A DNA stretch of 64,000 nucleotides, from positions 24,779-88,778 of the forward strand of contig CAWECG010000002.1 in assembly GCA_963807605.1 (NCBI GenBank), read 5' to 3'. The DNA is from Candidatus Bathyarchaeota archaeon (GTDB lineage: Archaea; Thermoproteota; Bathyarchaeia; 40CM-2-53-6; RBG-13-38-9). How positions within the stretch are numbered: position 1 is the stretch's first letter; each line of letters begins with the position of its first letter. This document shows, one piece after another, positions 1-64,000 of this stretch. A program made the position numbers and the translations under genes. The notes below the pieces were generated by a model. It was given only the letters and a program-made list of their open reading frames with translations. It was not told the DNA's origin and searched no databases.

Positions 1-325
1 TATTTCTTATGTGTATCGTCAGTGTTGTTAGATCTAATATCCTCTGCGATAGACTCGATCAACTGAATAGTGTTGTTGTAACCCTCATCCCTGAAGGGTT
101 GAGCAATAGAGAGAATCTTCTCTGCTCTCTTGGATGAGTCAGAATACATTTGACCTACCAACAAGATTGCTAGATAGGGTGACTATGCATTGGATAGGCA
201 GTCTAAACATATTTGAGATCTACCTTTCGAGCCTTCGGAGTCAAGAGACTGTCTAATATTTGTCAAGTAAAAGGGGATATCTAGTTGAAGAAGGCTAAAG
301 AGATCTTCGAGTACTGGGATGAAAT

Positions 326-887
326 ATGAACTCACTCAAGTGGGTTGAAGTTGATATCAGGGTGACGAAGGCAAAGCATAGGACTCAGGTCATATTAGGC
401 TTTATCAGAGATTTTGTCCAAAGACATAGAGGTAAGTTCGATCAGTGGCACTTTCTAAGAGAACGAAACCCAAGGACTGGAAGACCTGAGATCTGGCTAA
501 GATTCCAAGGCAAAAAGCACAACATCGATAAAATTAAGAAAGATCTTCATCAGAAACTGTCTAGACTTAAACAGTCAATCTAATGTTTTCTCGGATCACG
601 TCTTTGCGAATCAGGGCAAAGAAAATGACGAGTACGTGGGAGAAGAAGGATTATTCGATAAGAGAGGATTTCCAATATTTGCCGAGTATCTAACTTATAC
701 TTCTGAGGTTGCTTTGAAGTTCATAAAAGACGAGTTGGTAGTGACACCCGAAAAACCGATTCCATTTTACATGGAACGTTTCATACATTGCTTTTTGAAT
801 CAGCTTGACCTAGTTCATTTCAGACAGATTGATGATGGATCTCTTCTGTTGTGTGTTCTAGATCTTTCAGTGATTAGATACCAATAA
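326..887 (+). pseudogene. Lantibiotic dehydratase C-terminal-like (Lant_dehydr_C) protein, split by a frameshift near 575-583
   Basis: WHFLRE..PEIWLRF, EYVGEEG and FIHCFLNQL resemble the family motifs WFFIRY..HLRLRF, Y.PE..RYGG and HM..NRL. The second frame is open from ~576 (SNVFSDHVFANQGKENDEYVGEE). Confidence 0.5.
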
Positions 888-980
888 ATAGACAAAGACC
901 TAGGGCCCATCTGTAGATCGAGTCTAGCCGAGTAGTGCTTTCAAGGGGATTAGACGACAGGATTGAAAAGGTGAACCGAA

Positions 981-1682
981 ATCGGCAGCCTGGACGATCT
1001 ACAGAGACTAGCAGAGAAGTATGAACGTCAGGAACGTCTCTTCACGGAATTGGGCTACAAATTTCAAGTCGCAACTGAACCGCTTCTTAAAGAGATGGGG
1101 TATAAGGTCATCAGAGCTTATCATCGAGTCTTTACGAGCGACGCGCAGAAGGAGAAGGGATGGAAATGGTACATAGAGAAACTCGGCAGCTACCTCTGGA
1201 ACTATTCTGACTATGTGGTCGAGAGGAATAACAGGATCTATATTGTTGAAGTGAAGAGTCAGGGATACGTTTCACTACAGAGGGATCAAGAAGTCTACAG
1301 AGGTGCCGGTGAGACTGTCTCTTTCTCTACTCAGGAAAAGGAAGAATATGCCACTTCTCCAGTGCCCGTACTTGTCCTTCTCATGCTATACAATTGGGGT
1401 GGAAAGGTGACTGAATTGCCCCCAAGTAAGTTAGAGGTTAAGGCAGTTCTGAAGTACTCGGAGAAGCCAGACATAAAGCGGCTGGGTCCACTTTTCTATA
1501 AGCTAGTGCCGTTCTCGGATTTTCAGTTCAAACAAGGTGCTACTGGCGGAATTCTGCTTGACAAATTTGGTGGATGCAAAAGCCTCTCCTCTCAGGAGGT
1601 CTACAATCTCTTTCGAAAGACTGGAGCACTTGACATCGTAGGAATTGAGCCGGGTGAGGTCTTGAGAGATAGAGGGAGATGA
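981..1682 (+). CDS. PD-(D/E)XK nuclease-family protein
   Basis: SDYVVERNNRIYIVEVKS catalytic motif. The frame is open upstream of TTG1050 to ATC981, which sits 6 nt after GGTGA. Confidence 0.65.
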   Translation: MGSLDDLQRLAEKYERQERLFTELGYKFQVATEPLLKEMGYKVIRAYHRVFTSDAQKEKGWKWYIEKLGSYLWNYSDYVVERNNRIYIVEVKSQGYVSLQRDQEVYRGAGETVSFSTQEKEEYATSPVPVLVLLMLYNWGGKVTELPPSKLEVKAVLKYSEKPDIKRLGPLFYKLVPFSDFQFKQGATGGILLDKFGGCKSLSSQEVYNLFRKTGALDIVGIEPGEVLRDRGR

Positions 1683-2034
1683 GTTGTTGAGGCGCGCTCA
1701 CACTAGTGAAGCGGTCAAAAACTTTACGAATTAGGCTCGTTTGCTGTATAAGAACGTACTACAGTTTGTGTTGACTCATCCTCTGCAGCCTTATATCGAG
1801 AAGATCATTAGGTCCACGTGAATACTGAAGTTGATTGAAGCAAGAAGTGAGAGTAAGAGCAAGGGTGATAGGATGTTACTGTACTTTGTAGCAGTTTGAC
1901 TACATATTTATTAAACACGTAATACGTAAACAGTAAGTGCCACCTCAACGGTCGAGGTAGTTCGAGGAAGCTCGTGCTGCGAGCACAACCTTGCTAAAAG
2001 TCATGAATGAACGACTAAGTGGGTGCGTAGGTAA

Positions 2035-2295
2035 GTGTCTCAAGTTCAAGACTTAGATCGTGAGAAGTTGAGGGAATGTTTTGACGCCTCAACGGAGAGT
2101 ATGAAATACCTCATTCAAAACTATGAAGATTTGGCGAAAAGACACGATAAGAAATGGATCGCAGTTCTCGATAGTCAAGTGGTGGAAGTAGCGGACAGTA
2201 TAGAAGAACTAAGTAACGCCATTAAGAAACATCAGCGTTCCAAGTGCATTGTAACCGAATATGTTACCACTGAGCCAGTTGCGATGTTCTTCTGA
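2035..2295 (+). CDS. DUF5678-like small protein (putative antitoxin)
   Basis: YEDL...KKWIAV.D.QVV..AD..EEL pattern; directly upstream of a retropepsin gene, the usual pairing. Confidence 0.6.
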   Translation: MSQVQDLDREKLRECFDASTESMKYLIQNYEDLAKRHDKKWIAVLDSQVVEVADSIEELSNAIKKHQRSKCIVTEYVTTEPVAMFF

Positions 2296-2301
2296 TATAA
2301 C

Positions 2302-2757
2302 TTGTCAAGAAAGATCCTTGGAATCAATGATGGACGAAGACCTAGAATTCCCGTCTTCTTTGTTGTCGAAACACTGCAAGCAAACAAGCTAGTTTGGTTC
2401 CTCGTAGACACCGGATCTTGTTTCTCAGCCCTCAACGAATCTGAAGCACTACTGATGGGGCTGGACCTAGCTGTGTTACCGTATGTCAAAGGAGAGTCGA
2501 TAGGATTTGGAGGATACTTCAAGCCTAGGACGATAAATAGACCCGTGAAATTGATCTTCCAAACTGCTGACAATGGACAATACTCATTGCAACAGAGTGG
2601 TTTTCGAATAATATCGCCAGAGCATACCGACGAAGAAACTAGAAGGAAAATAGTAGAGCTCACGCCTTGCGTATTAGGGATGGATATACTTAACAAATTT
2701 GAGATTCATATCTACAGCAAGCGGATAGAACTCATTCCCTATGAGGACCAAGAATAG
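2302..2757 (+). CDS. Retropepsin-like (clan AA) aspartyl protease
   Basis: FLVDTGS catalytic motif and C-terminal VLGMDIL motif. Confidence 0.8.
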   Translation: MSRKILGINDGRRPRIPVFFVVETLQANKLVWFLVDTGSCFSALNESEALLMGLDLAVLPYVKGESIGFGGYFKPRTINRPVKLIFQTADNGQYSLQQSGFRIISPEHTDEETRRKIVELTPCVLGMDILNKFEIHIYSKRIELIPYEDQE

Positions 2758-3014
2758 TCAGGCGCAGACTTACTAGGGAGGTGAATCACTTAGCGCGCAC
2801 TATTGAAGTCCCCAAACGATCGAGGCATCGAAGAGCGAAATAGGCTGAAAATAATCCGTAGGCAAAAATGGGAATACCCCCGAACGGACTGTCGAGTCTA
2901 GCCGGAGATAACCAAAGGAAAACCAGTGTCTATGTAGACACTAAGGCTAAATCTGGTTCAGTGAATCATACTAGGATTGAGATTAGCTCGAGGTTCTAAG
3001 AATCAGACGGTGTT

Positions 3015-3731
3015 TTGATGGGACTGTTAGATGTTCTATTTCGAATCTTTAGAAGAATCAGGCTTTCAAAAGAGGTCTTCATCATACACGGAAGAGACGA
3101 GATCAACAAGAACGCCCTTAAGGAAATGCTCTCAAGTTGGGGTTTGAAGCCAGTAATTCTGGCTGAGCAGACCAATAGAGGACGAACCCTGATCCAAAAG
3201 TTGATTGACCACACATCTGACGTTGGGTATGTATTTGTTTTGATGACTCCTGATGATGAATGTGCAGGGTTACTGGAGTTTGCTGGTTTTATGAAGGATT
3301 TCTCCGATTTCTCTAAGTCAAATGAGGGCGATAGGAAGCGACTTTTAGATCAATTTAGGCAAGGAAAATATGACCGGGTGATACTTGGGTCCACTCCGTC
3401 TGCAGAAAGGTTATCAGAATATGGTGACGTACTCGTCAGAGCGGGACAAGTTTTTAGGAAAAGGGTCCGTCAAAATGTTATGTTTGAATACGGTCTATGC
3501 ATAGGGTCCTTAGGTACGAAAAGAGTCTGCCAACTTGTGAAAGGCGATATTCAGAAAGGCGAAATTGAAATTCCATCTGACATATTGGGATATGGATACA
3601 CTCAATTCAAAGACTCTGTATCAGAGATAGAGGAGCGAATCAGACGAGAGTTGGAGGATGCCGGCTACAGATTAGATGTCAAAATAATAGATTCAAGTCA
3701 CCGAAATAAGAAGAATGACGTAAAACCGTAA
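3015..3731 (+). CDS. Cap12/Pycsar-type TIR domain protein with a large internal insertion
   Basis: VFIIHGRD, ILAEQ..RGRTLIQKL, FVLMTPDD, RQNVMFEYG and IPSDILG motifs. Confidence 0.8.
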   Translation: MMGLLDVLFRIFRRIRLSKEVFIIHGRDEINKNALKEMLSSWGLKPVILAEQTNRGRTLIQKLIDHTSDVGYVFVLMTPDDECAGLLEFAGFMKDFSDFSKSNEGDRKRLLDQFRQGKYDRVILGSTPSAERLSEYGDVLVRAGQVFRKRVRQNVMFEYGLCIGSLGTKRVCQLVKGDIQKGEIEIPSDILGYGYTQFKDSVSEIEERIRRELEDAGYRLDVKIIDSSHRNKKNDVKP

Positions 3732-3781
3732 AAGTATTGAAAACGTCACAATATGGGTAGAAAGCAAGGTGAAACCGAAAA

Positions 3782-4480
3782 ATGCCGCCTAAAGCCCGTT
3801 ACGTTCCGAATAGGATAGAAATTGAGATACCTTCTACGGTCTTGAATTGTCCTTACTGCAAGTCTATAAGTCATTTCACTGATACCAATAAGTCTTTTTT
3901 CGATTTGGAGAAATCAGTGTGGGCAATTCTGCTTTGCGATAACTGCAGAGAACCAGTTCTGGCTATATACAATTAGAACAGGACATGGGTTGTACATGCT
4001 GTAGGCATTGGAGTTCCTTCACTTGAAAAAGAACCAGTATTGGCTTACCCTTATGGCGACCAAGAGAAGATATATGATAAAGGGGGACTCTACGACTTCT
4101 ACAAGGACATTGGAGCAATCACTAAGAGTGCAAAGAATGAAGTTGCCATATGTGATGCCTACGTTAACGAAGAATTGTTGGATCTCTATATTGCAAAACT
4201 CTCGCCGGGCACGAAAATCAGAATACTCACAGAGAAACCCAAAGGCAACTTCATAGTGGTTGCGGGCAAGTTTAAACAGAAACCCGGAGTCAACTTCGAA
4301 GTTAGAACCAGTTCAGACTGTCATGATAGACTGCTCTTTGTAGACGAGATATGCTATGCCTTTGGCCAGTCGGTGAAAGATGCGGGAAGGAAACCCACAT
4401 ACCTTGTGCGTTTGGTAAGCTATGATCTCCTTAAGAGGATCTTTGAGGAGCTATGGAAGAACGCAACTCCATTAGTCTAG
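3782..4480 (+). pseudogene. Zn-ribbon plus PLD-fold-like protein with an in-frame TAG at 3974-3976
   Basis: CPYC..CDNC, then in the same frame after the TAG: CDAYV, IRILT, HDRLLFVD and GQSVKDAG (degenerate PLD-like HDR motif). Confidence 0.6.
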
Positions 4481-4968
4481 CAAGTTGAGAGAATAGGAAA
4501 ATTGGAAGGCGTAAAGTAATAAAGCCGTAACGTAATACAGTCGTCAAAGCAAGAATAAGATATAATATGGATAGATGTTTAGTCATCCATACTCAGCTAA
4601 GGTGACCTGAGAAGACGAGTCAGAAGCCGTAAAACCGTTTCAGAACGGGCACGCAGAGTCAACAGTAAGGACACATATTGCAGTAACTATAGGATAGACT
4701 AGCATGAGCGGTTACAGATACAGAATAATATAACAGTATAATAAGAGCAAATGAAAACAGTTAGAAAATATATTTGAGCGACAGAGCGTGATTCTTTTCT
4801 AATTTACAAGTGCATTTTCTTTAGGCTTTTTTCAATAGAAATAGGCATACAGTACCGACTCAAAGCAAGTTGCAATAGGAGACTCAGAGAGCACATTGTT
4901 AGGTTAGTTTGATTCAGAGAATGTTTTGGCGATAGTGACCTTAAACCGATTTACAGCGGATCAAAAAT

Positions 4969-5766
4969 CTAATGGGCAATAGTCTGAGAGAAGATTCCCT
5001 TAAAGTCTAAGGCTGCTATTATGATAAGTACAATTAGATACAATATGTGATAGATAGTTGAGGTTAAGCCATCTGACAAAGTAGCCAAGTAAATCACGTA
5101 GGCATATGACCCAAAAAATACTAACCAAGATATCTTATGAAGAATGGTAGGACCCCTTGCAGTCTCAGGCTTAAACATCTTGATATTTTCCATTCGTATG
5201 CGACGATCGAAGTTAGCTTGAAGCCATTGAAGGAGTCTATTTTCTGCTCTAGAAACAGATGCGTTGAGAATGAAGCGACCGAAAGAAAAACCAAAAGAGC
5301 CTAACAAAAGAAGATTGAGCATAGGAGCATAGTTCTTAGCAAGCTCACCAAGTGGAGAACCGGCGATAAGCAAGAGAATAAATGAAGACCATAGAATAGT
5401 ATAAAAGACAAGAGTATCAGAAGCAGTCATTCGCCACTTTAGACTGTCTGAGATGTAAGCTCTGATAAATATAGCAAATGGAAAGGCAAGAAACATTAGA
5501 TAAATCATGGTGGCCATGAATAGCCAGGAATCTAGCGGAAGCCCAAAGAACTTGATGAGTTTCAACAGTTCAAGGTTAGAATAGGCAATCATTAACAGTG
5601 TGAAACAAAAGAAAAATAAGGGATAGGTGAGCAACATTAAGTTATCAAATCTAGAAATCCTCTGTTTTTCTTGAATGTCTTCTAGCATATTTTCTATTTT
5701 GTCTAGCTTCTCATCAATACTAGTGTTCATTCGTGTCTTACTGATAGTCTGCGGCCAGTAGTTCAT
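4969..5766 (-). CDS. Multi-pass membrane protein with N-terminal coiled coil
   Basis: 265-aa ORF with about 6 hydrophobic segments. Confidence 0.65.
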   Translation of the reverse strand: MNYWPQTISKTRMNTSIDEKLDKIENMLEDIQEKQRISRFDNLMLLTYPLFFFCFTLLMIAYSNLELLKLIKFFGLPLDSWLFMATMIYLMFLAFPFAIFIRAYISDSLKWRMTASDTLVFYTILWSSFILLLIAGSPLGELAKNYAPMLNLLLLGSFGFSFGRFILNASVSRAENRLLQWLQANFDRRIRMENIKMFKPETARGPTILHKISWLVFFGSYAYVIYLATLSDGLTSTIYHILYLIVLIIIAALDFKGIFSQTIAH

Positions 5767-5801
5767 TAGGTTTGGCGTTTAAAGCATCATAGAAGCAAAA
5801 G

Positions 5802-5931
5802 GGATCCGTATTAGATGGGATCCTACTTTGACGTACTGATCTAGAGCTTTCTATTAGAGAATCATTGAATCAAGGAGGATCCGCTGTTGTCTAGATAGGA
5901 TCCTGCAATGAAGTCTGGAGATTGAGGATCC
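5802..5931. promoter_or_regulatory. Cluster of five GGATCC palindromes in a divergent intergenic region
   Basis: GGATCC at 5802, 5818, 5877, 5898 and 5926. Confidence 0.4.
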
Positions 5932-5997
5932 ACACTCGATATAAATGGACATACTAGGTTTTATTAACTGACGTAATGACATGTTAATGAATACCGG

Positions 5998-7263
5998 ATG
6001 GATAGACTTACAGAACTATCGCTACGGTACTTACGCTTATTTGAAGAGAATGTCAGCAGGAAGCAACTTTCAACTCAGGATCTTAAGACAGCTGAGGAAG
6101 AGAATCGGAAGTTCTGGCTTGAACACTCAAAGGAAATGATTCTAGGGCTAGCCAATGAGTCGAGCCTGAAGACTGCCTATTATGGAGTGGTCATGCCAGT
6201 CGATCCATTAAACTACGTGAGAATGACTGCTCTTTACAGCCACAGAATACTGATCCAAGACTTCTTGAGTATGGATGCTCTATCAGGAATGAACATCAAA
6301 ATTGCCAGTCAGATAGCTGAAGTCCTTCGGAAGGATCTGTATAGCCTACGTAGATATGTCGAGGAAGGTATAGTGGTCATAACTCCTAGGTCTGAATACT
6401 ATCTTTCAGATTCTGGAAAGCAGATAAAGAAAATAGCTGAAGAAGATTATAACAGAGCATTAAGAAACGATCTAGATGTAATCAATCTCAAACGAAATCC
6501 AAGAGTATTGAGAAGTATCGGGCATTTCATTTTGGAGTCTATGTCACCAGAGGAGGGAAAGACAGTTGCTCCTGTACTGGAGGACATCAAGAGATCCACG
6601 ACAAGAAAAGAAATGCAGGAGTTGTTTAACCAACTAATGTTAATGGTTGGTGATAAAGCATATGCCGATGTCTTCGGAAAAGCTGTCTTCGAAGCTGTGG
6701 ATGAAGGGCTTACTATGAGTGATTTTACTAAGAGTGTTCTTTCGACAGAGGACGATTTATGCTATGAATATATGAAACTAAAACTGAAATACACATCCGG
6801 CAGACAATCAACATCGCTAGACGAAGTTATCGTAAGTGTTCTGCCCAATATTGGGCTATGGTACTTGAAGAATTTGTCTGACGACGAGATTCTAAAGATC
6901 AGATCGAAGTCCTCCGAGTTTTATGACCTGAGGGAGGACCTTAGAGATATTTTCCGTCGACTGCAAGACGCAAAGCCAATGCTGAAAGATGTCAGGCAGC
7001 AAGCCAGCGAGGCCAGAGCTATCATAGAAAGCGACTTGAAAGAGATAGAAAGCAGACGCAAGATCATTAAGGGTCTCTACGGTGCTGGTGTGATTCAAGG
7101 AATGCTTGCCGCCGGATCGCTGCTTTTAGGTCTTACACCAATTGACGTTTTGCTCGGATCGTCTATGGCTACGACTTCCATTATCTCTGGATTGCTTGGA
7201 TATACAAAAGACTCCCAAGAAAAGAAGAATTCACTATATCTATTCTGGAAAAAGCACAACTGA
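5998..7263 (+). CDS. Hypothetical protein with coiled coil and C-terminal Gly-rich hydrophobic hairpin
   Basis: 421-aa open ORF. Confidence 0.7.
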   Translation: MDRLTELSLRYLRLFEENVSRKQLSTQDLKTAEEENRKFWLEHSKEMILGLANESSLKTAYYGVVMPVDPLNYVRMTALYSHRILIQDFLSMDALSGMNIKIASQIAEVLRKDLYSLRRYVEEGIVVITPRSEYYLSDSGKQIKKIAEEDYNRALRNDLDVINLKRNPRVLRSIGHFILESMSPEEGKTVAPVLEDIKRSTTRKEMQELFNQLMLMVGDKAYADVFGKAVFEAVDEGLTMSDFTKSVLSTEDDLCYEYMKLKLKYTSGRQSTSLDEVIVSVLPNIGLWYLKNLSDDEILKIRSKSSEFYDLREDLRDIFRRLQDAKPMLKDVRQQASEARAIIESDLKEIESRRKIIKGLYGAGVIQGMLAAGSLLLGLTPIDVLLGSSMATTSIISGLLGYTKDSQEKKNSLYLFWKKHN

Positions 7264-8800
7264 GCCAGAGAAAGTGTTTCCAAATCTTCAAGAATATAGT
7301 CTATAGATAGCATATCGGCTTACAATGGCTGGATCAACCGTTCTGCCTGCTAAAGACGGTATATAACATCAGTGGATTAAGGTCAAGGATTCTAAGGGTG
7401 AACAGGCTCTATCTCAAAAGTACCTTAGAAATCTAGGAAGGAGATTCGAAGCCATAGTCGATTCAAAAGACAAGAGTCTGGACTTCTCCTTAATCATATG
7501 TTGAAGAAATCGCCCAAAATTTTGCGGAGCCGCTGTGAAGTTTAGATGTACAAACCTATTTCTCAGACGTAAGTTGTGCCAAAGCTCCTTCTTTTCTCGT
7601 CTTGTAAAGGGCGTCTTCGATAGCCGTTTTTTCTAAGGATGGGCTGCCTAGGATAAGGTCTACCCACCTCTTCAGTAGAGTTGCTTCTGGAGTCAGCGGT
7701 TCTACGAAGTGTGTGCGTATCAAGCCTGCCTCGAACCATTCTATGGCGGCGCTGACTGAATATTCCATTTCCATGTCTATTGCGAAGGAACCTATTGACC
7801 CAAGGTACTCTAGAGTGAATCTTCTTGCTGCTGGGTCGGCTAGAAACTGTTTTACCCACCCGGGTACTCTCCTGAATAGAAAGATAATTAAAAGTGTACA
7901 TAAAGAAAGTAGTATGGATAGAAAATTACTAATCCATGCTGAGTTATGGGTCTAGGATGCATCTTTAATCGGTCTTTATCCGACACCTGACATTGAGTGT
8001 GTTCTGCGCCTGACTTTTCTTCACATGCCATATCGACTTCATGCATTATTTGCTGTTGTGTTAGGCTCCTTGTTTATTGCTTTCAATGGTTGATTCCAAA
8101 TCTTGCCTTGCCTGAGAGGTATCGTGCTAACTCCTGCAATTTCAACGACAGTGGAATGAAGGCCGCTTCTCTTAGTTGTAGAGGAACTGAACAACAACTT
8201 GATCTTACCAAGAGTAAGACATATCAGAACTCTCTCAAGACACAAAGGTAAGACTTGGCTATTACATACCCGGAAAGTAACAAAAGGGTACAAAAGGTAC
8301 ACTTTGAGGGCACACCCCCTTTGACGGCGAATGAACATGGCTAAGACCAAAAATACAGGAAAAACTTCTTTCAACCTCTAAAAATGATGTCATAATAGCC
8401 ATAAAACTCAGCAATCCTGCCTTATTTCAACAATTCTCCCTTATTGCACAGAGAAATAGCCGAAATGACTGGTGCCAACCCCAGTTATGGGCGTCGCGTA
8501 TGGAGTAGATACGTGTGAGGAGAGGCCACAAAAAGGGGGCCCTTAACTAGCCTTCCATATTCAATAATTATGCCGGGTTAATGCTGAACCACCCTTTTGG
8601 TATTACGATGCACCGTTCCCTGTTAGCAAAGACCGGAACAGACAGAAGGTGTTGAAGCACCAGGATTTCACCGCTCATATGTGATCCAACTTGCCTTTTG
8701 CTGGAAACGGAACAAGAACGCCATATCTTTCAAGGCATGGATGAATTGTACCAGGACTCTAGGGTTTGAAAAAGAGGACTGCTCTGTCTTCAGAAGAAGT

Positions 8801-8836
8801 CAAAGCCCCCGCAGGCTTCAGCCTGCGATAGTTCAG
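8801..8836 (+). mobile_element. IS200/IS605-like right-end hairpin remnant
   Basis: AAGCCCC-CGCAGGC TTCA GCCTGCG-ATAGTTCA, similar in layout to the IS end at 26691-26724. Confidence 0.4.
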
Positions 8837-8939
8837 GCTGAGTGAATTTAAGATTCGTAAGGCAGGCCACCTATCCAGATCTTTAAATACCAGTAACGAT
8901 TTAGTTACTGGCAAGCAACTGGTTAGAGGTGAATAGAAT

Positions 8940-9470
8940 ATGTACTCATGGTCTGAAAGAGGACAAAGTTGGCAACCATACCAGCAACCTTTCCGTCAGC
9001 CGAGAAGTGGACCAATTTACACACCCTCAGGAATTATTCCCGATTCTAGTTATGCAGCAAACTGGCCCGAACTCCGACAATGGGTCCTCCAGAGGGATGG
9101 ACATCAATGTACTAACACTACCACAGACGCATACGGAAACTCATATCGTTGTCCAAATAGAAGTAATCTCCAAATCGACCATATCCTTCCCAAGTCCAAG
9201 GGTGGAAGCGATTACGTACAGAACCTGCGAACCTTATGCGAGCGATGCCACTCTCAACGCCACCCACACATGTGGGCTCAATACCATACAGAACACCCAG
9301 AAGAATTCGGCTATCCACAACAAGGATCCTATACACAGCAGCCAGGATACTATCCTCAACATGGTTATCCACAGTCCGGCTATCCATATCAGCCTCAAAA
9401 CTTCAGCTACCCACAAACATATCCATTCTTTGCCCAACAAATCCATCAGCCCTACTTTAGATACTACTGA
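8940..9470 (+). CDS. HNH endonuclease with Gln/Tyr/Pro-rich low-complexity tails
   Basis: LR..VLQRDGHQC, QIDHILPKSKGGSD..NLRTLCERCH motifs. Confidence 0.85.
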   Translation: MYSWSERGQSWQPYQQPFRQPRSGPIYTPSGIIPDSSYAANWPELRQWVLQRDGHQCTNTTTDAYGNSYRCPNRSNLQIDHILPKSKGGSDYVQNLRTLCERCHSQRHPHMWAQYHTEHPEEFGYPQQGSYTQQPGYYPQHGYPQSGYPYQPQNFSYPQTYPFFAQQIHQPYFRYY

Positions 9471-9591
9471 CAGGTAGCAGACAATCCCCCTCCCTTTTTG
9501 TTCCATCTTTTTCAAGAGGAATAGCCACTTTTCAGTAGCTAGATCCAAACCGTTATACTTACTAGCATTCTATAAGGGAAAGTGAATAGGA

Positions 9592-9798
9592 ATGGTCCAC
9601 ATCGCAGAGAGTGTGATCTTCAAGATACGCAAGGTCAGTGAGGGGTATCAATACCAAGAAGTTCTGATCCGCGTTCCACGCAGCCTATGGGAGGATCCAC
9701 GCTTCCCCATGGATCTCTCTAAGAAGCGAAGACAGAAAGTGATAATTGAATTTAGCGAGGATAAGATCACCATCTCTAAGCCACCAAAACCACCGTGA
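9592..9798 (+). CDS. Small AbrB/MazE-like DNA-binding protein
   Basis: KIRKV....Y...IRVPRSL...KVIIEF..DKITI swapped-hairpin-like pattern. Confidence 0.45.
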   Translation: MVHIAESVIFKIRKVSEGYQYQEVLIRVPRSLWEDPRFPMDLSKKRRQKVIIEFSEDKITISKPPKPP

Positions 9799-9846
9799 AG
9801 ACTCAAATCGTCATTCTAGTGAAAAATGCACATTCTGGCTTCAAGA

Positions 9847-9900
9847 ATCGGTTTTACAAGGCAAACATCGGTTTTACACACGACGGACATCGGTTTTACA
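9847..9900. repeat. Three direct ATCGGTTTTACA 12-mers (iteron-like)
   Basis: Exact copies at 9847, 9867 and 9889; a variant at 10003. Confidence 0.8.
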
Positions 9901-9976
9901 ACCCCGAATCTTTCATTTTGCATAGATGTAAGCCCTAAATCCTATCAAAATGACGGATTTACATGCCCATCTCAAA

Positions 9977-10199
9977 AGGTGCCATAGATCCCTCCTGTGT
10001 AAATCGGTTTTTCATGCTCTGTTAATCTGTCCAGTGTGTGCATTTTTGCTGTTTTAGTCGTTCTGGGATAGTTACTATGGGATTTTAGTGTGATTGTTGC
10101 TCTTTGTTGTTTAGTGGTTCTTATCTTATTGTTATTCTTACTTGGTTCTTTTCTATTTCCTGTTTTGTATTCTTACTCTGTTACCTTGCTCTTTACTGT
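9977..10199 (-). repeat. Non-coding repeat family, copy A (inverted relative to 55343-55570)
   Basis: Reverse-complement alignment by eye, e.g. GTTTTAGTCGTT.TGGGATAGTTA.TATGGGATTTTAGTGTGATTGTTGC. Confidence 0.85.
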
Positions 10200-11002
10200 A
10201 TTGTGATATTGCCTATTATGGCTATAATGGGTTGGTATAGCTCTTTTTGTCTGTCTTGTTTGTTATCTCTTTCTTTGTTCCTATTGTTGATTGATCTTAC
10301 TCTATATTGTGTTCACGCTTATTGTTGTTATGTTGTTCTTTCTCTTTGATTTGCTCTTTACAGCTTATTTAGGTTGTATTGTTGGATTACAGCCTATTTT
10401 AGCTGTTCTTTCTCTATGTTAGAGTGTAAGAGGTGTCTATCTCTCTTTCTCTCTTATCTCTTCCTGCTCTCTCTAATATTGAATAGCTCTCGTGTTCACT
10501 CTTGCTAAGTGCACTCAAGCACCGTGGGGCTTTCTTGCACTCTATAATATGGGGATGCTCAGTCGCCGCTGGGCTTGTTAAGAGGAAATCTTAACAATCT
10601 CTCTTATGGTGTGCTTTATTGCTCTAGGATTCAATGGGTCTTTTGTAGCTAATCTTAGCAAACTCCATCCCTGTATGAAACGGCAGGGTTCTCCAAATTT
10701 GGAGAAAGCTGTTTGGTTACCTAATGTAGTTATGGTCTATCTCTCTTAATGTTGAAGTGGTTTATGGTTTGAAGTAGGGATATGGATTTAACTTGTAGGT
10801 TAATGGCTAATTGGTTATATCTGGTGACCTGGCTTTATCTCTATTCCGTATTAACCGCTTTTGCCAAATTTGACAAAATCGGTTTTGTTCTTCTGGTGGT
10901 TTAATCTCTTATCTCTATGGATGCTTGGTATGATTGGGATATACCGCTCTTAATACTATGTTTACAAGGTAGAATGATAGGATTTAAGACAGCAATTTGG
11001 TT

Positions 11003-11503
11003 TTATCTCTCTATATGGGGGGTTGGGTTTGGGTCTTGGTTTCTGTCATTTTGATAGGGAGCCGGTTCCCCTACAAATTGACATCTTTTTAATCTCTGTA
11101 GGTGGTCTGGTAGGACTTGAAATCCCTCACTCCCACCTGCCATAGGATCGACTGCCAAGTCATTCTGTTTGGCATAGTAATACAGGACGTTCAGTAAGAT
11201 GCCGCCTGGAATCGCCCCGGGATATCCTTCTTTGCCAAACAGTACCGACTCCTCGAAGGTCCATATGTTGTGGATCTTCGGTACGAAGGGGAATTGGCCG
11301 GCTCGCTCAAACTCTTCTTTCTTCTTGATCTGTCTGAGATTCTTCAGGGCCTCCTTCCGATTGTCTGCGTTCTTGACATCGTCATACCTGCTAGCGTAGT
11401 CGACCAGCTCCTTGTCACGTGTGATCGTTGTTCTTGAGACACCTAAGATCTCGGCTGACTTTGCCTCTGACCAAGACCCTGAGAAACTGGTGAAAAACAG
11501 CGA
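11003..11503 (-). pseudogene. Fragment of an HTH-DNA methyltransferase fusion (not in the ORF track)
   Basis: Open frame ..WSEAKSAEILGVSRTTITRD (HTH)..GYPGAIPGGILLNVLYYYAKQNDLAVDPMAGG (SAM-binding motif I); similarity stops after DPMAGG and there is no standard start codon. Confidence 0.6.
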
Positions 11504-11779
11504 TTAGACCTCTATCGGCACCATAACTATAAGGGAACTGGAATTCTGGCTAATTCAAGAAGAGGGCACTCAGACCAGTTAGTTCAAATACGATAAACAG
11601 CTAAACCGCTAGAATCTAGGATACGCGACCCTAAAAAGTTCTGAAGTCTGTTGCAGCGGAGTGAAGGGTTACACTGGACCACGCATGTAGTTCTACGAGA
11701 TTTGGGCGAACGAAATTCGAGTTGAATTCTTGGCAGATTTTTTGTTTAAGTGTAAACTATAAGTCTGAACCTATTGTGA

Positions 11780-12274
11780 TTGTTACAAAACTTAGGCGAG
11801 AAAATGTTAGCCCAAGTGCAGCAGGATGATCCTTCCGTGGAAGCATGGATGAGCATTGTAAGTGCTTACAGAGTTGTGCATGTTCTTTTGAATCAGCAAC
11901 TGGCCGAAAGCGGACTGACCTTTCCTCAATATCGAGTGATTAGGGCGCTGGGAAAATTTGGAGCTATGCCGATGAACAAGATTAGTGAACACATGCTTGT
12001 GACGCCTGCCAACATCACGGGTTTGGTTGATAGACTTGAAGGAAGAGGCCATATCGAACGCGTCGAAAGAGGCACTGACAGAAGAGTCAGCAGAATAAAA
12101 CTCACAAGAAAAGGAAAGACCTTGTATCAGCGAACAAGTGTGCAAAATAGGAAATCGGTCAATCGAATCATGAGAGTTTTAACTAATGATGAGCTACTGC
12201 GCTTAGGCAGACTTCTCCAGAAAATCAAAGGGGCAGCCCTTGAAGAGGGGAGTATCCGTAATGAAAGCCATTGA
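11780..12274 (+). CDS. MarR-family transcriptional regulator
   Basis: GLTFPQY.VI..L, ITGLVDRLEGRG.IER..DRR..IKLTRKG. Confidence 0.9.
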   Translation: MLQNLGEKMLAQVQQDDPSVEAWMSIVSAYRVVHVLLNQQLAESGLTFPQYRVIRALGKFGAMPMNKISEHMLVTPANITGLVDRLEGRGHIERVERGTDRRVSRIKLTRKGKTLYQRTSVQNRKSVNRIMRVLTNDELLRLGRLLQKIKGAALEEGSIRNESH

Positions 12275-13196
12275 AGTGCAGAGTCTAAGCAAGACCTACT
12301 CCACTCTGAAGGCGGTTGATGAAATATCGTTCAGTGTGGATGAGGGGGAAATCTTCGGGCTTGTCGGCTTAAATGGAGCTGGCAAGACAACGACGATATT
12401 AATGCTGTCGTCTCTTCTAAATCCTGATTCTGGCGGCGCCACCGTCGGCGGTTATGACATCGTAAAAGAGAAGGATGGCGTGAGGCGGTCCATCGGGCTT
12501 GTATTCGAGGAGGAGGCTGTTGACATCTACCTTACGGGCAAGCAGAATCTGGATTTTGCGGCACGCATGTATAACCTTCCCAAACAAGTGAGAGAGAAGA
12601 GGGTGGCAGAGGTTCTCAAGACTGTTGGGTTGGAAGCACATGCTGATGCACAAGTAAATGATTACTCCGGGGGGATGTTACGCAGGCTTGAGATAGCGAG
12701 AGGAATGCTGACGTCCCCTGAGGTTCTCTTTCTTGACGAGCCGACGATAGGGCTGGACGTGCAGACGAGAAGATATCTCTGGGATTACATCAGGCGAGTG
12801 AACAAGGAGAAGGGTATAACCGTTCTGTTGGCCACATCATATCTTGACGAGGCTGATTACCTCTGTAATAGGATAGCAATCATAGATGAAGGCAGGATAA
12901 TCGTGACCGGCACGCCAGAGGAGTTAAAAACCTCAATGGGTGAAGATCTGATAACGCTCAAGCTATCAAAGGGCTCTGAGGAGGATTTTGTAGCACGTCT
13001 GCAAGAGATGGATTGGGTAAACAACATTGAAAAAAATGACTCATTAATGTTGAGCATGAAAGATAGAAGTGTGGGAATACTGGAAATAGTGAGGTTCGCC
13101 AGAAAGCACGGATTTGGTGTTTCCTCCATAAAATCGCGCAGAGCGAGCTTGAACGATGTCCTTCTGCATTACACGAAGAAGAGAGCGGAGGAATAG
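12261..13196 (+). CDS. ABC-2 (DrrA-like) exporter ATP-binding subunit
   Basis: Walker A GLNGAGKTT, signature YSGGM, Walker B LFLDEPT. Confidence 0.92.
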   Translation: MKAIEVQSLSKTYSTLKAVDEISFSVDEGEIFGLVGLNGAGKTTTILMLSSLLNPDSGGATVGGYDIVKEKDGVRRSIGLVFEEEAVDIYLTGKQNLDFAARMYNLPKQVREKRVAEVLKTVGLEAHADAQVNDYSGGMLRRLEIARGMLTSPEVLFLDEPTIGLDVQTRRYLWDYIRRVNKEKGITVLLATSYLDEADYLCNRIAIIDEGRIIVTGTPEELKTSMGEDLITLKLSKGSEEDFVARLQEMDWVNNIEKNDSLMLSMKDRSVGILEIVRFARKHGFGVSSIKSRRASLNDVLLHYTKKRAEE

Positions 13197-13201
13197 GAAA
13201 G

Positions 13202-14201
13202 ATGGAAAACGTCATAGAGATAAACGAGCTCACAAAGAAGTTTGGCGACTTCGTAGCGGTTGACCACATTAGCTTCACAGTCAAGAAAGGCGAGATATTC
13301 GGATTTCTCGGTCCGAATGGAGCTGGAAAAACAACAGCCATAAAGATGTTGACAACACTTCTGCATCCAACATCAGGTTCTGCCAAGATTTGCGGGCATG
13401 ATGTAGTCAAAGAGCGCGATGAGGTAAGAAGCTGCATAGGAATAGTCTTCCAAGACCGCTCCAGCGACTGGTGGTTGACAGGAAGAGAGAACCTTGATTT
13501 CCATGCAAGGATGTATCAATATAAGTAGCGAGGATAGGAGGAGAAAGATAGAGGAGGTTCTTGACTTGCTTGAGCTGAAGGGAAAAGAGAACATCAAGCT
13601 TTACGATTTGCCTGAAGGGGTTCGACGCAGATTTGAGGTGGCGAGAGGCTTCATGACTTCTCCTGATGTTGTGTTCCTCGATGAGCCGACAATAGGGTTC
13701 GATATAAAGGCGAGGATGGATTTGTGGAGTCAGATAAGGAAGGCGAAGGAGAAGGAAGGTGTAACGGTCGTACTCACAACGCATTACATAGAGGAGGCGG
13801 ATTACCTCTGCGACCGTGTGGCAATCATCGATCAGGCAAGGATAATTGCAATAGATACGCCTAAAAAACTGAAGGAGGCTGTAGGCGAGGATTTAATCTC
13901 ACTCCAAATTGCTGATGGGAAAGAGAAAGAGGCTGAGTTCATGGAGAAGTTAAAAGAGCTTGATTGGGTGAAGAGCGTTGAGGAGTACGGCAACTCCATA
14001 TTGTTGAACGTGAAGAGCGGTGAAGGGAGGGTGGCTGACCTCGTAGATTTCGCAGATAAACATGGGTTTGTCATAACGTCTATAGATGAGCATGAACCAA
14101 GCTTGGAGGACGTCTTTGTGCACTTCACCGGCAGGACAATAAGAGCGGCTGAAGGCGGCGTGAAAGAGATTAAAATGAAAAGAAGCATGAGAGGGAGCTA
14201 G
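13202..14201 (+). CDS. Second ABC-2 ATP-binding subunit, frameshifted near 13516
   Basis: GPNGAGKTT in ORF 13202; VFLDEPT and LTTHY in ORF 13494; a single-base shift joins them. Confidence 0.85.
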
Positions 14202-14271
14202 GAAGATAAAATGGGAGTGAAAGGAGTAAAACAAAGAAGAACCGATATTTGAAGGGCAACCGATTTACAGC

Positions 14272-15042
14272 ATGTGGTTGAGGGAGGTGATACGATTCTT
14301 CCGCATGAAACCACGAGTCATCGCTTTTATAGTCTCGCCGTTCACTTGGCTCATTCTCCTAGGCATCCCACTGAGTAGGCTGTTCCCAGGAGGGAATCTG
14401 CTCGGAGGGATGTCCTTCTTCGCATTCATCGTTCCCGGAATCCTCGGCATGGGCTTGCTCTTCGGAGGCACGAATAGCGGGGTAACAGTCCTCTGGGACA
14501 AGGAGTTTGGCTTCCTGAAGGAGGTGATGGTCGCACCTGTGAGGCGCACATCACTCATGATAGGCAGGAGCCTCGGCGCAATGACGGTCGCAATTCTTCA
14601 AGCTCTAATCACAATAGGACTTGCTCTACTCTTTGGTATATGGTTCGGTTTCCAAATAAACAGCGTTGCTGGTTTCTTCCTGGCGGTAGTCTTCATGATA
14701 ATCACCTTCTTCGCTGCTGTTGGTTTCGGCTTGACGCTTGGTGCTTTGATTGAGGAAACGGAGGGATTTATGACTATTGTGCGTGTGATAGAGATGCCTA
14801 TGTTCTTCCTGTCCGGCGGTATGTTTCCAATAAATCTGATTAAAAGTATACCTGTTTTGTATCAAATACAGTTCCTCAATCCCCTTACTTATGGTGTTGA
14901 CGGGATTAGGGGCGCCGTCAGCGGTGTATATCTCCTGCCGCCATGGATTGATTTCACTGTCATAGTCGCTTTCGCATTGGTATTCCTGTTCCTTGGTACC
15001 TACTGCATTCTCGAAGATGGAAGTTGGGTAAACGCACACTAA
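14272..15042 (+). CDS. ABC-2 type permease
   Basis: DKEFGFLKEVMVAPV, PMFFLSG..FP and NPLTYGVDGIR motifs. Confidence 0.9.
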   Translation: MWLREVIRFFRMKPRVIAFIVSPFTWLILLGIPLSRLFPGGNLLGGMSFFAFIVPGILGMGLLFGGTNSGVTVLWDKEFGFLKEVMVAPVRRTSLMIGRSLGAMTVAILQALITIGLALLFGIWFGFQINSVAGFFLAVVFMIITFFAAVGFGLTLGALIEETEGFMTIVRVIEMPMFFLSGGMFPINLIKSIPVLYQIQFLNPLTYGVDGIRGAVSGVYLLPPWIDFTVIVAFALVFLFLGTYCILEDGSWVNAH

Positions 15043-15155
15043 AGCACTGTATACATCGCTTTTCGATTACTTGACCAGTGAATGAGTTTTTATGTCAAAA
15101 TTTGACTGAGCAACTTGGCAATTGTTAATATTCTGGGATATCTATCAATGCGTCA

Positions 15156-15527
15156 GTGACGGTAAGCCTACCATCGATCAATGAGATCCTAAGAAACAAG
15201 GATCTCTGGAAGGTCGTGCTCTATTCTTCTCTTCTCGAGTTTTTCGGAAAGATCAGGCTAAAGGAGTTCTTTGAAGCTCGCGAAATAAAACAGGAAAAAA
15301 GGCTCAGGAGGCTAGACAAACTTTCTCTTAACCCGGTGCGTGAGACGCTCAAAGACCTTCAACTCATAGAACAGACAATATGTGAGAGGATTGGAGATGT
15401 ACAGAAAGTGAGGAATGAGTTTGTCCACAACATACTTCTCTCCTCCATACTATTTGACGAGGACAAGGCTGAGAAAGCAGCTGCATATGCAAAGCGATGC
15501 ATCTCTGCACTGAGCACTTCCACATGA
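15156..15527 (+). CDS. Hypothetical protein, HEPN-like
   Basis: RNEFVH matches the Rx4H HEPN motif. Confidence 0.45.
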   Translation: MTVSLPSINEILRNKDLWKVVLYSSLLEFFGKIRLKEFFEAREIKQEKRLRRLDKLSLNPVRETLKDLQLIEQTICERIGDVQKVRNEFVHNILLSSILFDEDKAEKAAAYAKRCISALSTST

Positions 15528-15628
15528 AGTACCTCATCAATGTTCAGTTTTCGCACATCAAAGAATTACTGTCCAAAAGCCTATTGTACCTTCTTTGTTT
15601 GAACTAGCTTCCTGCACACTGATGATGG

Positions 15629-17146
15629 CTAAGCTGCAGAAGATTCTAGAAGAGAAGGAACTAATCTACTACGACAAGGTACAGATTCGCCCCCTCGCAG
15701 CCCTTGCCCGCTGTCGCTTAGTTCGACCCGTTTCGACCCTTTTCTAAGGTTTTCCCATTCATTCAGGTTCTTGATGCATCCTACATCTGGTGCTAGGTAG
15801 TCGGAGAAATAGCCTAGAGCGCGAGCTCTACATCCGCCGCAGACGTATCTGTTTTCGCAACTACCACACCCCGGCTTTAGCAAGTCCTTATTCCGTAGTT
15901 CTTTGAGAATTTGGTTTTCTTGCCAGATCTTTTCGAAGTTGGAAGTTCGGAGATTGCCCACAACCAGGTCTGGCATGAAGACGCAAGGAGTGACGAGACC
16001 GTTAGGCTGAATCGCGCAGTAGAGTCTACCGGCACCGCAACCTCCAATGAACTGAGCCAGATCCCGGAGGCCCCAGTTCCTGCTTTTTCCCACATAGAAG
16101 TGTGTAGGTGCGGATAGTCCTCCACAAGACTCCTCCACAGCGACTCTTCCGAACTGAGGCGCCGTGGAGAGGACTTCGATACCTGGGACTTTAGACTCTT
16201 TGATAAGAGTCCTTAGCAGTTCCTCCCTCTCCTCAGGCGTTATGTCCGCTTGAATGATCCCGCGACCTCTGCCAGTGGGGATGAAATTAAAATGAATGAA
16301 ACGGTCAACCTTCATCTTGCGTCCTAACTTGATGATGTCGCAGACTTCCTTCAGATTATATCTAGTTACTGTGGTAGCTATCGATGTGAAGATCCCTGCC
16401 TCTACACAGTTCCTTATCCCTTGAAGCGAGAGAGCATGCGAACCGGGGACCCCTCTGAAGACGTCGTGTAACTCTGGGGAGGCAGCGTCCAAGCTGACCT
16501 CCACATAACAGACATCGATCTTCCTAAGCAGTCTAGCTGTCGCCGGCGTGATCAATGTGCCGTTGGTAGCTAGGGCAACATGCATATCGCTCTCTCTGGC
16601 GACTTGGGCGACATCAAAGAAGTCAGGACTCATCAAGGGCTCGCCGCCGGAGAATGCGATCGAGACAACACCTGCATCCCTAAGCTCCTTGACGACGCCG
16701 AATTTCTCCTCCAAGGACAGTTCATCGCTAGCCCTTTTACCAGCGTTTTGATAACAGTGTCTACACCTCAGATTGCAGGCATTTGTGAGGTTCCAGACCA
16801 CTAAGAAGGGAGCCTTCAAGAGCTGGGGGCGTGTAACGCCGTAATATCCTATACTGCTCAGTACTGCTACTACTGCCCTTCTGACAATTGGATCCCTAAG
16901 GTATTCTCTGATTGATTCCACATTTGTGCCAAAAGCTTGGCAGCCAGTGCTGAGTATCATCTTGACCAGAAAGAAGTAGATACGGTCGGTCAAGCCTCCA
17001 GAGGACTCCTCGAATGCAAAGCTTCTTAAAGCTTGATCTAGCCTTGACCGGTCTTCTGATCCGGTTCTGTCGCCGACTCGTATAATAGCTCTTGATATGG
17101 GATTATTCATTCCTACCTGTAGGAGCCGTACCGTATCCAGGAGCAC
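15629..17146 (-). CDS. Radical SAM/SPASM protein with N-terminal extension
   Basis: CNLRCRHC, SGGEP; SPASM CGAG..PC..CGSC....CGGC. Confidence 0.9.
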   Translation of the reverse strand: MLLDTVRLLQVGMNNPISRAIIRVGDRTGSEDRSRLDQALRSFAFEESSGGLTDRIYFFLVKMILSTGCQAFGTNVESIREYLRDPIVRRAVVAVLSSIGYYGVTRPQLLKAPFLVVWNLTNACNLRCRHCYQNAGKRASDELSLEEKFGVVKELRDAGVVSIAFSGGEPLMSPDFFDVAQVARESDMHVALATNGTLITPATARLLRKIDVCYVEVSLDAASPELHDVFRGVPGSHALSLQGIRNCVEAGIFTSIATTVTRYNLKEVCDIIKLGRKMKVDRFIHFNFIPTGRGRGIIQADITPEEREELLRTLIKESKVPGIEVLSTAPQFGRVAVEESCGGLSAPTHFYVGKSRNWGLRDLAQFIGGCGAGRLYCAIQPNGLVTPCVFMPDLVVGNLRTSNFEKIWQENQILKELRNKDLLKPGCGSCENRYVCGGCRARALGYFSDYLAPDVGCIKNLNEWENLRKGSKRVELSDSGQGLRGGESVPCRSRLVPSLLESSAA

Positions 17147-17595
17147 AACTCATCCCTCCATCAATCCAGACAGTTGAGACGGGTTGGGTGACAGAATCCA
17201 TAGAGAAAATGGTCGTCCACACTAAAATAGTTTAAGTAGATTATCGAGTGTCGCAACAGCACTATTATTATAGGACGCTTTGCGCATGAAAGGCGCTGGA
17301 TTGTTCGCAGAAGGCTTAAAGCTGGAAGATTGCGAATATCGCTGAAGCATATCATCCCTATTTTCTCCCTTTTTTGACCGGCAGTCTATATCAGGCGCTC
17401 GTCCTCAGACTACCTATCTCTATTGGGCAGAAGAATAGGGAAGCACAGAACGATTCTTAAACTTGGAGCGCCAGACGTGCTTCGCGAAATCGATCTATCT
17501 GTAAGTGAAAACATTCATGATTTCCTGGTGGGAGATGGCTCAATGGGCGTTGATCACTTTCGCAACACCTCTCATCATTGCATTGTTTCCGTTCT

Positions 17596-18567
17596 TCAAG
17601 AGACAGGTTTGTTTTTGAATGGTACGACTCTTCTCGCAACCTTGAACATTCTAAACCATTCGGTATCAAACAAGACTAGTCCTGAGTATGCACCCGCATT
17701 ACAGCCCATTCCACATCTTTCACATATGGGGGTAATTCCATTCTCATCAGTGTTAGATATGACACAAGACCGTTTTGTTCTGCCGCTAGCGTCCAAGTTC
17801 ACAAAAAACCATTTTGGACAATTAACAGTCCACTTCCCGTCTCTGAATAAATTCAATTGCTTGGACGTGTTGACAACAAAACCTGGGTAGTCTTCCTTCA
17901 CTTGTAGCATCTTATCAATGGTTCTATCTCTTAGCTTTCCGTATGGTAGCCATAATCTATCATCGTGGGAAAAAGGAGTGTGGAATTGAAATGTCAAACC
18001 TCTCGCGTAACCATACCAATCACGAACCACCTCTTCCACACATTCATAGTTTAGCGTATTCACAGTCATATTAATGAAAACAGCATCTACTTCCGGATGA
18101 TCAATGACGTTCTGTTTCACCTTCTTGTATACGGGCATACCTCTAATTGTGTCGTGAATCGTTTCGGTTCCATCTATTGAAATGAAATATCCTACACCAA
18201 AATCCACCAGCGGCAATGTACCATTTGTTACTATGGAAACAGTTCTCCATCTCATTTCTTGGATTATGACCTCAACAACGTCTGGTCTAAGAAGCGGTTC
18301 ACCGCCTGCCAGAGCAATAGAGATTACACCTTTCTTGATGAAGTTCTGCCTTACAACATTCCTCCATTCATCGGGACCTAATTCTTTTTGCGCTTCTCTA
18401 TTCAGCCACCAATAACAATGTTGACATTTCAGATTGCAGCGGTTCGTAACATCCGCAGAACCAAAAATAGGAATTTTTCTATTGAAACACCTTATTTGGA
18501 TTAGTTCATGAGCAAATTTTGGAATGCCAATTAGTTCTTTCAAATTAGAAGATGGACGAATAACCAA
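17596..18567 (-). CDS. Radical SAM protein
   Basis: CNLKCQHC, AGGEP, TNG; C-terminal CERCGMGC. Confidence 0.88.
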   Translation of the reverse strand: MVIRPSSNLKELIGIPKFAHELIQIRCFNRKIPIFGSADVTNRCNLKCQHCYWWLNREAQKELGPDEWRNVVRQNFIKKGVISIALAGGEPLLRPDVVEVIIQEMRWRTVSIVTNGTLPLVDFGVGYFISIDGTETIHDTIRGMPVYKKVKQNVIDHPEVDAVFINMTVNTLNYECVEEVVRDWYGYARGLTFQFHTPFSHDDRLWLPYGKLRDRTIDKMLQVKEDYPGFVVNTSKQLNLFRDGKWTVNCPKWFFVNLDASGRTKRSCVISNTDENGITPICERCGMGCNAGAYSGLVLFDTEWFRMFKVARRVVPFKNKPVS

Positions 18568-18861
18568 TAGTACCTACACCCAGATCGGTTATGAACGCTG
18601 TTCTCGCTAACGACTCCTAGACCCTCTCGTCGGGGAAAGCAAATCCATCTCGTCTCTAGTGTTGACTAATTCAATATGGAATCTGGACATTTCACAAACC
18701 AGTATTAGTTGGTGACTTGCAAATATTAAACTCAGACGAAAAAATGTAGTAAACGGGCTGGGTTTCTAATATGTCTCGCATATCAGACCATCGCGCTATG
18801 TGGAACCGGGCTAAGCCGCTAGCATAGAGTCAACTATTTCCTGATTTCAAGTCCCAAGAAT

Positions 18862-19395
18862 TCATTGCGTCGAAGAAAACTTGGTCAGTTTCATGTATCG
18901 CTTATTCGCCAATGCACTGAGTAACTCGACTGTGTCCTTAAGAAGTTTCCAGGATTCTCTTTCATTAACCCAAAGCCGATAGGGCTTATTCGTCGCATCT
19001 TTGTAGCGTTCTTCGTCGATTCGCTGGGCAATGTGAGCACTCAAATCACCCATTTCCTTTATGTGGCTAGCCATCTTTGCCTGTCTCGGGGTCATCACCC
19101 CGTCCCCTACTGACCACTTAATGAGACTCACGAGCCTCGCACGGACAACTCGCCCTAAACAATATCGGGCGCCCTCTCTTCTCCATGCTTTTAGCGTATG
19201 AAGCATTGATTCAAGAGCACCACGACACATTACCGCAGATGCCACGTAAAACCTGCTCTTATGACACCCAGCCGCCTCTTGCACCAGGTCCAGAGTTTTT
19301 AAGAAAAGGAATCGGTCTATGTGGCAAAGTTCTTCGTAAGCCTTGAGCCATAACTTAGACGCCGGATCAGATTGTGTCTCCGATACTCCTTCCAT
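18862..19395 (-). CDS. DUF4145-like (HEPN superfamily) protein
   Basis: ASAVMCRGALE and IKEMGDLSAH motifs. Confidence 0.6.
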   Translation of the reverse strand: MEGVSETQSDPASKLWLKAYEELCHIDRFLFLKTLDLVQEAAGCHKSRFYVASAVMCRGALESMLHTLKAWRREGARYCLGRVVRARLVSLIKWSVGDGVMTPRQAKMASHIKEMGDLSAHIAQRIDEERYKDATNKPYRLWVNERESWKLLKDTVELLSALANKRYMKLTKFSSTQ

Positions 19396-19611
19396 GATTC
19401 TGTCAGCAGCGTCAAGGTGTCACATATGATTTGTCTTCTGCCATGTTGTGTTGCGTGAATTTACATGGTTGCTTATAAACGACTGTTTGAGCCGGCAGTC
19501 TGTTGGCATGGGCGCGGCTGAAAGATCGATATAGCCTGCGAGAGAGTTGTTCTGCGATCGTGATTCGTTGCAGAGATACGCCTATTAGTTTTTCAAGACG
19601 ATTTAGAGAGT

Positions 19612-20172
19612 ATGACTGATAAAAAGATCAGAATTCTTGGCTTTGCCGGGAGTCTTAGGAAAGGGTCCTATAACAGAATGGCCCTTAAGGTTGCAGCGAA
19701 GCTGGTTCCAACAGACGCAGAGGTAGAAATCTTCGATCTAGAAGGAATGCCCACCTTCAACCAGGATCTAGAACAAACTCCAGGACCAAAAGTGGTAGAA
19801 TTTAAGGAGAAGATTAGGAGAGCTGATGCAATTCTGATTGTAACCCCTGAATACAACTATTCGATTCCTGGTGTCCTGAAAAATGCCATCGATTGTGCTT
19901 CAAGACCGTACGGCGATAATGCTTTTGAAGGCAAACCTGTCGCTGTGATGGGCGCTTCAACAGGCATGCTTGGCACTGCAAGAGCTCAATATCATCTTCG
20001 TCAGTGCTTTGTATTCCTGAACATGCTTCCAATAAATACCCCCGAAGTAATGATTCCCTACGCCAAGGCGAAATTTGACGAAAACGGCAATCTGAAAGAT
20101 GCAGAAACAAAGGAAAAAATTAGAAACCTTCTACAGGCGCTGGTAGACTGGACTAAGAAACTGAGCAAATGA
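19612..20172 (+). CDS. NADPH-dependent FMN reductase (ChrR/SsuE family)
   Basis: GSLRKGSYN, TPEYNYSIPGVLKNAID, RAQYHLRQ. Confidence 0.92.
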   Translation: MTDKKIRILGFAGSLRKGSYNRMALKVAAKLVPTDAEVEIFDLEGMPTFNQDLEQTPGPKVVEFKEKIRRADAILIVTPEYNYSIPGVLKNAIDCASRPYGDNAFEGKPVAVMGASTGMLGTARAQYHLRQCFVFLNMLPINTPEVMIPYAKAKFDENGNLKDAETKEKIRNLLQALVDWTKKLSK

Positions 20173-20412
20173 GCACACTTCTGAGTTGCATACTTTAGTG
20201 CTGCCTGGCTCGAATTTGAATCTAGGTCCTGCTTCAACGACTCCGAACTCGGACAATATATCAACTATCTGAGGCGGAAGTACAGATCTGCATCGAAGAT
20301 CTGAAAAAGGACCACTTCACCCGATACAATCGCGTGGTAGCCTGTCAGTGGTATCCCCTTGATTTGGAACTTGAATTTTTTGAACCACCACCAAGCATTG
20401 AGAGAAGTCTCC

Positions 20413-20447
20413 TACTAGTAAACTGGTGCCGAATCCCACCCCCACCA
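20413..20447 (+). mobile_element. Degenerate tRNA-Leu-derived att-like site, family B
   Basis: TACTAGTAAACTGGTGCCGAATCCCACCCCCACCA resembles the reverse complement of 46922-46960. Confidence 0.6.
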
Positions 20448-20869
20448 TCCGCCATCACGGCTTTTCGAAGAACCAATCGCAGGAATGGCAGACGGAGAAC
20501 AAGGACTCAAAGAGTTTATCTGACGGCCCCTGACTACACTATATTGATCATTGGTCTGCTGGAAGCACCTTGGTGACGCTGCCCTCTTCCCTAGTAGGGC
20601 TAATGCCCCTAAGGAGTAGGATACCTTCTAAAGAACACAACCCTGAGAAACCTGAAAGCTGCTGTAGAGATTTTCCAACCGAATGTTCAGGTTGCGATTT
20701 CTATCGAAGCGAACTTCCGAAATATGCATACTTAACGACTCTATATTACGGAATATATCAGCCATGTCCAAGAATCGTTGAGAGATGTCTGAAGTATAAG
20801 TATGAAAAAACTACGTTTTGACAAGGTCACTTCAAGTGTTCTCCGATTACTTGGAGTGGTGGTGATTGA

Positions 20870-21169
20870 ATGTCTGAACATCCTTTGAAGATTCTGGAGA
20901 AACTCGATCCAGAGCTTCTCAAGCTCGTTGAAAGTACTAGTAACCTCGCTCTTAGTGACGGTGCTCTACCCAAGAAGTTTAAACTCCTAATCGCGATGAC
21001 TTTGGATGCGTCTCAGGGAGCTGTTCAAGGTGTGAAGGCATTGGCTCAGGCTGCAATACAAGCTGGCGCTACGAAAGAGGAGATCACAGAAGCCTTGAGA
21101 GTTGCTCAATATATTAGTGGAGTAGGAAGCGTCTACACCACTGCACAGGCTCTTAAGGAAATCCTCTAG
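20870..21169 (+). CDS. Carboxymuconolactone decarboxylase/AhpD-like protein
   Basis: GALPKKFKLLIAM.LD, AGATKEEITEAL. Confidence 0.85.
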   Translation: MSEHPLKILEKLDPELLKLVESTSNLALSDGALPKKFKLLIAMTLDASQGAVQGVKALAQAAIQAGATKEEITEALRVAQYISGVGSVYTTAQALKEIL

Positions 21170-21181
21170 CGAGCGTGGTGC

Positions 21182-21877
21182 TCATTTTGATTGGTTCCCG
21201 ATGACTGTAAGTTTGCCGCTTTTGCCAACACTAACTTGCAGCTCTCCTCTAAAGGTTCTTACCCGTCCATTCTCAATTTGAACTGTGTCACCAATCGAGA
21301 CCATGTTTATTTGGTTGTTCCAGAGCGGTAACTTGATAGAACCAGTATCATCAGAGATTGTTGAGTTCGATAAACCGAAAGGATTACCCCCGTACCTCGA
21401 GAAGACCGTCCTCGCGATTGGTTTCTCAACAACCCGGGCTTTCAGATTGACCCATTTGACTCCCGAATTTACATCTTTGACTTTCATGTCGACAGGTATC
21501 GGCTTTTCCATTTTGTTAAGTGTCGTGTATTCGTTCCATGGAGGGCTTTCAAGGTCAATTTCTGGCATATGCTTCAATGTTGCCTCGGTAAGGCGTAGTT
21601 GAGTGATTACCTTTTGATCTTGTGTTACGAGAAAGACACCGTCATTCTTTGTCTTTTGGCGGCATTGGATTGATATGTCCTTGTACGACGATCTCTCATG
21701 CGTCCACGCATCGAAGAAACATTCAAAAAATTTGTGCGGTTCAAGCCCGTATTTCTTCGAAACGAAGAACAAGTACAAGAGGCGTGTCATATCAGGCGTA
21801 AATTGCCGTTGGCCACGGCGTCTACCCCGTCCATAGTGCAACATCTCTCTTCGTAGAACATGTAAGCCTGTCAACAA
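21182..21877 (-). CDS. OB-fold single-stranded DNA-binding protein with N-terminal extension
   Basis: VNLKARVVE, ISDDTGSIKLPLWN, GDTVQIENG..F.GELQVSVG. Confidence 0.8.
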   Translation of the reverse strand: MLTGLHVLRREMLHYGRGRRRGQRQFTPDMTRLLYLFFVSKKYGLEPHKFFECFFDAWTHERSSYKDISIQCRQKTKNDGVFLVTQDQKVITQLRLTEATLKHMPEIDLESPPWNEYTTLNKMEKPIPVDMKVKDVNSGVKWVNLKARVVEKPIARTVFSRYGGNPFGLSNSTISDDTGSIKLPLWNNQINMVSIGDTVQIENGRVRTFRGELQVSVGKSGKLTVIGNQSK

Positions 21878-22056
21878 GATCAGTTTAGAGTGAGTTGTCT
21901 TGCTCTTTAACTTTTGATCATCAGCTAGCGCGTGGTTACTGAGGAATCTGGATGCGACGGATACTTTGCTAAGCCCTTCACTCTGAAGATCTTTTGGTAG
22001 AGGTCAAGAGATATCTTAAGAGATACTGAGCCTCTTCTCCGTTTCTTCCCTCAAAG

Positions 22057-22518
22057 TTGTTAAGATGGCTGCTGCATATAACAACTTATGAAGACTATCG
22101 ATGGAGTTGTGAAATTTCGGCAAAGGAGAAGGCGGTCGTAACTATACAGAATGTTGTCGCCACGGCAAATCTAAAACAACGCCTAGACCTAGATATCATT
22201 GCGCGATTATTTCCTGGAACTGAGTATCGACCAGAACAATTTCCAGGGCTTGTTTTCAGATTGAAGAAACCGAAGACCGCGACACTCCTTTTCAGCTCTG
22301 GAAAGATGGTTTGCACCGGGTCCAAGTCAGAACGGCAGGCAAAAAGAGCAGTGACAAATATCGCGGCTGAACTCAAGAAAAATGGAATGGTAATCGTTGG
22401 CAGACCCGACATTCAGGTACAGAACGTTGTAGCTTCAGGCGGACTAGGCGGCTCCATCGACCTGGATAAGACTACGTATTCACTGAAGAAGACGCAACAA
22501 AAGAGGCAGAAAAGATAA
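22057..22518 (+). pseudogene. tbp: TATA-binding protein truncated early in the second repeat
   Basis: IQNVVAT, YRPEQFPGLVFRL, FSSGKMVCTG, then QNVVASG; the ORF ends before the second YEPEQFPGL. Confidence 0.85.
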
Positions 22519-23013
22519 AGAAACTATACCCCAAAGCCAAACTCCTCACCCCATCCCAATACGTGTGGATACGCACGATTGCCAAGCTTTTGGACTAAGA
22601 TCCTTTGAAGGTGAGGAGTTGGAGCAGGACGAGATCCGCACCATACTAGCAGCCTCAACAGAAGAAGCAAGAAGCTGGAATCTCAAGAGTAAATTATTAT
22701 AAGGATACTGAAACGCTTTTTTATCCTGATTTTTTTCAAATCTCTATATATCTAACTATTTATCTAACCTATCATCTTACAATTTCCTGCAGTAGTAGGA
22801 CATTCAAACACCCTATACACACCCTACATATGTAGTACCCTTTACATTCACAGAAACGGTGGGGGTGGGTATGGCGGTTCTGGTAGCTGTAAGTGCTGTC
22901 CTGTTTTGATACCTTTTTTCAGCTCAAAACAAGCACTAAGATCTAATAATAATGCCACATATGGTCTACACTAGGAGTTGCCCACTCTCCGTCAGGCGGA
23001 ATTTTTTGGTTTT

Positions 23014-24528
23014 TCACCTGTCTTCTTGTGATAGTTTGCTGAGTCCTGCTAGAGCTTTCTTGGTCTCTTTTGTGAGTTTGAATTCAGCTTCCTCTTCAGT
23101 CTTGACATGAGGTTCTTGTGTTTTTTTCTCTTCTTGTGCGAGGTAGGATTCTATTTTTTTCTGTTTTTCTTTTGTTTCTGGGGTGTGGAGTCTTCTGCGT
23201 ATGAGTATTTTGCTGTTTATGTTCTGGACCATTTCCCATCCATTATTCAGGTACTTTTCCAGCTTGTCTTCTGTGACGAGTTTGCTTTCATATTTCTGTT
23301 CTTCATCTTCGTGTGGTGGTCTCTCTCTGAGTATTGAGAGTTCGTTTTCATAGAGTGCTATCTCCTCCTCTATCGTGAGTTCCCTATTGATTCCTGTTAC
23401 TTTGCCGATTTTGGCATCTAACAAGTCTATTCCTGCATTTTTTGCAAGGGATTTTAAGACTGCTAGTTGTGTTCGTTTGACAACTTCGCTTTGATCCGAG
23501 ATTGTATTTGTGGTACCTAGATAGGATTCGCATGCTTGATATTGTGATCGCATAACATCGATCATGTCGGGGGGTAGTCTTCCTTTCTCCGTGCTGTATG
23601 TAGCTTCGATGTCGCCCTTATGCCCGGCAAAGAATTGAAGATATGGGTGGGTGATCTTTCCTTTACTCTCTGCGATGGTAAGCTGTGTCTCAGCGTAATG
23701 TCTCAAAACGTAGGGTCTCTTTTTGACCCCTGCATCTCTCATGTACTTTCTTATGAGGGTTCCAATCCGCCTTGTCGAAATAAACTGATTCTTTTTATTG
23801 CCGGGCTTTTCGAATCCCATCACTGGAGACTCTGGAGTTAGTTTCTCACCGGCTCGTAGACGTTGTTCAAGGTATTCTTTGAGGAGGTTACATCCTTCTT
23901 GAAACAGGAATGTAAAATATGGCTTTCTGGTCTTGCTTAGCATAAATCTAACTTTGACCATAGTAGGGATCTTCTCGAAGGTTACCTGTCCATTCTCAAT
24001 CTTGAGTTCAGGTAAGTCACCAATAGTTAGTCCATCGTCTCCGTGGAAATTTCCAATGACTTCAGGTCTTAGATCTGCGAATGCCATTAGAGCCTCAGCA
24101 AATCGTATTCTTGGTGGGGAAGCATGCAGTATCCTGGTCAGTTCTTCCTTGGTTGGGACCTGTTCATTAGCAATTGTTGGGGTAGCGCTTGCGTTGCTGA
24201 CCTTTATCGTTCTGGTCATAGCGATGTTGTTGTATTTCATCCATGATTTTACAGCCTTCTGGAGTGATATGATGTATTGTGGTGATTTCTTTTGTTCTTC
24301 CAGTTTTGTAACCATGTCTTCAAGTGAGTCTTGAAATTTATCCATATCCTTCTTCGCAGAATTCACCATCTGTTTTGGTGTTTTGTTGATAAGTTCACAT
24401 ATCTTTCCAATCTGTCGCCATTTCACTTCAGCTGTTATCTTACTTCCACGTCCAAGATTACCAAGCCAACGGCGTACCTTCTCGTCCTTAAGCAGATGAG
24501 CATGTTTCATACCAGGTTTCGTTTTCAA
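23014..24528 (-). CDS. Tyrosine recombinase/integrase
   Basis: LRPE, RPYVLRHY, FFAGH..DIEATY catalytic motifs. Confidence 0.85.
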   Translation of the reverse strand: MKTKPGMKHAHLLKDEKVRRWLGNLGRGSKITAEVKWRQIGKICELINKTPKQMVNSAKKDMDKFQDSLEDMVTKLEEQKKSPQYIISLQKAVKSWMKYNNIAMTRTIKVSNASATPTIANEQVPTKEELTRILHASPPRIRFAEALMAFADLRPEVIGNFHGDDGLTIGDLPELKIENGQVTFEKIPTMVKVRFMLSKTRKPYFTFLFQEGCNLLKEYLEQRLRAGEKLTPESPVMGFEKPGNKKNQFISTRRIGTLIRKYMRDAGVKKRPYVLRHYAETQLTIAESKGKITHPYLQFFAGHKGDIEATYSTEKGRLPPDMIDVMRSQYQACESYLGTTNTISDQSEVVKRTQLAVLKSLAKNAGIDLLDAKIGKVTGINRELTIEEEIALYENELSILRERPPHEDEEQKYESKLVTEDKLEKYLNNGWEMVQNINSKILIRRRLHTPETKEKQKKIESYLAQEEKKTQEPHVKTEEEAEFKLTKETKKALAGLSKLSQEDR

Positions 24529-24753
24529 AGCTGTTCAACATACATTAAACGTTCACATATATAGGTGTTTGTATGAATAAAGGTGTAAACCCATTAGTGT
24601 TTGAACGAAATCTTCCAAGTAGACAGAAAATCTTGCCGATATTAATGTATTCCCCAGTTGAACTTGTGCACGAGACTCTTAGGCTCTTTTTGCGCATAAC
24701 ATTTTAGTGTCAAGAAAAATTCGAGATAACTAGAGCAGGAAATGACTCGCCAC

Positions 24754-25329
24754 TTAGGAGGTATGAGTCTGATCGACGAATACGGCCTCAACAAGATTCT
24801 TGATTATTCTTGCAGTTGCCCCCCAAATCACACGTTGCGGCAGGTCATAATAGTAGACTGGGCAGGGCTTTCCGTGCCGGACAACATATCCGACCCGTGG
24901 CAGCTTCCTGAGCTCACTGAGAGGAGTAAACACCAACTCGCTGACCTCTCTCCTGTTAATCTTGAAATCATACGGATATGGTATCCTCCCGACGAAAGGA
25001 GTTATCAAAAAGCCTGTAGTACTTTCGTAATCATCAAGCTCCCCCAAGAACTGAATATCGTTCTTTAGAACACCAAGCTCTTCTAGTAACTCGCGCAGGA
25101 CAGTGCCTTTCAGAGTTATATCCTGCGCCTCGAATCCTCCGCCTGGAAATGATATCTGTCCAGGATGGTTCTTCAATTCTTTAGGCCTCTTTGTGAAGAG
25201 GAGGTAGTATTCGTCGGCGTTTCTCAGTAGTGGAACTAAAACGGCCGCCCGAACTAGATTTCGCGGTTCCAGAGCTAGCCTCTTCCGGTTTGCTAGAATT
25301 TCTGCAATTCTCGTCTCAAGACCGCTCAT
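24754..25329 (-). CDS. Nudix hydrolase, CoA pyrophosphatase family
   Basis: AAVLVPL, HPGQISFPGG, LRELLEELG, IWGATA. Confidence 0.9.
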   Translation of the reverse strand: MSGLETRIAEILANRKRLALEPRNLVRAAVLVPLLRNADEYYLLFTKRPKELKNHPGQISFPGGGFEAQDITLKGTVLRELLEELGVLKNDIQFLGELDDYESTTGFLITPFVGRIPYPYDFKINRREVSELVFTPLSELRKLPRVGYVVRHGKPCPVYYYDLPQRVIWGATARIIKNLVEAVFVDQTHTS

Positions 25330-25407
25330 CGAAACGCCCTTTCTCTATTAGTTCGGCCGATCTCTACGTCCTTGTGACTTATTTCCATTCATGATTTATA
25401 GAAAATG

Positions 25408-26724
<1,317 letters not shown>

Positions 26725-26857
26725 GTAATTCTTGAACTCATTCCTTCGGGTGAAAAGAAAGTCTGTTGATTAGGTTTGCTGTTTTAAGCTGGACTCAGAC
26801 GGGTTAACAATAAAGAGATATTTGGGATGAATAATCTTAGAGTTGATGGGGTAGCAT

Positions 26858-27773
26858 ATGCGTGTGCTCAAGATAGCTTTACCTAAGGGGCACCTTTGGG
26901 ATGCGGTGAAGGCCCTTCTTGACCGATCCGGTTACAATCTTTCAATAAAGGGTGAGCGCTCATACATGGTCGAGTCCAGAGACTTGGAACTAGAATGGCG
27001 AGTACATAGAGCCCAGAATATCAGCCTCTTGGTTGAGCAGGGAAGATACGATTCTTGGAATAACTGGTCTCGACTGGGTTCTGGAGCCACAAGCCGATGT
27101 TGAAGAGTTGACTGATCTTAAGATTGGCAGAGTCGATGTCGTCGCTGCTGCGCCTGAAAGGTATGGACTCAATGAGAACCTAGGCCCAAGAGTCTTCTCG
27201 AATTTCGAAGATAAGATGCGTCAGGAGAAGAAGGAGAGGGTAGTAGTAGCCTCCGAGTATGAGAATCTCACAAGAAGCCTTTTTGACACGCATATGCCGA
27301 AGATGGCTTATCGATTCATACGGTCATACGGTGCGACAGAGACATTTATCGAGGTGGCGGATCTCATAGTCGACTGTACCGAGACAGGCGTCACCCTTAA
27401 GGAGAATGGGTGGGCAATCATTCATAGACTCTTCGAATCTACTGCACGAATAATAGCAAACAAGGGAACTATGAAGAACTCTTGGAAGAAAGAGAAGGTT
27501 GAGGCGATACTGTCGCTTATTGAGGGTGCCAGAGATGCCAAAGGCCTTAGGTTGCTTAAGATGAATGTCCCAGAAAGCTCGATGAGCAAGATCATGAGCG
27601 TCCTTCCAGCTATGAAAAGCCCAACAATCTCCAAACTCTATGGTGAGGGGGAAGCGGGTTATGCCGTTGAAGTTGCTGTTGATGAGGCGCAGATCGTTCA
27701 GCTTATCCCGCAGCTCAAGAGAAATGGTGCGACAGATATTCTTGAACTTCAAATAGAAAAAGTCGTAAGGTAA
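26858..27773 (+). CDS. hisG: ATP phosphoribosyltransferase (long form), frameshifted near 27052
   Basis: KIALPKG, GRYD/LGITGLDW, SYGATE, DCTETG.TL..NG and C-terminal LPAMKSPTIS..GATDIL. Confidence 0.9.
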
Positions 27774-27929
27774 GCTTGGAATCAGAACTCTGCTTCTTTC
27801 CTAACAAGGGCGAAGTCCTCGATATTGAAAACTCGGTACTCTACGGATTCAACATAGTGTTATGAACAGGGCGGTGGCTTACTGTTAGGGACAGAAAGAA
27901 TAAAATGCTAGACGGCATATCTATCCTGT

Positions 27930-28265
27930 GTGACTCGTATGAGCTATTATGATCCTGGCTATTGGAGACGTTTCGGCCGCTACAATCCGTACACTGACCC
28001 GTATACTCAACCGTATACTCAACCGTATACTCAACCGTATACTCAACCGTATACTCAACCGTATACTCAACCGTATACTCAACCGTATACTGAACCATAT
28101 CCCACAATATATCCCGCACCCACAATACAACCCTACAAGCCGGCTGACCCCCTTGAACAGTTGGGCCTTGGTAAGAGAACCATGGTGGCTTCATGTGCCT
28201 ACTGTGGAACTCTAATCTCAGCTGATTTACAATTCTGTCCTCAATGCGGAGCACAAAGGTTCTAA
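27930..28265 (+). CDS. PYTQ-repeat protein with C-terminal Zn ribbon
   Basis: (PYTQ)7 followed by CAYCG..FCPQCG. Confidence 0.7.
   Translation: MTRMSYYDPGYWRRFGRYNPYTDPYTQPYTQPYTQPYTQPYTQPYTQPYTQPYTEPYPTIYPAPTIQPYKPADPLEQLGLGKRTMVASCAYCGTLISADLQFCPQCGAQRF
27987..28094 (+). repeat. 12-bp tandem repeat CCGTATACTCAA
   Basis: Seven exact copies at 27999-28082 with one variant unit on each side. Confidence 0.95.
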
Positions 28266-28514
28266 GGAGGTTCCCTTACGGCTGCAAACCTCAAACTGAT
28301 CGAGATCAACGGTGAACAGTACATCTTCGAACATATAATTGCTCAGCCTAACTGAGGCTGACACCAATCATATTAATTCCCAAGAACCAGTAGGAGCCGT
28401 AGGCCTCCACAATCCCTCATTATACCGAGCCAATCTTTTTATCCTCAGAAGGCTTGCGTTTCAGACCTTAATGTCTATTGGCTTGCAAGAATAGAAAGGC
28501 CGTAACGCAACACA

Positions 28515-28520
28515 TTTATT
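28515..28520 (+). promoter_or_regulatory. Putative TATA box of the tRNA-Tyr gene
   Basis: TTTATT about 25 nt upstream of 28545. Confidence 0.45.
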
Positions 28521-28557
28521 TGGATTCTTGTTTGAGTGACCTCTGGGTCCCGCGGAT

Positions 28558-28771
28558 CCCGCGGTAAGATGTAAATCAACATCCCGTAAGCTCAGCTTGG
28601 TAGAGCTTCCGATCACGCCAATAACGTGAGGAGACGCTGTAGAGTTGCACCTAGTGTGCGACCGTTCAGCCTATCAGGCTAACACAGATACCGGAGTGTC
28701 GCTGGAGAGCCCAAAGGACTCGGCGAATTCAAAATAGGCAGTTGCCTATGAAACTCCGGCCCGCGGGACCA
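28558..28771 (+). tRNA. tRNA-Tyr: tRNA-Tyr(GUA) with five introns: 28567-28589, 28612-28635, 28643-28689, 28706-28727, 28734-28754
   Basis: Removing five BHB-bounded segments gives a 77-nt cloverleaf CCCGCGG TA GCTC AGCTTGGTA GAGC T TCCGG CTGTAGA CCGGA GTGTC GCTGG TTCAAAT CCGGC CCGCGGG ACCA, with the archaeal Tyr identity elements C1-G72 and A73. Confidence 0.93.
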
Positions 28772-28933
28772 CACCCTTCTTAATGTAAGAACCATCTCAG
28801 CCACAGCACGTGAATTCTGACCAAGGTTCTCCGTCAATTGTCATCTCGCCATCCGAAGAAGCGCGCCGGTCTAGATCTTCCTGCAACAATAAGCTGGGGC
28901 AGCACAAAACGTTTTGATCCAGTGTTAGGAGTG

Positions 28934-28975
28934 TGGCGGGCCCGGTGGTACTCGCATTCAATCAAGTGCGAGTAC
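28934..28975 (-). mobile_element. tRNA-Arg-like 3'-end fragment (att-like) fused to a hairpin
   Basis: Minus strand CCACCGGGCCCGCCA; adjacent inverted repeat GTACTCGCA/TGCGAGTAC. Confidence 0.45.
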
Positions 28976-29703
28976 TGAATTTGGCTTCTCGCGCGAAACC
29001 TTTTGCATTAACTAGTCGGAGCGGCCATATATAATAAGCGCATTTTTGAACAGTTTCAACCTGCTCATGCAAAGCAACCGAATCCAAACAACTCAAGCGC
29101 CCGTGGAAGTCTAATCTGCAAGGCGTTCCGTTGCATGCGTTGATGCCTATAAAAAGATAGAAACCGGTTTTCTAGATTAAGCCGTTTTGACTTGGTAGTT
29201 TCCTGAGCAATATCAGGTAGAGGCAGATGGCAGAAGGGGAATGGGGCCCGAGCATACTAGACAAACTAGAGGACGTGTTCGACTACGTCAAGAGACATCC
29301 GAGATACTAAAGCAACTAAATGGTGGGGGTCGTCTGATCAGATCTTCTAAACATTTCTTGACAACTATCTTGAAATTGGAATGCTTGGCGATCGTTACGC
29401 TACAACAATCATATCCCATAACACAATACAGCCATGCTTGGCTGGACACTATGGTGGCTCTACCGAATCATACTGTTATCAGTTACGTAATATGCACCAA
29501 TAGCACAAATGACACAAATCAGACCAATGACACAGGCAGCGCGCCGATTGCCTGTCTGTCCTTTTTGATACCGGTCACTATCATATCTAATCCGCTTGCT
29601 GGCATACACAATCACCTCCGTTATTGTATGACGCTATTTAATATACGCTATAAACCTAAGACTTATATATCTGTCATTCACTCTACTGATAATTTGAGAA
29701 ACA

Positions 29704-30030
29704 ATGGTACTCGATCTACTTGATAAGGAACTCAAGTTTATACCTGAAGAGGAACTACCTGGAAAGGTTAAGAAGAAATCTGGTGAGTGGCTCAGGTTTC
29801 TAACAAAGATACCAAAGGGTCAAGCTCTAGTGGTATCGGAGAAAGAATTAGGAGTTAAAGCCGCTTCACTAAAGTCCATGGTTAATCGACTGGTAAGGAA
29901 TAGAGCATTACCTCCAACCTATTATGTTACGCAGCGTACTACTGACGATAAGACGACAATCTACGTAGTTAACTCTGCACAGAGAGGATCTAGGGAGAAA
30001 GGGAAACACTCCACAGTGACATTATCATGA
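29704..30030 (+). CDS. Small basic putative DNA-binding protein
   Basis: 108-aa ORF with HTH-like KELGVKAASLKSMVNRL; TATA-like TTATAT upstream. Confidence 0.55.
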   Translation: MVLDLLDKELKFIPEEELPGKVKKKSGEWLRFLTKIPKGQALVVSEKELGVKAASLKSMVNRLVRNRALPPTYYVTQRTTDDKTTIYVVNSAQRGSREKGKHSTVTLS

Positions 30031-30125
30031 ATCTAGAGGATATTTTAGTTATGATAAATTTATATGCGGATAAGACATAAGTGTAGTTAACGGAGCTTCA
30101 GATGTTGTTAATTGTTCAACAAAAT

Positions 30126-30270
30126 GGTCATGGCTCTAGAAAGTCAGGATGAGAGGGGTCTTACCCTAGCTTCAGTGGACGAAGGGGGATAAGAGTGTAT
30201 GCTTCTCATTCTGGTCTAGCTTAGCCATGACCTTAACGCTACGGTATCCACTGTAGCGTAACACCCTTTT
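30126..30270 (+). ncRNA. Candidate structured ncRNA (long hairpin plus second hairpin)
   Basis: Nested stems GGTCATGGCT/AGCCATGACC, CTAGA/TCTAG, CAGGATGAGAGG/CTTCTCATTCTG, TCTTACCC/GGGATAAGA, CTTC/GAAG; then ACGCTACGG/CTGTAGCGT. Confidence 0.5.
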
Positions 30271-30362
30271 GATGTGCGTGATCTGTCTTATAATATTTTC
30301 TGCAATTACCGGGTTCTGTCAAGTCCTTATCGGTTGCCTTGGTTTCTCCTTGTTGTCAACTT

Positions 30363-31019
30363 TCATCGGGTTGGCTCAGTTAATGCCTTGAGAAGTTGGT
30401 ATTCAGCAACGACATCACCGATTGCATATTCATAAAAGAGAGTATTCTTTTGTCCTCCACTCCCAACAAATTCTAGGTACGCATCGAAGATAGCGTGACC
30501 CCCCGCTATCTTGTCGAGAACGTACTCACGTGCAAACTTAGGGCCCCATCCCTTATTCTTCACGAGGTCTTCGGTCTTGGTGTGAGCTTGAGCCTTGATG
30601 TCTGGCCTGACTTTGTACTTTTCGGCTTTCTCACTCATTTTTAGTTTGTGGGGAACGTCAATCCCGCACTTTGCACATACTTCTTCAAGCCTATGTTTCT
30701 TCATCTTATTGAGTTCAGTCACTTTGGGTGTTTCACACAGTTCGAAGATGTTTGATTCGGGTATTTCGACTCCTAGAAATCGCTTTAGGAGTGGAATGTC
30801 GAACTCCTTGACGTTATATCCCGCGAAGATATGCCCTTGAGATAACAAAGATGCTATTCGCTTCTCGCCCATTGCCAAAGTCCATTGCGGATCTTTTGAA
30901 TCATCATAGTATAATTCCTGTTTGATGGCATCCCCTAGCTGAATTGATAAGATTTGTTCATTATCTTTCATAACATCCGAGCCCAAATTCTTGGTTTCAA
31001 TGTCCAATACGACATACAT
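30363..31019 (-). CDS. DEDD/RNase H-like 3'-5' exonuclease
   Basis: LDIET (ExoI), GYNVKEFD (ExoII), YAIGD (ExoIII). Confidence 0.75.
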   Translation of the reverse strand: MYVVLDIETKNLGSDVMKDNEQILSIQLGDAIKQELYYDDSKDPQWTLAMGEKRIASLLSQGHIFAGYNVKEFDIPLLKRFLGVEIPESNIFELCETPKVTELNKMKKHRLEEVCAKCGIDVPHKLKMSEKAEKYKVRPDIKAQAHTKTEDLVKNKGWGPKFAREYVLDKIAGGHAIFDAYLEFVGSGGQKNTLFYEYAIGDVVAEYQLLKALTEPTR

Positions 31020-31232
31020 AACCTACTAGCTCTCTCCTAGCCGTGGGTTGTTGTTACTCTTTGATTATCCATTCTCGAATTTGCTTTCTGCATGGTCTAT
31101 GTACTCTTCAATGGTCTTGTCCAGTTTCTTCCAGTATAAGTCACTGTGTGTGACGCCACAGATGGTGAGAGTACCCGAATTTGAATTGTTAGAATGACAA
31201 GTGTGATATCTTAGAGACGCTGATCATCCGCT

Positions 31233-31289
31233 GGTAATTAGTGTAAGGTTAAGGAACCGAACTTAATCCAAATCCCACCCTCCGCACCA
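31233..31289 (+). mobile_element. tRNA-Leu-derived att-like site, family A
   Basis: Ends in AAATCCCACCCTCCGCACCA; 51/57 identical to 54939-54995; lies immediately upstream of an integrase. Confidence 0.75.
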
Positions 31290-31346
31290 AACCTTAGGTC
31301 AAGTTTGCACGCTATTTGTATGTCTCGAGTTCAAAATTCCCTATTC

Positions 31347-32584
31347 ATGACCGCGCAGCTAGTCTCTGATATTCATCATTATGATCGAAGACTCATTGGA
31401 GCGCTCTCCATCCTAGACGGTGACGGGAAAATACTCGAGAGCAACCGCAAGAAGGTCAAAGAATTTCTCGAGTACTCCAAGCCGAGGGGCTGAGTGCACC
31501 AAGACAGGTCAGATATGTCTACGTACTCAGGAAAGTCTCGAGACTACTAGGCAAAGAATTCAAACGCACGACGAAAGATGTCTTGGCGACAGTTGTCTCC
31601 AAGCTCGAAAAGCAGGATACTTCCTACGAGACAAAGCGGTCTGAGAAGGAATGCATCAAGAGATTCTACGCGACTAAGAAACACTGAAGACTACTATCCA
31701 ACTGAAGTCAAATGGATCAAAGCCACGCGCAAGAATAACCACAAAATCCTGCCTAACATCTTCTGACTGAAGATGAAGTGAAGAAGCTTGCCGAGGCTTG
31801 CCAGAATCAGAGAGACCGAGCCCTCATACTTGTCACATATGAGACCGGCTGCAGAGTTGGAGAAATACTAACCCTGAAAGTAGGCGACATCTAATTTGAC
31901 CAGTACGGCGCCGTCATGGTTGTAAAAGGCAAGACCGGCCCTAGAAGAGTGCGAATCATCTTCACGGCTAAGGCGTTATCAGAATGGTTGAATTACCATC
32001 CAGCAAGAAAGGATCCTCAGGCGCCTTTGTGGACAAGTCTCGAATCCACCAACTCAACTAAGCCTTTCGAGTACTATGCGTTCAGGAAAATGTTGTCCGT
32101 CGTAGCTCGGAGAGTAGGCATAGACAAGCGGGTTAATACTCACTCTTTCCGGCATGCAAGAGCTTCGAATCTGGCAAACGTGCTTACGGAGGCGCAGATG
32201 AAGGAATATATCGGCTAGGTTGGCGACTCGAGAATGGCCTCAACTTGCGTGCATCTCTCTGGAAGAAACATTGACAATGCGTTACTCAACCTTAACGGCA
32301 TTAAGACAGAAGAGGAGGTCAACAAGGAAGAACACAAGTTAAGAATTAAGACGTGTTTGCGTTGTCAAGAGTCTAATTCGCCTACCAGTAGCTTCTGCTC
32401 ACGATGTGGATCCCCGCTGGACATGAAAACTGCTATGCTACTGCATGAGGAGGAGTCGAAGAGCGATAGCGTGATGGATAATCTCATCGACGATCCTGAT
32501 GTCAGAGCGCTTTTGCGGTCCAAGATGAAGGCCATGGCTACGTCAGCACATCCACTTTCATCTACTTTCTGGCTGTCTAACTAA
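31347..32584 (+). pseudogene. XerC/D-like integrase with C-terminal Zn ribbon, multiply disrupted
   Basis: RDRALI..YETGCRVGE, KGKTG.RRV, HSFRHARA; frameshifts plus in-frame TAA 31892 and TAG 32216. Confidence 0.88.
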
Positions 32585-32784
32585 CGTAGTAGGAATCCCT
32601 AGAGACTAACGCCGACAAAAAAACGGTTCAATTTCCACTCCTCTCACCAGCTAGGGCGACGACAACGACGACTCTTCCTCTACCCTTCGCTTTCACGCGT
32701 CGAAAACTGCGCCGTGCACGTCTTCTCGGTTACGACTTTGATAATCAATGAAGAGGTCTGTTTTTTCCATGACTTTCCTGCTTA

Positions 32785-33378
32785 TCATCTACTTGTATTC
32801 CATATTTTCTCGAACTCTGCCTCGTATTTTAAGGCGATGTCCGAGTTTCTTAGGATTATCATGTTTTCGTTGTTTCGGGTTTCAGCTTCTTTGCTCCAGT
32901 TGTAGCTTCCAGTTATTACGATTGATTCGTCTATGACTGCGATTTTATCGTGCATAAGGGCTGGGTTCGTGTCGTTTCTAACTTGTACCCCAGCATTCCT
33001 CAAGTCGAAGTATTCATTACCTTTTTCTTGCTCTACCCCCTCCTTCTCGAAGACAATTCTGACGTCTACGCCTCGATTCTTCGCAGAGATGAGCGCATCG
33101 CGAACATCATTGAGAGTGAAGCTGTAGATCAAGACGTGGATCGACGTGTTGGCTCTATTGATCCAGTAGATCAGTCTCTCTTTGCAGCCTCCGTTAGGTG
33201 AGAAGTAGACTTCATAGCCAGGAGGGAGATTTGATGGTTGAATGTTGGTCTCGTTTGCTGTAGAGCCTTGAATGGTCTGTGTAACCGTTTGAGTTAATGT
33301 CTGGGTGACTGTTTGGGCTTGTGGTTTTGAACTGGATCCTGCACCTATGACTAAGCCTAGAATGAACAGTATGCACAT
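32785..33378 (-). CDS. Secreted or membrane-anchored PLD-family (Nuc-like) nuclease
   Basis: YFSP, MHDKIAVID, TGSYNWS..A...N.EN; hydrophobic N-terminus. Confidence 0.88.
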   Translation of the reverse strand: MCILFILGLVIGAGSSSKPQAQTVTQTLTQTVTQTIQGSTANETNIQPSNLPPGYEVYFSPNGGCKERLIYWINRANTSIHVLIYSFTLNDVRDALISAKNRGVDVRIVFEKEGVEQEKGNEYFDLRNAGVQVRNDTNPALMHDKIAVIDESIVITGSYNWSKEAETRNNENMIILRNSDIALKYEAEFEKIWNTSR

Positions 33379-33462
33379 GAGCGCTACTAGTTTGGGAGGT
33401 ATTGGGTCCTTTATTTTTTCAGTCCCTCTTTCATTGAAAGCGCGTGAACCGATAGGCGTAGT

Positions 33463-34041
33463 TCACTTTTTACTACGTCTGGTTCTCAGCACGTAACCTG
33501 ATGCCACTGCTATTGCCGCTAACGATGCAACTGGAACCACAAGATTTTCTCCCCCGCCGGGGGAAGCGAACATTGGGGTAGTAGTTGGTTCGGGTGTTGA
33601 AGTCGTTTCTATTGCTGTGGTAATGGGTGACTCGGCGGTTGTCGGCGTTGCCATAGGCGATGGAGTCTGAGTGGGAGTTGGCGATGGAGTCGTAGTTGGG
33701 GTGGGCAATACCGTCGACTGGGTAGATGTTGCAGTCGCATTGGGTGGAGCTTGAGCAGCATTACATACAGGCGGCTTGCATATTGAACAGGGTCTATATC
33801 CTTTACTTTCTGCGTCGCATTCATTAGTAAACCAAACCAGATTTGCAGGCTTTATTCGTTTGGCCTCAGGGCAGTTAGGGTAATGGTATACGTTGCTGTT
33901 CTTGCTACCGCAAAACATCCCTTGTGGAGTTCCAAGGGTCTGTTGATAATTGAGGAGGATTCCGGAGAAAGTAGTCACCATAAGTATGCATAGAAAACTT
34001 GCGTATACGACGGGGCGCAAATCGATCCCCGTTATAACCAT
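33463..34041 (-). CDS. Surface protein with Ada-like metal-binding domain and PT-rich linker
   Basis: GSKNSNVYHYPNC..GYRPCSICKP; signal peptide and C-terminal TM helix. Confidence 0.8.
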   Translation of the reverse strand: MVITGIDLRPVVYASFLCILMVTTFSGILLNYQQTLGTPQGMFCGSKNSNVYHYPNCPEAKRIKPANLVWFTNECDAESKGYRPCSICKPPVCNAAQAPPNATATSTQSTVLPTPTTTPSPTPTQTPSPMATPTTAESPITTAIETTSTPEPTTTPMFASPGGGENLVVPVASLAAIAVASGYVLRTRRSKK

Positions 34042-34360
34042 TTTAAAGGAGATCTGAATTTAAGACTTTTATCGAGCTATAGCGTTGTCGAACATTAGCA
34101 TTTGGACGTACCAATAGACGAGTTTTACTGGTTCTTAATGGGGCTGTTGTGTTCTGAAATGTTTAGAGCACTCCATCTCCATCTGCTCTGATTGTTGGGC
34201 GAAGTATCTACACGAAAACGAATTTCACACATATCAGGTTGAGAAAATCGGTTGTCCAAAAGGATCATGTCGAACTGAACCTACAAAATCCAGCACACGC
34301 GCGTGTTTTCCGCAAGAGCTAACTAATTCTTCAGATGATTGATTTTAGTGAAGATAACCG

Positions 34361-35389
34361 TTGCCTTTTTGCATGAATTGTGGCAAGGAACTGAGCCGCT
34401 TCTCAAATGTGCCCTACTGCTCTGATTGCGCCAAAGTGGATACGCCTCGTTGTTCAACCTGCAATTCTCCATTAGTCACGGTCAAAGTTTCCACTGGTTT
34501 AGACAAGTTCTCCAAGCTTAGAGGAATCGATGAGTACCTTACTGCGGAGATGTGCAAGACATGCATGAAGGTAACAGTGCGTCTGGACCTGATCTCTGAC
34601 GGTTTGATGTCTGTCTTTGTCGGTCGTGTGGTCCGAGTTGATCGTGAGCGCTATGGCAAGCGGATAGTTCAAATACCAACAAGTTATCCTGAGGAGGCCT
34701 CAGGAAAGATTCTGAGATTTTCTTTCTATCATCCGATCAGAAGAGGAGATAGAGTAGCGATTGCAGGACAGCCGTCAACCGATTGGATTGAACCAATATT
34801 AATCAGGAACCTGTCTGCAGGCTCAGAGAAGATAGGAGGATCACTCTACGCCCAAGTCTTGGTTGAAGACCGGAAGAACCTCAAGATTGCGAACCCACTA
34901 GTCATGAAAGCTCAGAAACAAATTGACGCAGCCTTGAAGTCATATGAAGAGCAATTAGCGAGAATTGTGACGCGTTCTTCCGAATCTAGGATGCTGAGCC
35001 CCTCGGAATTCGAAATGTTGGTGGCTGACCTCTTTGAGCGACTAAGCTTTCAGAACGTTATGATTACCGGCGGAGCGGGCGACAAGGGCGTAGACATAGA
35101 AGCATCCCGAGTCGAGGAGGGTAGCGGCAAGCTTTCCAGAATCATAGTTCAGTGCGCGCACCAAAGCATGATCAACCGAGTAATGCCCACGCAGGTTAGA
35201 GATTTCGCCCATACGATAGAAAGAGAAAAGAAAAATGATGTTTGTCGCGGGTACTTTGTGACAAGCTCTTACTTCTCTCCAGAGTGTTTTGACAAAGAGA
35301 ACTGTGGAGACGACATGGAGCTTATAGACCGTGACCAGCTGGAATTATTGTTGAAGAAAGCGGGACTGCCCTTTCCTGAACTACGATAA
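34361..35389 (+). CDS. Mrr-family restriction endonuclease with N-terminal Zn ribbons
   Basis: FEMLVADLF, GGAGDKGVDI, IVQC, VRDF, YFVTSSYFS, ELID. Confidence 0.82.
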   Translation: MPFCMNCGKELSRFSNVPYCSDCAKVDTPRCSTCNSPLVTVKVSTGLDKFSKLRGIDEYLTAEMCKTCMKVTVRLDLISDGLMSVFVGRVVRVDRERYGKRIVQIPTSYPEEASGKILRFSFYHPIRRGDRVAIAGQPSTDWIEPILIRNLSAGSEKIGGSLYAQVLVEDRKNLKIANPLVMKAQKQIDAALKSYEEQLARIVTRSSESRMLSPSEFEMLVADLFERLSFQNVMITGGAGDKGVDIEASRVEEGSGKLSRIIVQCAHQSMINRVMPTQVRDFAHTIEREKKNDVCRGYFVTSSYFSPECFDKENCGDDMELIDRDQLELLLKKAGLPFPELR

Positions 35390-35450
35390 TGGTTCATGTT
35401 TCAGTCACGTTCGCTGACGACGACAAACCAAAGAATAGGGGTATAGTGGC

Positions 35451-35600
35451 ATGAAGATTTTTCACAACTACGTTCGACCGCACGAAGAACTGAAAGGTAA
35501 GACTCCTGCGGAAGCTGCTGGAATCAAGATTGAAGGAAAAAACAAGTGGATAACACTAATTGAGAATGCCTATGAAATCGCAAAGGCTAGGCGAAACTAG
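35451..35600 (+). mobile_element. IS6-like DDE transposase C-terminal remnant
   Basis: IFHNYVRPHEELKGKTPAEAAGIKIEGKNKWITLIENA. Confidence 0.7.
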
Positions 35601-36124
35601 CTGAGTGTTGCTAGAATGAGGTAGCCTCCGAATGCCGTGACAATGATGCCCACCATTAAGAACAATAGCCCTAACTGTAGGTAGATGAATTTGCACTTGT
35701 TCGTCTTCTGATGAAATTCAGTTGCATCACTTAGTTGCATAGCAATCTTCTCTAAGCTATACTTGCCCTTGCCCGAATAGAAGAATTGAATTGAATCTAG
35801 CGGGTTATTGTCAGGCATTTGTGGAACGATTTCCCATTTCGGCTCCTTGAAAGCTAGAAGTGAAAAAATCGCTGTTAACATGTATGAAGCAAAACCCACC
35901 ATTATCAATATCAGAATCTCAGAGTAGTATGAAGAAAGATGGAGAAGTGCACGTGCGTCTTTGTTTGTGGCTAAGGTGATCATTAGACCAATCAAGACTG
36001 TTTGGATGATTCCAGCAAAGCTCATCAGGCTAGCAGCTTGACCTGTAAGGGTCTTTTTTCGGTCTAGCGTCAGATCATATGCACGTTGTAAATCGGTGTA
36101 TAACTTGTCCAGTTCATCAGTCAT
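35597..36124 (-). CDS. 3-TM membrane protein, Pycsar-effector-like topology
   Basis: ..QAASLMSFAGII, TM hairpin, loop, then N..K...L C-terminal TM. Confidence 0.5.
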   Translation of the reverse strand: MTDELDKLYTDLQRAYDLTLDRKKTLTGQAASLMSFAGIIQTVLIGLMITLATNKDARALLHLSSYYSEILILIMVGFASYMLTAIFSLLAFKEPKWEIVPQMPDNNPLDSIQFFYSGKGKYSLEKIAMQLSDATEFHQKTNKCKFIYLQLGLLFLMVGIIVTAFGGYLILATLS

Positions 36125-36139
36125 ATGTTTCTCCTATGC

Positions 36140-36274
36140 CTAATCATTGTTAACCATTTCACGTAGCTTGTTCGGGTAATAGCACTTACCAGATGATTTG
36201 TCATACCACTGACACTTATGAGGGTCACCTTTGCCAGGGCACTTGCTATCTGAAATCCCTTTCGGGCAAGTCAT
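36140..36274 (-). CDS. Small Cys-rich peptide (44 aa)
   Basis: MTCPKGISDSKCPGKGDPHKCQWYDKSSGKCYYPNKLREMVNND, directly upstream of the membrane gene. Confidence 0.4.
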   Translation of the reverse strand: MTCPKGISDSKCPGKGDPHKCQWYDKSSGKCYYPNKLREMVNND

Positions 36275-36951
36275 GGTCGAACAACCGTATTCATCATGAC
36301 CTATTGTGTTTTTATCAGTTTGTATTTGATTGCCTTCTGTCCAAGGTCATATTGCAAAAGCCCATTCTGTGATAATCAAAAAGAACAGGAGCATCAACCG
36401 ATTTTATCCGCTCGAATTCTTCAACCGTCAACTATCCGCCACATAAGAAAATGGCTTGAACCAATTAGAAATCGACTCCACGAAAAGTGACGCAAAATCG
36501 TTCGGCAACCGATTTTTGACACGAAAAATCTACCGGTGCGGCAGCCGTCATCTTGACGTTACCCGCCAGTTTCCACTCCATCTCTAATGAAACCAATGGT
36601 CAAGCTTTGGTTTAGCGCTAGACGTGAACCCACTTTAGACATCGACGAGCTGAATTACCATCCATGATGTCCACGATGTCCATGATTCTGGCATATTACA
36701 AGTCTATCGTAGTTGTGGTCGATGGCGGATCCAGTGGTCAAACAGCTCTTGTGGTCTAAACTGAAGGCCATGACTACGTGAAAGCATCCTCTAAATGTGA
36801 TTCTTTCATCAAGAGATATACGCACACTAAAACGATTAGCTCGCTACGTTCACTAAGATAAGAAGTGTGTGTGATCCCATTGGCGAGCAAATACAAGATT
36901 TCATTTTGTTGTTTTCGATTTCTCGTTAGGTCCTATCATTCGAAGTCAGAG

Positions 36952-37500
36952 CTATTCTCTGGCTTGTTCGACAAGTCTCTTTGCTAGTTCTCTGTCTCCT
37001 CTTTCAATCGCCTTGGAGGCTTCTTGTAGGAGGTCGTCTTTTGTAGGTGGGTAGGTTTTGCAGTCTTCACAGTACCATTTCTTGCTTTGTGACAAGTATG
37101 TTAGGGGTTTACCGCAGTTTGTGCAGTAGTATGTTGATTGAATAGCTGGTTGTGCAGTTTCAATTGGTTTCTCTTTTCTAATCAGTGCAACTATTCCGGC
37201 AACGATCAGAAGTAGAGCACCTATCCATAGTCCTAGAGCAACAAAGAGTCCAAAAAATCCGCTGATCAGCATTACTGCGCCTCCTGCTTTGGGATGGCTT
37301 TTCACGAATGCTGCCCCAATAAGCCCAATGATGGAAAGCAGTGCTCCTCCAACAGCAGCACCAAGCAAAGTGGCTGGTCCCCCAAATGCTGCAATAAACC
37401 CTCCTAGGAGGAATAGGCCAGGGGCTGAAAGTATTCCGAAGATTCCGCCTACTAGGCCGAGGATGAATTCGGCTGTTCTTTCCGCCATTAACATGCACAC
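36952..37500 (-). CDS. DUF4064-like membrane protein with Zn ribbon and C-terminal helical module
   Basis: R.AEFILGLVGGIFG; CTNCG..WYCEDC. Confidence 0.7.
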   Translation of the reverse strand: MCMLMAERTAEFILGLVGGIFGILSAPGLFLLGGFIAAFGGPATLLGAAVGGALLSIIGLIGAAFVKSHPKAGGAVMLISGFFGLFVALGLWIGALLLIVAGIVALIRKEKPIETAQPAIQSTYYCTNCGKPLTYLSQSKKWYCEDCKTYPPTKDDLLQEASKAIERGDRELAKRLVEQARE

Positions 37501-38339
37501 CTACTGGTTGCAACAATAGAAGATTTGGATTCTTCCATCAAGCTGGGTGTATTATGTTTGATAGTTGGACTATGTTTGATAACATCAGAGCAGAAACTGA
37601 TGACTGAGCTCTCATACGCACAAGCAGTCTTCGTCAATATGGATTCGTTGCGAATATCCAGAATAAATGTCGGACCTGTACTCACGGCGTTGCCGAAATA
37701 GTGTACCTCTAATGGATTTGTCGTCGCAAGGATCTCGAATACAACATGGCCAATCTTTGTGTCTTCCGGTCGAAGTGAAATTGGTAAATCGTCGGTCATA
37801 GCTTCATAGATATAGCCCTTATCAACTATGACCTCCCATCTATAGAAGAATAGGTGTGTTTCCTTGATTCCGATGTTTCTTACCTGAATTTCTAAGAGCA
37901 GAAACTTGTATCCCTCATCTGCTTTGTCGTGACCATACTCTGATGCATACCATACTGACGTGAAAGTGTACTCAATAGGGACGTCATCAACATACTCTTT
38001 CATAATGAAAGGCTTTCTCATCTCTACTGTACCCCCTTTCTGTAAGGGAGTTGGAGTCGGTGTCTCGGTCGTCGGAAGTGGGATCGCTGTTGGAGTGGCG
38101 ATTTCAGGTTTAGGTCTAGACAAAGCAGCCGTGAAAATTCCAACAATTAAGATGAAGATAATAACGATCGCTATGTTCCTGTTGGTGTGCGATGGCTTTG
38201 CGAGCGACGGTGGAGTAGCTGTTGGTAATGGAATGGGCGCCGTGATGGATGTTCCGCAATTCATGCAGAATTTCGAATTAGGTGGAAGTTCCTTTCCACA
38301 TCTTGAGCAGAATTGCACAATGGTAGCCGTCCTTTTCAC
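37488..38339 (-). CDS. Zn ribbon + TM + DUF4352-like Ig-fold protein
   Basis: FCSRCG..FCMNCG; GYKFLLLEIQVRN, LRPE...G..VFEI. Confidence 0.7.
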   Translation of the reverse strand: MKRTATIVQFCSRCGKELPPNSKFCMNCGTSITAPIPLPTATPPSLAKPSHTNRNIAIVIIFILIVGIFTAALSRPKPEIATPTAIPLPTTETPTPTPLQKGGTVEMRKPFIMKEYVDDVPIEYTFTSVWYASEYGHDKADEGYKFLLLEIQVRNIGIKETHLFFYRWEVIVDKGYIYEAMTDDLPISLRPEDTKIGHVVFEILATTNPLEVHYFGNAVSTGPTFILDIRNESILTKTACAYESSVISFCSDVIKHSPTIKHNTPSLMEESKSSIVATSRCAC

Positions 38340-38627
38340 ACAGTACCACAGAAATTTGTGGCAACATGTTGGAGATAGCTCTTTCTATACTGTTGAGAGA
38401 CTAGCTTACAGGGTCGACATGTTGCAGAAGAAGGTACACGATTGATCAGAAAAACAGAATGATATGCACTCGCGAATAACTTCGTCTGATTCGCGAAGAC
38501 TGGGTAACGATTCTCTGCTGACGTTGATATAACTGTAGTAGGGAGTGGGAGAGAAACGGGGATCGATCGTGATTTGGTGCGACTTGGCGTCCGCTATGTC
38601 CTCGATGTCCATGATTCTGCCACATCA

Positions 38628-39101
38628 CTAGTCTGCTTGAGTCACTCTTTGGAGTGACGGCCCGGCACTTTGGGCGTTCAAAATAGTTTTCAATAGCGGT
38701 AGTAGGGTTTTCAAGTCCTTAGCCCGGTAATATGGGCAGAATTGGCCCCAAGTCCATTTATTTTTGACTCTTGGTTTCTTTCCGATAATATAATAGCCGA
38801 TCCTGATCCTTTCTTCCTTTCTCCCTTTTCGTTCAAATTGAAATCTCAGAATCTCGTATATCATCTTGCTCTGTTTTAGATCACTTCGTGGCATGAACCA
38901 TTGCTCAAGTATTGGAGATTCGTGTCGTTTTTTTTCGAGCGGCCCTTTCCATGTAACTCTGTTCCTTGGTTCGAATTTTGGGAGCCCATTCTTTTTTAGG
39001 AATCTATTCAGCTTGTCGAGGTTCGGTCGACTATAGACTTTGGCCAATAGTAATCTAATACGAACGGTAATTCCAGAGATTAAAGACTTATTTTTCGTCA
39101 C
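38628..39101 (-). CDS. Basic hypothetical protein
   Basis: 157-aa ORF containing RIGYYIIGKK..WTWGQFCP. Confidence 0.55.
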   Translation of the reverse strand: MTKNKSLISGITVRIRLLLAKVYSRPNLDKLNRFLKKNGLPKFEPRNRVTWKGPLEKKRHESPILEQWFMPRSDLKQSKMIYEILRFQFERKGRKEERIRIGYYIIGKKPRVKNKWTWGQFCPYYRAKDLKTLLPLLKTILNAQSAGPSLQRVTQAD

Positions 39102-39439
39102 CAGTAGTATTTGGTTTTGGAACGAGAGTCCTCAATCTTAAATCCCAATTCTTGAACCGCCCTGCCGGCCCGCCCTATTGTGTTGTGTGGTGGTTGTTGT
39201 GGTGGGTTGTGTTTGAAATTGTGTGGTGGATCCGTGTGTGACTGGTGTTAATGCGGTGTTGTCTCTTTTATGTGGTGGCTGCTTGAGTTGATGATCAGTG
39301 CTATCACTATTCTGTCGTGTTCTTCCGGATCCGGAATCAGATGAGTCCTTACACTTCAGGATAATAACTATGGTTGACAAAATAGAAAAGCGAATTATGT
39401 GACAAGAAAGAAAGCGGCAATGATCGGCGCAGCGATATT

Positions 39440-39769
39440 AATCGTCTTGGAGAGAAGACTATTGACGATTTTCTTCACGCACGCGGCATAGTCCACGAGA
39501 AAGAACCGCGCTATCCCGCAGCTAACTATCGTGCTGACTTTGTCGTGCAAATGGTTTTCATTGAATATTTCGGTCTTCAAGGTGATCCAGATTATGACGA
39601 AAAGATCAAGGAGAAACAGAGGATCTGTATGAACTGGGGTATTGACTTAATCTCAGTGTGTCCTAGTGATCTCGTAAGTATTGCGAAACTCGAAAGCAAG
39701 CTGAAAATGATTTTGCAGAAAGCGCCGGCGGAAGCACAGTACGGGTCGAAGAAGCTGAACGAGACCTAA
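39440..39769 (+). pseudogene. PD-(D/E)XK-like nuclease fragment
   Basis: E.TIDDFLHARGIVHEKEPRYP..YRADF...FIEYFGL; N-terminus missing or disrupted. Confidence 0.5.
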
Positions 39770-39947
39770 TCCTGATCCAACGATCTTTCAAATACAGTGT
39801 CCTTACTAGCTGCAAATCCTTGATCAGGTCGTCTATCTTGTTCAAGTCAGCGCAGGCCTCGGATTCCTACTATGTGGTTTTTGATTGACCTTTTCCTTTG
39901 GACTCCGAATGTGACAACGCTCTCACTCTTCCTCAGGCGGGAGAGAG

Positions 39948-41915
39948 TCATTGTCCTTTGCATAACGAATCTAGGAAATCCTTGACAACGGAAGTTGCTT
40001 TGCAATCTTCCTCATTGTATTTGATTATCTTCTGAATCTCGGTTTTGTCTCCATCTCGAAGATAAGTCAAATAGTGTGCTATCGAAAGGAAACCATCCAT
40101 CCCTTGTTCACTCCAGCTAAATCCCAACTTTTTAGCCACTTCTTTCAAACCAAAACTATGAGTGGGGAACACGGCACAATTCTTCAATATATGGTTAAGG
40201 TCAACCATCTTACCAGTAAAATCGTCTTTGATGCCGTACTTCACAAACATTTGTTTGACATGGGTCTTCTCATAAATGCCGTAGTGGTAAATGACAAAAT
40301 CGTGCTTCGATTTCAAAAGAGAGATGAACTGCGTGAGAATTGCTCTCTCGTCGCCAATCTCGTCTGCGAAATATGGAATGTACTCTTTCTTTCCATTTTC
40401 AACGACAAGAACTCCTATCAAATAAATAGCGTTAACCCATCGCTCTTTTGATTCAATTCCAAGTCCTTCAAGAAATATATTTGAAAGATCATATGTCCCC
40501 TCAAAATCTAAGAACATTTCTGTTTTGCATTTTACGAGCGCAGGAGTACCGATTGTGATGATCCTGTTCTGCAAAGTAGCAACCGCATGAGTCTGCCATT
40601 TGGCCAAGGTTTCGGGGCCTATTCCTTTTATCTTGAGGGCATTTATGTTGGCTTTTTCTAAGTCGGAAATCGTCCTTATCCCTCCTTTTGCTAGGAGGTC
40701 CTTCTTTGCTGGACCTACTCCCGACACCAATGAGATGTCGCCAATTTCTTTGGCTTTTTTCAAGCCGAAAGACTTCCATGGTTCTTGTAGAGCTCCTTTA
40801 GTCGGGGTTATGATTCCACCATTCATGATCGCCCTTATTTTTGCGATGGAATCTTGCAGTTCGTTCGCATAACTATCGAAAGCGAAACCAAACTCTTCGT
40901 TATCTCTATTCAAAATGAAGAACGTTGGAGGCGTGTAGCCTTGTATTTTGCCGAGGACGAAATTGTTCAATGCAGTTTGAAGAATATGCTGGCGCTTCGG
41001 TTCTTTTGTCGTCTTCTTTTCCTTTACGATGTAATGGTAATTGCCAAAAACACTTTTGTGGCCACCGTTCCTTTCCAACAGGTCAGGAATCCCCAGCATT
41101 CCTTCAGGAAGATAAATCAAACGCGCCGAGTGGAACGCCCCTACGGCTTCAAAGCATCCCTTCAATACTTCAAAAAATGCCTGTTCGACTGTTTCTACTT
41201 CAACACGCTGCATTCCAGGATATTGTTCCTCGACGTACTTCTCCTCTTCTATGTTCCCAATCTTGGCAAGAATTTTCAAGGACTCAGGTTCAGGATCCTT
41301 TTCTTCTTTAGGAGCAAAAAAATCACACCAAAGATTGAAGGGCGACACTGTATGCAGCAAAACCATAGATGGGTTTATGACGGATTTCTTGTCTATCTTT
41401 CCGCCGGACATGCACATTTTGTAAAGTTCATCTAATTTGTTCATTTTGGTTTCTTTTTCTGATGGCTTAGGCTTAGGTGGTTCCGGCAGGGATTTTGCTT
41501 GGTCCATGAATCTCTTTGCGAGTTCCTTCTCTCCTTGGTCTAGTGCTTTCATTGCGCTTCGTAGGAGTTCTTCTTTGGTCAGCTGGGCAGATTTGAGGTT
41601 CTTACCGCAAACGTGGCAGAAGGTCCATGTTTCTTGGTTGACTGCCCCGCAGCTTGGACAGTGAATCTTGCTCTTTTCTGGCAATGATAGGAGCGGGTGT
41701 GATGTAATCACTGGTTCTTTACCCGGTTGCCTCTCTGAAGATTCGTGGACGTAGACAAGTAGGTAGATGATCAAGCCAAGCCAAGATGTGATGAGTGCTA
41801 TTAGGACCCAGAGGGCTCTGTCGCGAATCTTGCTCCTCCCAGAGTGCCAGTAGACTATTGCGGCTGGTATGAAATACGCAAGAATCAGTAACTCCCAAGG
41901 ACCAATAAGAGCCAA
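39948..41915 (-). CDS. TM0106-family RecB-like nuclease/HhH/RNase H-like protein with N-terminal membrane anchor and Zn ribbon
   Basis: GIPDLL..KEKK, VSGVGP HhH, FLDFE, IYHY..YE, FP..SFGLK.VA, YNEEDC.AT. Confidence 0.85.
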   Translation of the reverse strand: MALIGPWELLILAYFIPAAIVYWHSGRSKIRDRALWVLIALITSWLGLIIYLLVYVHESSERQPGKEPVITSHPLLSLPEKSKIHCPSCGAVNQETWTFCHVCGKNLKSAQLTKEELLRSAMKALDQGEKELAKRFMDQAKSLPEPPKPKPSEKETKMNKLDELYKMCMSGGKIDKKSVINPSMVLLHTVSPFNLWCDFFAPKEEKDPEPESLKILAKIGNIEEEKYVEEQYPGMQRVEVETVEQAFFEVLKGCFEAVGAFHSARLIYLPEGMLGIPDLLERNGGHKSVFGNYHYIVKEKKTTKEPKRQHILQTALNNFVLGKIQGYTPPTFFILNRDNEEFGFAFDSYANELQDSIAKIRAIMNGGIITPTKGALQEPWKSFGLKKAKEIGDISLVSGVGPAKKDLLAKGGIRTISDLEKANINALKIKGIGPETLAKWQTHAVATLQNRIITIGTPALVKCKTEMFLDFEGTYDLSNIFLEGLGIESKERWVNAIYLIGVLVVENGKKEYIPYFADEIGDERAILTQFISLLKSKHDFVIYHYGIYEKTHVKQMFVKYGIKDDFTGKMVDLNHILKNCAVFPTHSFGLKEVAKKLGFSWSEQGMDGFLSIAHYLTYLRDGDKTEIQKIIKYNEEDCKATSVVKDFLDSLCKGQ

Positions 41916-42108
41916 TAGTATTACACTGGGAGAAACCCGATTACTAATGTGTGCATTCTGTTGGGAATATGTCTTTCTATTTGTCTCAAGATTGCCCCAT
42001 TTCTTGATGTTTGGCCTTAACCCAATGATTAAATATCCCGACCTCCTATCTCCAAATCGACCTAGCGTGAACGGATTGAGTGACCCTTGTGACCTCGGCT
42101 AGGCAGGC

Positions 42109-42516
42109 TTGAGGCCAGGACGCTCCAGAAAATTTCTTTCCGGGCGGAGCTCCGAATCGTCACTCCGAATAGAGAGAAAACAGAACGATTCCGCGAGTCT
42201 CGACCTGGTGTTCTCGGCCCTTTCTAGCCCGACCCGCCGTGCCATCCTGGACATGCCCTCGAAGGGAGAATCTCGGGTTACCGAGTTGGTCAGGCCCTTC
42301 AACATCTCTCTGCCGGCGATATCCAAGCATCTAAGCGTGCTCGAGAAGGCAGAGGTCATTAGCAAGGTGAAGGAGGGGAGGGTCTACCTGTGCCGGATTG
42401 AGCCCGTCCCGCTCCAGAACGCCGCCCGATGGATTGGCGCATACGGCCCGCATTGGGAGAGGCAGCTGAAGTCGCTATCCGATTATCTCGTGAAAAAGGA
42501 GGGAGGCAAAGACTGA
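42109..42516 (+). CDS. ArsR/SmtB-family regulator
   Basis: FSALSSPTRRAIL, ISLPAISKHL.VLE, KEGR. Confidence 0.85.
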   Translation: MRPGRSRKFLSGRSSESSLRIERKQNDSASLDLVFSALSSPTRRAILDMPSKGESRVTELVRPFNISLPAISKHLSVLEKAEVISKVKEGRVYLCRIEPVPLQNAARWIGAYGPHWERQLKSLSDYLVKKEGGKD

Positions 42517-42950
42517 CCGAGAGGAATCCGACGGAGGCGCTTCAAATTCGGAGGGTCATCCCCTACGACAAAGAGAAAGTCTTCAGGGCCTGGACCGACC
42601 CTTCTGAATTGAAGAAGTGGTGGACCATAGGAGAGGGATGGAAGACACGATTCGCCGAAGTGGACCTCAGAGTAGGAGGCAAATTCACTCTGGGGAACGA
42701 GCCCGCCGGAGGGAGTATTCTGCTCATCACTGGGGAGTACCTCGTCGTTGAGCCGCCCGACAGACTGGTGTACACTTGGCGATTCCAGGGGGAGAACCCC
42801 GAGGAGAGTCTCATCACGGTCGAGTTCAAGGGAGATGGAGACAAGACAGAGATTGTGGTCACGCATGAACGGGCTTCGAAGGAGATGGCTCAGGGCGCGA
42901 TTGCAGGGTGGGAAGCCGTCCAGCATAGCCTGGAGGCCTTCTCGTCCTAG
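42513..42950 (+). CDS. SRPBCC/AHSA1 protein (probable CTG start)
   Basis: VFRAWTDP..LKKWW, DLRVGG, PPDRLVYTW; CTG overlaps the upstream TGA and follows GGAGG. Confidence 0.85.
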   Translation: MTERNPTEALQIRRVIPYDKEKVFRAWTDPSELKKWWTIGEGWKTRFAEVDLRVGGKFTLGNEPAGGSILLITGEYLVVEPPDRLVYTWRFQGENPEESLITVEFKGDGDKTEIVVTHERASKEMAQGAIAGWEAVQHSLEAFSS

Positions 42951-43010
42951 GACGGCTCGCTCCAGATAGTTAACCGAATGGTTAAGTATTCGTCATTCGT
43001 AGGTTTGTTC

Positions 43011-43427
43011 ATGGTATACATATTAGACGAAGGAAGCAAGTTCAAGGCGCCACTGGACAAGGTTTGGAAGCTGAACCAGTCCGAGGGCCTGCACAACCAT
43101 CCCAGCCTAAGGAACCAGAAGGCTGAACAGCAGGGAGAGCATGTCATACTGACCTACGAGACAGCGATGCCCGACGGGACGTGGGTCAAGCAGAAGACCC
43201 GAACCACCGCCTATCCTCCACTCGGTATAGTATTCGAGACACTCGAGGGACCGATGGCAGGCTCGAAGTCGTTCCAGTACTACACCCCGAAGGGGAATGA
43301 AACAGGCGTAACCGTCGTAGGAGAATTCACGTCGAAGGGGATTCCCGATGCCGACTTGAGGAAGGCAGTGATGGCATTCCTAGAGACGGTCTTCAATGAG
43401 GATCAGAAGAACCTGGCCCGGACGTAG
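43011..43427 (+). CDS. SRPBCC-like hypothetical protein
   Basis: FKAPLDKVW..EGPMAGS pattern. Confidence 0.55.
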   Translation: MVYILDEGSKFKAPLDKVWKLNQSEGLHNHPSLRNQKAEQQGEHVILTYETAMPDGTWVKQKTRTTAYPPLGIVFETLEGPMAGSKSFQYYTPKGNETGVTVVGEFTSKGIPDADLRKAVMAFLETVFNEDQKNLART

Positions 43428-43434
43428 GAACGGC

Positions 43435-43902
43435 ATGAATATTCCACGGTTCGTGAGCAGTCTGCGCTCTGGGAATCCGTCGGGAGGGATGATGGCCAAC
43501 AAGCCGCCGAGAATCCTTCTCTATGTCAGAGTACTGATGCTGGTGAATTTGACCCGCCTGGCAGGGCTGCAGTTCATCGCCGCCCCGAGCGGCACATGGC
43601 CGGCGTACTTCGCGTTCCCGTTCGGCACTGGCGACTTTCTGACCGCGCTCACGGTGATACCCATCGTCTGGGCGTTGGGGAAACCAGGACCCAGGAGGTA
43701 CGCACTCGGGCTTATGTGGAGCTCTCTGGGGCTGGTTGACGGCCTCTTTGGGCTCGCGGTCTCCGGCTATGGAGGGATACTCGGCCAGATAAGCTCGGCC
43801 CTCGGTCCGACTCTGTACCTCCTCCCGGTCGACCTTGCCATACAAGCCGTGGCCATAGTGGTCTTGCTCAGCGGATCCGTAGCAAGGTACATGACCAAGT
43901 GA
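43435..43902 (+). CDS. Membrane protein
   Basis: Four hydrophobic segments, operon context. Confidence 0.6.
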   Translation: MNIPRFVSSLRSGNPSGGMMANKPPRILLYVRVLMLVNLTRLAGLQFIAAPSGTWPAYFAFPFGTGDFLTALTVIPIVWALGKPGPRRYALGLMWSSLGLVDGLFGLAVSGYGGILGQISSALGPTLYLLPVDLAIQAVAIVVLLSGSVARYMTK

Positions 43903-44318
43903 GCCCGTTGGAGACGGCACAGAAGCTCTCGACAATCAAGCAGACGGTGAGGTTCAACGCCTCACCCGAGGAGGTTTACGACGCACTGATGGACTCCAAG
44001 AAGCACGCTGAAGTCACTGGGTCCCCGGCCAGCATAAGCAAGAAGGTGGGCGGTAGGTTCACGGCCTGGGACGGCTACATTCTGGGGAAGAACCTCGAAC
44101 TTGAACCGGGGAGGAAGATTGTACAGGAGTGGACGACGACGGAGTGGCCCGAAGGCTACCCTCCCTCGAGGCTGACGATTACCCTGACCGAGAAGGCCGG
44201 CGGCACCGAGCTGAAGATGGTGCACTCCAAGGTCCCAGCTGAACAAAAGGACGACTACGCCGGGGGCTGGCGGTCGTTCTACTGGCAGCCGCTCGAATCC
44301 TATTTTCGGAAGAAGTAG
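43899..44318 (+). CDS. AHSA1-like SRPBCC protein
   Basis: ASPEEVYDALMD, VGG.F.AWDG, KIVQEW, GW..FYW. Confidence 0.88.
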   Translation: MSPLETAQKLSTIKQTVRFNASPEEVYDALMDSKKHAEVTGSPASISKKVGGRFTAWDGYILGKNLELEPGRKIVQEWTTTEWPEGYPPSRLTITLTEKAGGTELKMVHSKVPAEQKDDYAGGWRSFYWQPLESYFRKK

Positions 44319-44523
44319 ACTGGGTCGTTATTCGAAGTCACGCCGGGCCTCGAGAATTCCAACGCGTTAGATTGTGTGGAAGTCCCAACCTCCGCACTAC
44401 ACCCTGAGTCAAATGTGCCCATGTATTTCTGACCACTAAAGTGGTCGCTAGCCCCGGCGACCGCATACTTTTCAAAGCCAATCCCATAAGATCCCAATGC
44501 TTCAGAAAACCCGAGCAGTTACG

Positions 44524-44890
44524 CTATTCAGCTGTATTCTTCGTTCGAACGTAAAGAATGTGAATCCCAAACGTTCCACCGAAATACAATATCAAACCAA
44601 TGACAATTGAGTATGCAAGACCAAGCAATGTCACGACGCCAGCACCAACGATCAGATAGTAGGCATAGAGCGAAAGTGGGAGATACAACAGAGTCGCAGA
44701 AATTAGTCCAGGTGAGTACTTTCTCAACTTGATTGTCCCGATAACATGAAACCAAAAATTGATGAGTACAAATCCAACCGCCCCCAAGCTGAAGATTGGA
44801 TATGCGTTGCTGACGAGCGCGCCTGCGGCAAGGGCCATCAGGAATATTACGTTGACCACTACGTCTTCAGTTACCGATATAGGGAATCCT
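44524..44890 (-). pseudogene. HXXEE-domain membrane protein, 5'-truncated
   Basis: INFWFHVI..YSPGLISA.LLYLP C-terminal motif present; HXXEE N-terminus absent. Confidence 0.55.
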
Positions 44891-45361
44891 ACGAATTCCT
44901 TGAACCATTTTATAGTGTGGTCTGCAACTTGGGTCCTCTTTCTTAATGGCGTAATTCTAGTCGGATTTCCCATTGTAGGTGCAATAGCCTTTCTTGTAGG
45001 TTTGTTGCTGATATGGCGCACTATACGCCAGAGAAAAGTCATAGGAATGCAAAATACCGGCTCAGGATTGATTACCAACGGGACATACGCTATGTTTCGC
45101 CACCCACTTTATGTTAGCGTCATTTGCGTTTCACTCGCACTAGCATTGATCACTAGGAACTGGGATGGTATGCTCGTATTCCCCTTGGTTGTGCTACTCA
45201 ACCTTTTCGAGGCGAAATCAGAGGAAAAATACGACCTTCAACAGCGATTTGGAGAAGAATTCGAAACCTATAAGAAAAAAGTGCGAATTTTTGGTCCGGC
45301 ATGGTTCTGGGTTGCTTGGATCTTACCCATTAGTATTCTCGTTCTAGTGGGAACAATATAG
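44890..45361 (+). pseudogene. Isoprenylcysteine methyltransferase/PEMT-family protein, probably 5'-truncated
   Basis: LITNGTYAMFRHPLY and EEKYDLQQRFGEEF..YKK.V. Confidence 0.65.
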
Positions 45362-45534
45362 AGCGCGTGTGTGCCATAGCTGGTGAGGACGACGACACAA
45401 AAGATCTCCACACATGGTAACCGGGATATCGCGGCCAGCTGAGGATGGTCAAGAAGCCTCTCAGGAAGTTCATGGAGAATAACCCTTACTGGGGAGTCTT
45501 TGACTGGCATCCCCTGAACCTTATCCTGAAGAGA

Positions 45535-45763
45535 CCGAAAAGGAAGTCTGAAAGGGAGAGTATTAAAACGGTTGGAGCTCTAAAGAAACAGTACACCAAT
45601 TTTGACAGGTTATCAAATCTTTCACAACTACCTGAGACCACATGAAGCTTTAGACGGTAAAACGCCAGCGGAAGCATGTGGAATCAAAGTCGAAGGAAAG
45701 AATAAGTGGATAACCCTGATTCAGAACGCGACAAAGGGGAAATCGGCAGACGGCAAAACTTAG
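45535..45763 (+). mobile_element. IS6-like DDE transposase C-terminal remnant
   Basis: GYQIFHNYLRPHEALDGKTPAEACGIKVEGKNKWITLIQNA. Confidence 0.7.
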
Positions 45764-46250
45764 GGCCATCTTCTCTTAGTTATGGTAGTAATAATCTCTG
45801 AAGTCTCAAAAAGTCGTTTCAGTGCTGTTTCTTTATCTTGCCTGAGTAGAACACCGCGAAGTTTTCGCGGATGCGCTTTGGTGGACTCTTTGAGGTATCC
45901 CTCATCTATTTTCTGAGCTAAATGTGCAGCAAAAATTCCCGATTTACGTACTCTATCAACTTTTTTCTTTAGACCTTTCAGAAGCTCTTTTTCACTTGCC
46001 CACGACTCAAGTTCTCCCCAAGAAGCATCAGGCTTCAATAGAGAATAACTCTCCTCACTTGTCTTAGAGACATAAAGTAGAGCTTCTACCGAGGCACGAC
46101 ACATGACGCAAGTCGCAAAATAAGCGCCTGCACCAAAACAAATGAGTGCTTCTCCTAATAACTCAGCAGATTTCCAAATCGTGCCGTAGCGATTCTGTAT
46201 TTGACTAATGAAATCTTTCCAGTAATCGTCCTCAAATGGCGTAGCTAATC
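45760..46250 (-). CDS. DUF4145-like HEPN protein, paralogue of 18862-19395
   Basis: ATCVMCRASVE..RKSGIFAAHLAQKIDE versus MCRGALE..GDLSAHIAQRIDE; the frame is open upstream of 46104. Confidence 0.55.
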
Positions 46251-46921
46251 CCTGAGTACATTAAAATGTTGGCTGGCCTATTCAGGCTATCACCCGACGG
46301 TTAACAGGAAGACAAATCACCCGCAGACCTAACAGAACTCGGTCAAGAGGACGACCGGAGGATTCTAGTGTAACCGAGTTCGAAACGCCTAGGTGACAAT
46401 GGTTTTATATGATGGCTCTTAACGAACTTTATGGCATAATGTTTTGAAGGGATAACGGTTTTGTGGGATAGTTTTGCTCTCAGCAGTTATTCTGGTCCCC
46501 GTATCGTAAATCGTTGGTGAGTTGTTGATGCTGGACGTATCTGAGAAATGTGTTGATTGCGGAAGAAAGACGAGCAGAGGCTTAAGATACTGCGATGTCT
46601 GTAGAAAAGCACATTTCACAAGTGCCCTTCGAAGTATAAGACATATCCAGCCCGAACCCGACAACACAATCAAACTTCCTGTCACGACCCATCACAAGAA
46701 AGCCACTTTAGAACTCGATAGTAAAGTAAAAGATAGATTGCATCAGCCTTCTCCAAGAATCGCTCACGGAACTTCCTCTTTGACACGTACTTGAATCTTA
46801 ATTGTATTATTGTCGTGCAGCTTCAGCGGCGTCACCGCGATTTCTTTGTAGGACTGCCGTGAAATCCCCCACCAATCTTACCGAGACACACGTGGGCTTG
46901 CGTCAACAGGCAGGCACGTAT

Positions 46922-46960
46922 TGGTGCGGGGAGTGGGATTCGCGCACCAGTTTACCAGTA
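46922..46960 (-). mobile_element. tRNA-Leu-derived att/dif-like site, family B copy 1
   Basis: TGGTGCGGGGA-GTGGGA-TTCGCGCACCA-GTTTACCAGTA, identical to 50313-50351. Confidence 0.8.
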
Positions 46961-47312
46961 CATATAAAGTCTAATTCACAGAGATAAGGCGGTTCAACAA
47001 AAATCTAAATTGCCAATTGAGTATTGTTCCCTATCGACGTTGTTCACTAGCAGTCGGACTCCTTGTGGTAAAGAAGGTGTGACGTTTCTTAGGTCAGAAC
47101 TTTCTCTTGTATGAAGGCGCCGTGCCAGTAATGTCACCAAGTTTTTCTATGGCAGACAAAGCCATATTGAAATGTGGCTATGCGAGGACATCATGATTTG
47201 AACCGTTAGATATTGTTTGTGTCGCGTCGTCGTCATAGCTAGTGAGAGCAATATACGGGTACGCGCCAGCGCATAGGAATTCTCGGTCATTAAGGCGGCT
47301 TTTGGTGATTGC

Positions 47313-48963
47313 CTAAACGTATCGTCTGCAAGAGGAGCAGTACCATTTTTGATAATTAGCCGAGTAGGTTAGAGGACCATAGCATCTTGGACATACCATT
47401 CTGCAGGAAGCACTACTTATCACTGTTCCCGGGGGAGGACAAGATGCTGGAGCTAACGGTACTGGAGCTACTACCGGGATGATTCTTCTACGCCGCCCAA
47501 GGGTCGCTGCTGCCACTATTGGGATTAGAGCAATCAGAAGCAATATTGGAAGCAGAAGGGGAAAAATTGCTGCTTGAGGTTTTGATGCAAGAGTCAGTGT
47601 TGTTGTCTTCGTGTTGTTAGAAGGGTCATCGCAGCCTATAGTACTGCCAGGGTCAGCCGTTATGGAAACAGCATAGATGCCGGGAGAGAAGCTTGATGTG
47701 TTCCAACTGAAGTGGACCACTGTTGATGTCATGTTGGCAAGGTTTACCGATGTCAACCCGATACTGGTCGTATTGGCAAAGAGGCCAACGTTGAAGGTTT
47801 CAGGTATTAGCCCAAGGTTTGCTATCGTCGCGTTATAGTTCACAACGTCGCCTTGGGTTGCCGTAGTTCTGGATGCTGTCATGGTGAGTGTTGAGACTTC
47901 TCGGACCGTCATGCCCGGAGGAAGATTCTGTCCTGATCCCTACCTGACCAGCTCGATCGTAGATTATGGTCGTCGGGCTTATGCTCTGCACAACAGCCAC
48001 CCGCCTCTGCGCCGTGACTGTGAATGTGACTGACCATGAAGTTCCAGCCGATATCAGCGGAATCTGCCAGAAGATGACGCCGCTAGAGGTTGAATTCGGT
48101 GGCTGAGTCGCATCATTATCATATGTCACGATTGAGGTAGGCAAGTTCTCCGTGACATGAATATTCTCTGCAGGGGCCGGCTGGTTAAGTTCAGTATTGA
48201 TCTGGAGGTATATGCCGGCGAGTTCAGAGCCTGACGGGGCATAGTAATATTTCCCGTCACCTGCTGCCGATATTTCCTGCATTAAGGTTTGATTAACGGG
48301 ATCAGTGATGTAGCTGTAAGCACCGCCGGGACCAAGTCCAATGCAGTAGACTTCGATATCAGCGGCGGCAGCACTTTGGGCTAGCTTAATGAAGGGTGGC
48401 ACTGCAGTTATACCATAGTGTGGGTCGCCGTCCGTCATGAGAATTACCACCTTCCTGAAGCCGGGTCTCCCTTTTACCATAAGATCTGTGACACTTTTGT
48501 TAAGTGCGCCGTAAAGATTTGTGTAGTCATAAGGAGGAATTATTTCTTGTATCGCCTTATCGAGTGCGACCTTGCCAGAAGCATTGGTTACCGTCATGTC
48601 TATCTCCAGCTTCACACTCACAGCAAAACTTATCACCTCATCCAGATCGCTGCTGTGTTGAACGCCTACGAAACCCATTGCAGCGGCTAGCGCGTCTTGG
48701 AACCTTTCACCAAACATGCTTCCCGTCCTGTCGATCGCCAATACAACCTGAAGCGGCCCGGAAACGCCCCCTCCCGTGACAGCCATGCTGATATTTACAG
48801 TCAAGCGCTGCCCCGGCAAAGCACATGATGGGGTGATTGATTTTGTCGTAACCACGTCCGCCGAGGTCTGCGCTTTAACGTCGAATGGTTTTGTGAATGA
48901 CAGAAGCAGCATAATTATGATCGAGAGAACAGTAATGCGAAATCGTGTTGAATCTCGGCGCAT
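47313..48963 (-). CDS. Surface vWA + CARDB-like + TM + Zn-ribbon protein, frameshifted near 47930
   Basis: Signal peptide, DRTGSM MIDAS, LMTDG; Ig-like NATIANLG..FSWNT; CPRC..WYCSSC. Confidence 0.8.
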
Positions 48964-49168
48964 CTACAAATTCGCCGTTTATATTGTGGGGCATTTCGGT
49001 ATTAATCTCTTATTGCTCAGAAAATTAATTGTATGTAATCTTCAGCCTGCCACATCCGACATAGACCTCGATCTGCGACTGCCGCTAGTTCCGAATCTAG
49101 GTGATCAGAATTCTCCGGCAGGAGTGGATTGGAGCTAACGCACGCTAGCTTTTACATAAATAGTCAAG

Positions 49169-49549
49169 TCAGCAGACGCGGCAGAGCGGCTGCTGGACAA
49201 GATAGCTCAAGGGTGGGGGTCGATAGCAATACTCCTGTGGAGGTGGTAGACACGCAACAGGTTGGGGCGGAGGCTGGATGAAACCCTGGACTGGCGGAGG
49301 CTGATAAACCATCCTTTGAGGCATAGTCGGTACGATGCATTGCATGGGTTGTGGTTGGTAGTAAACCTCCGGAGGCTGAGGAATCAAGCATTCTTGGGGT
49401 GGAGGTTGATAACAGCATAGCTGTGGAGGTTGAGGAACAGCAACTAGAGCTGGCGGCGTAGGCACCAGGTAAGACTGAGGTGGCGAAGCACAATAGGTCA
49501 TCAAAGGCGGTCTAGGAACACAATAATACGACATATTAGGCAACCCCAT
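49169..49549 (-). CDS. Cys/Pro/Gln-rich repetitive protein
   Basis: Repeated [YC]xxPPPQ units about every 8-9 aa; GAGGT RBS upstream. Confidence 0.55.
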   Translation of the reverse strand: MGLPNMSYYCVPRPPLMTYCASPPQSYLVPTPPALVAVPQPPQLCCYQPPPQECLIPQPPEVYYQPQPMQCIVPTMPQRMVYQPPPVQGFIQPPPQPVACLPPPQEYCYRPPPLSYLVQQPLCRVC

Positions 49550-49873
49550 TACCTCTCTCTAACACGCATATACGATCCTACGATTCCATTGGAAAACGCG
49601 CTCCATTTTCATTTTTTGAATGGATCTAAAATAAACAATGCATGAGATGATAATTCTAAATAATTATCACTTGAACTGGATATAGCCACGAACAGCAATC
49701 AATTTCGTAGTCATCCTTTTTGTGCACCCTTTATTCCACACTGTGCTTGTTATGCACCTTAGCTGGTGAGCACACATAAAATCAGTAGACTTACTCAAAC
49801 CCAAACGTTATTTGATTATTCTCAAAGACGAGAGGGCTCTCAACATCGTATGTGTTTCTATCTAGCTAGCTGT

Positions 49874-50260
49874 CTATGAACTTGCTTCTTTTGGTCTGTC
49901 TAATTCCTGCTTAACCTCTACAAGAATTACCAGTAGAGGAATAAACAGCAGGAACTGTTGTCTGTTGTATTTCGACTTATTTTGAAGTTCAGATTCAGCC
50001 TCGTTTTGAGCGCTATTCTTCTTTGATATTATGATCGCATGGACGAATAGTGGAAGATAGTTCACTCCTGTGAGTAGAAGGTAGAAACCAATAACTAGGC
50101 TGACATACGATCCTACCAGTCCGACTACAATCTGTTGGAAACCTAGCCCAAATAGAAGCGAAGTTCCTAAGCCGAACTCTACAAGAATGAAAGGTCGACC
50201 GTGCAACAGGGTATCTAAGGCAACAAGCTTACGACTGTTTATGAGACCGCTCCCCATGTC
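49874..50260 (-). CDS. Small membrane protein
   Basis: RKLVALD..LHG..FILVEF, GVNYLPL; probable start MGSGLIN. Confidence 0.6.
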   Translation of the reverse strand, partial: DMGSGLINSRKLVALDTLLHGRPFILVEFGLGTSLLFGLGFQQIVVGLVGSYVSLVIGFYLLLTGVNYLPLFVHAIIISKKNSAQNEAESELQNKSKYNRQQFLLFIPLLVILVEVKQELDRPKEASS

Positions 50261-50312
50261 AAAACACCGTCCATACTCTCTCACGAATAGTTGACTTAGC
50301 TCGCTCGTAAAA

Positions 50313-50351
50313 TGGTGCGGGGAGTGGGATTCGCGCACCAGTTTACCAGTA
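50313..50351 (-). mobile_element. tRNA-Leu-derived att/dif-like site, family B copy 2
   Basis: Identical 39-mer to 46922-46960. Confidence 0.8.
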
Positions 50352-50401
50352 TATATATACTCAATACGGGCGTGACACTGACTAAACCGACGCTTTCGTT
50401 C

Positions 50402-52054
50402 TTACAGCTTTTGTCGAATTTCTCGCAGAAACATCTCCTTACGTTCCTTCGTGAATCCCTCGAAATCGTCGTGTCTCATGCACTCATAGGCCTCGGTTGA
50501 AATCAAGTGACTTTTCATTGTCTGCAACAATCGATTCTCATCGTTGCTATGGCTGTGTAGCAGCAATGGAATAAACTCAGATGGCTTTTTGTTACTTTTG
50601 ACCTGATTCGTTGAGATTAGAGTTCGATTGAGAATCGAATTAACATGAGTGTACTTACCAAACTTGGACTTAGGAAAAATGTGATCGTCTTGACATTGCA
50701 TGAGGTTCGCAGCTTGTCCGTTGATAAAGTCTCTTGCGCCAGCGAGAACGATTAGACACATTAGCCCTCGATATATGGCCGAATGTGGTTCATCAACATA
50801 CAAGTCCACGGAATCGGCTGTGACATTGTCCAACCAGGAGGGAGGATTTCCGTTATCGAACCATTTTACAATGTCTTTTGTGTCACGATAGGACTTCGTG
50901 TCTGCTGCGTTATCATATCGATTTGAGAAAACACTCGCCCAGTACCAGTGGTCGAGTTTCCGATACAATGCTTCTCCACCCTTCCGAATGCGAATTTCGT
51001 GCAGAATGGCTGCAAGTGGGACGGTCATTGTGGTGTAAGGAATCCATGAACTTCCGAATGCTCCGTATCCACCTTCTGATGCGGCCATGCGATTATGAGC
51101 CTTCGAAATCGAATGTGTTGCATTACTCCATTCTTTTTCAAATCGCTCCTTGCTCAGCTCATCAATTGCGTCAAGTAAGGCACTCTTCCTAGGCTCTTTT
51201 CCGATTCCAATCGTAATGATCTTCAGAACAAACTCGGGCTTGATATCTCTCGTAGCGGCACTATCTTCTTGCTCGAATAGCTCCCATGATTCTCGCAGCC
51301 GTACCCCCTTCAAGTATAGGCGGGCGCCTGCTAGATCGAAGAGTGAGAGAGTCACGCCGGTGCTGTTTATTCGCTCGAATATGTTTACGATGTTCTCTTT
51401 ACCCGTTTCAGGAGAAAGCCCGACAACGGGTACCATGAAGTTGGCGAACCGTTGATAATACGATTCAATTTTGTTCTTTTGCACGTCGCTGGATAGAAAC
51501 TGCTGCTTGTGAAATAGCCAATTATAGAACTGTTTTGAATCTTTCATTAGCGAGAATGTAATGGCTCGCCCTTCTTTTGTTGCAGTTTCCATCTCTTCCA
51601 TCCGTCTTCGATCTGCTACTGAGATTCCGATGACTGCATTTTCAGTTTCGCCCTCCAACGCATGATCTAGCTGCAGAAACAAATGAGTTGCTTTCTTTGC
51701 GTGCTTAAGCGGAATTTTGGGCTCATACAGTACATAGAACAGTGACGAAATTCGCTGTTGCCCATCGAGCACCACCTTGACGGTTGAGTAGTTCCGCGGT
51801 TCAGCGCTGGGATTTACGTCTTTGAGTCCTTCTACTGTGCGAAATGGAAAAAGTGGCTTGTCCGCAGGCGTATCGAGCATCAAGAAGGTGCCTATGAAAT
51901 AACCTTCTAAAATGGAAACGAGTAGTTGTTCGACGTTTTCACGCCACCAGACAAAGGATCGCTGAAATTCCGGAATCATGACTTTTCCGCTGTAAGTGTC
52001 TTTGATAATAGATAGCAGGTTCTCAGGATTCGCCTTCGGGGTCTCTATTCCCAA
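50402..52054 (-). CDS. DUF262 + HNH (GmrSD-like) modification-dependent nuclease
   Basis: IPEFQRSFVW, LDGQQR, IFERINSTG; DDHIFP..N..LN C-terminal HNH. Confidence 0.85.
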   Translation of the reverse strand: MGIETPKANPENLLSIIKDTYSGKVMIPEFQRSFVWWRENVEQLLVSILEGYFIGTFLMLDTPADKPLFPFRTVEGLKDVNPSAEPRNYSTVKVVLDGQQRISSLFYVLYEPKIPLKHAKKATHLFLQLDHALEGETENAVIGISVADRRRMEEMETATKEGRAITFSLMKDSKQFYNWLFHKQQFLSSDVQKNKIESYYQRFANFMVPVVGLSPETGKENIVNIFERINSTGVTLSLFDLAGARLYLKGVRLRESWELFEQEDSAATRDIKPEFVLKIITIGIGKEPRKSALLDAIDELSKERFEKEWSNATHSISKAHNRMAASEGGYGAFGSSWIPYTTMTVPLAAILHEIRIRKGGEALYRKLDHWYWASVFSNRYDNAADTKSYRDTKDIVKWFDNGNPPSWLDNVTADSVDLYVDEPHSAIYRGLMCLIVLAGARDFINGQAANLMQCQDDHIFPKSKFGKYTHVNSILNRTLISTNQVKSNKKPSEFIPLLLHSHSNDENRLLQTMKSHLISTEAYECMRHDDFEGFTKERKEMFLREIRQKL

Positions 52055-52349
52055 GGAAGCTCAGCTCAAGATTATCGAATAACACGCCCGCGACCATCGT
52101 ATAGGATTGTATCAGAGAGTTTGAATTCCTCGCCACACTTGCACTCAGCGTAGAGCTCTGAGGACTGAAGTCTAGCTATGAATTTGTCATAGCTCATAAC
52201 TTGACCTCATAATTGAGGAGACTTCGTTTTGAATATGTGACTTGTGTATCGATAGTTCCTAATGTAGGGTTATGTCTACCCCACGGCACTGGGGGGCAAT
52301 ATGCTTGCTGAGGTTTCTGGACCAAACGGAAATAGATAGTAAATAGTGA

Positions 52350-52661
52350 TTAAACAATCAGCATCTTTTGAGCTTCGTGTAAAGGAATCGAAAAATCTAC
52401 TACCTTCTCGGATTCCTTGATAGTTATTGAAAGTGACTTCTCAAAGCGTCTCGCAAAAAAATAATAGTACGGTTTATCCTTTGTAAGGGATACTGCATCC
52501 ACTTTTCTATCAAGCAAATCTCGGATGTAGTTCTCGATAGGCACGTTCCAAACAGCCCGCATAGTATTTAACGATTCAATCAAATCTTCATTATCAGCAT
52601 AATCTGTCTCCGAAGTAACTCTACGAACTGAGACTTTTGAGAGATGAAGATTCCTCGACAT
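52350..52661 (-). CDS. Hypothetical protein
   Basis: 103-aa ORF coupled to the upstream gene. Confidence 0.5.
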   Translation of the reverse strand: MSRNLHLSKVSVRRVTSETDYADNEDLIESLNTMRAVWNVPIENYIRDLLDRKVDAVSLTKDKPYYYFFARRFEKSLSITIKESEKVVDFSIPLHEAQKMLIV

Positions 52662-52664
52662 ATT

Positions 52665-52859
52665 TTACACAACCTTTTCTCTTACTGCCTTCATTGCTTT
52701 TTCAATCTCAGTCAGCTGATCGCTTATCTGCGTTACACGTTTACTAATATCGGTAAGTTGTTGCTCTAACCCCGTTGCTTTTGTCTTTAGCTCATCAAAT
52801 TGTGCATTCATGTTTTCAATTACTCTAGTAGCTGCCTTCTGAGCAGCTGCATACCCCAT
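52665..52859 (-). CDS. Small coiled-coil protein
   Basis: Heptad pattern L..LE.QL.DI..RV.QI..QL.EI. Confidence 0.55.
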   Translation of the reverse strand: MGYAAAQKAATRVIENMNAQFDELKTKATGLEQQLTDISKRVTQISDQLTEIEKAMKAVREKVV

Positions 52860-53146
52860 AGTTCATCATCATGACATTCGCTATTAGGTACTTAACGTTT
52901 TATGCATAAACTTCAAAACAAGCTGCTCCATTAGTATCACCCGAAATTCTTCAGGGTATTTCAGTAGGTTGAAACGCTCTAGGTTACCAGAGCCTGTGAA
53001 GGTTCTTTTGCGTTCGATAAATCGAATGCTCATGGTATAAGCACGCCAAATCCTCTAGAGTTCGTGAGCTGGATTGCGAAGAACTTGGTCAATAGATTCA
53101 AGTGGCTGGTTATGAGTACTCCAATAGCCGTAGGGTGTTGTCTTGA

Positions 53147-53695
53147 TTGATTCAATATTACTTTGACATTGAGACTACAGGCACTGAACCAGAAAAGGAT
53201 AAGATAATAACGATACAATGGCAAAGGCTGAACGAATCCAGTGGTGATCCTATCGGCGAATTGCAGATACTAAAGGAGTGGGAAGCTTCTGAGAGAGCCA
53301 TCCTGACAGCGGTTCTTCCTCAAATCCAATGCGAAAACTGCTGGGACTTCATTCCAATTGGTAAGAATTTACTGTTTGACTTTAACTTCTTAGACAAGAG
53401 AGCTAGGAAACACGGTCTTAACGGCTTTGATCTAGCATACTGCTACAGTCACCCGCATCTGGACTTGAAACACGTTTTAGTGTTAATAAATCAGGGCAAG
53501 TTCAAGGGCTATGATAAAGTTCTGGACATCGGCGGACACGCCGTGACCAATAAGAGCATTCCCAATCTCTACGAGAGGAGGATGTATCAAGATATAGTTG
53601 AGTACATAAAAAGGGAAACTGAGCTCTTCCTAAAAGGACTAAAGATACTAAAGAGCGAAATGCCAGCATTGCTGGTTCATTTTAAGAATCTTTGA
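53147..53695 (+). CDS. DEDD/RNase H-like 3'-5' exonuclease
   Basis: YFDIETTG, IGKNLLFD, HLDL, EYIKRE. Confidence 0.75.
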   Translation: MIQYYFDIETTGTEPEKDKIITIQWQRLNESSGDPIGELQILKEWEASERAILTAVLPQIQCENCWDFIPIGKNLLFDFNFLDKRARKHGLNGFDLAYCYSHPHLDLKHVLVLINQGKFKGYDKVLDIGGHAVTNKSIPNLYERRMYQDIVEYIKRETELFLKGLKILKSEMPALLVHFKNL

Positions 53696-53698
53696 AAA

Positions 53699-53735
53699 TG
53701 GTTCGAGGAGTGGGATTCGCACACCAGTTTACCAC
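53699..53735 (-). mobile_element. tRNA-Leu-derived att/dif-like site, family B copy 3
   Basis: TGGTTCGAGGA-GTGGGA-TTCGCACACCA-GTTTACCA, 3 mismatches in the 28-mer. Confidence 0.75.
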
Positions 53736-53869
53736 TCACAGTCGCTAAAGGTGGTCACCTACAGAGAGCCATATATATCGCCTAAAGGTGCGGAATAATT
53801 CACGATACCCAGAACGTAGAGTCGGTGCTGCGGCTCTTTCGAAGTACCTAGTTGCCTTAGCTGAAATCT

Positions 53870-54493
53870 TTACTTCGACGCTTGTTTCCCACTCAAATAT
53901 GCACCCTGACTTATACCAGTCAATACGACCAGTGTGGAACTTACATCCGGAAGGTCGAGCTGTGTGAGTGGGGAAGGCGGACTAGCCATCGTGGTGAAGA
54001 ATGTGCCCAAGAATATCAGAACGGCCACGAAGGTCCAAGACAGCATTTGAAACCGCGTGATGCTGAACTGATTATTTTCGTTAAGCATCGTGGACAATGG
54101 TTGCGGCGGTTCCTCTGGAGCGACAGTCTGGAGACGAGGGTAATACTTCCCTCCGGAAACGCCATAGCTTACGACTGTTGAGCCAGCGTTGATCCCGAGT
54201 AGTGTTAGAATGTTGGCAGGCAGAGCAGTTGGAGGTAGGACATTGGAAAGAATTCTGACAAAAGAGACCACTAGAAATGCGAATGCAATAACGAATGTCC
54301 AAAGCAGTAATTGAAAGCGCCCCAAACTCGGGTAGAGGTCGTCGTCACAAATCACCCCTCTCAAGAATATCTTGGTTGTTCCGTCGGGCAACTTGACGGC
54401 CCTTCTGCCAACACGAATCAAAATGACAAATAACACTACGTCAACTGCTATCGCTAAGGCGTATGATTCCTGAAGAATCTCTAACAGCACCAA
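53870..54493 (-). CDS. Membrane protein with internal duplication
   Basis: SLGRFQLLLWT/SITRFQMLSWT and LLGINAG/LTGISQG repeated halves. Confidence 0.7.
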   Translation of the reverse strand: MVLLEILQESYALAIAVDVVLFVILIRVGRRAVKLPDGTTKIFLRGVICDDDLYPSLGRFQLLLWTFVIAFAFLVVSFVRILSNVLPPTALPANILTLLGINAGSTVVSYGVSGGKYYPRLQTVAPEEPPQPLSTMLNENNQFSITRFQMLSWTFVAVLIFLGTFFTTMASPPSPLTQLDLPDVSSTLVVLTGISQGAYLSGKQASK

Positions 54494-54938
54494 TGTTGTG
54501 ATACTGCCTTACTGCCGGCGATGATTATAAGATTTTGCAACCTTTCGGCTGGTGTTCCATATCGGGGTCTATACCGACTTATGATTGTGCGGGTAGTTCC
54601 GATAATTCTTCGGGGGTTGGAGGCTAATCTTGTTGGTGATAACTGTAGGGGCAGGTATCAAATACCTAGCTCAGAATCCGTGTTTGGCATTCTTGCGAAG
54701 GCGTTACAGGTTCATCCTAACAGCATTAGTACTGCTATCGCTATGGCAACAAGTGAAGCATATCCGAAGCAACGTTGAAGAAGAGCTCAGACACGGCTAA
54801 GTCAGCTCAGTTAAGTGAATTGTTTATCTCATCCTTGACGAAGTGTTGAAATCAGCTGTTCATTATAGATAAGCAGAGTCGAGAGCTTGAAAGATATTCG
54901 CTCAAGATCATAGGCGTAGTCTCAGGTATTGAATCCAA

Positions 54939-54995
54939 GGTAATTAGTGTAAGGTTAGGGAATCGAACTTAATCCAAATCCCACTTCCCGCAACA
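54939..54995 (+). mobile_element. tRNA-Leu-derived att-like site, family A copy 2
   Basis: 51/57 identical to 31233-31289. Confidence 0.75.
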
Positions 54996-55020
54996 CCTAT
55001 CTTCTGACCTGATTCGACGT

Positions 55021-55570
55021 GTAAGAAGTGAAAGAGCAGGACATAGCATGTCTGATTGAGAGAGTAAACAGAGCATTCCGTAGTTTGCAGATAACAATGT
55101 GTTAACCACTGGTTAGGGACAAAGGGAAAGAGATGGACAGAGGGCAAGTCTGATGATGGATCACTGTGTAGATCAAGGGCTTTAGGGCTGCATAGATGGA
55201 GAGAAAAAGAATGAACGAGATTTGGCGAAAGTGCTACACGAGAGCGTAAGAGCAATAAAGGGTAAGATAGAGTGCAGAATAACAATCGACCCTTCATACA
55301 CAGAGAAAAAGAACCCTAAAGACTACACAGTATAAGGTAACAACAGTAAAGAGCAAGATAACAGGGTAAGAACACAAAACAGGAAATAGAAAAGAACCAG
55401 GAAAGAATAACAATAGAGCAAGAACCACAAACAACAAAGCAAAAGCAACAATCACACTAAAATCCCATAATAACTATCCCACAACGACTAAAACAACAAA
55501 CATGCACACTCTAGAATCAGACTAACAGAGCATGTAAAACCGATTCACACAGGAGGTATCTATAGCACCT
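55021..55570 (+). repeat. Non-coding A/G-rich repeat family, copy B (longest)
   Basis: 55021-55415 is a direct repeat of 59159-59555; 55343-55570 is an inverted repeat of 9977-10199. Confidence 0.9.
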
Positions 55571-55902
55571 GTTTTGGGTGTTGTGAAATACTGCATTGTC
55601 TCATATCTGGAGAATAGGGCCATAGTGCCTGCAACAAAAATGATTGAGTTAACCAGTCCTGTCAGCCACAAGGACACTTCAAAAAAGAGGCGGGCCAATG
55701 AAAAGAATACTGTGACCAGGAACATCAAGAATGCCAACAGCATCTGTGTCTTCAGGAAGGCCCAGAATCTCCCAAGAGAAGACATTAGTCACGATGTCCT
55801 TCAGGCAGCATGTGTTATGAGAAACATAAGTGTATCGTGGAATCTTACGTCTTCTTGACTTGCACAATGTTCCGACCGAAACGGGCTTAAAGATTATGGG
55901 CC

Positions 55903-56340
55903 TTAGCTTATCTTGAGAATCTCTTTTGCTTTCTTCAAAAACTTCTCCGCGCCCTCAATTGTCTCTGTCGCACCCTCCTCAGAGAAATCCAGCCCATAGT
56001 CCGCCTCCTGCCGCAGTTCCATGCCATCCTCGAACCTTCTAATCAAATCTCTGCCAAGCTCTTCTGGAAAGAACTCTCTTAGCGCTACGGAAAGGGCGTA
56101 ATGGCTCTTCTCCCTGAAGCCGCGGCGATAAAGCAAAGCTCTGGCACTGTGAAACATGGAATAGTAGCCTTGTATCGTTGCCCACTTGAACTTTCTGCTG
56201 CTGAGAGAATCCTCGGCATCCCTCAAGTCTGTTTCCGCTCCACGAATTTCCTTCAAGACCATTCTCCTGTCTACTTTTGCCCTCAACAGCTTCCTTTCGG
56301 CCAAGAGCTGGGCTAATGCCGAACTCACTCTGTCTCCCAA
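55903..56340 (-). CDS. HEPN-domain protein (toxin-like)
   Basis: WATIQGYYSMFHSARALL..G.REKSH, R.EADY. Confidence 0.85.
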   Translation of the reverse strand: MGDRVSSALAQLLAERKLLRAKVDRRMVLKEIRGAETDLRDAEDSLSSRKFKWATIQGYYSMFHSARALLYRRGFREKSHYALSVALREFFPEELGRDLIRRFEDGMELRQEADYGLDFSEEGATETIEGAEKFLKKAKEILKIS

Positions 56341-56867
56341 AGCACGATCCCTCTTTCCACGTTCTCATAGAGCGCCCTGTCTTCCCTCTTCATCTTGGCG
56401 AACTCGTTTGCGCTTACCACTATGGGCGCGATCTTCCTTTCGCTCTTCCTGTTGAATTCGCTGATCTTTCTCCGAATCGACTCTTTCTCGGAAGCAAGCA
56501 CGAACAGGTCGATATCGCTTTCTTTCACGTCGGTTCCTTCGGCGCAGCTTCCAAACATGATGATCCTTCTAGAGTCTTCTTTGATCTGCCTCAGCAATTC
56601 TCTAAGAGCGTAGACGTTCACAAGCACTTTGAACTGCCTGGCAACCGGATCCTTCGCGTTGAGCCTGTAGAACAGCATCTTGCCTCTTCTTTCCCTGGTC
56701 AGAAAATCTAGATCCGCCAGCATCTTGAGAATCTTGTTGGCTGAGCCCAGGCTTACATTAGCCTTCCTCACCACTTCCCTCTGATGATACTGCCGCATCG
56801 GGTCTGCAAGAAAGAGTTCTAGCACAATCATCAGCGTAGGCGTTATGAATTCTAAATTAGTGAACAT
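56325..56867 (-). CDS. HTH + minimal nucleotidyltransferase (MNT antitoxin-like)
   Basis: FGSCAEG....SDIDLFV; overlaps the HEPN gene. Confidence 0.85.
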   Translation of the reverse strand: MFTNLEFITPTLMIVLELFLADPMRQYHQREVVRKANVSLGSANKILKMLADLDFLTRERRGKMLFYRLNAKDPVARQFKVLVNVYALRELLRQIKEDSRRIIMFGSCAEGTDVKESDIDLFVLASEKESIRRKISEFNRKSERKIAPIVVSANEFAKMKREDRALYENVERGIVLWETE

Positions 56868-57127
56868 ATGTTCATTATTTTGTAATCTTAAATATTTAAA
56901 GACGATGCGAACCGAGACTTACTCTTGTATCAACCTCACCTTGCGAGAACTGAATCCCAGACTTTTCAGGGAGATCTGCAGAATAAGTCTTGTCAAATGG
57001 TTTGTGGAAACTATGAAAGTATATGTAACCTTCTACTATTGTGGCCTTTGGGTTTAGAGTGGTTTTCGCACTAGGATCTTGCTGTTTATCTGCTGGACCA
57101 TTAGCCATCCACTGTTCAAGTATTTTT

Positions 57128-57637
57128 CTAGCTGGCTTTCTTTGATGAGTCTGCTCTGATACTTTTGGGGTCTTCTTCAAGTGTTAGCTGCTTGGCCTTG
57201 TGTTTCTCGATTTCTTCTTCGTAGATTTTGAGCTTTTCTTCTGCGGGCATGGAGCTCACATCTATTTGATAGAATGTTGCGGATGCGGGGTCCATTCCGA
57301 GTATGTTCTTGGCTACGAGCTTTAATGCTTCCAGTTTGGCTTCTTTTACGACAGAACTCTCGTCTATGTTGCTGGTTGTGCCAAGGAATGGTTCGCAGTC
57401 CTGGTATTGTTGTCTCATGCCTGCTATCATGGGTGGTGGAAGTCTTCCTTTCTCCGTGCTGTATCGGGCTTCGATGTCGCCCTTATGCCCGGCAAGAAAT
57501 TGGAGGTATTGGTGACTGATTTTTCCTTTGGACTCGGCGATAGTGAACTGTGTCTCAGCATAGGCTCTCAGCACGTAAGGCCTCTTGATGACTCCTGCTG
57601 CCCGCATGCGCATCTCCAACTGGAGGAGAATCCTCAT
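57128..57637 (-). pseudogene. Integrase C-terminal remnant, paralogue of 23014-24528
   Basis: RPYVLRAYAETQ..AESKGKI.H.YLQF.AGHKGDIEA.YSTEKGRLPP; N-terminus missing. Confidence 0.85.
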
Positions 57638-57846
57638 GAACTTTCTGGCTGGATTTTCCCGTCTGGCGATACTCAGCTCTGTTCCAATCTCCGTCCTGTT
57701 GGAATGAATGGAGTATAGGCTCCTTAGAGGAGGCTTGACTCTGCTCGCATACGAGCCTGCAAATGCACAAGATCTCCATAAGAACAGAAGATCCGGCTCA
57801 TGTAATTCATGCGCTTGTGAAAGCCCTTGATGTACTGGAATAGTTC

Positions 57847-59010
57847 TCAGTGAAGTATCTGTGAGAGATCCTTTCTCAGTGCATCTAGATCATCAAAGTT
57901 GTTGTAGAAGTTCACGGCGATCCTCAGGAAACTCTGCTTTCCAGTCTCAGGGTTATAGCGGCAGGATACAAGAATCCCTCTATCCTCAAGTTTCCTATCG
58001 ACTTCTTTCGCATTAGATAGATCTATCGTGACTATCCCTGAGCGATGATCCTTCTCTATTGGGGTGACAATGTTCAGTCTAAGGTCGCGCAAGATGTCGA
58101 AAGCGTAGCCGGACAACTCGCATATGCGGTCGCTAATCTTTGCGATTCCAGATCCTAGATCTCCGTCTCCTATCCTTCTGATTAGGCTTAATGATCCGCC
58201 TAGGGCGAATATGCCAGGGAAGTTTGGTGAACCACCGAAAGAATCCATCGACCTCGCAAACTTGGTGACCTGAGTGTTTCTGTTGTCCATTCTGAATGAG
58301 TCGGTGACACTCAACCATCCTGTAAATCTTGGAAGCCCTTGCTTCTCAATCAATCCAGTGCTCACATATAGTATCCCAACTCCGTAACCTGCGCATAACC
58401 ATTTCAACCCAGATGATGCAAGAACGTCTATGTTCTGTTTGTTAACGTCGATTTGGAATGCTCCAAGCGACTGAGTAGCGTTCACGACATGGGTGACGCC
58501 TTTGTTCGCACAGAGGTTACCAGTTTCTTCAATATCTTGTCTATATCCGGTGAGGAACTGAACGTGACTCTCAACGAACGCAGAGACATCTCCGCTCAGT
58601 TCCTTCTCAATATCTGCAACAAGAAACCTCTTATTGTGGGGCTGCACCGCTCGGACCTCAAATCCACATTTTCGGATGGCGTGAATTGAAGCTGGAAATT
58701 CGTGAGCAGGATACACAACTGTTCCATGTTTAAGCAGTGAGGCTGCTACTGCCATGCATGAGGACGTGTTTAGGAAGAAAGCTATCTCGTCAGGTCGTCC
58801 GCCTATAAGACGGGCGACTTCTCTTCGAATCTTCTCGACTTCAGTTCTATAATTCTCCCAGAATAGGTCGCCGAGGTTTAGCATTTGTGCGTAGTAACCC
58901 AGGGCCGCGTTGTAGGCGCTGCGGCTCATAGGGGAGCCTCCAGCTGCTCTTAATTGTACCTTATTCAATGCAGCAGGAAACTCTAGCCTTCTTATGGTGT
59001 CCCAGTCCAT
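57847..59010 (-). CDS. PLP-dependent class V aminotransferase (cysteine desulfurase/lyase-like)
   Basis: NTS, EFPA, SHVQF.TG, NATQSLG, SSGLKWLCA..G.G. Confidence 0.85.
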   Translation of the reverse strand: MDWDTIRRLEFPAALNKVQLRAAGGSPMSRSAYNAALGYYAQMLNLGDLFWENYRTEVEKIRREVARLIGGRPDEIAFFLNTSSCMAVAASLLKHGTVVYPAHEFPASIHAIRKCGFEVRAVQPHNKRFLVADIEKELSGDVSAFVESHVQFLTGYRQDIEETGNLCANKGVTHVVNATQSLGAFQIDVNKQNIDVLASSGLKWLCAGYGVGILYVSTGLIEKQGLPRFTGWLSVTDSFRMDNRNTQVTKFARSMDSFGGSPNFPGIFALGGSLSLIRRIGDGDLGSGIAKISDRICELSGYAFDILRDLRLNIVTPIEKDHRSGIVTIDLSNAKEVDRKLEDRGILVSCRYNPETGKQSFLRIAVNFYNNFDDLDALRKDLSQILH

Positions 59011-59158
59011 TTCATTATCCTCAACAAATCAGGATTACCAGTCAAAGATGAGGACCGACAAGTCAAGGAGGCGATCTGAGTTCGGTAGCACTACGAACAT
59101 CCACACCTAAAAGGGTTTCAATCGATCTATGGTAGAATTGAAAGCTGCGTGGCTAAGC

Positions 59159-59555
59159 GTAAGAAGTGAAAGAGCAGGACATAGCAAATCTGATTGAGAG
59201 AATAAACAGACCATTCCGTAAAACTCAAAGAACAATGTGTTAGCGATCGCTAGGGACAAAGGGAAAGAGGCGGACAGAGGATAAGTCTGGTTATGATGGA
59301 TCATTGTGTAGAACAAGAGCTTTGGAGCTGCATAGATGGAGAGAAAACGAATGATCGAGATTTGGCGAAAGTGTTACACGAGAGCGTAAGGGCAATAAAG
59401 GGTAAGATAGAGTGCAGGATAACAATCAACCCTTCATACACAGAGAAAAAGAACCCTAAAGACTACACAGTATAAGGTAACAACAGTAAAGAGCAAGATA
59501 ACAGGGTAAGAACACAAAACAGGAAATAGGAAAGAACTAGGTAAGAATAACAATA
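59159..59555 (+). repeat. Non-coding repeat family, copy C
   Basis: Direct repeat of 55021-55415, including a long identical block around ACAGAGAAAAAGAACCCTAAAGACTACACAG. Confidence 0.9.
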
Positions 59556-59741
59556 AGGGTCAGCCTTCATGCAGTTGTTGATATGTCTTATCTTGATTTC
59601 TCTTGGGCAGTCCCCCATCGCTCGCGCAGTGTTCTCAAACAATGCTTTCTGCTGGGCGGGGCTCATTAGTCTGAATAATTTTCCTGGTTGGGTGTAGTAA
59701 TCGTCATCGTCCTCTCTGAAATTCCAATGGTCTGCTGCACC
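59556..59741 (-). pseudogene. katA: Monofunctional catalase C-terminal remnant
   Basis: [24 protein letters not shown]...[28 protein letters not shown]. Confidence 0.75.
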
Positions 59742-59902
59742 GCGCGTTTCAGATTGTATTGAAACGCCGCCCTCATATGTTGCTAATGGCCTCCGTTGAG
59801 CGTTCAAAACATCCGTCAGTTCGTGACGGTTATCGCTTCCTGATCATCTGATTTGCAGTTCAGAATACGCTTCAGAAGCCCTCGAAGACGTTTATGCTAC
59901 GA

Positions 59903-62086
<2,184 letters not shown>

Positions 62087-62138
62087 TCATCCTGATTATT
62101 ACTATTTAGTTTCACACGTATCTCAAAAGACCATCTAC

Positions 62139-62159
62139 TTAAGAGTGACTATTACTTAA
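62139..62159. promoter_or_regulatory. Imperfect palindrome, candidate Fur/PerR operator
   Basis: TTAAGAGTGACTATTACTTAA between the divergent katG and fur genes. Confidence 0.4.
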
Positions 62160-62161
62160 TA

Positions 62162-62641
62162 ATGGTCATGAGAAAACCAGAAGCCCTGCCTGATGGCTCC
62201 ATCGTAGGAGTTCTCAGAACAAAAGGATACAAGGCTACTCCTCAGAGGATAGCCATCTGCCGATTCGCAGCCAGTAGCAGAGAGCATCCTACAGCAGGAA
62301 GAATATACAATGAAGTCAGAAAACAACATCCTACTGTCAGCCTCGCGACGGTCTACAAGACTATTGACCTCCTCAAGGAGCACCACATCATTCAAGAACT
62401 AGCTATTGTTGACGGAGACAAGAGATTTGACTCGAACACGAAGACTCACTTGAACTTAATCTGCGTAAAATGTGGAGAAATACGTGACTCAGACAATCCG
62501 GTCATCAAGGATTCTGTCGAGAAGGCTGCCGAAGAAGAAAGGTTCAACATCACAGGCCAGAATTTGACTCTATATGGAGTTTGCCATCAATGTGCTGCCA
62601 AGCATAGACCCGCTATGAAATTAGCGAAGTCACGCCAGTAG
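62162..62641 (+). CDS. perR: Fur-family regulator, PerR-like
   Basis: TPQR.AI, HPTA..IY, SLATVYKT, H.NLIC.KCG, GVC..C; divergent from catalase. Confidence 0.85.
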   Translation: MVMRKPEALPDGSIVGVLRTKGYKATPQRIAICRFAASSREHPTAGRIYNEVRKQHPTVSLATVYKTIDLLKEHHIIQELAIVDGDKRFDSNTKTHLNLICVKCGEIRDSDNPVIKDSVEKAAEEERFNITGQNLTLYGVCHQCAAKHRPAMKLAKSRQ

Positions 62642-62839
62642 TCGTCTAGAGAGATCGTTCGACCACAAACATTAATCAGGCCCTCGTTGGATGCTAAAAG
62701 AGCGGGATTGATTCATGAAGCTTCCAGAATACGTTCCCAAACCTTTCTTATCCATATAGCAATCTCATCCTAATTATTACTATTTAGTTTCATACATATC
62801 TCAAAAGACCATCTACTTAAGAGTGACTATTACTTAAGA

Positions 62840-63321
62840 ATGGTCATGAGAAAACCAGAAGCCCTGCCTGATGGCTCCATCGTAGGAGTTCTCAGAACAA
62901 AAGGATACAAGGCTACTCCTCAGAGGATAGCCATCTGCCGATTCGCAGCCAGTAGCAGAAGAGCATCCTGCAGCAGGAAGAATATACAATAGAAGTCAGA
63001 AAACAACATCCTACTGTCAGCCTTGTGATGGTCTACAAGACTATTGACATCCTCAAGGAGCACCACATCATTCAAGAACTAGCTATTGTTGACGGAGACA
63101 AGAGATTTGACTCGAACATGGAGACTGACTTGAACCTAATCTGCGTAAAATGTGGAGAAATACGTGACTCAGACAATCCGGTCATCAAGGATTCTGTCGA
63201 GAAGGCTGCCGAAGAAGAAAGGTTCAACATCACAGGCCAGAATCTGACTCTATATGGAGTTTGCCATCAATGTGCTGCCAAGCATAGACGCGTTATGAAA
63301 TTAGCGAAGTCAGGCGAGTAG
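62840..63321 (+). pseudogene. Second fur/perR copy, frameshifted
   Basis: Two extra A bases relative to copy 1 (AGCAGAAGAGC, CAATAGAAG) plus substitutions including H to D in HLNLIC. Confidence 0.85.
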
Positions 63322-63370
63322 CCGGCTAGAGAGATTGTTCGACCACAAACATTAATCAGGCCCTCGTTGG

Positions 63371-63829
63371 ATGCTAAAAGAGCGGGATTGTTCCATGAAG
63401 CTTCCAGAATACGTCCCCAAACAGGAAGTTAGAGAGGTTTGCAGGAGACTCGGCATCAGAGACTGGTCCAGACTGAAAGAACCTAAAGTGACCCCCATGG
63501 AAGGTAAGACTATACTTAGGGCGCTCGGAATTAAAGGAATGAGAATCGACCCAGAGCAGTTTCGCAAGGGGCTTGAAGTGGAGCTCGAGCATGGTATCGA
63601 GTTTGATGATGCTAACGTAACTAACAACCATCCTCTTCTTACAGGTAAGATTGTAATTGCTCACATGAAGGAGACGCTCGATTATTACAAACGTCTCGAC
63701 GTTGCTGAACTCGAAGGCGACCTTCTCAAAGCCTTCAGAAAGAATGATTTGAACAAGGCTGCATCTGTCTACAAGAGACTCATCTCGGCGAAAACTGCAC
63801 TGAGCAAATCTGAATCTGAAGAACTCTAG
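63371..63829 (+). CDS. DUF5661-like protein
   Basis: EQFRKGLEVELEHG..NVTN..P.LTGKI..AH.KE..DYY.RL. Confidence 0.7.
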   Translation: MLKERDCSMKLPEYVPKQEVREVCRRLGIRDWSRLKEPKVTPMEGKTILRALGIKGMRIDPEQFRKGLEVELEHGIEFDDANVTNNHPLLTGKIVIAHMKETLDYYKRLDVAELEGDLLKAFRKNDLNKAASVYKRLISAKTALSKSESEEL

Positions 63830-64000
63830 TTTAACGTACAGAAACGAATCTTGCTTGATTACCATTAAGGACTAGAAAACGAGAATATTTTCTACACCAC
63901 GATCATAATTCCACTGCGAACGGATCTTCATTAACTAAAAGCCTTGCCCGCCATCGAAACTGAATTTGCCGTGTCTCTGAAATTCACCTAGGTAGGTTCA

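Follow-up and report, generated by a model that had tools for sequence, protein, structure and literature searches.

An acceptor-strand copy in the leader of a bathyarchaeal tRNA-Tyr gene: a putative decoy for an acceptor-proximal intron

The tRNA-Tyr gene of this Candidatus Bathyarchaeota archaeon carries in its 5' leader an exact complement of the 3' end of its own tRNA, and a leader copy of this kind accompanies the intron at position 9/10 in every tRNA-Tyr orthologue in which that intron was found. We consider it probable that the leader acts in cis as a decoy strand that licenses the 9/10 intron; where transcription begins, whether splicing depends on the leader and in which order processing occurs are all matters of inference. 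The decoy interpretation agrees with each in silico test that was made and is strongly suggested by comparative data, and there is no experimental evidence of function.

Results

A copy of the acceptor strand in the leader

Positions at the tRNA-Tyr locus are those of the window, i.e. the whole stretch of 64,000 nucleotides that was analysed. They are collected in Table 1, together with related features of the same genome.

Table 1. Coordinates of the tRNA-Tyr locus, of three further tRNA genes with a leader copy and of processing components of the genome.
Feature	Position	Strand	Description
TATA-like box A	28515-28521	+	TTTATTT; read from the sequence, promoter function inferred
Decoy strand	28546-28555	+	GGTCCCGCGG; exact reverse complement of 28761-28770
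Spacer between decoy and C1	28556-28557	+	AU
tRNA-Tyr(GUA) gene, CCA encoded	28558-28771	+	C1 = 28558, A76 = 28771; intron 9/10; leader GGUCCCGCGG; 10 pairs with 3' end; read by hand, then by script
tRNA-Tyr exons (six)	28558-66, 28590-611, 28636-42, 28690-705, 28728-33, 28755-71		
Acceptor nt 4-7	28561-28564	+	GCGG; 5' strand of the central 4-bp helix H
Intron 1	28567-28589	+	23 nt; 9/10; relaxed HBh' motif
Intron 2	28612-28635	+	24 nt; 30/31; H CUUC/GGAG; inner helix UCACG/CGUGA
Intron 3	28643-28689	+	47 nt; canonical 37/38; H CUGU/ACAG; inner helix GUU/AAC
Intron 4	28706-28727	+	22 nt; 53/54; H CGCU/GGCG
Intron 5	28734-28754	+	21 nt; 59/60; H UUCA/UGAA; inner helix UAGGC/GCCUA
3' acceptor strand	28761-28770	+	CCGCGGGACC; nt 66-72 with A73, C74, C75
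tRNA-Asn-GUU	L017:1490-1655	minus	intron 8/9; leader ggtGCCGCCG, 10-nt spacer; 10 pairs
tRNA-Lys-CUU	L273:132-258		intron 9/10; leader GGCGGGCUU abutting G1; 9 pairs (7 Watson-Crick and 2 G.U, nt 67-75)
tRNA-Thr-CGU	L016:1490-1604	minus	intron 8/9; leader GCCCCGG, 7-nt spacer; 7 pairs
RNase P RNA	G000 C3:1057100-1057383		archaeal, full length, 183.8 bits; this genome
EndA paralogues (two)	C4:303386-303622; C3:661701-661937		about 188 aa each; this genome

The initial annotation had claimed that the leader is an exact reverse complement of the tRNA 3' end, and that it lies between a TATA-like box and nt 1. Both claims were confirmed. The decoy begins with GGU, the complement of A73-C74-C75, and continues with the same seven bases as acceptor nt 1-7 (CCCGCGG). 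Nucleotides 66-75 can pair with it over 10 bp, with nt 1-7 offering a rival pairing of 7 bp. In the orthologues the spacer has between 0 and 4 nt and is variable in sequence.

As a mismatched control, the leaders of 24 tRNA genes of this genome were compared with 3' ends not their own; no match exceeded 8, and matches of at least 7 were found in 11 of 516 pairs. The leader match in tRNA-Tyr is thus beyond chance, given its length of 10 and its recurrence in all intron-bearing orthologues (see below).

A tRNA-Tyr gene with five introns

The unspliced locus yields no tRNA call, neither by ARAGORN with and without its intron options nor by the Rfam model at the gathering threshold and at E<=10. 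After removal of five BHB introns, the spliced product has 77 nt and is called tRNA-Tyr(gta) by ARAGORN. The same five introns were recovered by a BHB-aware parser written for this analysis, and the exon sequence agrees with that of intron-poorer orthologues. The spliced tRNA contains the pair C1:G72 (C28558:G28767) and A73 (28768), which are the archaeal and eukaryal tyrosine identity elements. Two of its exons are as short as 6 and 7 nt. The gene anatomy proposed initially stands, except for the end of intron 1, which was corrected to the position given in Table 1.

A tRNA start at G28546, with the acceptor stem GGUCCCG/CGGGACC and the intron inside that stem, was also considered. It was rejected because the T stem CCGGC abuts CCGCGGG, so that three bases cannot be placed, and because the orthologues would then lack U8.

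As for intron 1, its central helix H pairs acceptor nt 4-7 with CCGU at 28584-28587, including one G.U pair, which bears out the earlier claim that the 9/10 motif uses these nucleotides. In the mature acceptor stem the partner of nt 4-7 is nt 66-69. The motif has two 3-nt bulges (UA|A and AA|G) and an inner helix of 5 bp (GAUGU/ACAUC). The intron strand of H, termed H', reads CCGY in the orthologues and once CCGA, and orthologues without the 9/10 intron read CCCGCGGTAGCTCAGC at this place. The outer exon-exon helix h is absent, with C1-C3 and the spacer not being complementary to C11-C13, so that the motif is a relaxed HBh' rather than a strict hBHBh'. By its anatomy, intron 1 can be classed as a putative BHB/HBh' intron; there is no RNA evidence for its cleavage and ligation. 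The presence of two EndA paralogues in the genome suggests the heteromeric type of endonuclease, which is known to cut relaxed motifs.

Co-occurrence of intron and putative decoy in tRNA-Tyr orthologues

Orthologues of tRNA-Tyr were collected from three sources. The DNA of 60 relatives was searched directly, and 401 genomes of the class were searched with a pattern that spans C1 to the D arm and allows a gap of 0-42. The third source was a metagenome scan (53 contigs) for which the 9/10 insertion was obligatory and nothing upstream of C1 entered the pattern, making it blind to the leader. A scan with an overly loose pattern gave mostly bacterial chance matches and added one archaeal gene (L106). 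After removal of duplicates, 59 genes with the 9/10 intron and 56 without it remained.

The co-occurrence is perfect, with 59 genes having both intron and decoy and 56 having neither. All 59 distinct intron-bearing genes contain the leader copy, with 7-10 contiguous pairs to nt 66-75 and a start 8-12 nt before C1. The copy was found in none of the 56 genes without the intron, where only scattered matches of 3-7 occur even with G.U allowed and in any register. Both states are present within three families: f5 (G027 with, G019 and G045 without), f6, here within one genus (G028 with, G020 without), and f27 (G127 with, four genomes without). Joint gain or loss of intron and decoy has therefore occurred three or more times, unless the two move as a unit. 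Lack of conservation of the leader with the intron, which had been named as a refutation of the decoy hypothesis, is not what we observe. Part of the co-occurrence reflects common descent.

The variation of the decoy fits a helix with the 3' strand. Internal changes in tRNA-Tyr are limited to C to U opposite G (GGUCUCGCGG, GGUCCCGUGG), and losses occur at the helix ends only, as in the eroded forms GGUCCCGC (abutting C1), GUCCCGCGG and UCCCGCGG. There is no true compensatory covariation within a family, since the 3' strand is invariant in each of them. A hairpin between the palindromic part of the decoy (CCGCGG) and nt 2-7 was considered and rejected, having a predicted probability of 0.0. Short decoys that abut C1 cannot form this hairpin with the palindromic nt 2-7, which points to the 3' strand as the conserved partner.

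A separate observation concerns genus g9 (L035:1720-1750, minus strand; L036, L225-L237), whose tRNA-Tyr orthologues have no 9/10 intron and have the acceptor strand CCCGGGG. Directly preceding the gene, the leaders at these loci share a conserved hairpin, GACGCGA...TCGCGTC.

Leader copies in other tRNA genes

The genome has 2.65 Mb in 5 contigs, and the Rfam model yields 19 tRNAs. It was scanned for a second acceptor-strand copy in tRNA leaders, and its tRNAs were then parsed with the BHB-aware script. The parser requires an encoded NCCA, U8 and a TTCRA T loop; it gave 24 confident genes, so the census is incomplete.

In four of the 24 parsed genes, namely Tyr, Asn-GUU, Lys-CUU and Thr-CGU, acceptor nt 3-6 or 4-7 take part in the central helix of an 8/9 or 9/10 intron. 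Each of the four has a decoy matching the 3' end of its own tRNA, and the four introns are unrelated in sequence. The spliced products are all accepted by ARAGORN, which mislabels two of the genes (the Asn gene is reported as tRNA-Ala, and the Lys gene is given a wrong intron). Among the remaining 20 genes, leader matches are of 2-5, except for Gln-CUG with 7. This amounts to 4/4 genes with an acceptor-proximal intron and 1/20 without one (hypergeometric p ~5e-4).

The relatives of the three further genes have the same pairing of intron and decoy. For Lys-CUU, 12 intron-bearing orthologues have a decoy (GGCGGGC followed by pyrimidines), and it is absent from 2 intron-less orthologues, the leaders of which are unrelated. 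For Asn-GUU, all 29 orthologues, from eight families, contain both intron and decoy; their spacers have diverged and one decoy reads GCCGUCG. Lastly, nine intron-bearing orthologues of Thr-CGU have the decoy, once as GCCUCGG. No decoy was found in intron-less Thr-CGU genes, nor in Thr-UGU paralogues with an identical acceptor stem, one of which is in this genome. This contrast between paralogues within one genome is the cleanest control.

The tRNA-Gln(CUG) gene (L365:73-203) has AGCTCGG 14 nt upstream, at L365:52-58 (G000 C4:321481-321487), which is a wobble-compatible copy of its acceptor nt 1-7 (AGCCCGG). As box A of this gene is far upstream, at -55, transcription would include the copy. 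The parse places three introns after mature nt 21, 36 and 57, none of them near the acceptor stem. As parsed, a leader copy without an acceptor-proximal intron counts against the decoy hypothesis. The copy may be a relic, it may reflect a mis-parse, or it may be due to chance, since 2% of the mismatched pairs match over at least 7.

A tRNA-Asp(GUC)-like gene of 252 nt with several introns, the parse of which is not confident, was seen at L366:23-274 on the minus strand (G000 C1:69922-70173). The sequence GGGGTCG, located 11 nt upstream, repeats nt 1-7 apart from a single wobble change, and only 3 of the 4 central pairs can form in a candidate 9/10 motif.

Position of the transcription start

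A box A-like motif (Y-TTA-W) was located in 52 of the 59 intron-bearing and in all 56 intron-less tRNA-Tyr orthologues. In the 56 genes without the 9/10 intron, the distance from box A to C1 is 33-36 nt, with a mode of 34. In the 52 intron-bearing genes, the distance from box A to the first base of the decoy is 27-32 nt (mode 31), with C1 about 9 nt further. From this spacing, the decoy begins at the expected transcription start, and it may form the very 5' end of the primary transcript, an inference from promoter spacing without RNA data. A start downstream of 28555, which had been named as refuting the hypothesis, is unlikely on the same grounds only.

Folding models with and without the leader

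Thermodynamic folding of the precursor with and without its leader was carried out with ViennaRNA. For tRNA-Tyr of this genome, the probability of the acceptor stem falls from 0.995 without the leader to 0.0 with it, and that of the central helix of intron 1 rises from 0.0 to 0.97. The decoy helix itself has a probability of 0.998. In the model, then, the leader sequesters the 3' acceptor strand and frees nt 4-7, as had been supposed initially. The same trend is seen from 37 to 70 C.

Among 58 distinct orthologues, the central helix reaches a mean probability of 0.69 when the leader is included, against 0.002 when it is omitted and 0.19 when it is shuffled, and the acceptor stem is close to 0 in all 58 when the leader is present. 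The switch is repeated in the Lys-CUU gene, where the probability of H goes from 0.005 to 0.87 with the leader. For Asn and Thr the leader abolishes the modelled acceptor stem, but the freed strand is not placed in H (probability close to 0).

The probability of H is an imperfect proxy, as it is low for introns 2, 3 and 5 of tRNA-Tyr in every modelled splicing order, though their splicing is obligatory. The model probabilities of the other four motifs were likewise uninformative about the splicing order, their values being low in every order.

With all introns removed, the prediction at 37 C still favours the decoy form (-41.4 kcal/mol) over the cloverleaf (-32.8 kcal/mol), by about 8.6 kcal/mol. 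The model thus keeps the decoy bound after splicing, and its release needs something that is not shown here. When the first three leader bases (GGU) are removed, the probability of the acceptor stem rises from 0.0 to 0.96 in spliced Tyr, and from 0.0 to 0.17-0.81 in spliced Lys. In the modelled precursor with the decoy bound, the true RNase P site lies outside any helix.

Discussion

Proposed mechanism

We propose the following sequence of events. The primary transcript probably starts at G28545/28546, and its first ten bases would be GGUCCCGCGG. Intron 1 would be cut by the splicing endonuclease only if nt 4-7 pair with the CCGU of the intron, a pairing that would exclude the acceptor stem. 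By capturing nt 66-75 (10 bp against 7 bp), the decoy would leave nt 1-7 free for the intron. Before splicing, the decoy helix (10 bp) together with the pairing of the 5' strand to H' (4 bp) would outcompete the acceptor stem of 7 bp. The precursor would in this way contain a swapped pair, with the decoy mimicking the 5' strand and H' mimicking part of the 3' strand.

Since the RNase P site would be without an acceptor helix and the CCA end would be buried, 5' maturation should follow the splicing of intron 1. A delay of RNase P by the bound decoy is an inference. The GGU bases of the leader could be a latch, the removal of which flips the predicted fold to the cloverleaf, and RNase P might remove this latch by reading the decoy helix, stacked on the T stem, as an acceptor stem. 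Both of these last steps are speculation. The intron 1 motif could also fold co-transcriptionally, at a time when the 3' strand has yet to be made, and the decoy may therefore help rather than be required.

A wider form of this proposal is tentative and less likely than not: that leader decoys are general and obligatory in intron-rich archaea for introns that borrow the 5' acceptor strand, with a latch (the complement of N73-C74-C75) cut first by RNase P and a second, final RNase P cut afterwards. The order would be splicing, unlatching and maturation of the 5' end.

Alternative readings of the leader copy

The element may pair with the 3' end and yet have as its main task the shielding of that end or the ordering of end maturation, and not the licensing of the splice motif. 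It could bury the CCA and the discriminator, prevent the unspliced precursor from being aminoacylated or attacked by RNase P or 3' nucleases, or maintain a folded, minihelix-like top half during displacement of the genuine 5' strand. That the decoy often reaches over A73-C74-C75 agrees with such a role, as does the helix it would form, stacking on the T stem like an acceptor stem and predicted at a probability of about 1.0 in every splicing intermediate. The Asn and Thr models, which lose the acceptor stem without gaining H, can be read in the same way. Shielding alone, however, leaves unexplained why the decoy is restricted to genes with 8/9 and 9/10 introns, when many CCA-encoding tRNAs of this genome have introns elsewhere. 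Many lineages moreover lack the extension over 73-75, while the core opposite nt 68-73 is retained with a single exception (L204, with 66-72 only). We hold shielding as the main task to be unlikely, though it is not to be set aside.

Another reading is that the leader copy is a functionless leftover of the origin of the intron, e.g. from a tandem duplication of the tRNA 5' end. Such a duplication is a plausible origin, and the 3' strand never varies within a family. As an account of the present state it is improbable. The copy has been kept across at least eight families in which spacers and flanks have fully diverged, its internal changes are only the wobble-compatible C to U, with no G to A, and no gene has lost just one of intron and decoy. 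The same design is also found in four tRNA families with unrelated introns. Finally, the Lys decoy GGCGGGCYY differs from a simple copy of GGGCCCG and contains the complement of G73-C74-C75, absent from intron-less leaders.

The element could instead act as DNA, as an initiator or a promoter-proximal site for protein binding. Its location at the expected transcription start and its first bases, which are purines, would suit this role. It is very improbable nonetheless, as the sequence differs among tRNA families, in each case matching the 3' end of its own gene, and is absent from intron-less orthologues with the same promoter spacing.

Lastly, the idea that the upstream copy is the true first exon, with the downstream copy inside a longer intron and no decoy at all, is hardly credible: in Thr-CGU of this genome GCCCCGG is followed by T, and one can formally draw a 38-nt intron whose central helix has 4 bp, but in Tyr U8 and A9 follow the downstream copy only, and U8 cannot come from the 3' junction because that junction varies (UAAG, AAAG, CAAG), many decoys are truncated or unlike the exon (GGUCCCGC, GGCGGGCUU), and Thr orthologues have A or C in place of U8 after the upstream copy.

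Relation to known systems

We regard the licensing decoy, for whose function there is no experimental evidence, as a new accessory of a known class, the non-canonical tRNA introns. Non-canonical and multiple HBh' introns are described from Thermoproteales and others (PMC4033280, PMC4090602), and intron 1 shares with them the 4-bp helix, the two 3-nt bulges and the inner helix. Lineages that cut relaxed motifs have two EndA paralogues, as does this genome. In those accounts (PMC4033280, PMC4090602) the motif is formed from exon and intron alone, whereas here the leader would remove a competing helix. The known maximum is three introns per tRNA gene (PMC4033280), which the five introns of tRNA-Tyr exceed.

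Complementary leader and trailer sequences are found in split tRNA genes (Nanoarchaeum, Caldivirga) and permuted ones (Thermofilum, Cyanidioschyzon) (PMC4090602, PMC3218864). In these as in the proposed decoy, a co-transcribed sequence outside the mature tRNA pairs so that the endonuclease can act. In split and permuted tRNAs, the leader pairs with the trailer, and the duplex carries the splice motif and is cut. The decoy pairs instead with the mature 3' acceptor strand, in a perfect helix of 10 bp without bulges, and is not an endonuclease substrate; it would act by competition and would have to be removed from the 5' end, presumably by RNase P. An interpretation as a leader-trailer helper helix of the split or permuted kind was therefore rejected, as the partner is nt 66-75 and there is no BHB in the helix. 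A full-text literature search, with two reviews, found no published decoy leader, and leader-dependent splice motifs only for split and permuted tRNAs.

Two further systems invite comparison. Attenuators and riboswitches rely on mutually exclusive helices, such as an anti-terminator and a terminator. They have in common with the decoy that one strand has two alternative partners, the choice of which decides a processing event. Here, by contrast, no ligand or ribosome is involved, and the switch would be reset not by a signal but by an irreversible cut, i.e. splicing and then removal of the leader.

In bacterial and yeast pre-tRNAs, pairing of the leader with the trailer or with the acceptor affects RNase P cleavage and the order of processing. 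As in the decoy model, the 5' leader hinders RNase P by pairing with 3' sequences, either in place of the acceptor helix or as an extension of it. These pairings are gene-specific context effects, with no tie to an intron and no conserved copy of the acceptor strand.

Significance

Splice motif and cloverleaf contest the same bases, and how the endonuclease gains access to introns in the structured parts of a tRNA is an open question. For acceptor-proximal introns, the decoy offers a testable answer, namely that the gene supplies a spare strand in its leader. In terms of annotation, a copy of the acceptor strand just upstream can flag tRNA genes that are missed by standard finders.

If the licensing decoy is real, it would be a new cis-element in pre-tRNA processing. 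It would predict an enforced order, with splicing before 5' maturation, and it would explain the persistence of such introns in single-copy essential tRNA genes.

What the first reader, a model, noticed from the sequence alone, without database searches (positions are those of the whole stretch)
28558..28771. tRNA-Tyr(GUA) gene interrupted by five BHB introns
Seen: five segments of 23, 24, 47, 22 and 21 nt at positions 9/10, 30/31, 37/38, 53/54 and 59/60. Each has a 4-bp exon-intron helix (GCGG/CCGU, CUUC/GGAG, CUGU/ACAG, CGCU/GGCG, UUCA/UGAA), 3-nt bulges cut after the second base, and an internal hairpin. Excision leaves a perfect 77-nt tRNA, so 137 of 214 nt are intron. Known: archaeal EndA cleaves BHB motifs, and the multi-intron tRNAs I recall from Thermoproteales carry up to about three introns. 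Inference: five introns, one at the rare 9/10 site, is exceptional and standard annotation would probably miss the gene.
Basis: partly seen in the sequence, partly recalled or inferred. Interest (0 to 1): 0.95.

Follow-up and report, generated by a model that had tools for sequence, protein, structure and literature searches.

The report
Five-intron tyrosine tRNA with built-in helpers
The only tyrosine tRNA gene found in this uncultured Bathyarchaeia archaeon really is cut by five small introns, which ties the published maximum, and its precursor carries two conserved helpers I found in no paper: a spare acceptor strand that lets the first intron fold for splicing, and a middle intron that probably guides a chemical edit of the tRNA's own anticodon.

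Summary
Confirmed. Five BHB-type introns (23, 24, 47, 22, 21 nt at 9/10, 30/31, 37/38, 53/54, 59/60) splice to a 77-nt tRNA-Tyr(GUA) cloverleaf. Relatives carry exact empty sites for the four non-canonical introns. It is the only Tyr gene found in a 94%-complete Bathyarchaeia genome that encodes a crenarchaeal-type two-subunit EndA. The count is not unique: an October 2026 Asgard preprint reports up to five, tRNA-Trp of this genome parses with five, and 34 five-intron Tyr sequences were found.

Two unnoticed parts matter more. (1) The leader repeats the acceptor 5' strand. The predicted probability of the intron-1 splice helix is 0.92 with it and 0.00 without. It accompanies all 77 Tyr 9/10 introns checked and all five tRNAs of this genome with introns at 8/9-10/11. 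(2) The 37/38 intron pairs with the D loop and nt 31-34, with compensatory changes across Thermoproteota, leaves U35-A36 free and places ACA 13-15 nt away, like an H/ACA pseudouridine guide acting in cis.

Both are inferred from comparison and folding; no RNA reads were available. The scan noted both helpers and other five-intron tRNAs before on other DNA.

The parts
28515..28522 (+). TATA-like box; predicted start of transcription about 28545-28546
   Evidence: sequence; the same spacing (33-34 nt) leads to the tRNA 5' end in relatives without the 9/10 intron and to the decoy copy in those with it; inferred, not mapped
28546..28555 (+). leader decoy: GGT plus a copy of acceptor nt 1-7; pairs 10 bp with the acceptor 3' strand and A73-C74-C75 (28761-28770)
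28558..28566 (+). exon 1 (nt 1-9); 28561-28564 is the 5' strand of the intron-1 splice helix
28567..28589 (+). intron 1, 23 nt, position 9/10, HBh'
28590..28611 (+). exon 2 (nt 10-30); D-loop nt 15-22 (28595-28603) pair with intron 3 in the precursor
28612..28635 (+). intron 2, 24 nt, position 30/31, HBh'
28636..28642 (+). exon 3 (nt 31-37, anticodon GUA); U35 = 28640 is the proposed pseudouridine target
28643..28689 (+). intron 3, 47 nt, canonical 37/38, hBH/BHL-like; variable hairpin plus conserved guide segment
28667..28670 (+). 3' guide strand (CAGC) pairing tRNA nt 31-34
28671..28679 (+). strand antisense to D-loop nt 15-22; proposed lower stem of the H/ACA-like fold
   Evidence: compensatory changes
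28682..28684 (+). ACA box, 15 nt from the base opposite G34
28690..28705 (+). exon 4 (nt 38-53)
28706..28727 (+). intron 4, 22 nt, position 53/54, HBh'
28728..28733 (+). exon 5 (nt 54-59), 6 nt; U54 is shared by the motifs of introns 4 and 5
28734..28754 (+). intron 5, 21 nt, position 59/60, HBh' (full hBHBh' once the T stem forms)
28755..28771 (+). exon 6 (nt 60-76, encoded CCA)

Best explanation
This is the functional, apparently single-copy tRNA-Tyr(GUA) gene of a Bathyarchaeia archaeon. Its precursor of about 226 nt is matured by the crenarchaeal-type two-subunit EndA in an ordered series of refoldings. Shown by sequence and comparison: five introns at exact junctions; a leader copy of the acceptor 5' strand that travels with introns at 8/9-10/11; a conserved pairing of intron 3 with the D loop and nt 31-34, followed by ACA. 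Inferred steps: (a) the leader copy holds the acceptor 3' strand, so nt 4-7 are free to build the splice helix of intron 1; after splicing the true 5' strand takes over and RNase P removes the leader (about 0.75). (b) Intron 3 first folds back on the D loop and nt 31-34. This keeps the D and anticodon stems open so intron 2 can be cut, and it blocks its own splice helix, so it leaves late (about 0.65). (c) In that fold U35-A36 are unpaired, 15 nt from ACA, and Cbf5-Nop10-Gar1 convert U35 to pseudouridine in cis, without a K-turn (about 0.55). The confidence below is for the gene plus helper (a) plus a functional fold-back of intron 3; that the gene is a real spliced tRNA-Tyr is about 0.97.
For: Gene; no other Tyr gene found (the ARAGORN 'Tyr' on C3 is Leu-CAG). 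EndA alpha has the Tyr-His-Lys triad and the crenarchaeal loop (best match 2cv8, E 1e-38; loop function from PMC3241643); a second, divergent subunit is present. Decoy: P(intron-1 helix) is 0.92 with the native leader and 0.00 with no leader, a GGT-only leader or a poly-A leader. Leader:acceptor duplex is -18.9 to -24.8 kcal/mol in 17 Tyr genes with the 9/10 intron and -2.8 to -16.3 in 25 without, including two genomes of one genus that differ in both traits (L021, L022). In 77 Tyr genes picked without regard to the leader it is -16.2 to -24.8. In this genome the five tRNAs with introns at 8/9-10/11 (Tyr, Asn, Lys-CUU, Trp, Thr-CGU) rank 1-5 of 39, each matching its own acceptor sequence (nominal chance 1.7e-6). 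Guide: motif in 100 of 301 Thermoproteota genomes against 3 control hits. In 83 genes from 21 families, position 17 pairs as C:G 63, U:A 17, U:G 3, C:A 0, and position 20 as U:A 56, A:U 11 in 5 families, U:G 10. ACA lies 13-15 nt away in 96 of 96 genes selected without ACA, and in 24 of 27 BLAST-selected orthologues, the other three having AAA. In family f22 the D loop is rewritten, the intron strand is rewritten to match, and ACA is still 14 nt away. The fold-back has P about 0.96 with U35 unpaired at 0.98; the intron-2 helix falls to 0.0 if intron 3 leaves first. Cbf5, Gar1 and Nop10 are present. TruD/aPus7 was not found in f6, f9 and f14 and in only 4 of 44 f2 genomes, yet these families keep the motif.
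Against: Folding energies ignore proteins and tertiary structure; in them the decoy still outcompetes the true acceptor strand after splicing, so the hand-over is assumed. Gln-CUG of this genome has a decoy-like leader (-15.6) without a nearby intron. The guide lacks the K-turn and upper stem of classic archaeal H/ACA RNAs. In 88 of the 96 unselected genes ACA overlaps the splice-helix strand, which explains part of its conservation. This genome encodes a short TruD, and most Bathyarchaeia with the motif encode aPus7, so the guide might be redundant. Related genomes are not independent samples.
Confidence: 0.68

Rival explanations
1. Ordinary multi-intron tRNA; the leader copy is a neutral scar of the duplication or recombination that brought in the 5'-proximal intron and plays no part in splicing.
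For: The first copy sits where the tRNA starts in relatives without the intron, so it is a duplication product. Gln-CUG has a copy without such an intron. Some Nitrososphaerales genes show a further 5'-end duplication.
Against: The copy is kept in all 77 genes across Bathyarchaeia and Nitrososphaeria while the spacer varies from 0 to 5 nt, and its changes mostly keep pairing. Five isotypes each match their own acceptor. Without it the splice helix is not predicted to form.
Confidence: 0.2
2. The fold-back of intron 3 is only a folding or splicing-order switch that delays its own removal and opens the D and anticodon stems; ACA is just the splice-helix strand and Psi35, if present, comes from TruD/aPus7.
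For: The fold excludes the intron-3 splice helix and favours the intron-2 helix; ACA overlaps the helix strand in most Nitrososphaeria genes; no K-turn; TruD is present here.
Against: The design is kept in genes whose only intron is 37/38. ACA stays at 14-15 nt in 45 of 80 genes where the helix strand has moved downstream (that set was partly selected on ACA) and in f22, where it spans the 3' splice junction. Pairing stops at G34, leaving U35-A36 free; families with little or no TruD keep it.
Confidence: 0.3
3. Six introns: intron 3 is really two (36/37 and 37/38) around a one-base exon, giving A37.
For: The parser returns this parse at the same penalty.
Against: The one-base exon would be U, not a purine, in several orthologues (L021, L022, L023), and the inner hairpin helix is not conserved. 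Its 'helix' is the same nt 31-34 pairing as the guide strand.
Confidence: 0.03
4. Pseudogene or chance fold; the cell uses another tRNA-Tyr.
For: The genome is 94% complete, and some isotypes (Asp, His) were not recovered by my parser.
Against: Exons are conserved while intron loops diverge, across 12 of 15 family members and beyond; no other Tyr gene was found; null parser hits 0.
Confidence: 0.02

Closest known systems
[quoted passage not shown]
   Same: Several short BHB introns per gene, many non-canonical, missed by standard tools; up to four and up to five per gene.
   Different: This gene is in Bathyarchaeia, which the preprint never mentions; it also never mentions leaders or guides.
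Multi-intron tRNAs of Thermoproteales, cut by (alpha-beta)2 EndA with the crenarchaeal loop (PMC8450103, PMC4033280, PMC3241643)
   Same: HBh'/hBH motifs, dependence of one motif on removal of another, same enzyme type encoded here.
   Different: At most three introns per gene reported; I found no leader decoy described.
H/ACA sRNAs Sso1/sR115 that guide Psi35 of pre-tRNA-Tyr in Sulfolobales and Aeropyrum (PMC2651775, PMC11077068)
   Same: Same target U35 in an intron-containing precursor, U35-A36 left unpaired, ACA 14-16 nt away, strong 3' guide strand.
   Different: Those are separate trans-acting RNAs with a K-turn and upper stem; here the 3' half lies in the intron, the D loop supplies the lower stem, and there is no K-turn.
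Box C/D guide in the intron of archaeal pre-tRNA-Trp (reviewed in PMC4090602)
   Same: An intron carries guide information for modifying its own tRNA.
   Different: C/D methylation, acting in trans, called 'a unique example' in that review; here an H/ACA-like pseudouridylation fold that needs exon sequence and so must act in cis.
Complementary leaders of split tRNAs (Nanoarchaeum; PMC4033280)
   Same: Flanking transcript sequence pairs so that a BHB can form.
   Different: There the leader is part of the BHB and joins two RNAs; here it lies outside the motif and frees the helix strand by strand exchange.

Membership tests
Archaeal BHB (EndA) tRNA introns | 4-bp central helix with 3-nt bulges cut after the second base, plus an outer helix h or h' | tested here: met
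   four HBh', one hBH/BHL-like
Archaeal BHB (EndA) tRNA introns | Removal restores a canonical tRNA; empty-site alleles exist | tested here: met
   (no empty 37/38 allele among the loci held)
Archaeal BHB (EndA) tRNA introns | Host encodes an EndA able to cut relaxed motifs | tested here: met
   alpha with triad and crenarchaeal loop, plus a second subunit
Archaeal BHB (EndA) tRNA introns | Splicing observed in RNA | not testable with these tools
Classic archaeal H/ACA guide RNA | ACA/ANA box 14-16 nt from the target U | tested here: met
   15 nt here; 13-15 in orthologues
Classic archaeal H/ACA guide RNA | Lower stem directly before ACA | tested here: met
   9-bp D-loop:intron helix with compensatory changes, but half of it is exon
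Classic archaeal H/ACA guide RNA | 3' guide pairs up to the base before the target; target U and next base unpaired | tested here: met
Classic archaeal H/ACA guide RNA | Upper stem with K-turn for L7Ae | tested here: not met
   only a 3-5 nt linker; the hairpin is variable and has no conserved tandem G-A pairs
Classic archaeal H/ACA guide RNA | Separate RNA with a two-part pocket acting in trans | tested here: not met
   the fold needs the D loop of the same molecule; the excised intron alone cannot form it
Classic archaeal H/ACA guide RNA | Cbf5-dependent pseudouridylation | not testable with these tools
   protein genes present; activity untested
Box C/D intron guide | C and D boxes | tested here: not met
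   no C box or conserved D box in intron 3

The most novel reading that the evidence does not exclude
The precursor carries its own processing aids. A transcribed spare acceptor strand works as a strand-exchange chaperone that makes introns next to the acceptor stem spliceable. The canonical intron, together with the tRNA's D loop, builds a K-turn-less H/ACA-like fold in cis that directs Psi35 and also times splicing. The second design is ancestral for much of Thermoproteota (Bathyarchaeia, Nitrosopumilus and relatives, Caldarchaeales, Brockarchaeota), which would give the tRNA-Tyr intron a concrete reason to persist.
Probability: 0.45. Interest if true: 0.8.

Novelty: new variant of a known kind. 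Interest (0 to 1): 0.62.

Why it matters
The count ties the published maximum and extends it to Bathyarchaeia and deep Nitrososphaeria, and it shows how an essential gene vanishes from annotation. The helpers bear on two open questions: how BHB introns can sit where their splice helix must borrow a strand of a stable tRNA stem, and why the tRNA-Tyr intron is so widely kept. Both are directly testable with in vitro transcripts and available enzymes, and the guide also in cultured Nitrosopumilus. A guide made half of exon and half of intron, without a K-turn, would widen what Cbf5 can use.

Tried and rejected
ARAGORN and Rfam scans found nothing at the locus. The six-intron parse was rejected. 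Nested introns inside intron 3 were checked by hand; none has a valid helix. The first leader copy as true 5' end was rejected: it would give A8 instead of U8, and it drifts at positions 2, 6 and 7 in relatives. A C/D-guide reading of intron 3 was rejected (no boxes). A simple 'guide replaces TruD' correlation does not hold: families with aPus7 keep the motif, although the twelve aPus7 proteins checked lack the Arg-His pair of motif II while keeping the basic residue of motif IIIa (motifs from PMC2651775). The apparent absence of the motif in f22 was a pattern artefact. Six '8/9' five-intron parses are probably four-intron genes with a long leader and were left out of the count. No six-intron Tyr gene was found among the 83 parsed. 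Marck and Grosjean 2003 was not held; one script gave no answer. tRNAscan-SE and SPLITS were not available. Most subscription papers are outside the searchable library, so 'not described' means not found in nine searches.

Full report
Observation. Removing introns of 23, 24, 47, 22 and 21 nt at 9/10, 30/31, 37/38, 53/54 and 59/60 leaves a 77-nt cloverleaf that ARAGORN calls tRNA-Tyr(GUA), with the C1-G72 pair, A73 and an encoded CCA. The unspliced gene is invisible to ARAGORN and to Rfam. I wrote a BHB-aware parser. It finds only this gene in the window and nothing in 2.6 Mb of simulated sequence. Orthologues give natural proof of the junctions: the spliced 9/10, 30/31, 53/54 and 59/60 junctions occur uninterrupted in 90, 124, 21 and 10 loci, and a single-intron orthologue matches 74 of 77 nt. 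Introns 1, 2, 4 and 5 are HBh' motifs; intron 3 is hBH/BHL-like.

Host and machinery. The neighbouring hisG gene is 79-83% identical in Bathyarchaeia genomes. The genome (2.65 Mb, 94% complete) yields no second Tyr gene; ARAGORN's 'Tyr' on contig C3 is Leu-CAG with an intron. It encodes an EndA alpha subunit with the catalytic triad and the crenarchaeal loop that permits relaxed motifs (PMC3241643) and a second, divergent subunit. Most of its tRNA genes have introns.

How exceptional is five? The tRNAscan-SE 2.0 paper says up to three. An Atabeyarchaeia gene has four. A preprint of October 2026 reports up to five in Asgard genes and does not mention Bathyarchaeia. Here, tRNA-Trp of the same genome parses with five (weaker score). 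Thirteen distinct five-intron Tyr genes came from close relatives, and 34 sequences, some near-identical, came from a wider search, five of them with 22/23 in place of 30/31, two from genomes labelled Thaumarchaeota. So the count ties the published maximum in a new lineage; it is not a record.

Helper 1, the leader decoy. The splice helix of intron 1 uses nt 4-7, which normally sit in the acceptor stem. Just upstream, 28546-28555 repeats nt 1-7 behind GGT and can pair 10 bp with the acceptor 3' strand and ACC. It begins about 31 nt after the start of the TATA-like box, so it should be transcribed (inference). With it the predicted probability of the intron-1 helix is 0.92; with no leader, a GGT-only leader or a poly-A leader it is 0.00. 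Among Tyr orthologues the leader:acceptor duplex is -18.9 to -24.8 kcal/mol in 17 genes with the intron and -2.8 to -16.3 in 25 without. A search blind to the leader gave 77 genes with the 9/10 intron, all with the copy (-16.2 to -24.8). Within this genome Tyr, Asn, Lys-CUU, Trp and Thr-CGU, the only genes parsed with introns at 8/9-10/11, rank 1-5 of 39, each leader matching its own acceptor. Gln-CUG is sixth without such an intron and is an exception. How the true strand wins back the 3' strand is inferred: branch migration helped by tertiary folding and RNase P cleavage.

Helper 2, the fold-back of intron 3. After a variable hairpin the intron has CAGC (28667-28670), which pairs nt 31-34, then a 9-mer (28671-28679) that pairs D-loop nt 15-22, then two bases and ACA (28682-28684). 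This fold dominates the predicted ensemble (about 0.96) and leaves U35 unpaired (0.98). The motif is in 100 of 301 Thermoproteota genomes against 3 control hits, including Nitrosopumilus, Cenarchaeum, Caldarchaeum and Brockarchaeota records. The pairing covaries: position 17 is C:G 63, U:A 17, U:G 3 and never C:A; position 20 is U:A 56 and A:U 11 in five families (83 genes, 21 families). In family f22 the whole D loop differs and the intron strand matches the new sequence, with ACA again 14 nt away, here spanning the splice junction (three sequences). Where the stem strand gains a base, the spacer loses one and 15 is kept (L418-L420). ACA lies 13-15 nt away in all 96 genes chosen without asking for it, though in 88 it overlaps the splice-helix strand; in Bathyarchaeia it often stands apart from that strand. 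This is the geometry of an H/ACA guide on U35 (14-16 nt rule, PMC11077068). The same base is modified by the trans guide sR115/Sso1 on the intron-containing precursor in Sulfolobales. Cbf5, Gar1 and Nop10 are encoded. The K-turn and upper stem are missing, so I do not file it as a classic H/ACA RNA; it works like one, at about 0.55. TruD distribution neither proves nor excludes this.

Order of splicing (inferred). Intron 1 needs the decoy fold. Intron 2 uses C25 and nt 27-28; its helix is predicted at 0.1-0.2 (0.57 in a register slipped by one) while intron 3 holds the D and anticodon stems open, and at 0.0 once intron 3 is gone, so 2 should precede 3. The splice helix of intron 3 crosses the guide fold and needs the anticodon stem, so it should go late, as the anticodon-arm intron does in Cyanidioschyzon (PMC3728597). 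Introns 4 and 5 share U54.

Literature and earlier notes. Nine searches found no paper on a leader decoy or on a cis guide in the tRNA-Tyr intron; the 2014 review calls the Trp C/D intron a unique example of an intron-borne guide. I recorded both ideas before opening the scan's notes. The notes show that the scan met both on other DNA, and other five-intron tRNAs. They are unchecked leads and were not used as support.

Verdict. A real five-intron tRNA-Tyr gene, a new variant of a known kind. The count alone would merit about 0.4; the two conserved, testable helpers raise the interest to 0.62.

Noticed in passing
G000:C1:69922-70173 (-): tRNA-Trp(CCA) parses with five introns (10/11, 28/29, 37/38, variable arm, 59/60), has a leader decoy, and its 65-nt canonical intron has C/D-box-like motifs.
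   Followed up: partly
G000:C3 about 1143681-1143699 (+): cbf5 carries a 19-nt BHB intron inside the codon of the catalytic Asp; removal gives a 336-aa frame. Same site as in Desulfurococcales and Sulfolobales (PMC2738675), here in Bathyarchaeia.
   Followed up: partly
G000:C4:321502-321632 (+): tRNA-Gln(CUG) has a decoy-like leader without an intron near the acceptor stem; relic, or a BHB-like fold at the leader/+1 boundary.
   Followed up: no
L280, L296, L299, L300, L314, L333 (genome records labelled Nitrososphaerales or Thaumarchaeota): Tyr genes read decoy, nt 1-9, a BHB intron, G, then a fresh intron-free 5' end: apparently loss of the 9/10 intron by duplication of the 5' end, leaving a fossil intron in the leader.
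   Followed up: partly
window 28934-28948 (-), hairpin 28946-28977: 15-nt copy of a tRNA-Arg 3' end with no gene behind it, next to a 13-bp hairpin; a possible attachment-site relic. In two relatives an intact tRNA-Arg lies here.
   Followed up: partly
L114 (G278:C42:35300-36950): A complete Tyr gene is followed about 1 kb later by a second copy of the Tyr 3' part starting at nt 31, with different introns: a likely integration scar or split half.
   Followed up: no
G000:C3:265588-266690 (+): TruD is a short 365-aa, bacterial-looking type; f1 and f22 have this type, many other families have a 460-aa aPus7 without the Arg-His pair, and f2, f6, f9 and f14 mostly have none.
   Followed up: partly
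window 25730-26707 (+); 34361-35389 (+): IS605 TnpB-like gene next to hisG; Mrr-type restriction endonuclease downstream.
   Followed up: no
L107, L110-L112, L142: Extra 8-12 nt, in some cases hairpin-like, inserted between ACA and the 3' splice site of intron 3; possible nested introns.
   Followed up: no

Follow-up and report, generated by a model that had tools for sequence, protein, structure and literature searches.

Within the window, a 64,000-nt stretch of DNA from an uncultured sediment member of the Bathyarchaeia, three sites in a common orientation divide a short series of cargo modules (A, B and C). The first-pass annotation had correctly placed these copies at 46922, 50313 and 53699, with spacings of 3391 and 3386 bp, although the third copy proves to be decayed. 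The features of the array and the related features of the window are, in order:

20414 to 20449, plus strand: fourth site copy, decayed (arm and core with deletions)
23014 to 24528, minus strand: divergent tyrosine recombinase of 504 aa, from a family with multiple copies in this genome
31233 to 31289, plus strand: second att family, left copy (57-nt site)
31305 to 32584, plus strand: frame-shifted tyrosine integrase pseudogene, directly after the preceding site
46340 to 46921, minus strand: flank R3, a copy of the native DNA downstream of tRNA-Leu(CAG)
46922 to 46968, minus strand: site J1, the distal end of module A (core 46922-46942, arm 46943-46961, TATA-like extension to 46968)
46969 to 50312, minus strand: module A, with CARDB and vWA genes and two ORFs without family
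47313 to 47912: CARDB protein gene, module A
47833 to 48963: vWA protein gene, module A
49169 to 49549 and 49874 to 50338: ORFs without family, module A
50313 to 50362, minus strand: site J2, the junction of modules B and A (core 50313-50333, then arm and TATA-like extension)
50363 to 53698, minus strand: module B, with a nuclease, small ORFs and an exonuclease fragment
50402 to 52054: GmrSD_N/HNH-like nuclease gene, module B (GmrSD_N match; HNH match weak)
52350 to 52859: small ORFs, module B
53147 to 53695, plus strand: RNase_H_2-type exonuclease fragment, module B
53699 to 53737, minus strand: site J3, decayed, the junction of modules C and B (two core changes, one arm change)
53738 to 54938, minus strand: module C, truncated, with one 207-aa ORF (53870-54493) without family
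54939 to 54995, plus strand: second att family, right copy (57-nt site with a different 36-nt arm)

The cargo was rightly described in the first-pass annotation as vWA/surface genes in module A and a GmrSD-like nuclease with an exonuclease in module B, and neither of these two modules contains an integrase gene. Indeed, no cognate-family integrase and no integrase fragment was found anywhere in the window array. Modules A and B have no sequence in common, and the near-equal spacing of their sites is therefore a coincidence. The interior of module A (47250-49710) is 83% identical to C3:193513-195991 in the same genome, where the copy lacks a flanking site. Individual junctions likewise have counterparts elsewhere: a 49-nt stretch at J1 is identical to the junction at C1:487166-487214, and the homology between the gene next to J3 and C3:437456-438079 ends exactly at J3. 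At J2, the arm is repeated in short, inverted form (TTTTAC) across the core, which creates a longer palindrome (folding z = -5.0). Flank R3 shares 93-95% identity with the DNA directly after the tRNA at C3:354669 and the site at C3:452183, and homologues of its small ORF lie just downstream of arrays in loci L117 and L068. At the other end, module C abuts an oppositely oriented att site of another family, which leaves the array without a tRNA head. The window array (modules C, B and A, then the flank) is thus a head-less fragment of a tRNA-Leu array. That this array has neither a tRNA head nor a cognate-family integrase counts against the explanation favoured below.

Each site measures about 40 nt and comprises a conserved 19-nt arm and a 21-nt core, the latter corresponding on the minus strand to the last 21 nt of a tRNA (T-loop, T-stem, acceptor strand, A73 and CCA). 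Read on the plus strand, the 21-mer is exact at 46922-46942 and 50313-50333 and carries two mismatches at 53699-53719 (three substitutions when scored over the 28-nt unit of the first-pass annotation); shuffling of the window gave 0.00 matches expected by chance. The extension GTTTACCA next to the 28-mer occurs in all three copies. No tRNA gene was found in the 64,000-nt window. Elsewhere in the 2.65-Mb genome, four class II tRNA genes end in a 3' sequence identical to the core:

C1:490645-490781, class II tRNA gene ending in the core
C3:354582-354686, class II tRNA gene ending in the core
C3:770909-771065, class II tRNA gene ending in the core
C3:~1084800-1084953, class II tRNA gene ending in the core

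The anticodon CAG (Leu) could be read in one of the four, so that the tRNA-Leu origin first proposed for the repeat is borne out. Across 92 unique contexts, conservation is limited to positions -19 to +21, and in 86 of them nothing is conserved downstream of CCA. A conserved part outside the tRNA does exist, as had been noted, but it is 19 nt long rather than 8. Seven bases of the arm mirror the CCA end and create a genuine 11-6-11 dyad around TCCCAC, with arms that match at 9/11 positions (8/11 in the C variant of the core). The 7-nt inverted repeats of the site stand 14 nt apart, which is the length of a casposon duplication and was counted against a tyrosine-integrase reading. At J2 and at three junctions in C1, the core is followed by TTTTAC or ATTTAC. 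Core position 2 travels with the arm and variants of the CCA end travel with the downstream flank, which points to a crossover inside the core.

Bathyarchaeia are among the most abundant archaea of sediments, and gene exchange in this group is little known. Of 41 relatives, 13 have the sites, as do 112 metagenome contigs, and this module family belongs to one order of Bathyarchaeia. In contig C1 of this genome, in relatives and on metagenome contigs, arrays of sites in a single orientation lie directly behind tRNA-Leu genes; among the relatives and metagenome loci such a head is frequent though not universal. Copies that share a contig always have the same orientation, with no inverted pair. 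In the C1 array, four modules lie behind a tRNA-Leu gene, split by the same sites and carrying PALP with Cys/Met enzymes, a glutaredoxin, a 2-oxoacid dehydrogenase operon, and AglB with an MBL-fold protein; neither an integrase nor a fragment of one was found in these four modules. More generally, modules range from 0.24 to 7 kb, hold one to five genes on both strands, and bear a mixed cargo of metabolic, transport, defence and surface genes. The integrase-less state noted for modules A and B extends to 19 of the 20 distinct site-bounded modules, and none of the 19 yielded an integrase fragment. Genomes differ in the order of their modules, and the breakpoints fall exactly at the sites: in metagenome comparisons, modules are gained, lost and re-neighboured precisely at the cores. 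Loci L133 and L115, for example, differ by one 2.9-kb module with breakpoints within cores, L062 and L100 share 99.9% identity as far as CCA and diverge beyond it, and one 0.64-kb module occurs with three different left and three different right neighbours.

Autonomous members of the family are rare, and their Xer-like integrase adjoins the tRNA. In this genome, a 5.5-kb element (C3:765442-770926) has a tRNA-Leu gene at one end and a site at the other, and it carries an intact 324-aa Xer-like tyrosine integrase (C3:769380-770351) with SAM_1 and Phage_integrase domains. A 12.9-kb counterpart in L074 also has a tyrosine integrase. Its head and distal site differ at core position 11, just outside a 6-bp overlap, and this difference weighs against the explanation favoured below. 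In 8 of 10 related loci, the integrase homologue follows a class II tRNA gene at a distance of about 590 bp. The closest solved relatives of this tRNA-linked enzyme are XerA and XerD, and the protein encoded at C3:769380-770351 has a conserved GD where Xer proteins have GH. The integrase family occurs in only 3 of the 41 relatives, compared with 13 for the sites, which suggests that many arrays may be fossils. With its own element bounded by a tRNA-Leu gene and a site of this type, the 324-aa protein is a better candidate enzyme than the product of 23014-24528, which the first-pass annotation had put forward. The latter is a real tyrosine recombinase, but a divergent one of another family that is not linked to the tRNA-Leu site type, and its paralogue in C4 adjoins an unrelated class I tRNA.

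The anatomy of the site, the position of the arrays behind tRNA-Leu, the missing integrases and the fact that genomes differ exactly at the sites are best explained, we think probably correctly, if the repeats are attR-type junction sites, in which an element arm adjoins a tRNA core, and if they belong to a family of integrative modules that target the 3' end of tRNA-Leu and stack by tandem accretion, in the manner of CIMEs or tycheposons. Each module would end in a site of about 40 nt, the 19-nt arm followed by the last 21 nt of tRNA-Leu, and a tyrosine recombinase would join this site to the tail of tRNA-Leu or to an older site. Newcomers would displace earlier modules outward, and same-orientation arrays would result. 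We infer that the acting enzyme is the Xer-like 324-aa integrase of the rare autonomous members, represented here by C3:769380-770351, and that it cuts within the core. Modules with cargo alone would rely on such an enzyme supplied in trans, or in cis where an autonomous element shares their stack; that they move in trans is plausible, and they may still be mobile today. A more ambitious reading, possible but with rather less than even chances in our judgment, is that of a true cassette-capture system distinct from integrons. In such a system, the tail of tRNA-Leu would be the fixed head site, cassettes would be born integrase-less with one 40-nt site each, and an Xer-like integrase on rare helper elements would insert, excise and reshuffle them in trans, thereby spreading metabolic, defence and surface genes through sediment populations.

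The modules could instead be the wrecks of once autonomous elements that later lost their own integrase by deletion and are now immobile, with the differences between genomes produced by new arrivals at the tRNA head and by deletions between repeated sites. Both integrase loss after integration and tandem integration are known in archaea (PMC8371274), and the difference between L133 and L115 can be explained by accretion plus deletion. The TTTTAC/ATTTAC motif after the core at J2 and the three C1 junctions would be a short remnant of the integrase-side arm, and the wider distribution of sites than of integrases (13 versus 3 of 41 relatives) also fits. What makes wreckage unlikely is that no integrase fragment was found in the 19 integrase-less modules, the C1 array or the window array, that modules as small as 0.24-0.68 kb retain perfect sites at both ends, and that the 0.64-kb module has changed neighbours on both sides. 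A very improbable origin, though one suggested by the 14-nt spacer, is that of Cas1-less mini-casposons, in which the spacer would have arisen by target-site duplication and the 7-mers would be the outermost bases of terminal inverted repeats. Casposons do insert at the 3' ends of tRNA genes and form tandem stacks (PMC6614799, PMC6563490), a Cas1 gene is present in the genome (C3:803480-804700), and pieces of Cas1 lie near sites at 3 of 80 metagenome loci (L086, L092 and L130). However, those pieces are not bounded by the sites, the genome's own Cas1 locus has no such site, and both site-bounded autonomous elements carry a tyrosine integrase and no Cas1. Moreover, the 86 of 92 contexts unconserved after CCA would leave one end with only a 7-nt repeat, and in two independent arrays (L046/L117 and L063/L093) the tRNA head reads CAAAT and the site behind it CGAAT, so the 14-mer was not copied from the target.

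Still less credible is the use of the sites as dif mimics by the host's own XerA, in an IMEX-like or pdif-like fashion. The 11-6-11 layout is indeed the geometry of archaeal dif (PMC8371274), and XerA is, with XerD, the closest solved relative of the linked integrase. Nevertheless, no protein of the genome reaches the cut-off of the XerA model (best 158 bits, cut-off 220), and the best-scoring one is sporadic (3 of 41 relatives) and linked to class II tRNA, as integrases of mobile elements are. The target is a tRNA gene rather than dif, and the sites do not occur in the inverted arrangement seen around pdif modules. An SSV-type (suicidal) integrase, in which the att site lies within the integrase gene and integration leaves integrase halves at both ends, was rejected: the genome has no match to PF16795, and nothing is conserved beyond -19 or after CCA. 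An integron was likewise rejected, with no integrase at the arrays and a score of 41 bits against a cut-off of 265 for the integron-integrase model.

Among known systems, the tRNA-Leu modules closely resemble the CIMEs related to ICESt1/ICESt3 of Streptococcus thermophilus, which keep attL and attR, lack integration genes and can be mobilised by an integrase-bearing relative (PMC5704250). Here too, modules without integration genes keep both att sites, direct repeats of a tRNA 3' part bound them, their autonomous relatives encode a tyrosine integrase, and, outside the head-less window array, an intact tRNA in the same orientation heads the array (in C1, in relatives and at metagenome loci). 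They differ in their archaeal host, their many very small modules (0.24-7 kb), their compact 40-nt site and the absence of conjugation genes, and in that autonomous modules are a small minority beside the integrase-less ones and no relics of an integrase were seen. In Prochlorococcus, cargo elements with tyrosine recombinases, termed tycheposons, enter at tRNA genes and displace older ones further into the island, and partial tRNA repeats are scattered through the islands of accessory genes (bioRxiv 10.1101/2020.12.28.424599). Insertion at a tRNA gene, the displacement of older elements away from it and partial tRNA repeats are all shared. Tycheposons as defined, however, carry their own integrase and often replication genes, whereas 19 of the 20 bounded modules lack both, and the partial tRNA here is always joined to one conserved 19-nt arm. 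Archaeal tyrosine integrases are known to target tRNA 3' ends with a core that restores the tRNA, and tandem integration and integrase loss have been reported (PMC8371274, PMC6563490). The modules share this target and the tRNA-restoring core, but their integrase is Xer-like with a conserved GD in place of the GH of Xer proteins. We know of no earlier description, in Bathyarchaeia, of arrays in which many cargo modules lack an integrase and share a single short site.

The analogies drawn in the first-pass annotation, with integrons and with pdif modules, capture part of this organisation and fail in others. Integrons, which have been reported in Archaea too (PMC9668308), likewise form same-orientation cargo arrays with a site for each unit, a fixed head site and a single integrase for the whole set. 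Yet no integrase adjoins the present arrays, the IntI type is not represented, the site is a tRNA-derived 40-mer conserved in sequence rather than a structured attC, and the modules are multi-gene and in both orientations, whereas integron cassettes are single promoterless ORFs. With pdif/IMEX modules they share a short site, the 11-6-11 dyad and the want of a recombinase of their own. However, pdif modules are plasmid-borne, have inverted sites and use host XerC/D, and here the sites are direct repeats anchored at chromosomal tRNA-Leu genes, with an element-borne integrase and no host Xer implicated. Stacking at a tRNA att site and att-flanked, integrase-less elements are already known from bacteria, and our findings accordingly extend a known principle rather than reveal a new mechanism, albeit in an unusually compact and cassette-like form. 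If a helper integrase does mobilise the modules, a single short site would account for the spread of whole operons and their accumulation behind tRNA-Leu genes across an order, among them those for a 2-oxoacid dehydrogenase complex, sulfur amino-acid enzymes, transporters and defence nucleases. With a 40-nt site and a single 324-aa candidate enzyme, the idea is directly testable in vitro.

The second att family of the window has a core that resembles the tRNA-Leu-like core of the main site type. Its two copies enclose 31290-54995 (23.7 kb), with the window array inside, and the pseudogene at 31305-32584 is 42% identical to a 417-aa integrase at C3:391896-393149.

The three same-orientation copies reported in the first-pass annotation are real: an exact 21-mer lies at 46922 and 50313 and recurs with two mismatches at 53699, always on the + strand, and no 21-mer match was obtained in shuffled sequence. 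The extension described there follows all three copies, their spacings are indeed 3391 and 3386 bp, and a repeat finder places the three in one family. The near-equal spacing is fortuitous, since the two stretches between the sites have no relationship in sequence. Each site measures roughly 40 nt, consisting of a 19-nt arm and a 21-nt core, and together the sites delimit three modules.

46922, + strand: site J1
46969-50312: module A
50313, + strand: site J2
50363-53698: module B
53699, + strand: site J3
53738-54938: module C, truncated

Searches of the window with ARAGORN and Rfam reveal no tRNA gene and no known RNA. The window forms the right-hand end of C2 (88.8 kb), one of five contigs of a 2.65-Mb genome whose tRNA genes are intron-rich, which explains why plain ARAGORN recovers few of them. 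The 3'-terminal 21 nt of four class II tRNA genes are exactly the minus strand of the sites; discriminator A73 and an encoded CCA are present in all four, and the gene at C3:354582-354686 (on contig C3) has the anticodon CAG. This 21-nt identity, together with the CAG anticodon, means that the original assignment to the 3' end of tRNA-Leu was correct.

A set of 116 copies of the site, in 92 unique contexts, was drawn from the source genome, its relatives and metagenomes. Over the unique contexts, conservation starts 19 nt before the core and ends at CCA, and the seven arm bases adjoining the core are a mirror of the final seven of the tRNA. The proposed 11-6-11 dyad also stands: two 11-nt arms matching at 9/11 positions surround TCCCAC, and the entire unit falls within arm plus core. 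A split-tRNA half or a structured RNA was rejected, as the site holds only 21 nt of tRNA and, when single-stranded, folds into a simple stem of 7 bp closing a 14-nt loop. In the source genome the arm side often runs on into a TATA-like stretch, and some junctions there carry a short arm mirror on the opposite side; a long palindrome with TATA-like extension was nonetheless dismissed as the general site, being found only in some copies from this genome and near relatives and not across the 92 contexts.

The same sites organize cargo well beyond the window. Contig C1 carries a tRNA-Leu gene with four modules behind it in the same orientation, separated by these sites, and none of the four contains an integrase. 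One holds PALP and Cys/Met-metabolism enzymes, one is a 0.68-kb glutaredoxin unit, one pairs a regulator with a complete 2-oxoacid dehydrogenase operon, and one encodes AglB alongside a metallo-beta-lactamase-fold protein. The site occurs in 13 of 41 relatives, spanning three families of the order, and several of these have same-orientation arrays. An exact 35-nt version matches 112 metagenome contigs; at least two cores are present in 21 of the 80 loci fetched, where cores on one contig share orientation without exception and tRNA-Leu heads many of the arrays. Only one of 20 distinct bounded modules (0.6-12.9 kb), the 12.9-kb one, encodes an integrase. Among the cargo genes are those for a PALP enzyme, TPR- or AAA_16-containing protein kinases, MFS and ABC transporters, enolase, peptidases, MazF and Usp. 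Modules A, B and C themselves were not found in the relatives and metagenome loci, except for weak similarity of the vWA genes.

Comparison of related loci locates the exchanges. Locus L133 reads tRNA, m1, site, m2, site, flank, and locus L115 reads site, m1, site, followed by the same flank as in L133, with m2 (2.9 kb) absent; the breakpoints of this difference fall inside cores. The same m1, 100% identical, is preceded in L098 by a site rather than by the tRNA. Loci L062 and L100 are 99.9% identical from the tRNA through a 4-kb module to the end of the site, and diverge from the first base past CCA, and in a same-genus genome a 4-kb segment of 96% identity adjoins a site but has different neighbors. 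Within the window, the homology of the exonuclease gene to C3:437456-438079 ends at J3.

Such junctions could in principle be casposon landing sites, as casposons at tRNA tails end in inverted sequences bordered by duplications (PMC6614799) and the 14-nt gap separating the mirrored 7-mers would suit a duplication of that kind. This reading is disfavored by the lack of conservation past CCA, by the tyrosine integrase that autonomous elements bounded by these sites carry, and by the Cas1 locus of the genome at C3:803480-804700, which has no such site. Furthermore, in two independent arrays the head tRNA reads CAAAT and the site behind it CGAAT, the form found in 114 of 116 sites, so the left portion of the core goes with the arm instead of being duplicated from the target. 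CCA-end variants, for their part, stay with the downstream flank. Taken together, these patterns place the crossover within the core, in keeping with the 11-6-11 layout, with cuts predicted on either side of TCCCAC. Modules may be moved in trans at the present day. As a separate observation, the metagenome loci L086, L092 and L130 have casposase-like Cas1 genes, or stumps of them, no more than a few kb away from these tRNA-Leu-type sites; the Cas1 gene of L092 is truncated 57 nt short of the arm.

A candidate enzyme is encoded by a 5.5-kb element on C3, bounded by a tRNA-Leu gene on one side and such a site on the other, as an intact 324-aa integrase (C3:769380-770351) with a Xer-type domain pair; a 174-aa ORF lies beside it. 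XerA is its best-scoring model, yet the score is under that model's cut-off; XerA and XerD are its nearest solved relatives. The Arg, His-x-x-Arg and Tyr motifs are retained in its family, which has GD instead of GH, and at 8 of the 10 related loci of other Bathyarchaeia genomes about 590 bp separate a class II tRNA gene from the homologue behind it. Because the family occurs in only 3 of 41 relatives, it is a mobile-element protein; this sporadic occurrence rules out a host XerA. The recombinase at 23014-24528, nominated in the first-pass annotation, is a genuine tyrosine recombinase (504 aa, divergent, missed by Pfam; XerA model E = 4e-9), but its relatives in the genome are associated with different flanks and with a class I tRNA of contig C4, directly behind which one copy sits, and it was rejected as first candidate. 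Its family has at least four copies in the genome, and a fragment at 57051-57607. No match to an SSV-type integrase was found.

Read in tRNA sense (minus strand), the window array runs truncated module C, J3, B, J2, A, J1 and finally a 582-bp copy of the native tRNA-Leu(CAG) downstream sequence. That sequence lies directly behind the tRNA at C3:354669, an empty site, and behind another site at C3:452183; a small ORF of this flank recurs just downstream of arrays in other genera. The tRNA-Leu(CAG) gene and the C3:452183 site stand 97.5 kb apart with the same ~700-bp flank after both, and the intervening stretch may represent either a single, very large island or the outcome of rearrangement at two cores. 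Considered as alternative copies, C2 and the C3:354-452 kb island have only scattered pieces in common. Further sites, in the window except for one on C4, are as follows.

31233-31289 and 54939-54995; also C4:442138-442194: second att family, 57-nt site with a different 36-nt arm and a tRNA-Leu-like core
20414-20449: fourth, decayed site

The second-family pair encloses 23.7 kb of nuclease-rich sequence (PLD-like, Mrr, RNase_H_2 fusion), and a frame-shifted integrase gene (31305-32584) comes after its left site. Since module C abuts the right site in opposite orientation, with the partner at 31233-31289, the three-site array is a head-less piece of a tRNA-Leu island inside a larger, defense-rich mobile region. 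A ~400-bp repeat (91-93% identity) follows the second-family site at 55021-55415 and 59159-59555, with a third copy at C4:441717-442112.

The process matches tandem accretion and the integrase-less CIMEs with their flanking att sites (PMC5704250), as well as the islands that tycheposons build at tRNA genes (10.1101/2020.12.28.424599); in archaea, integrase loss has been reported as well as tandem integration (PMC8371274, PMC6563490), and the 11-6-11 geometry is common to archaeal dif (PMC8371274). Integrons have been reported in Archaea (PMC9668308), but the suggested integron analogy fails, as their defining features are lacking here. What is unusual is that a compact site of 40 nt is conserved in sequence, that small modules with cargo alone and no integrase relics are in large excess, and that the hosts are Bathyarchaeia.

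The octamer GCGCGCGC is absent from the window; it occurs 298 times in the genome, about tenfold above a rough expectation, and is located at several of the rearrangement junctions of a same-genus genome (L041). An IS200/IS605-type TnpB element (25393-26727; OrfB_IS605 plus Cas12f-like TNB domain) has at least nine near-full copies of 90-93% identity on other contigs, and a perfect-looking 12-nt tandem repeat of 9.5 copies occupies 27987-28100. Two islands (59903-62077 and 42000-44000) reach 56-64% G+C against a 45% background; the former holds a 724-aa catalase-peroxidase-type gene and looks like recent foreign DNA. Near the contig end, 680 bp are duplicated head-to-tail (62065-62742 and 62743-63422) at 96% identity.
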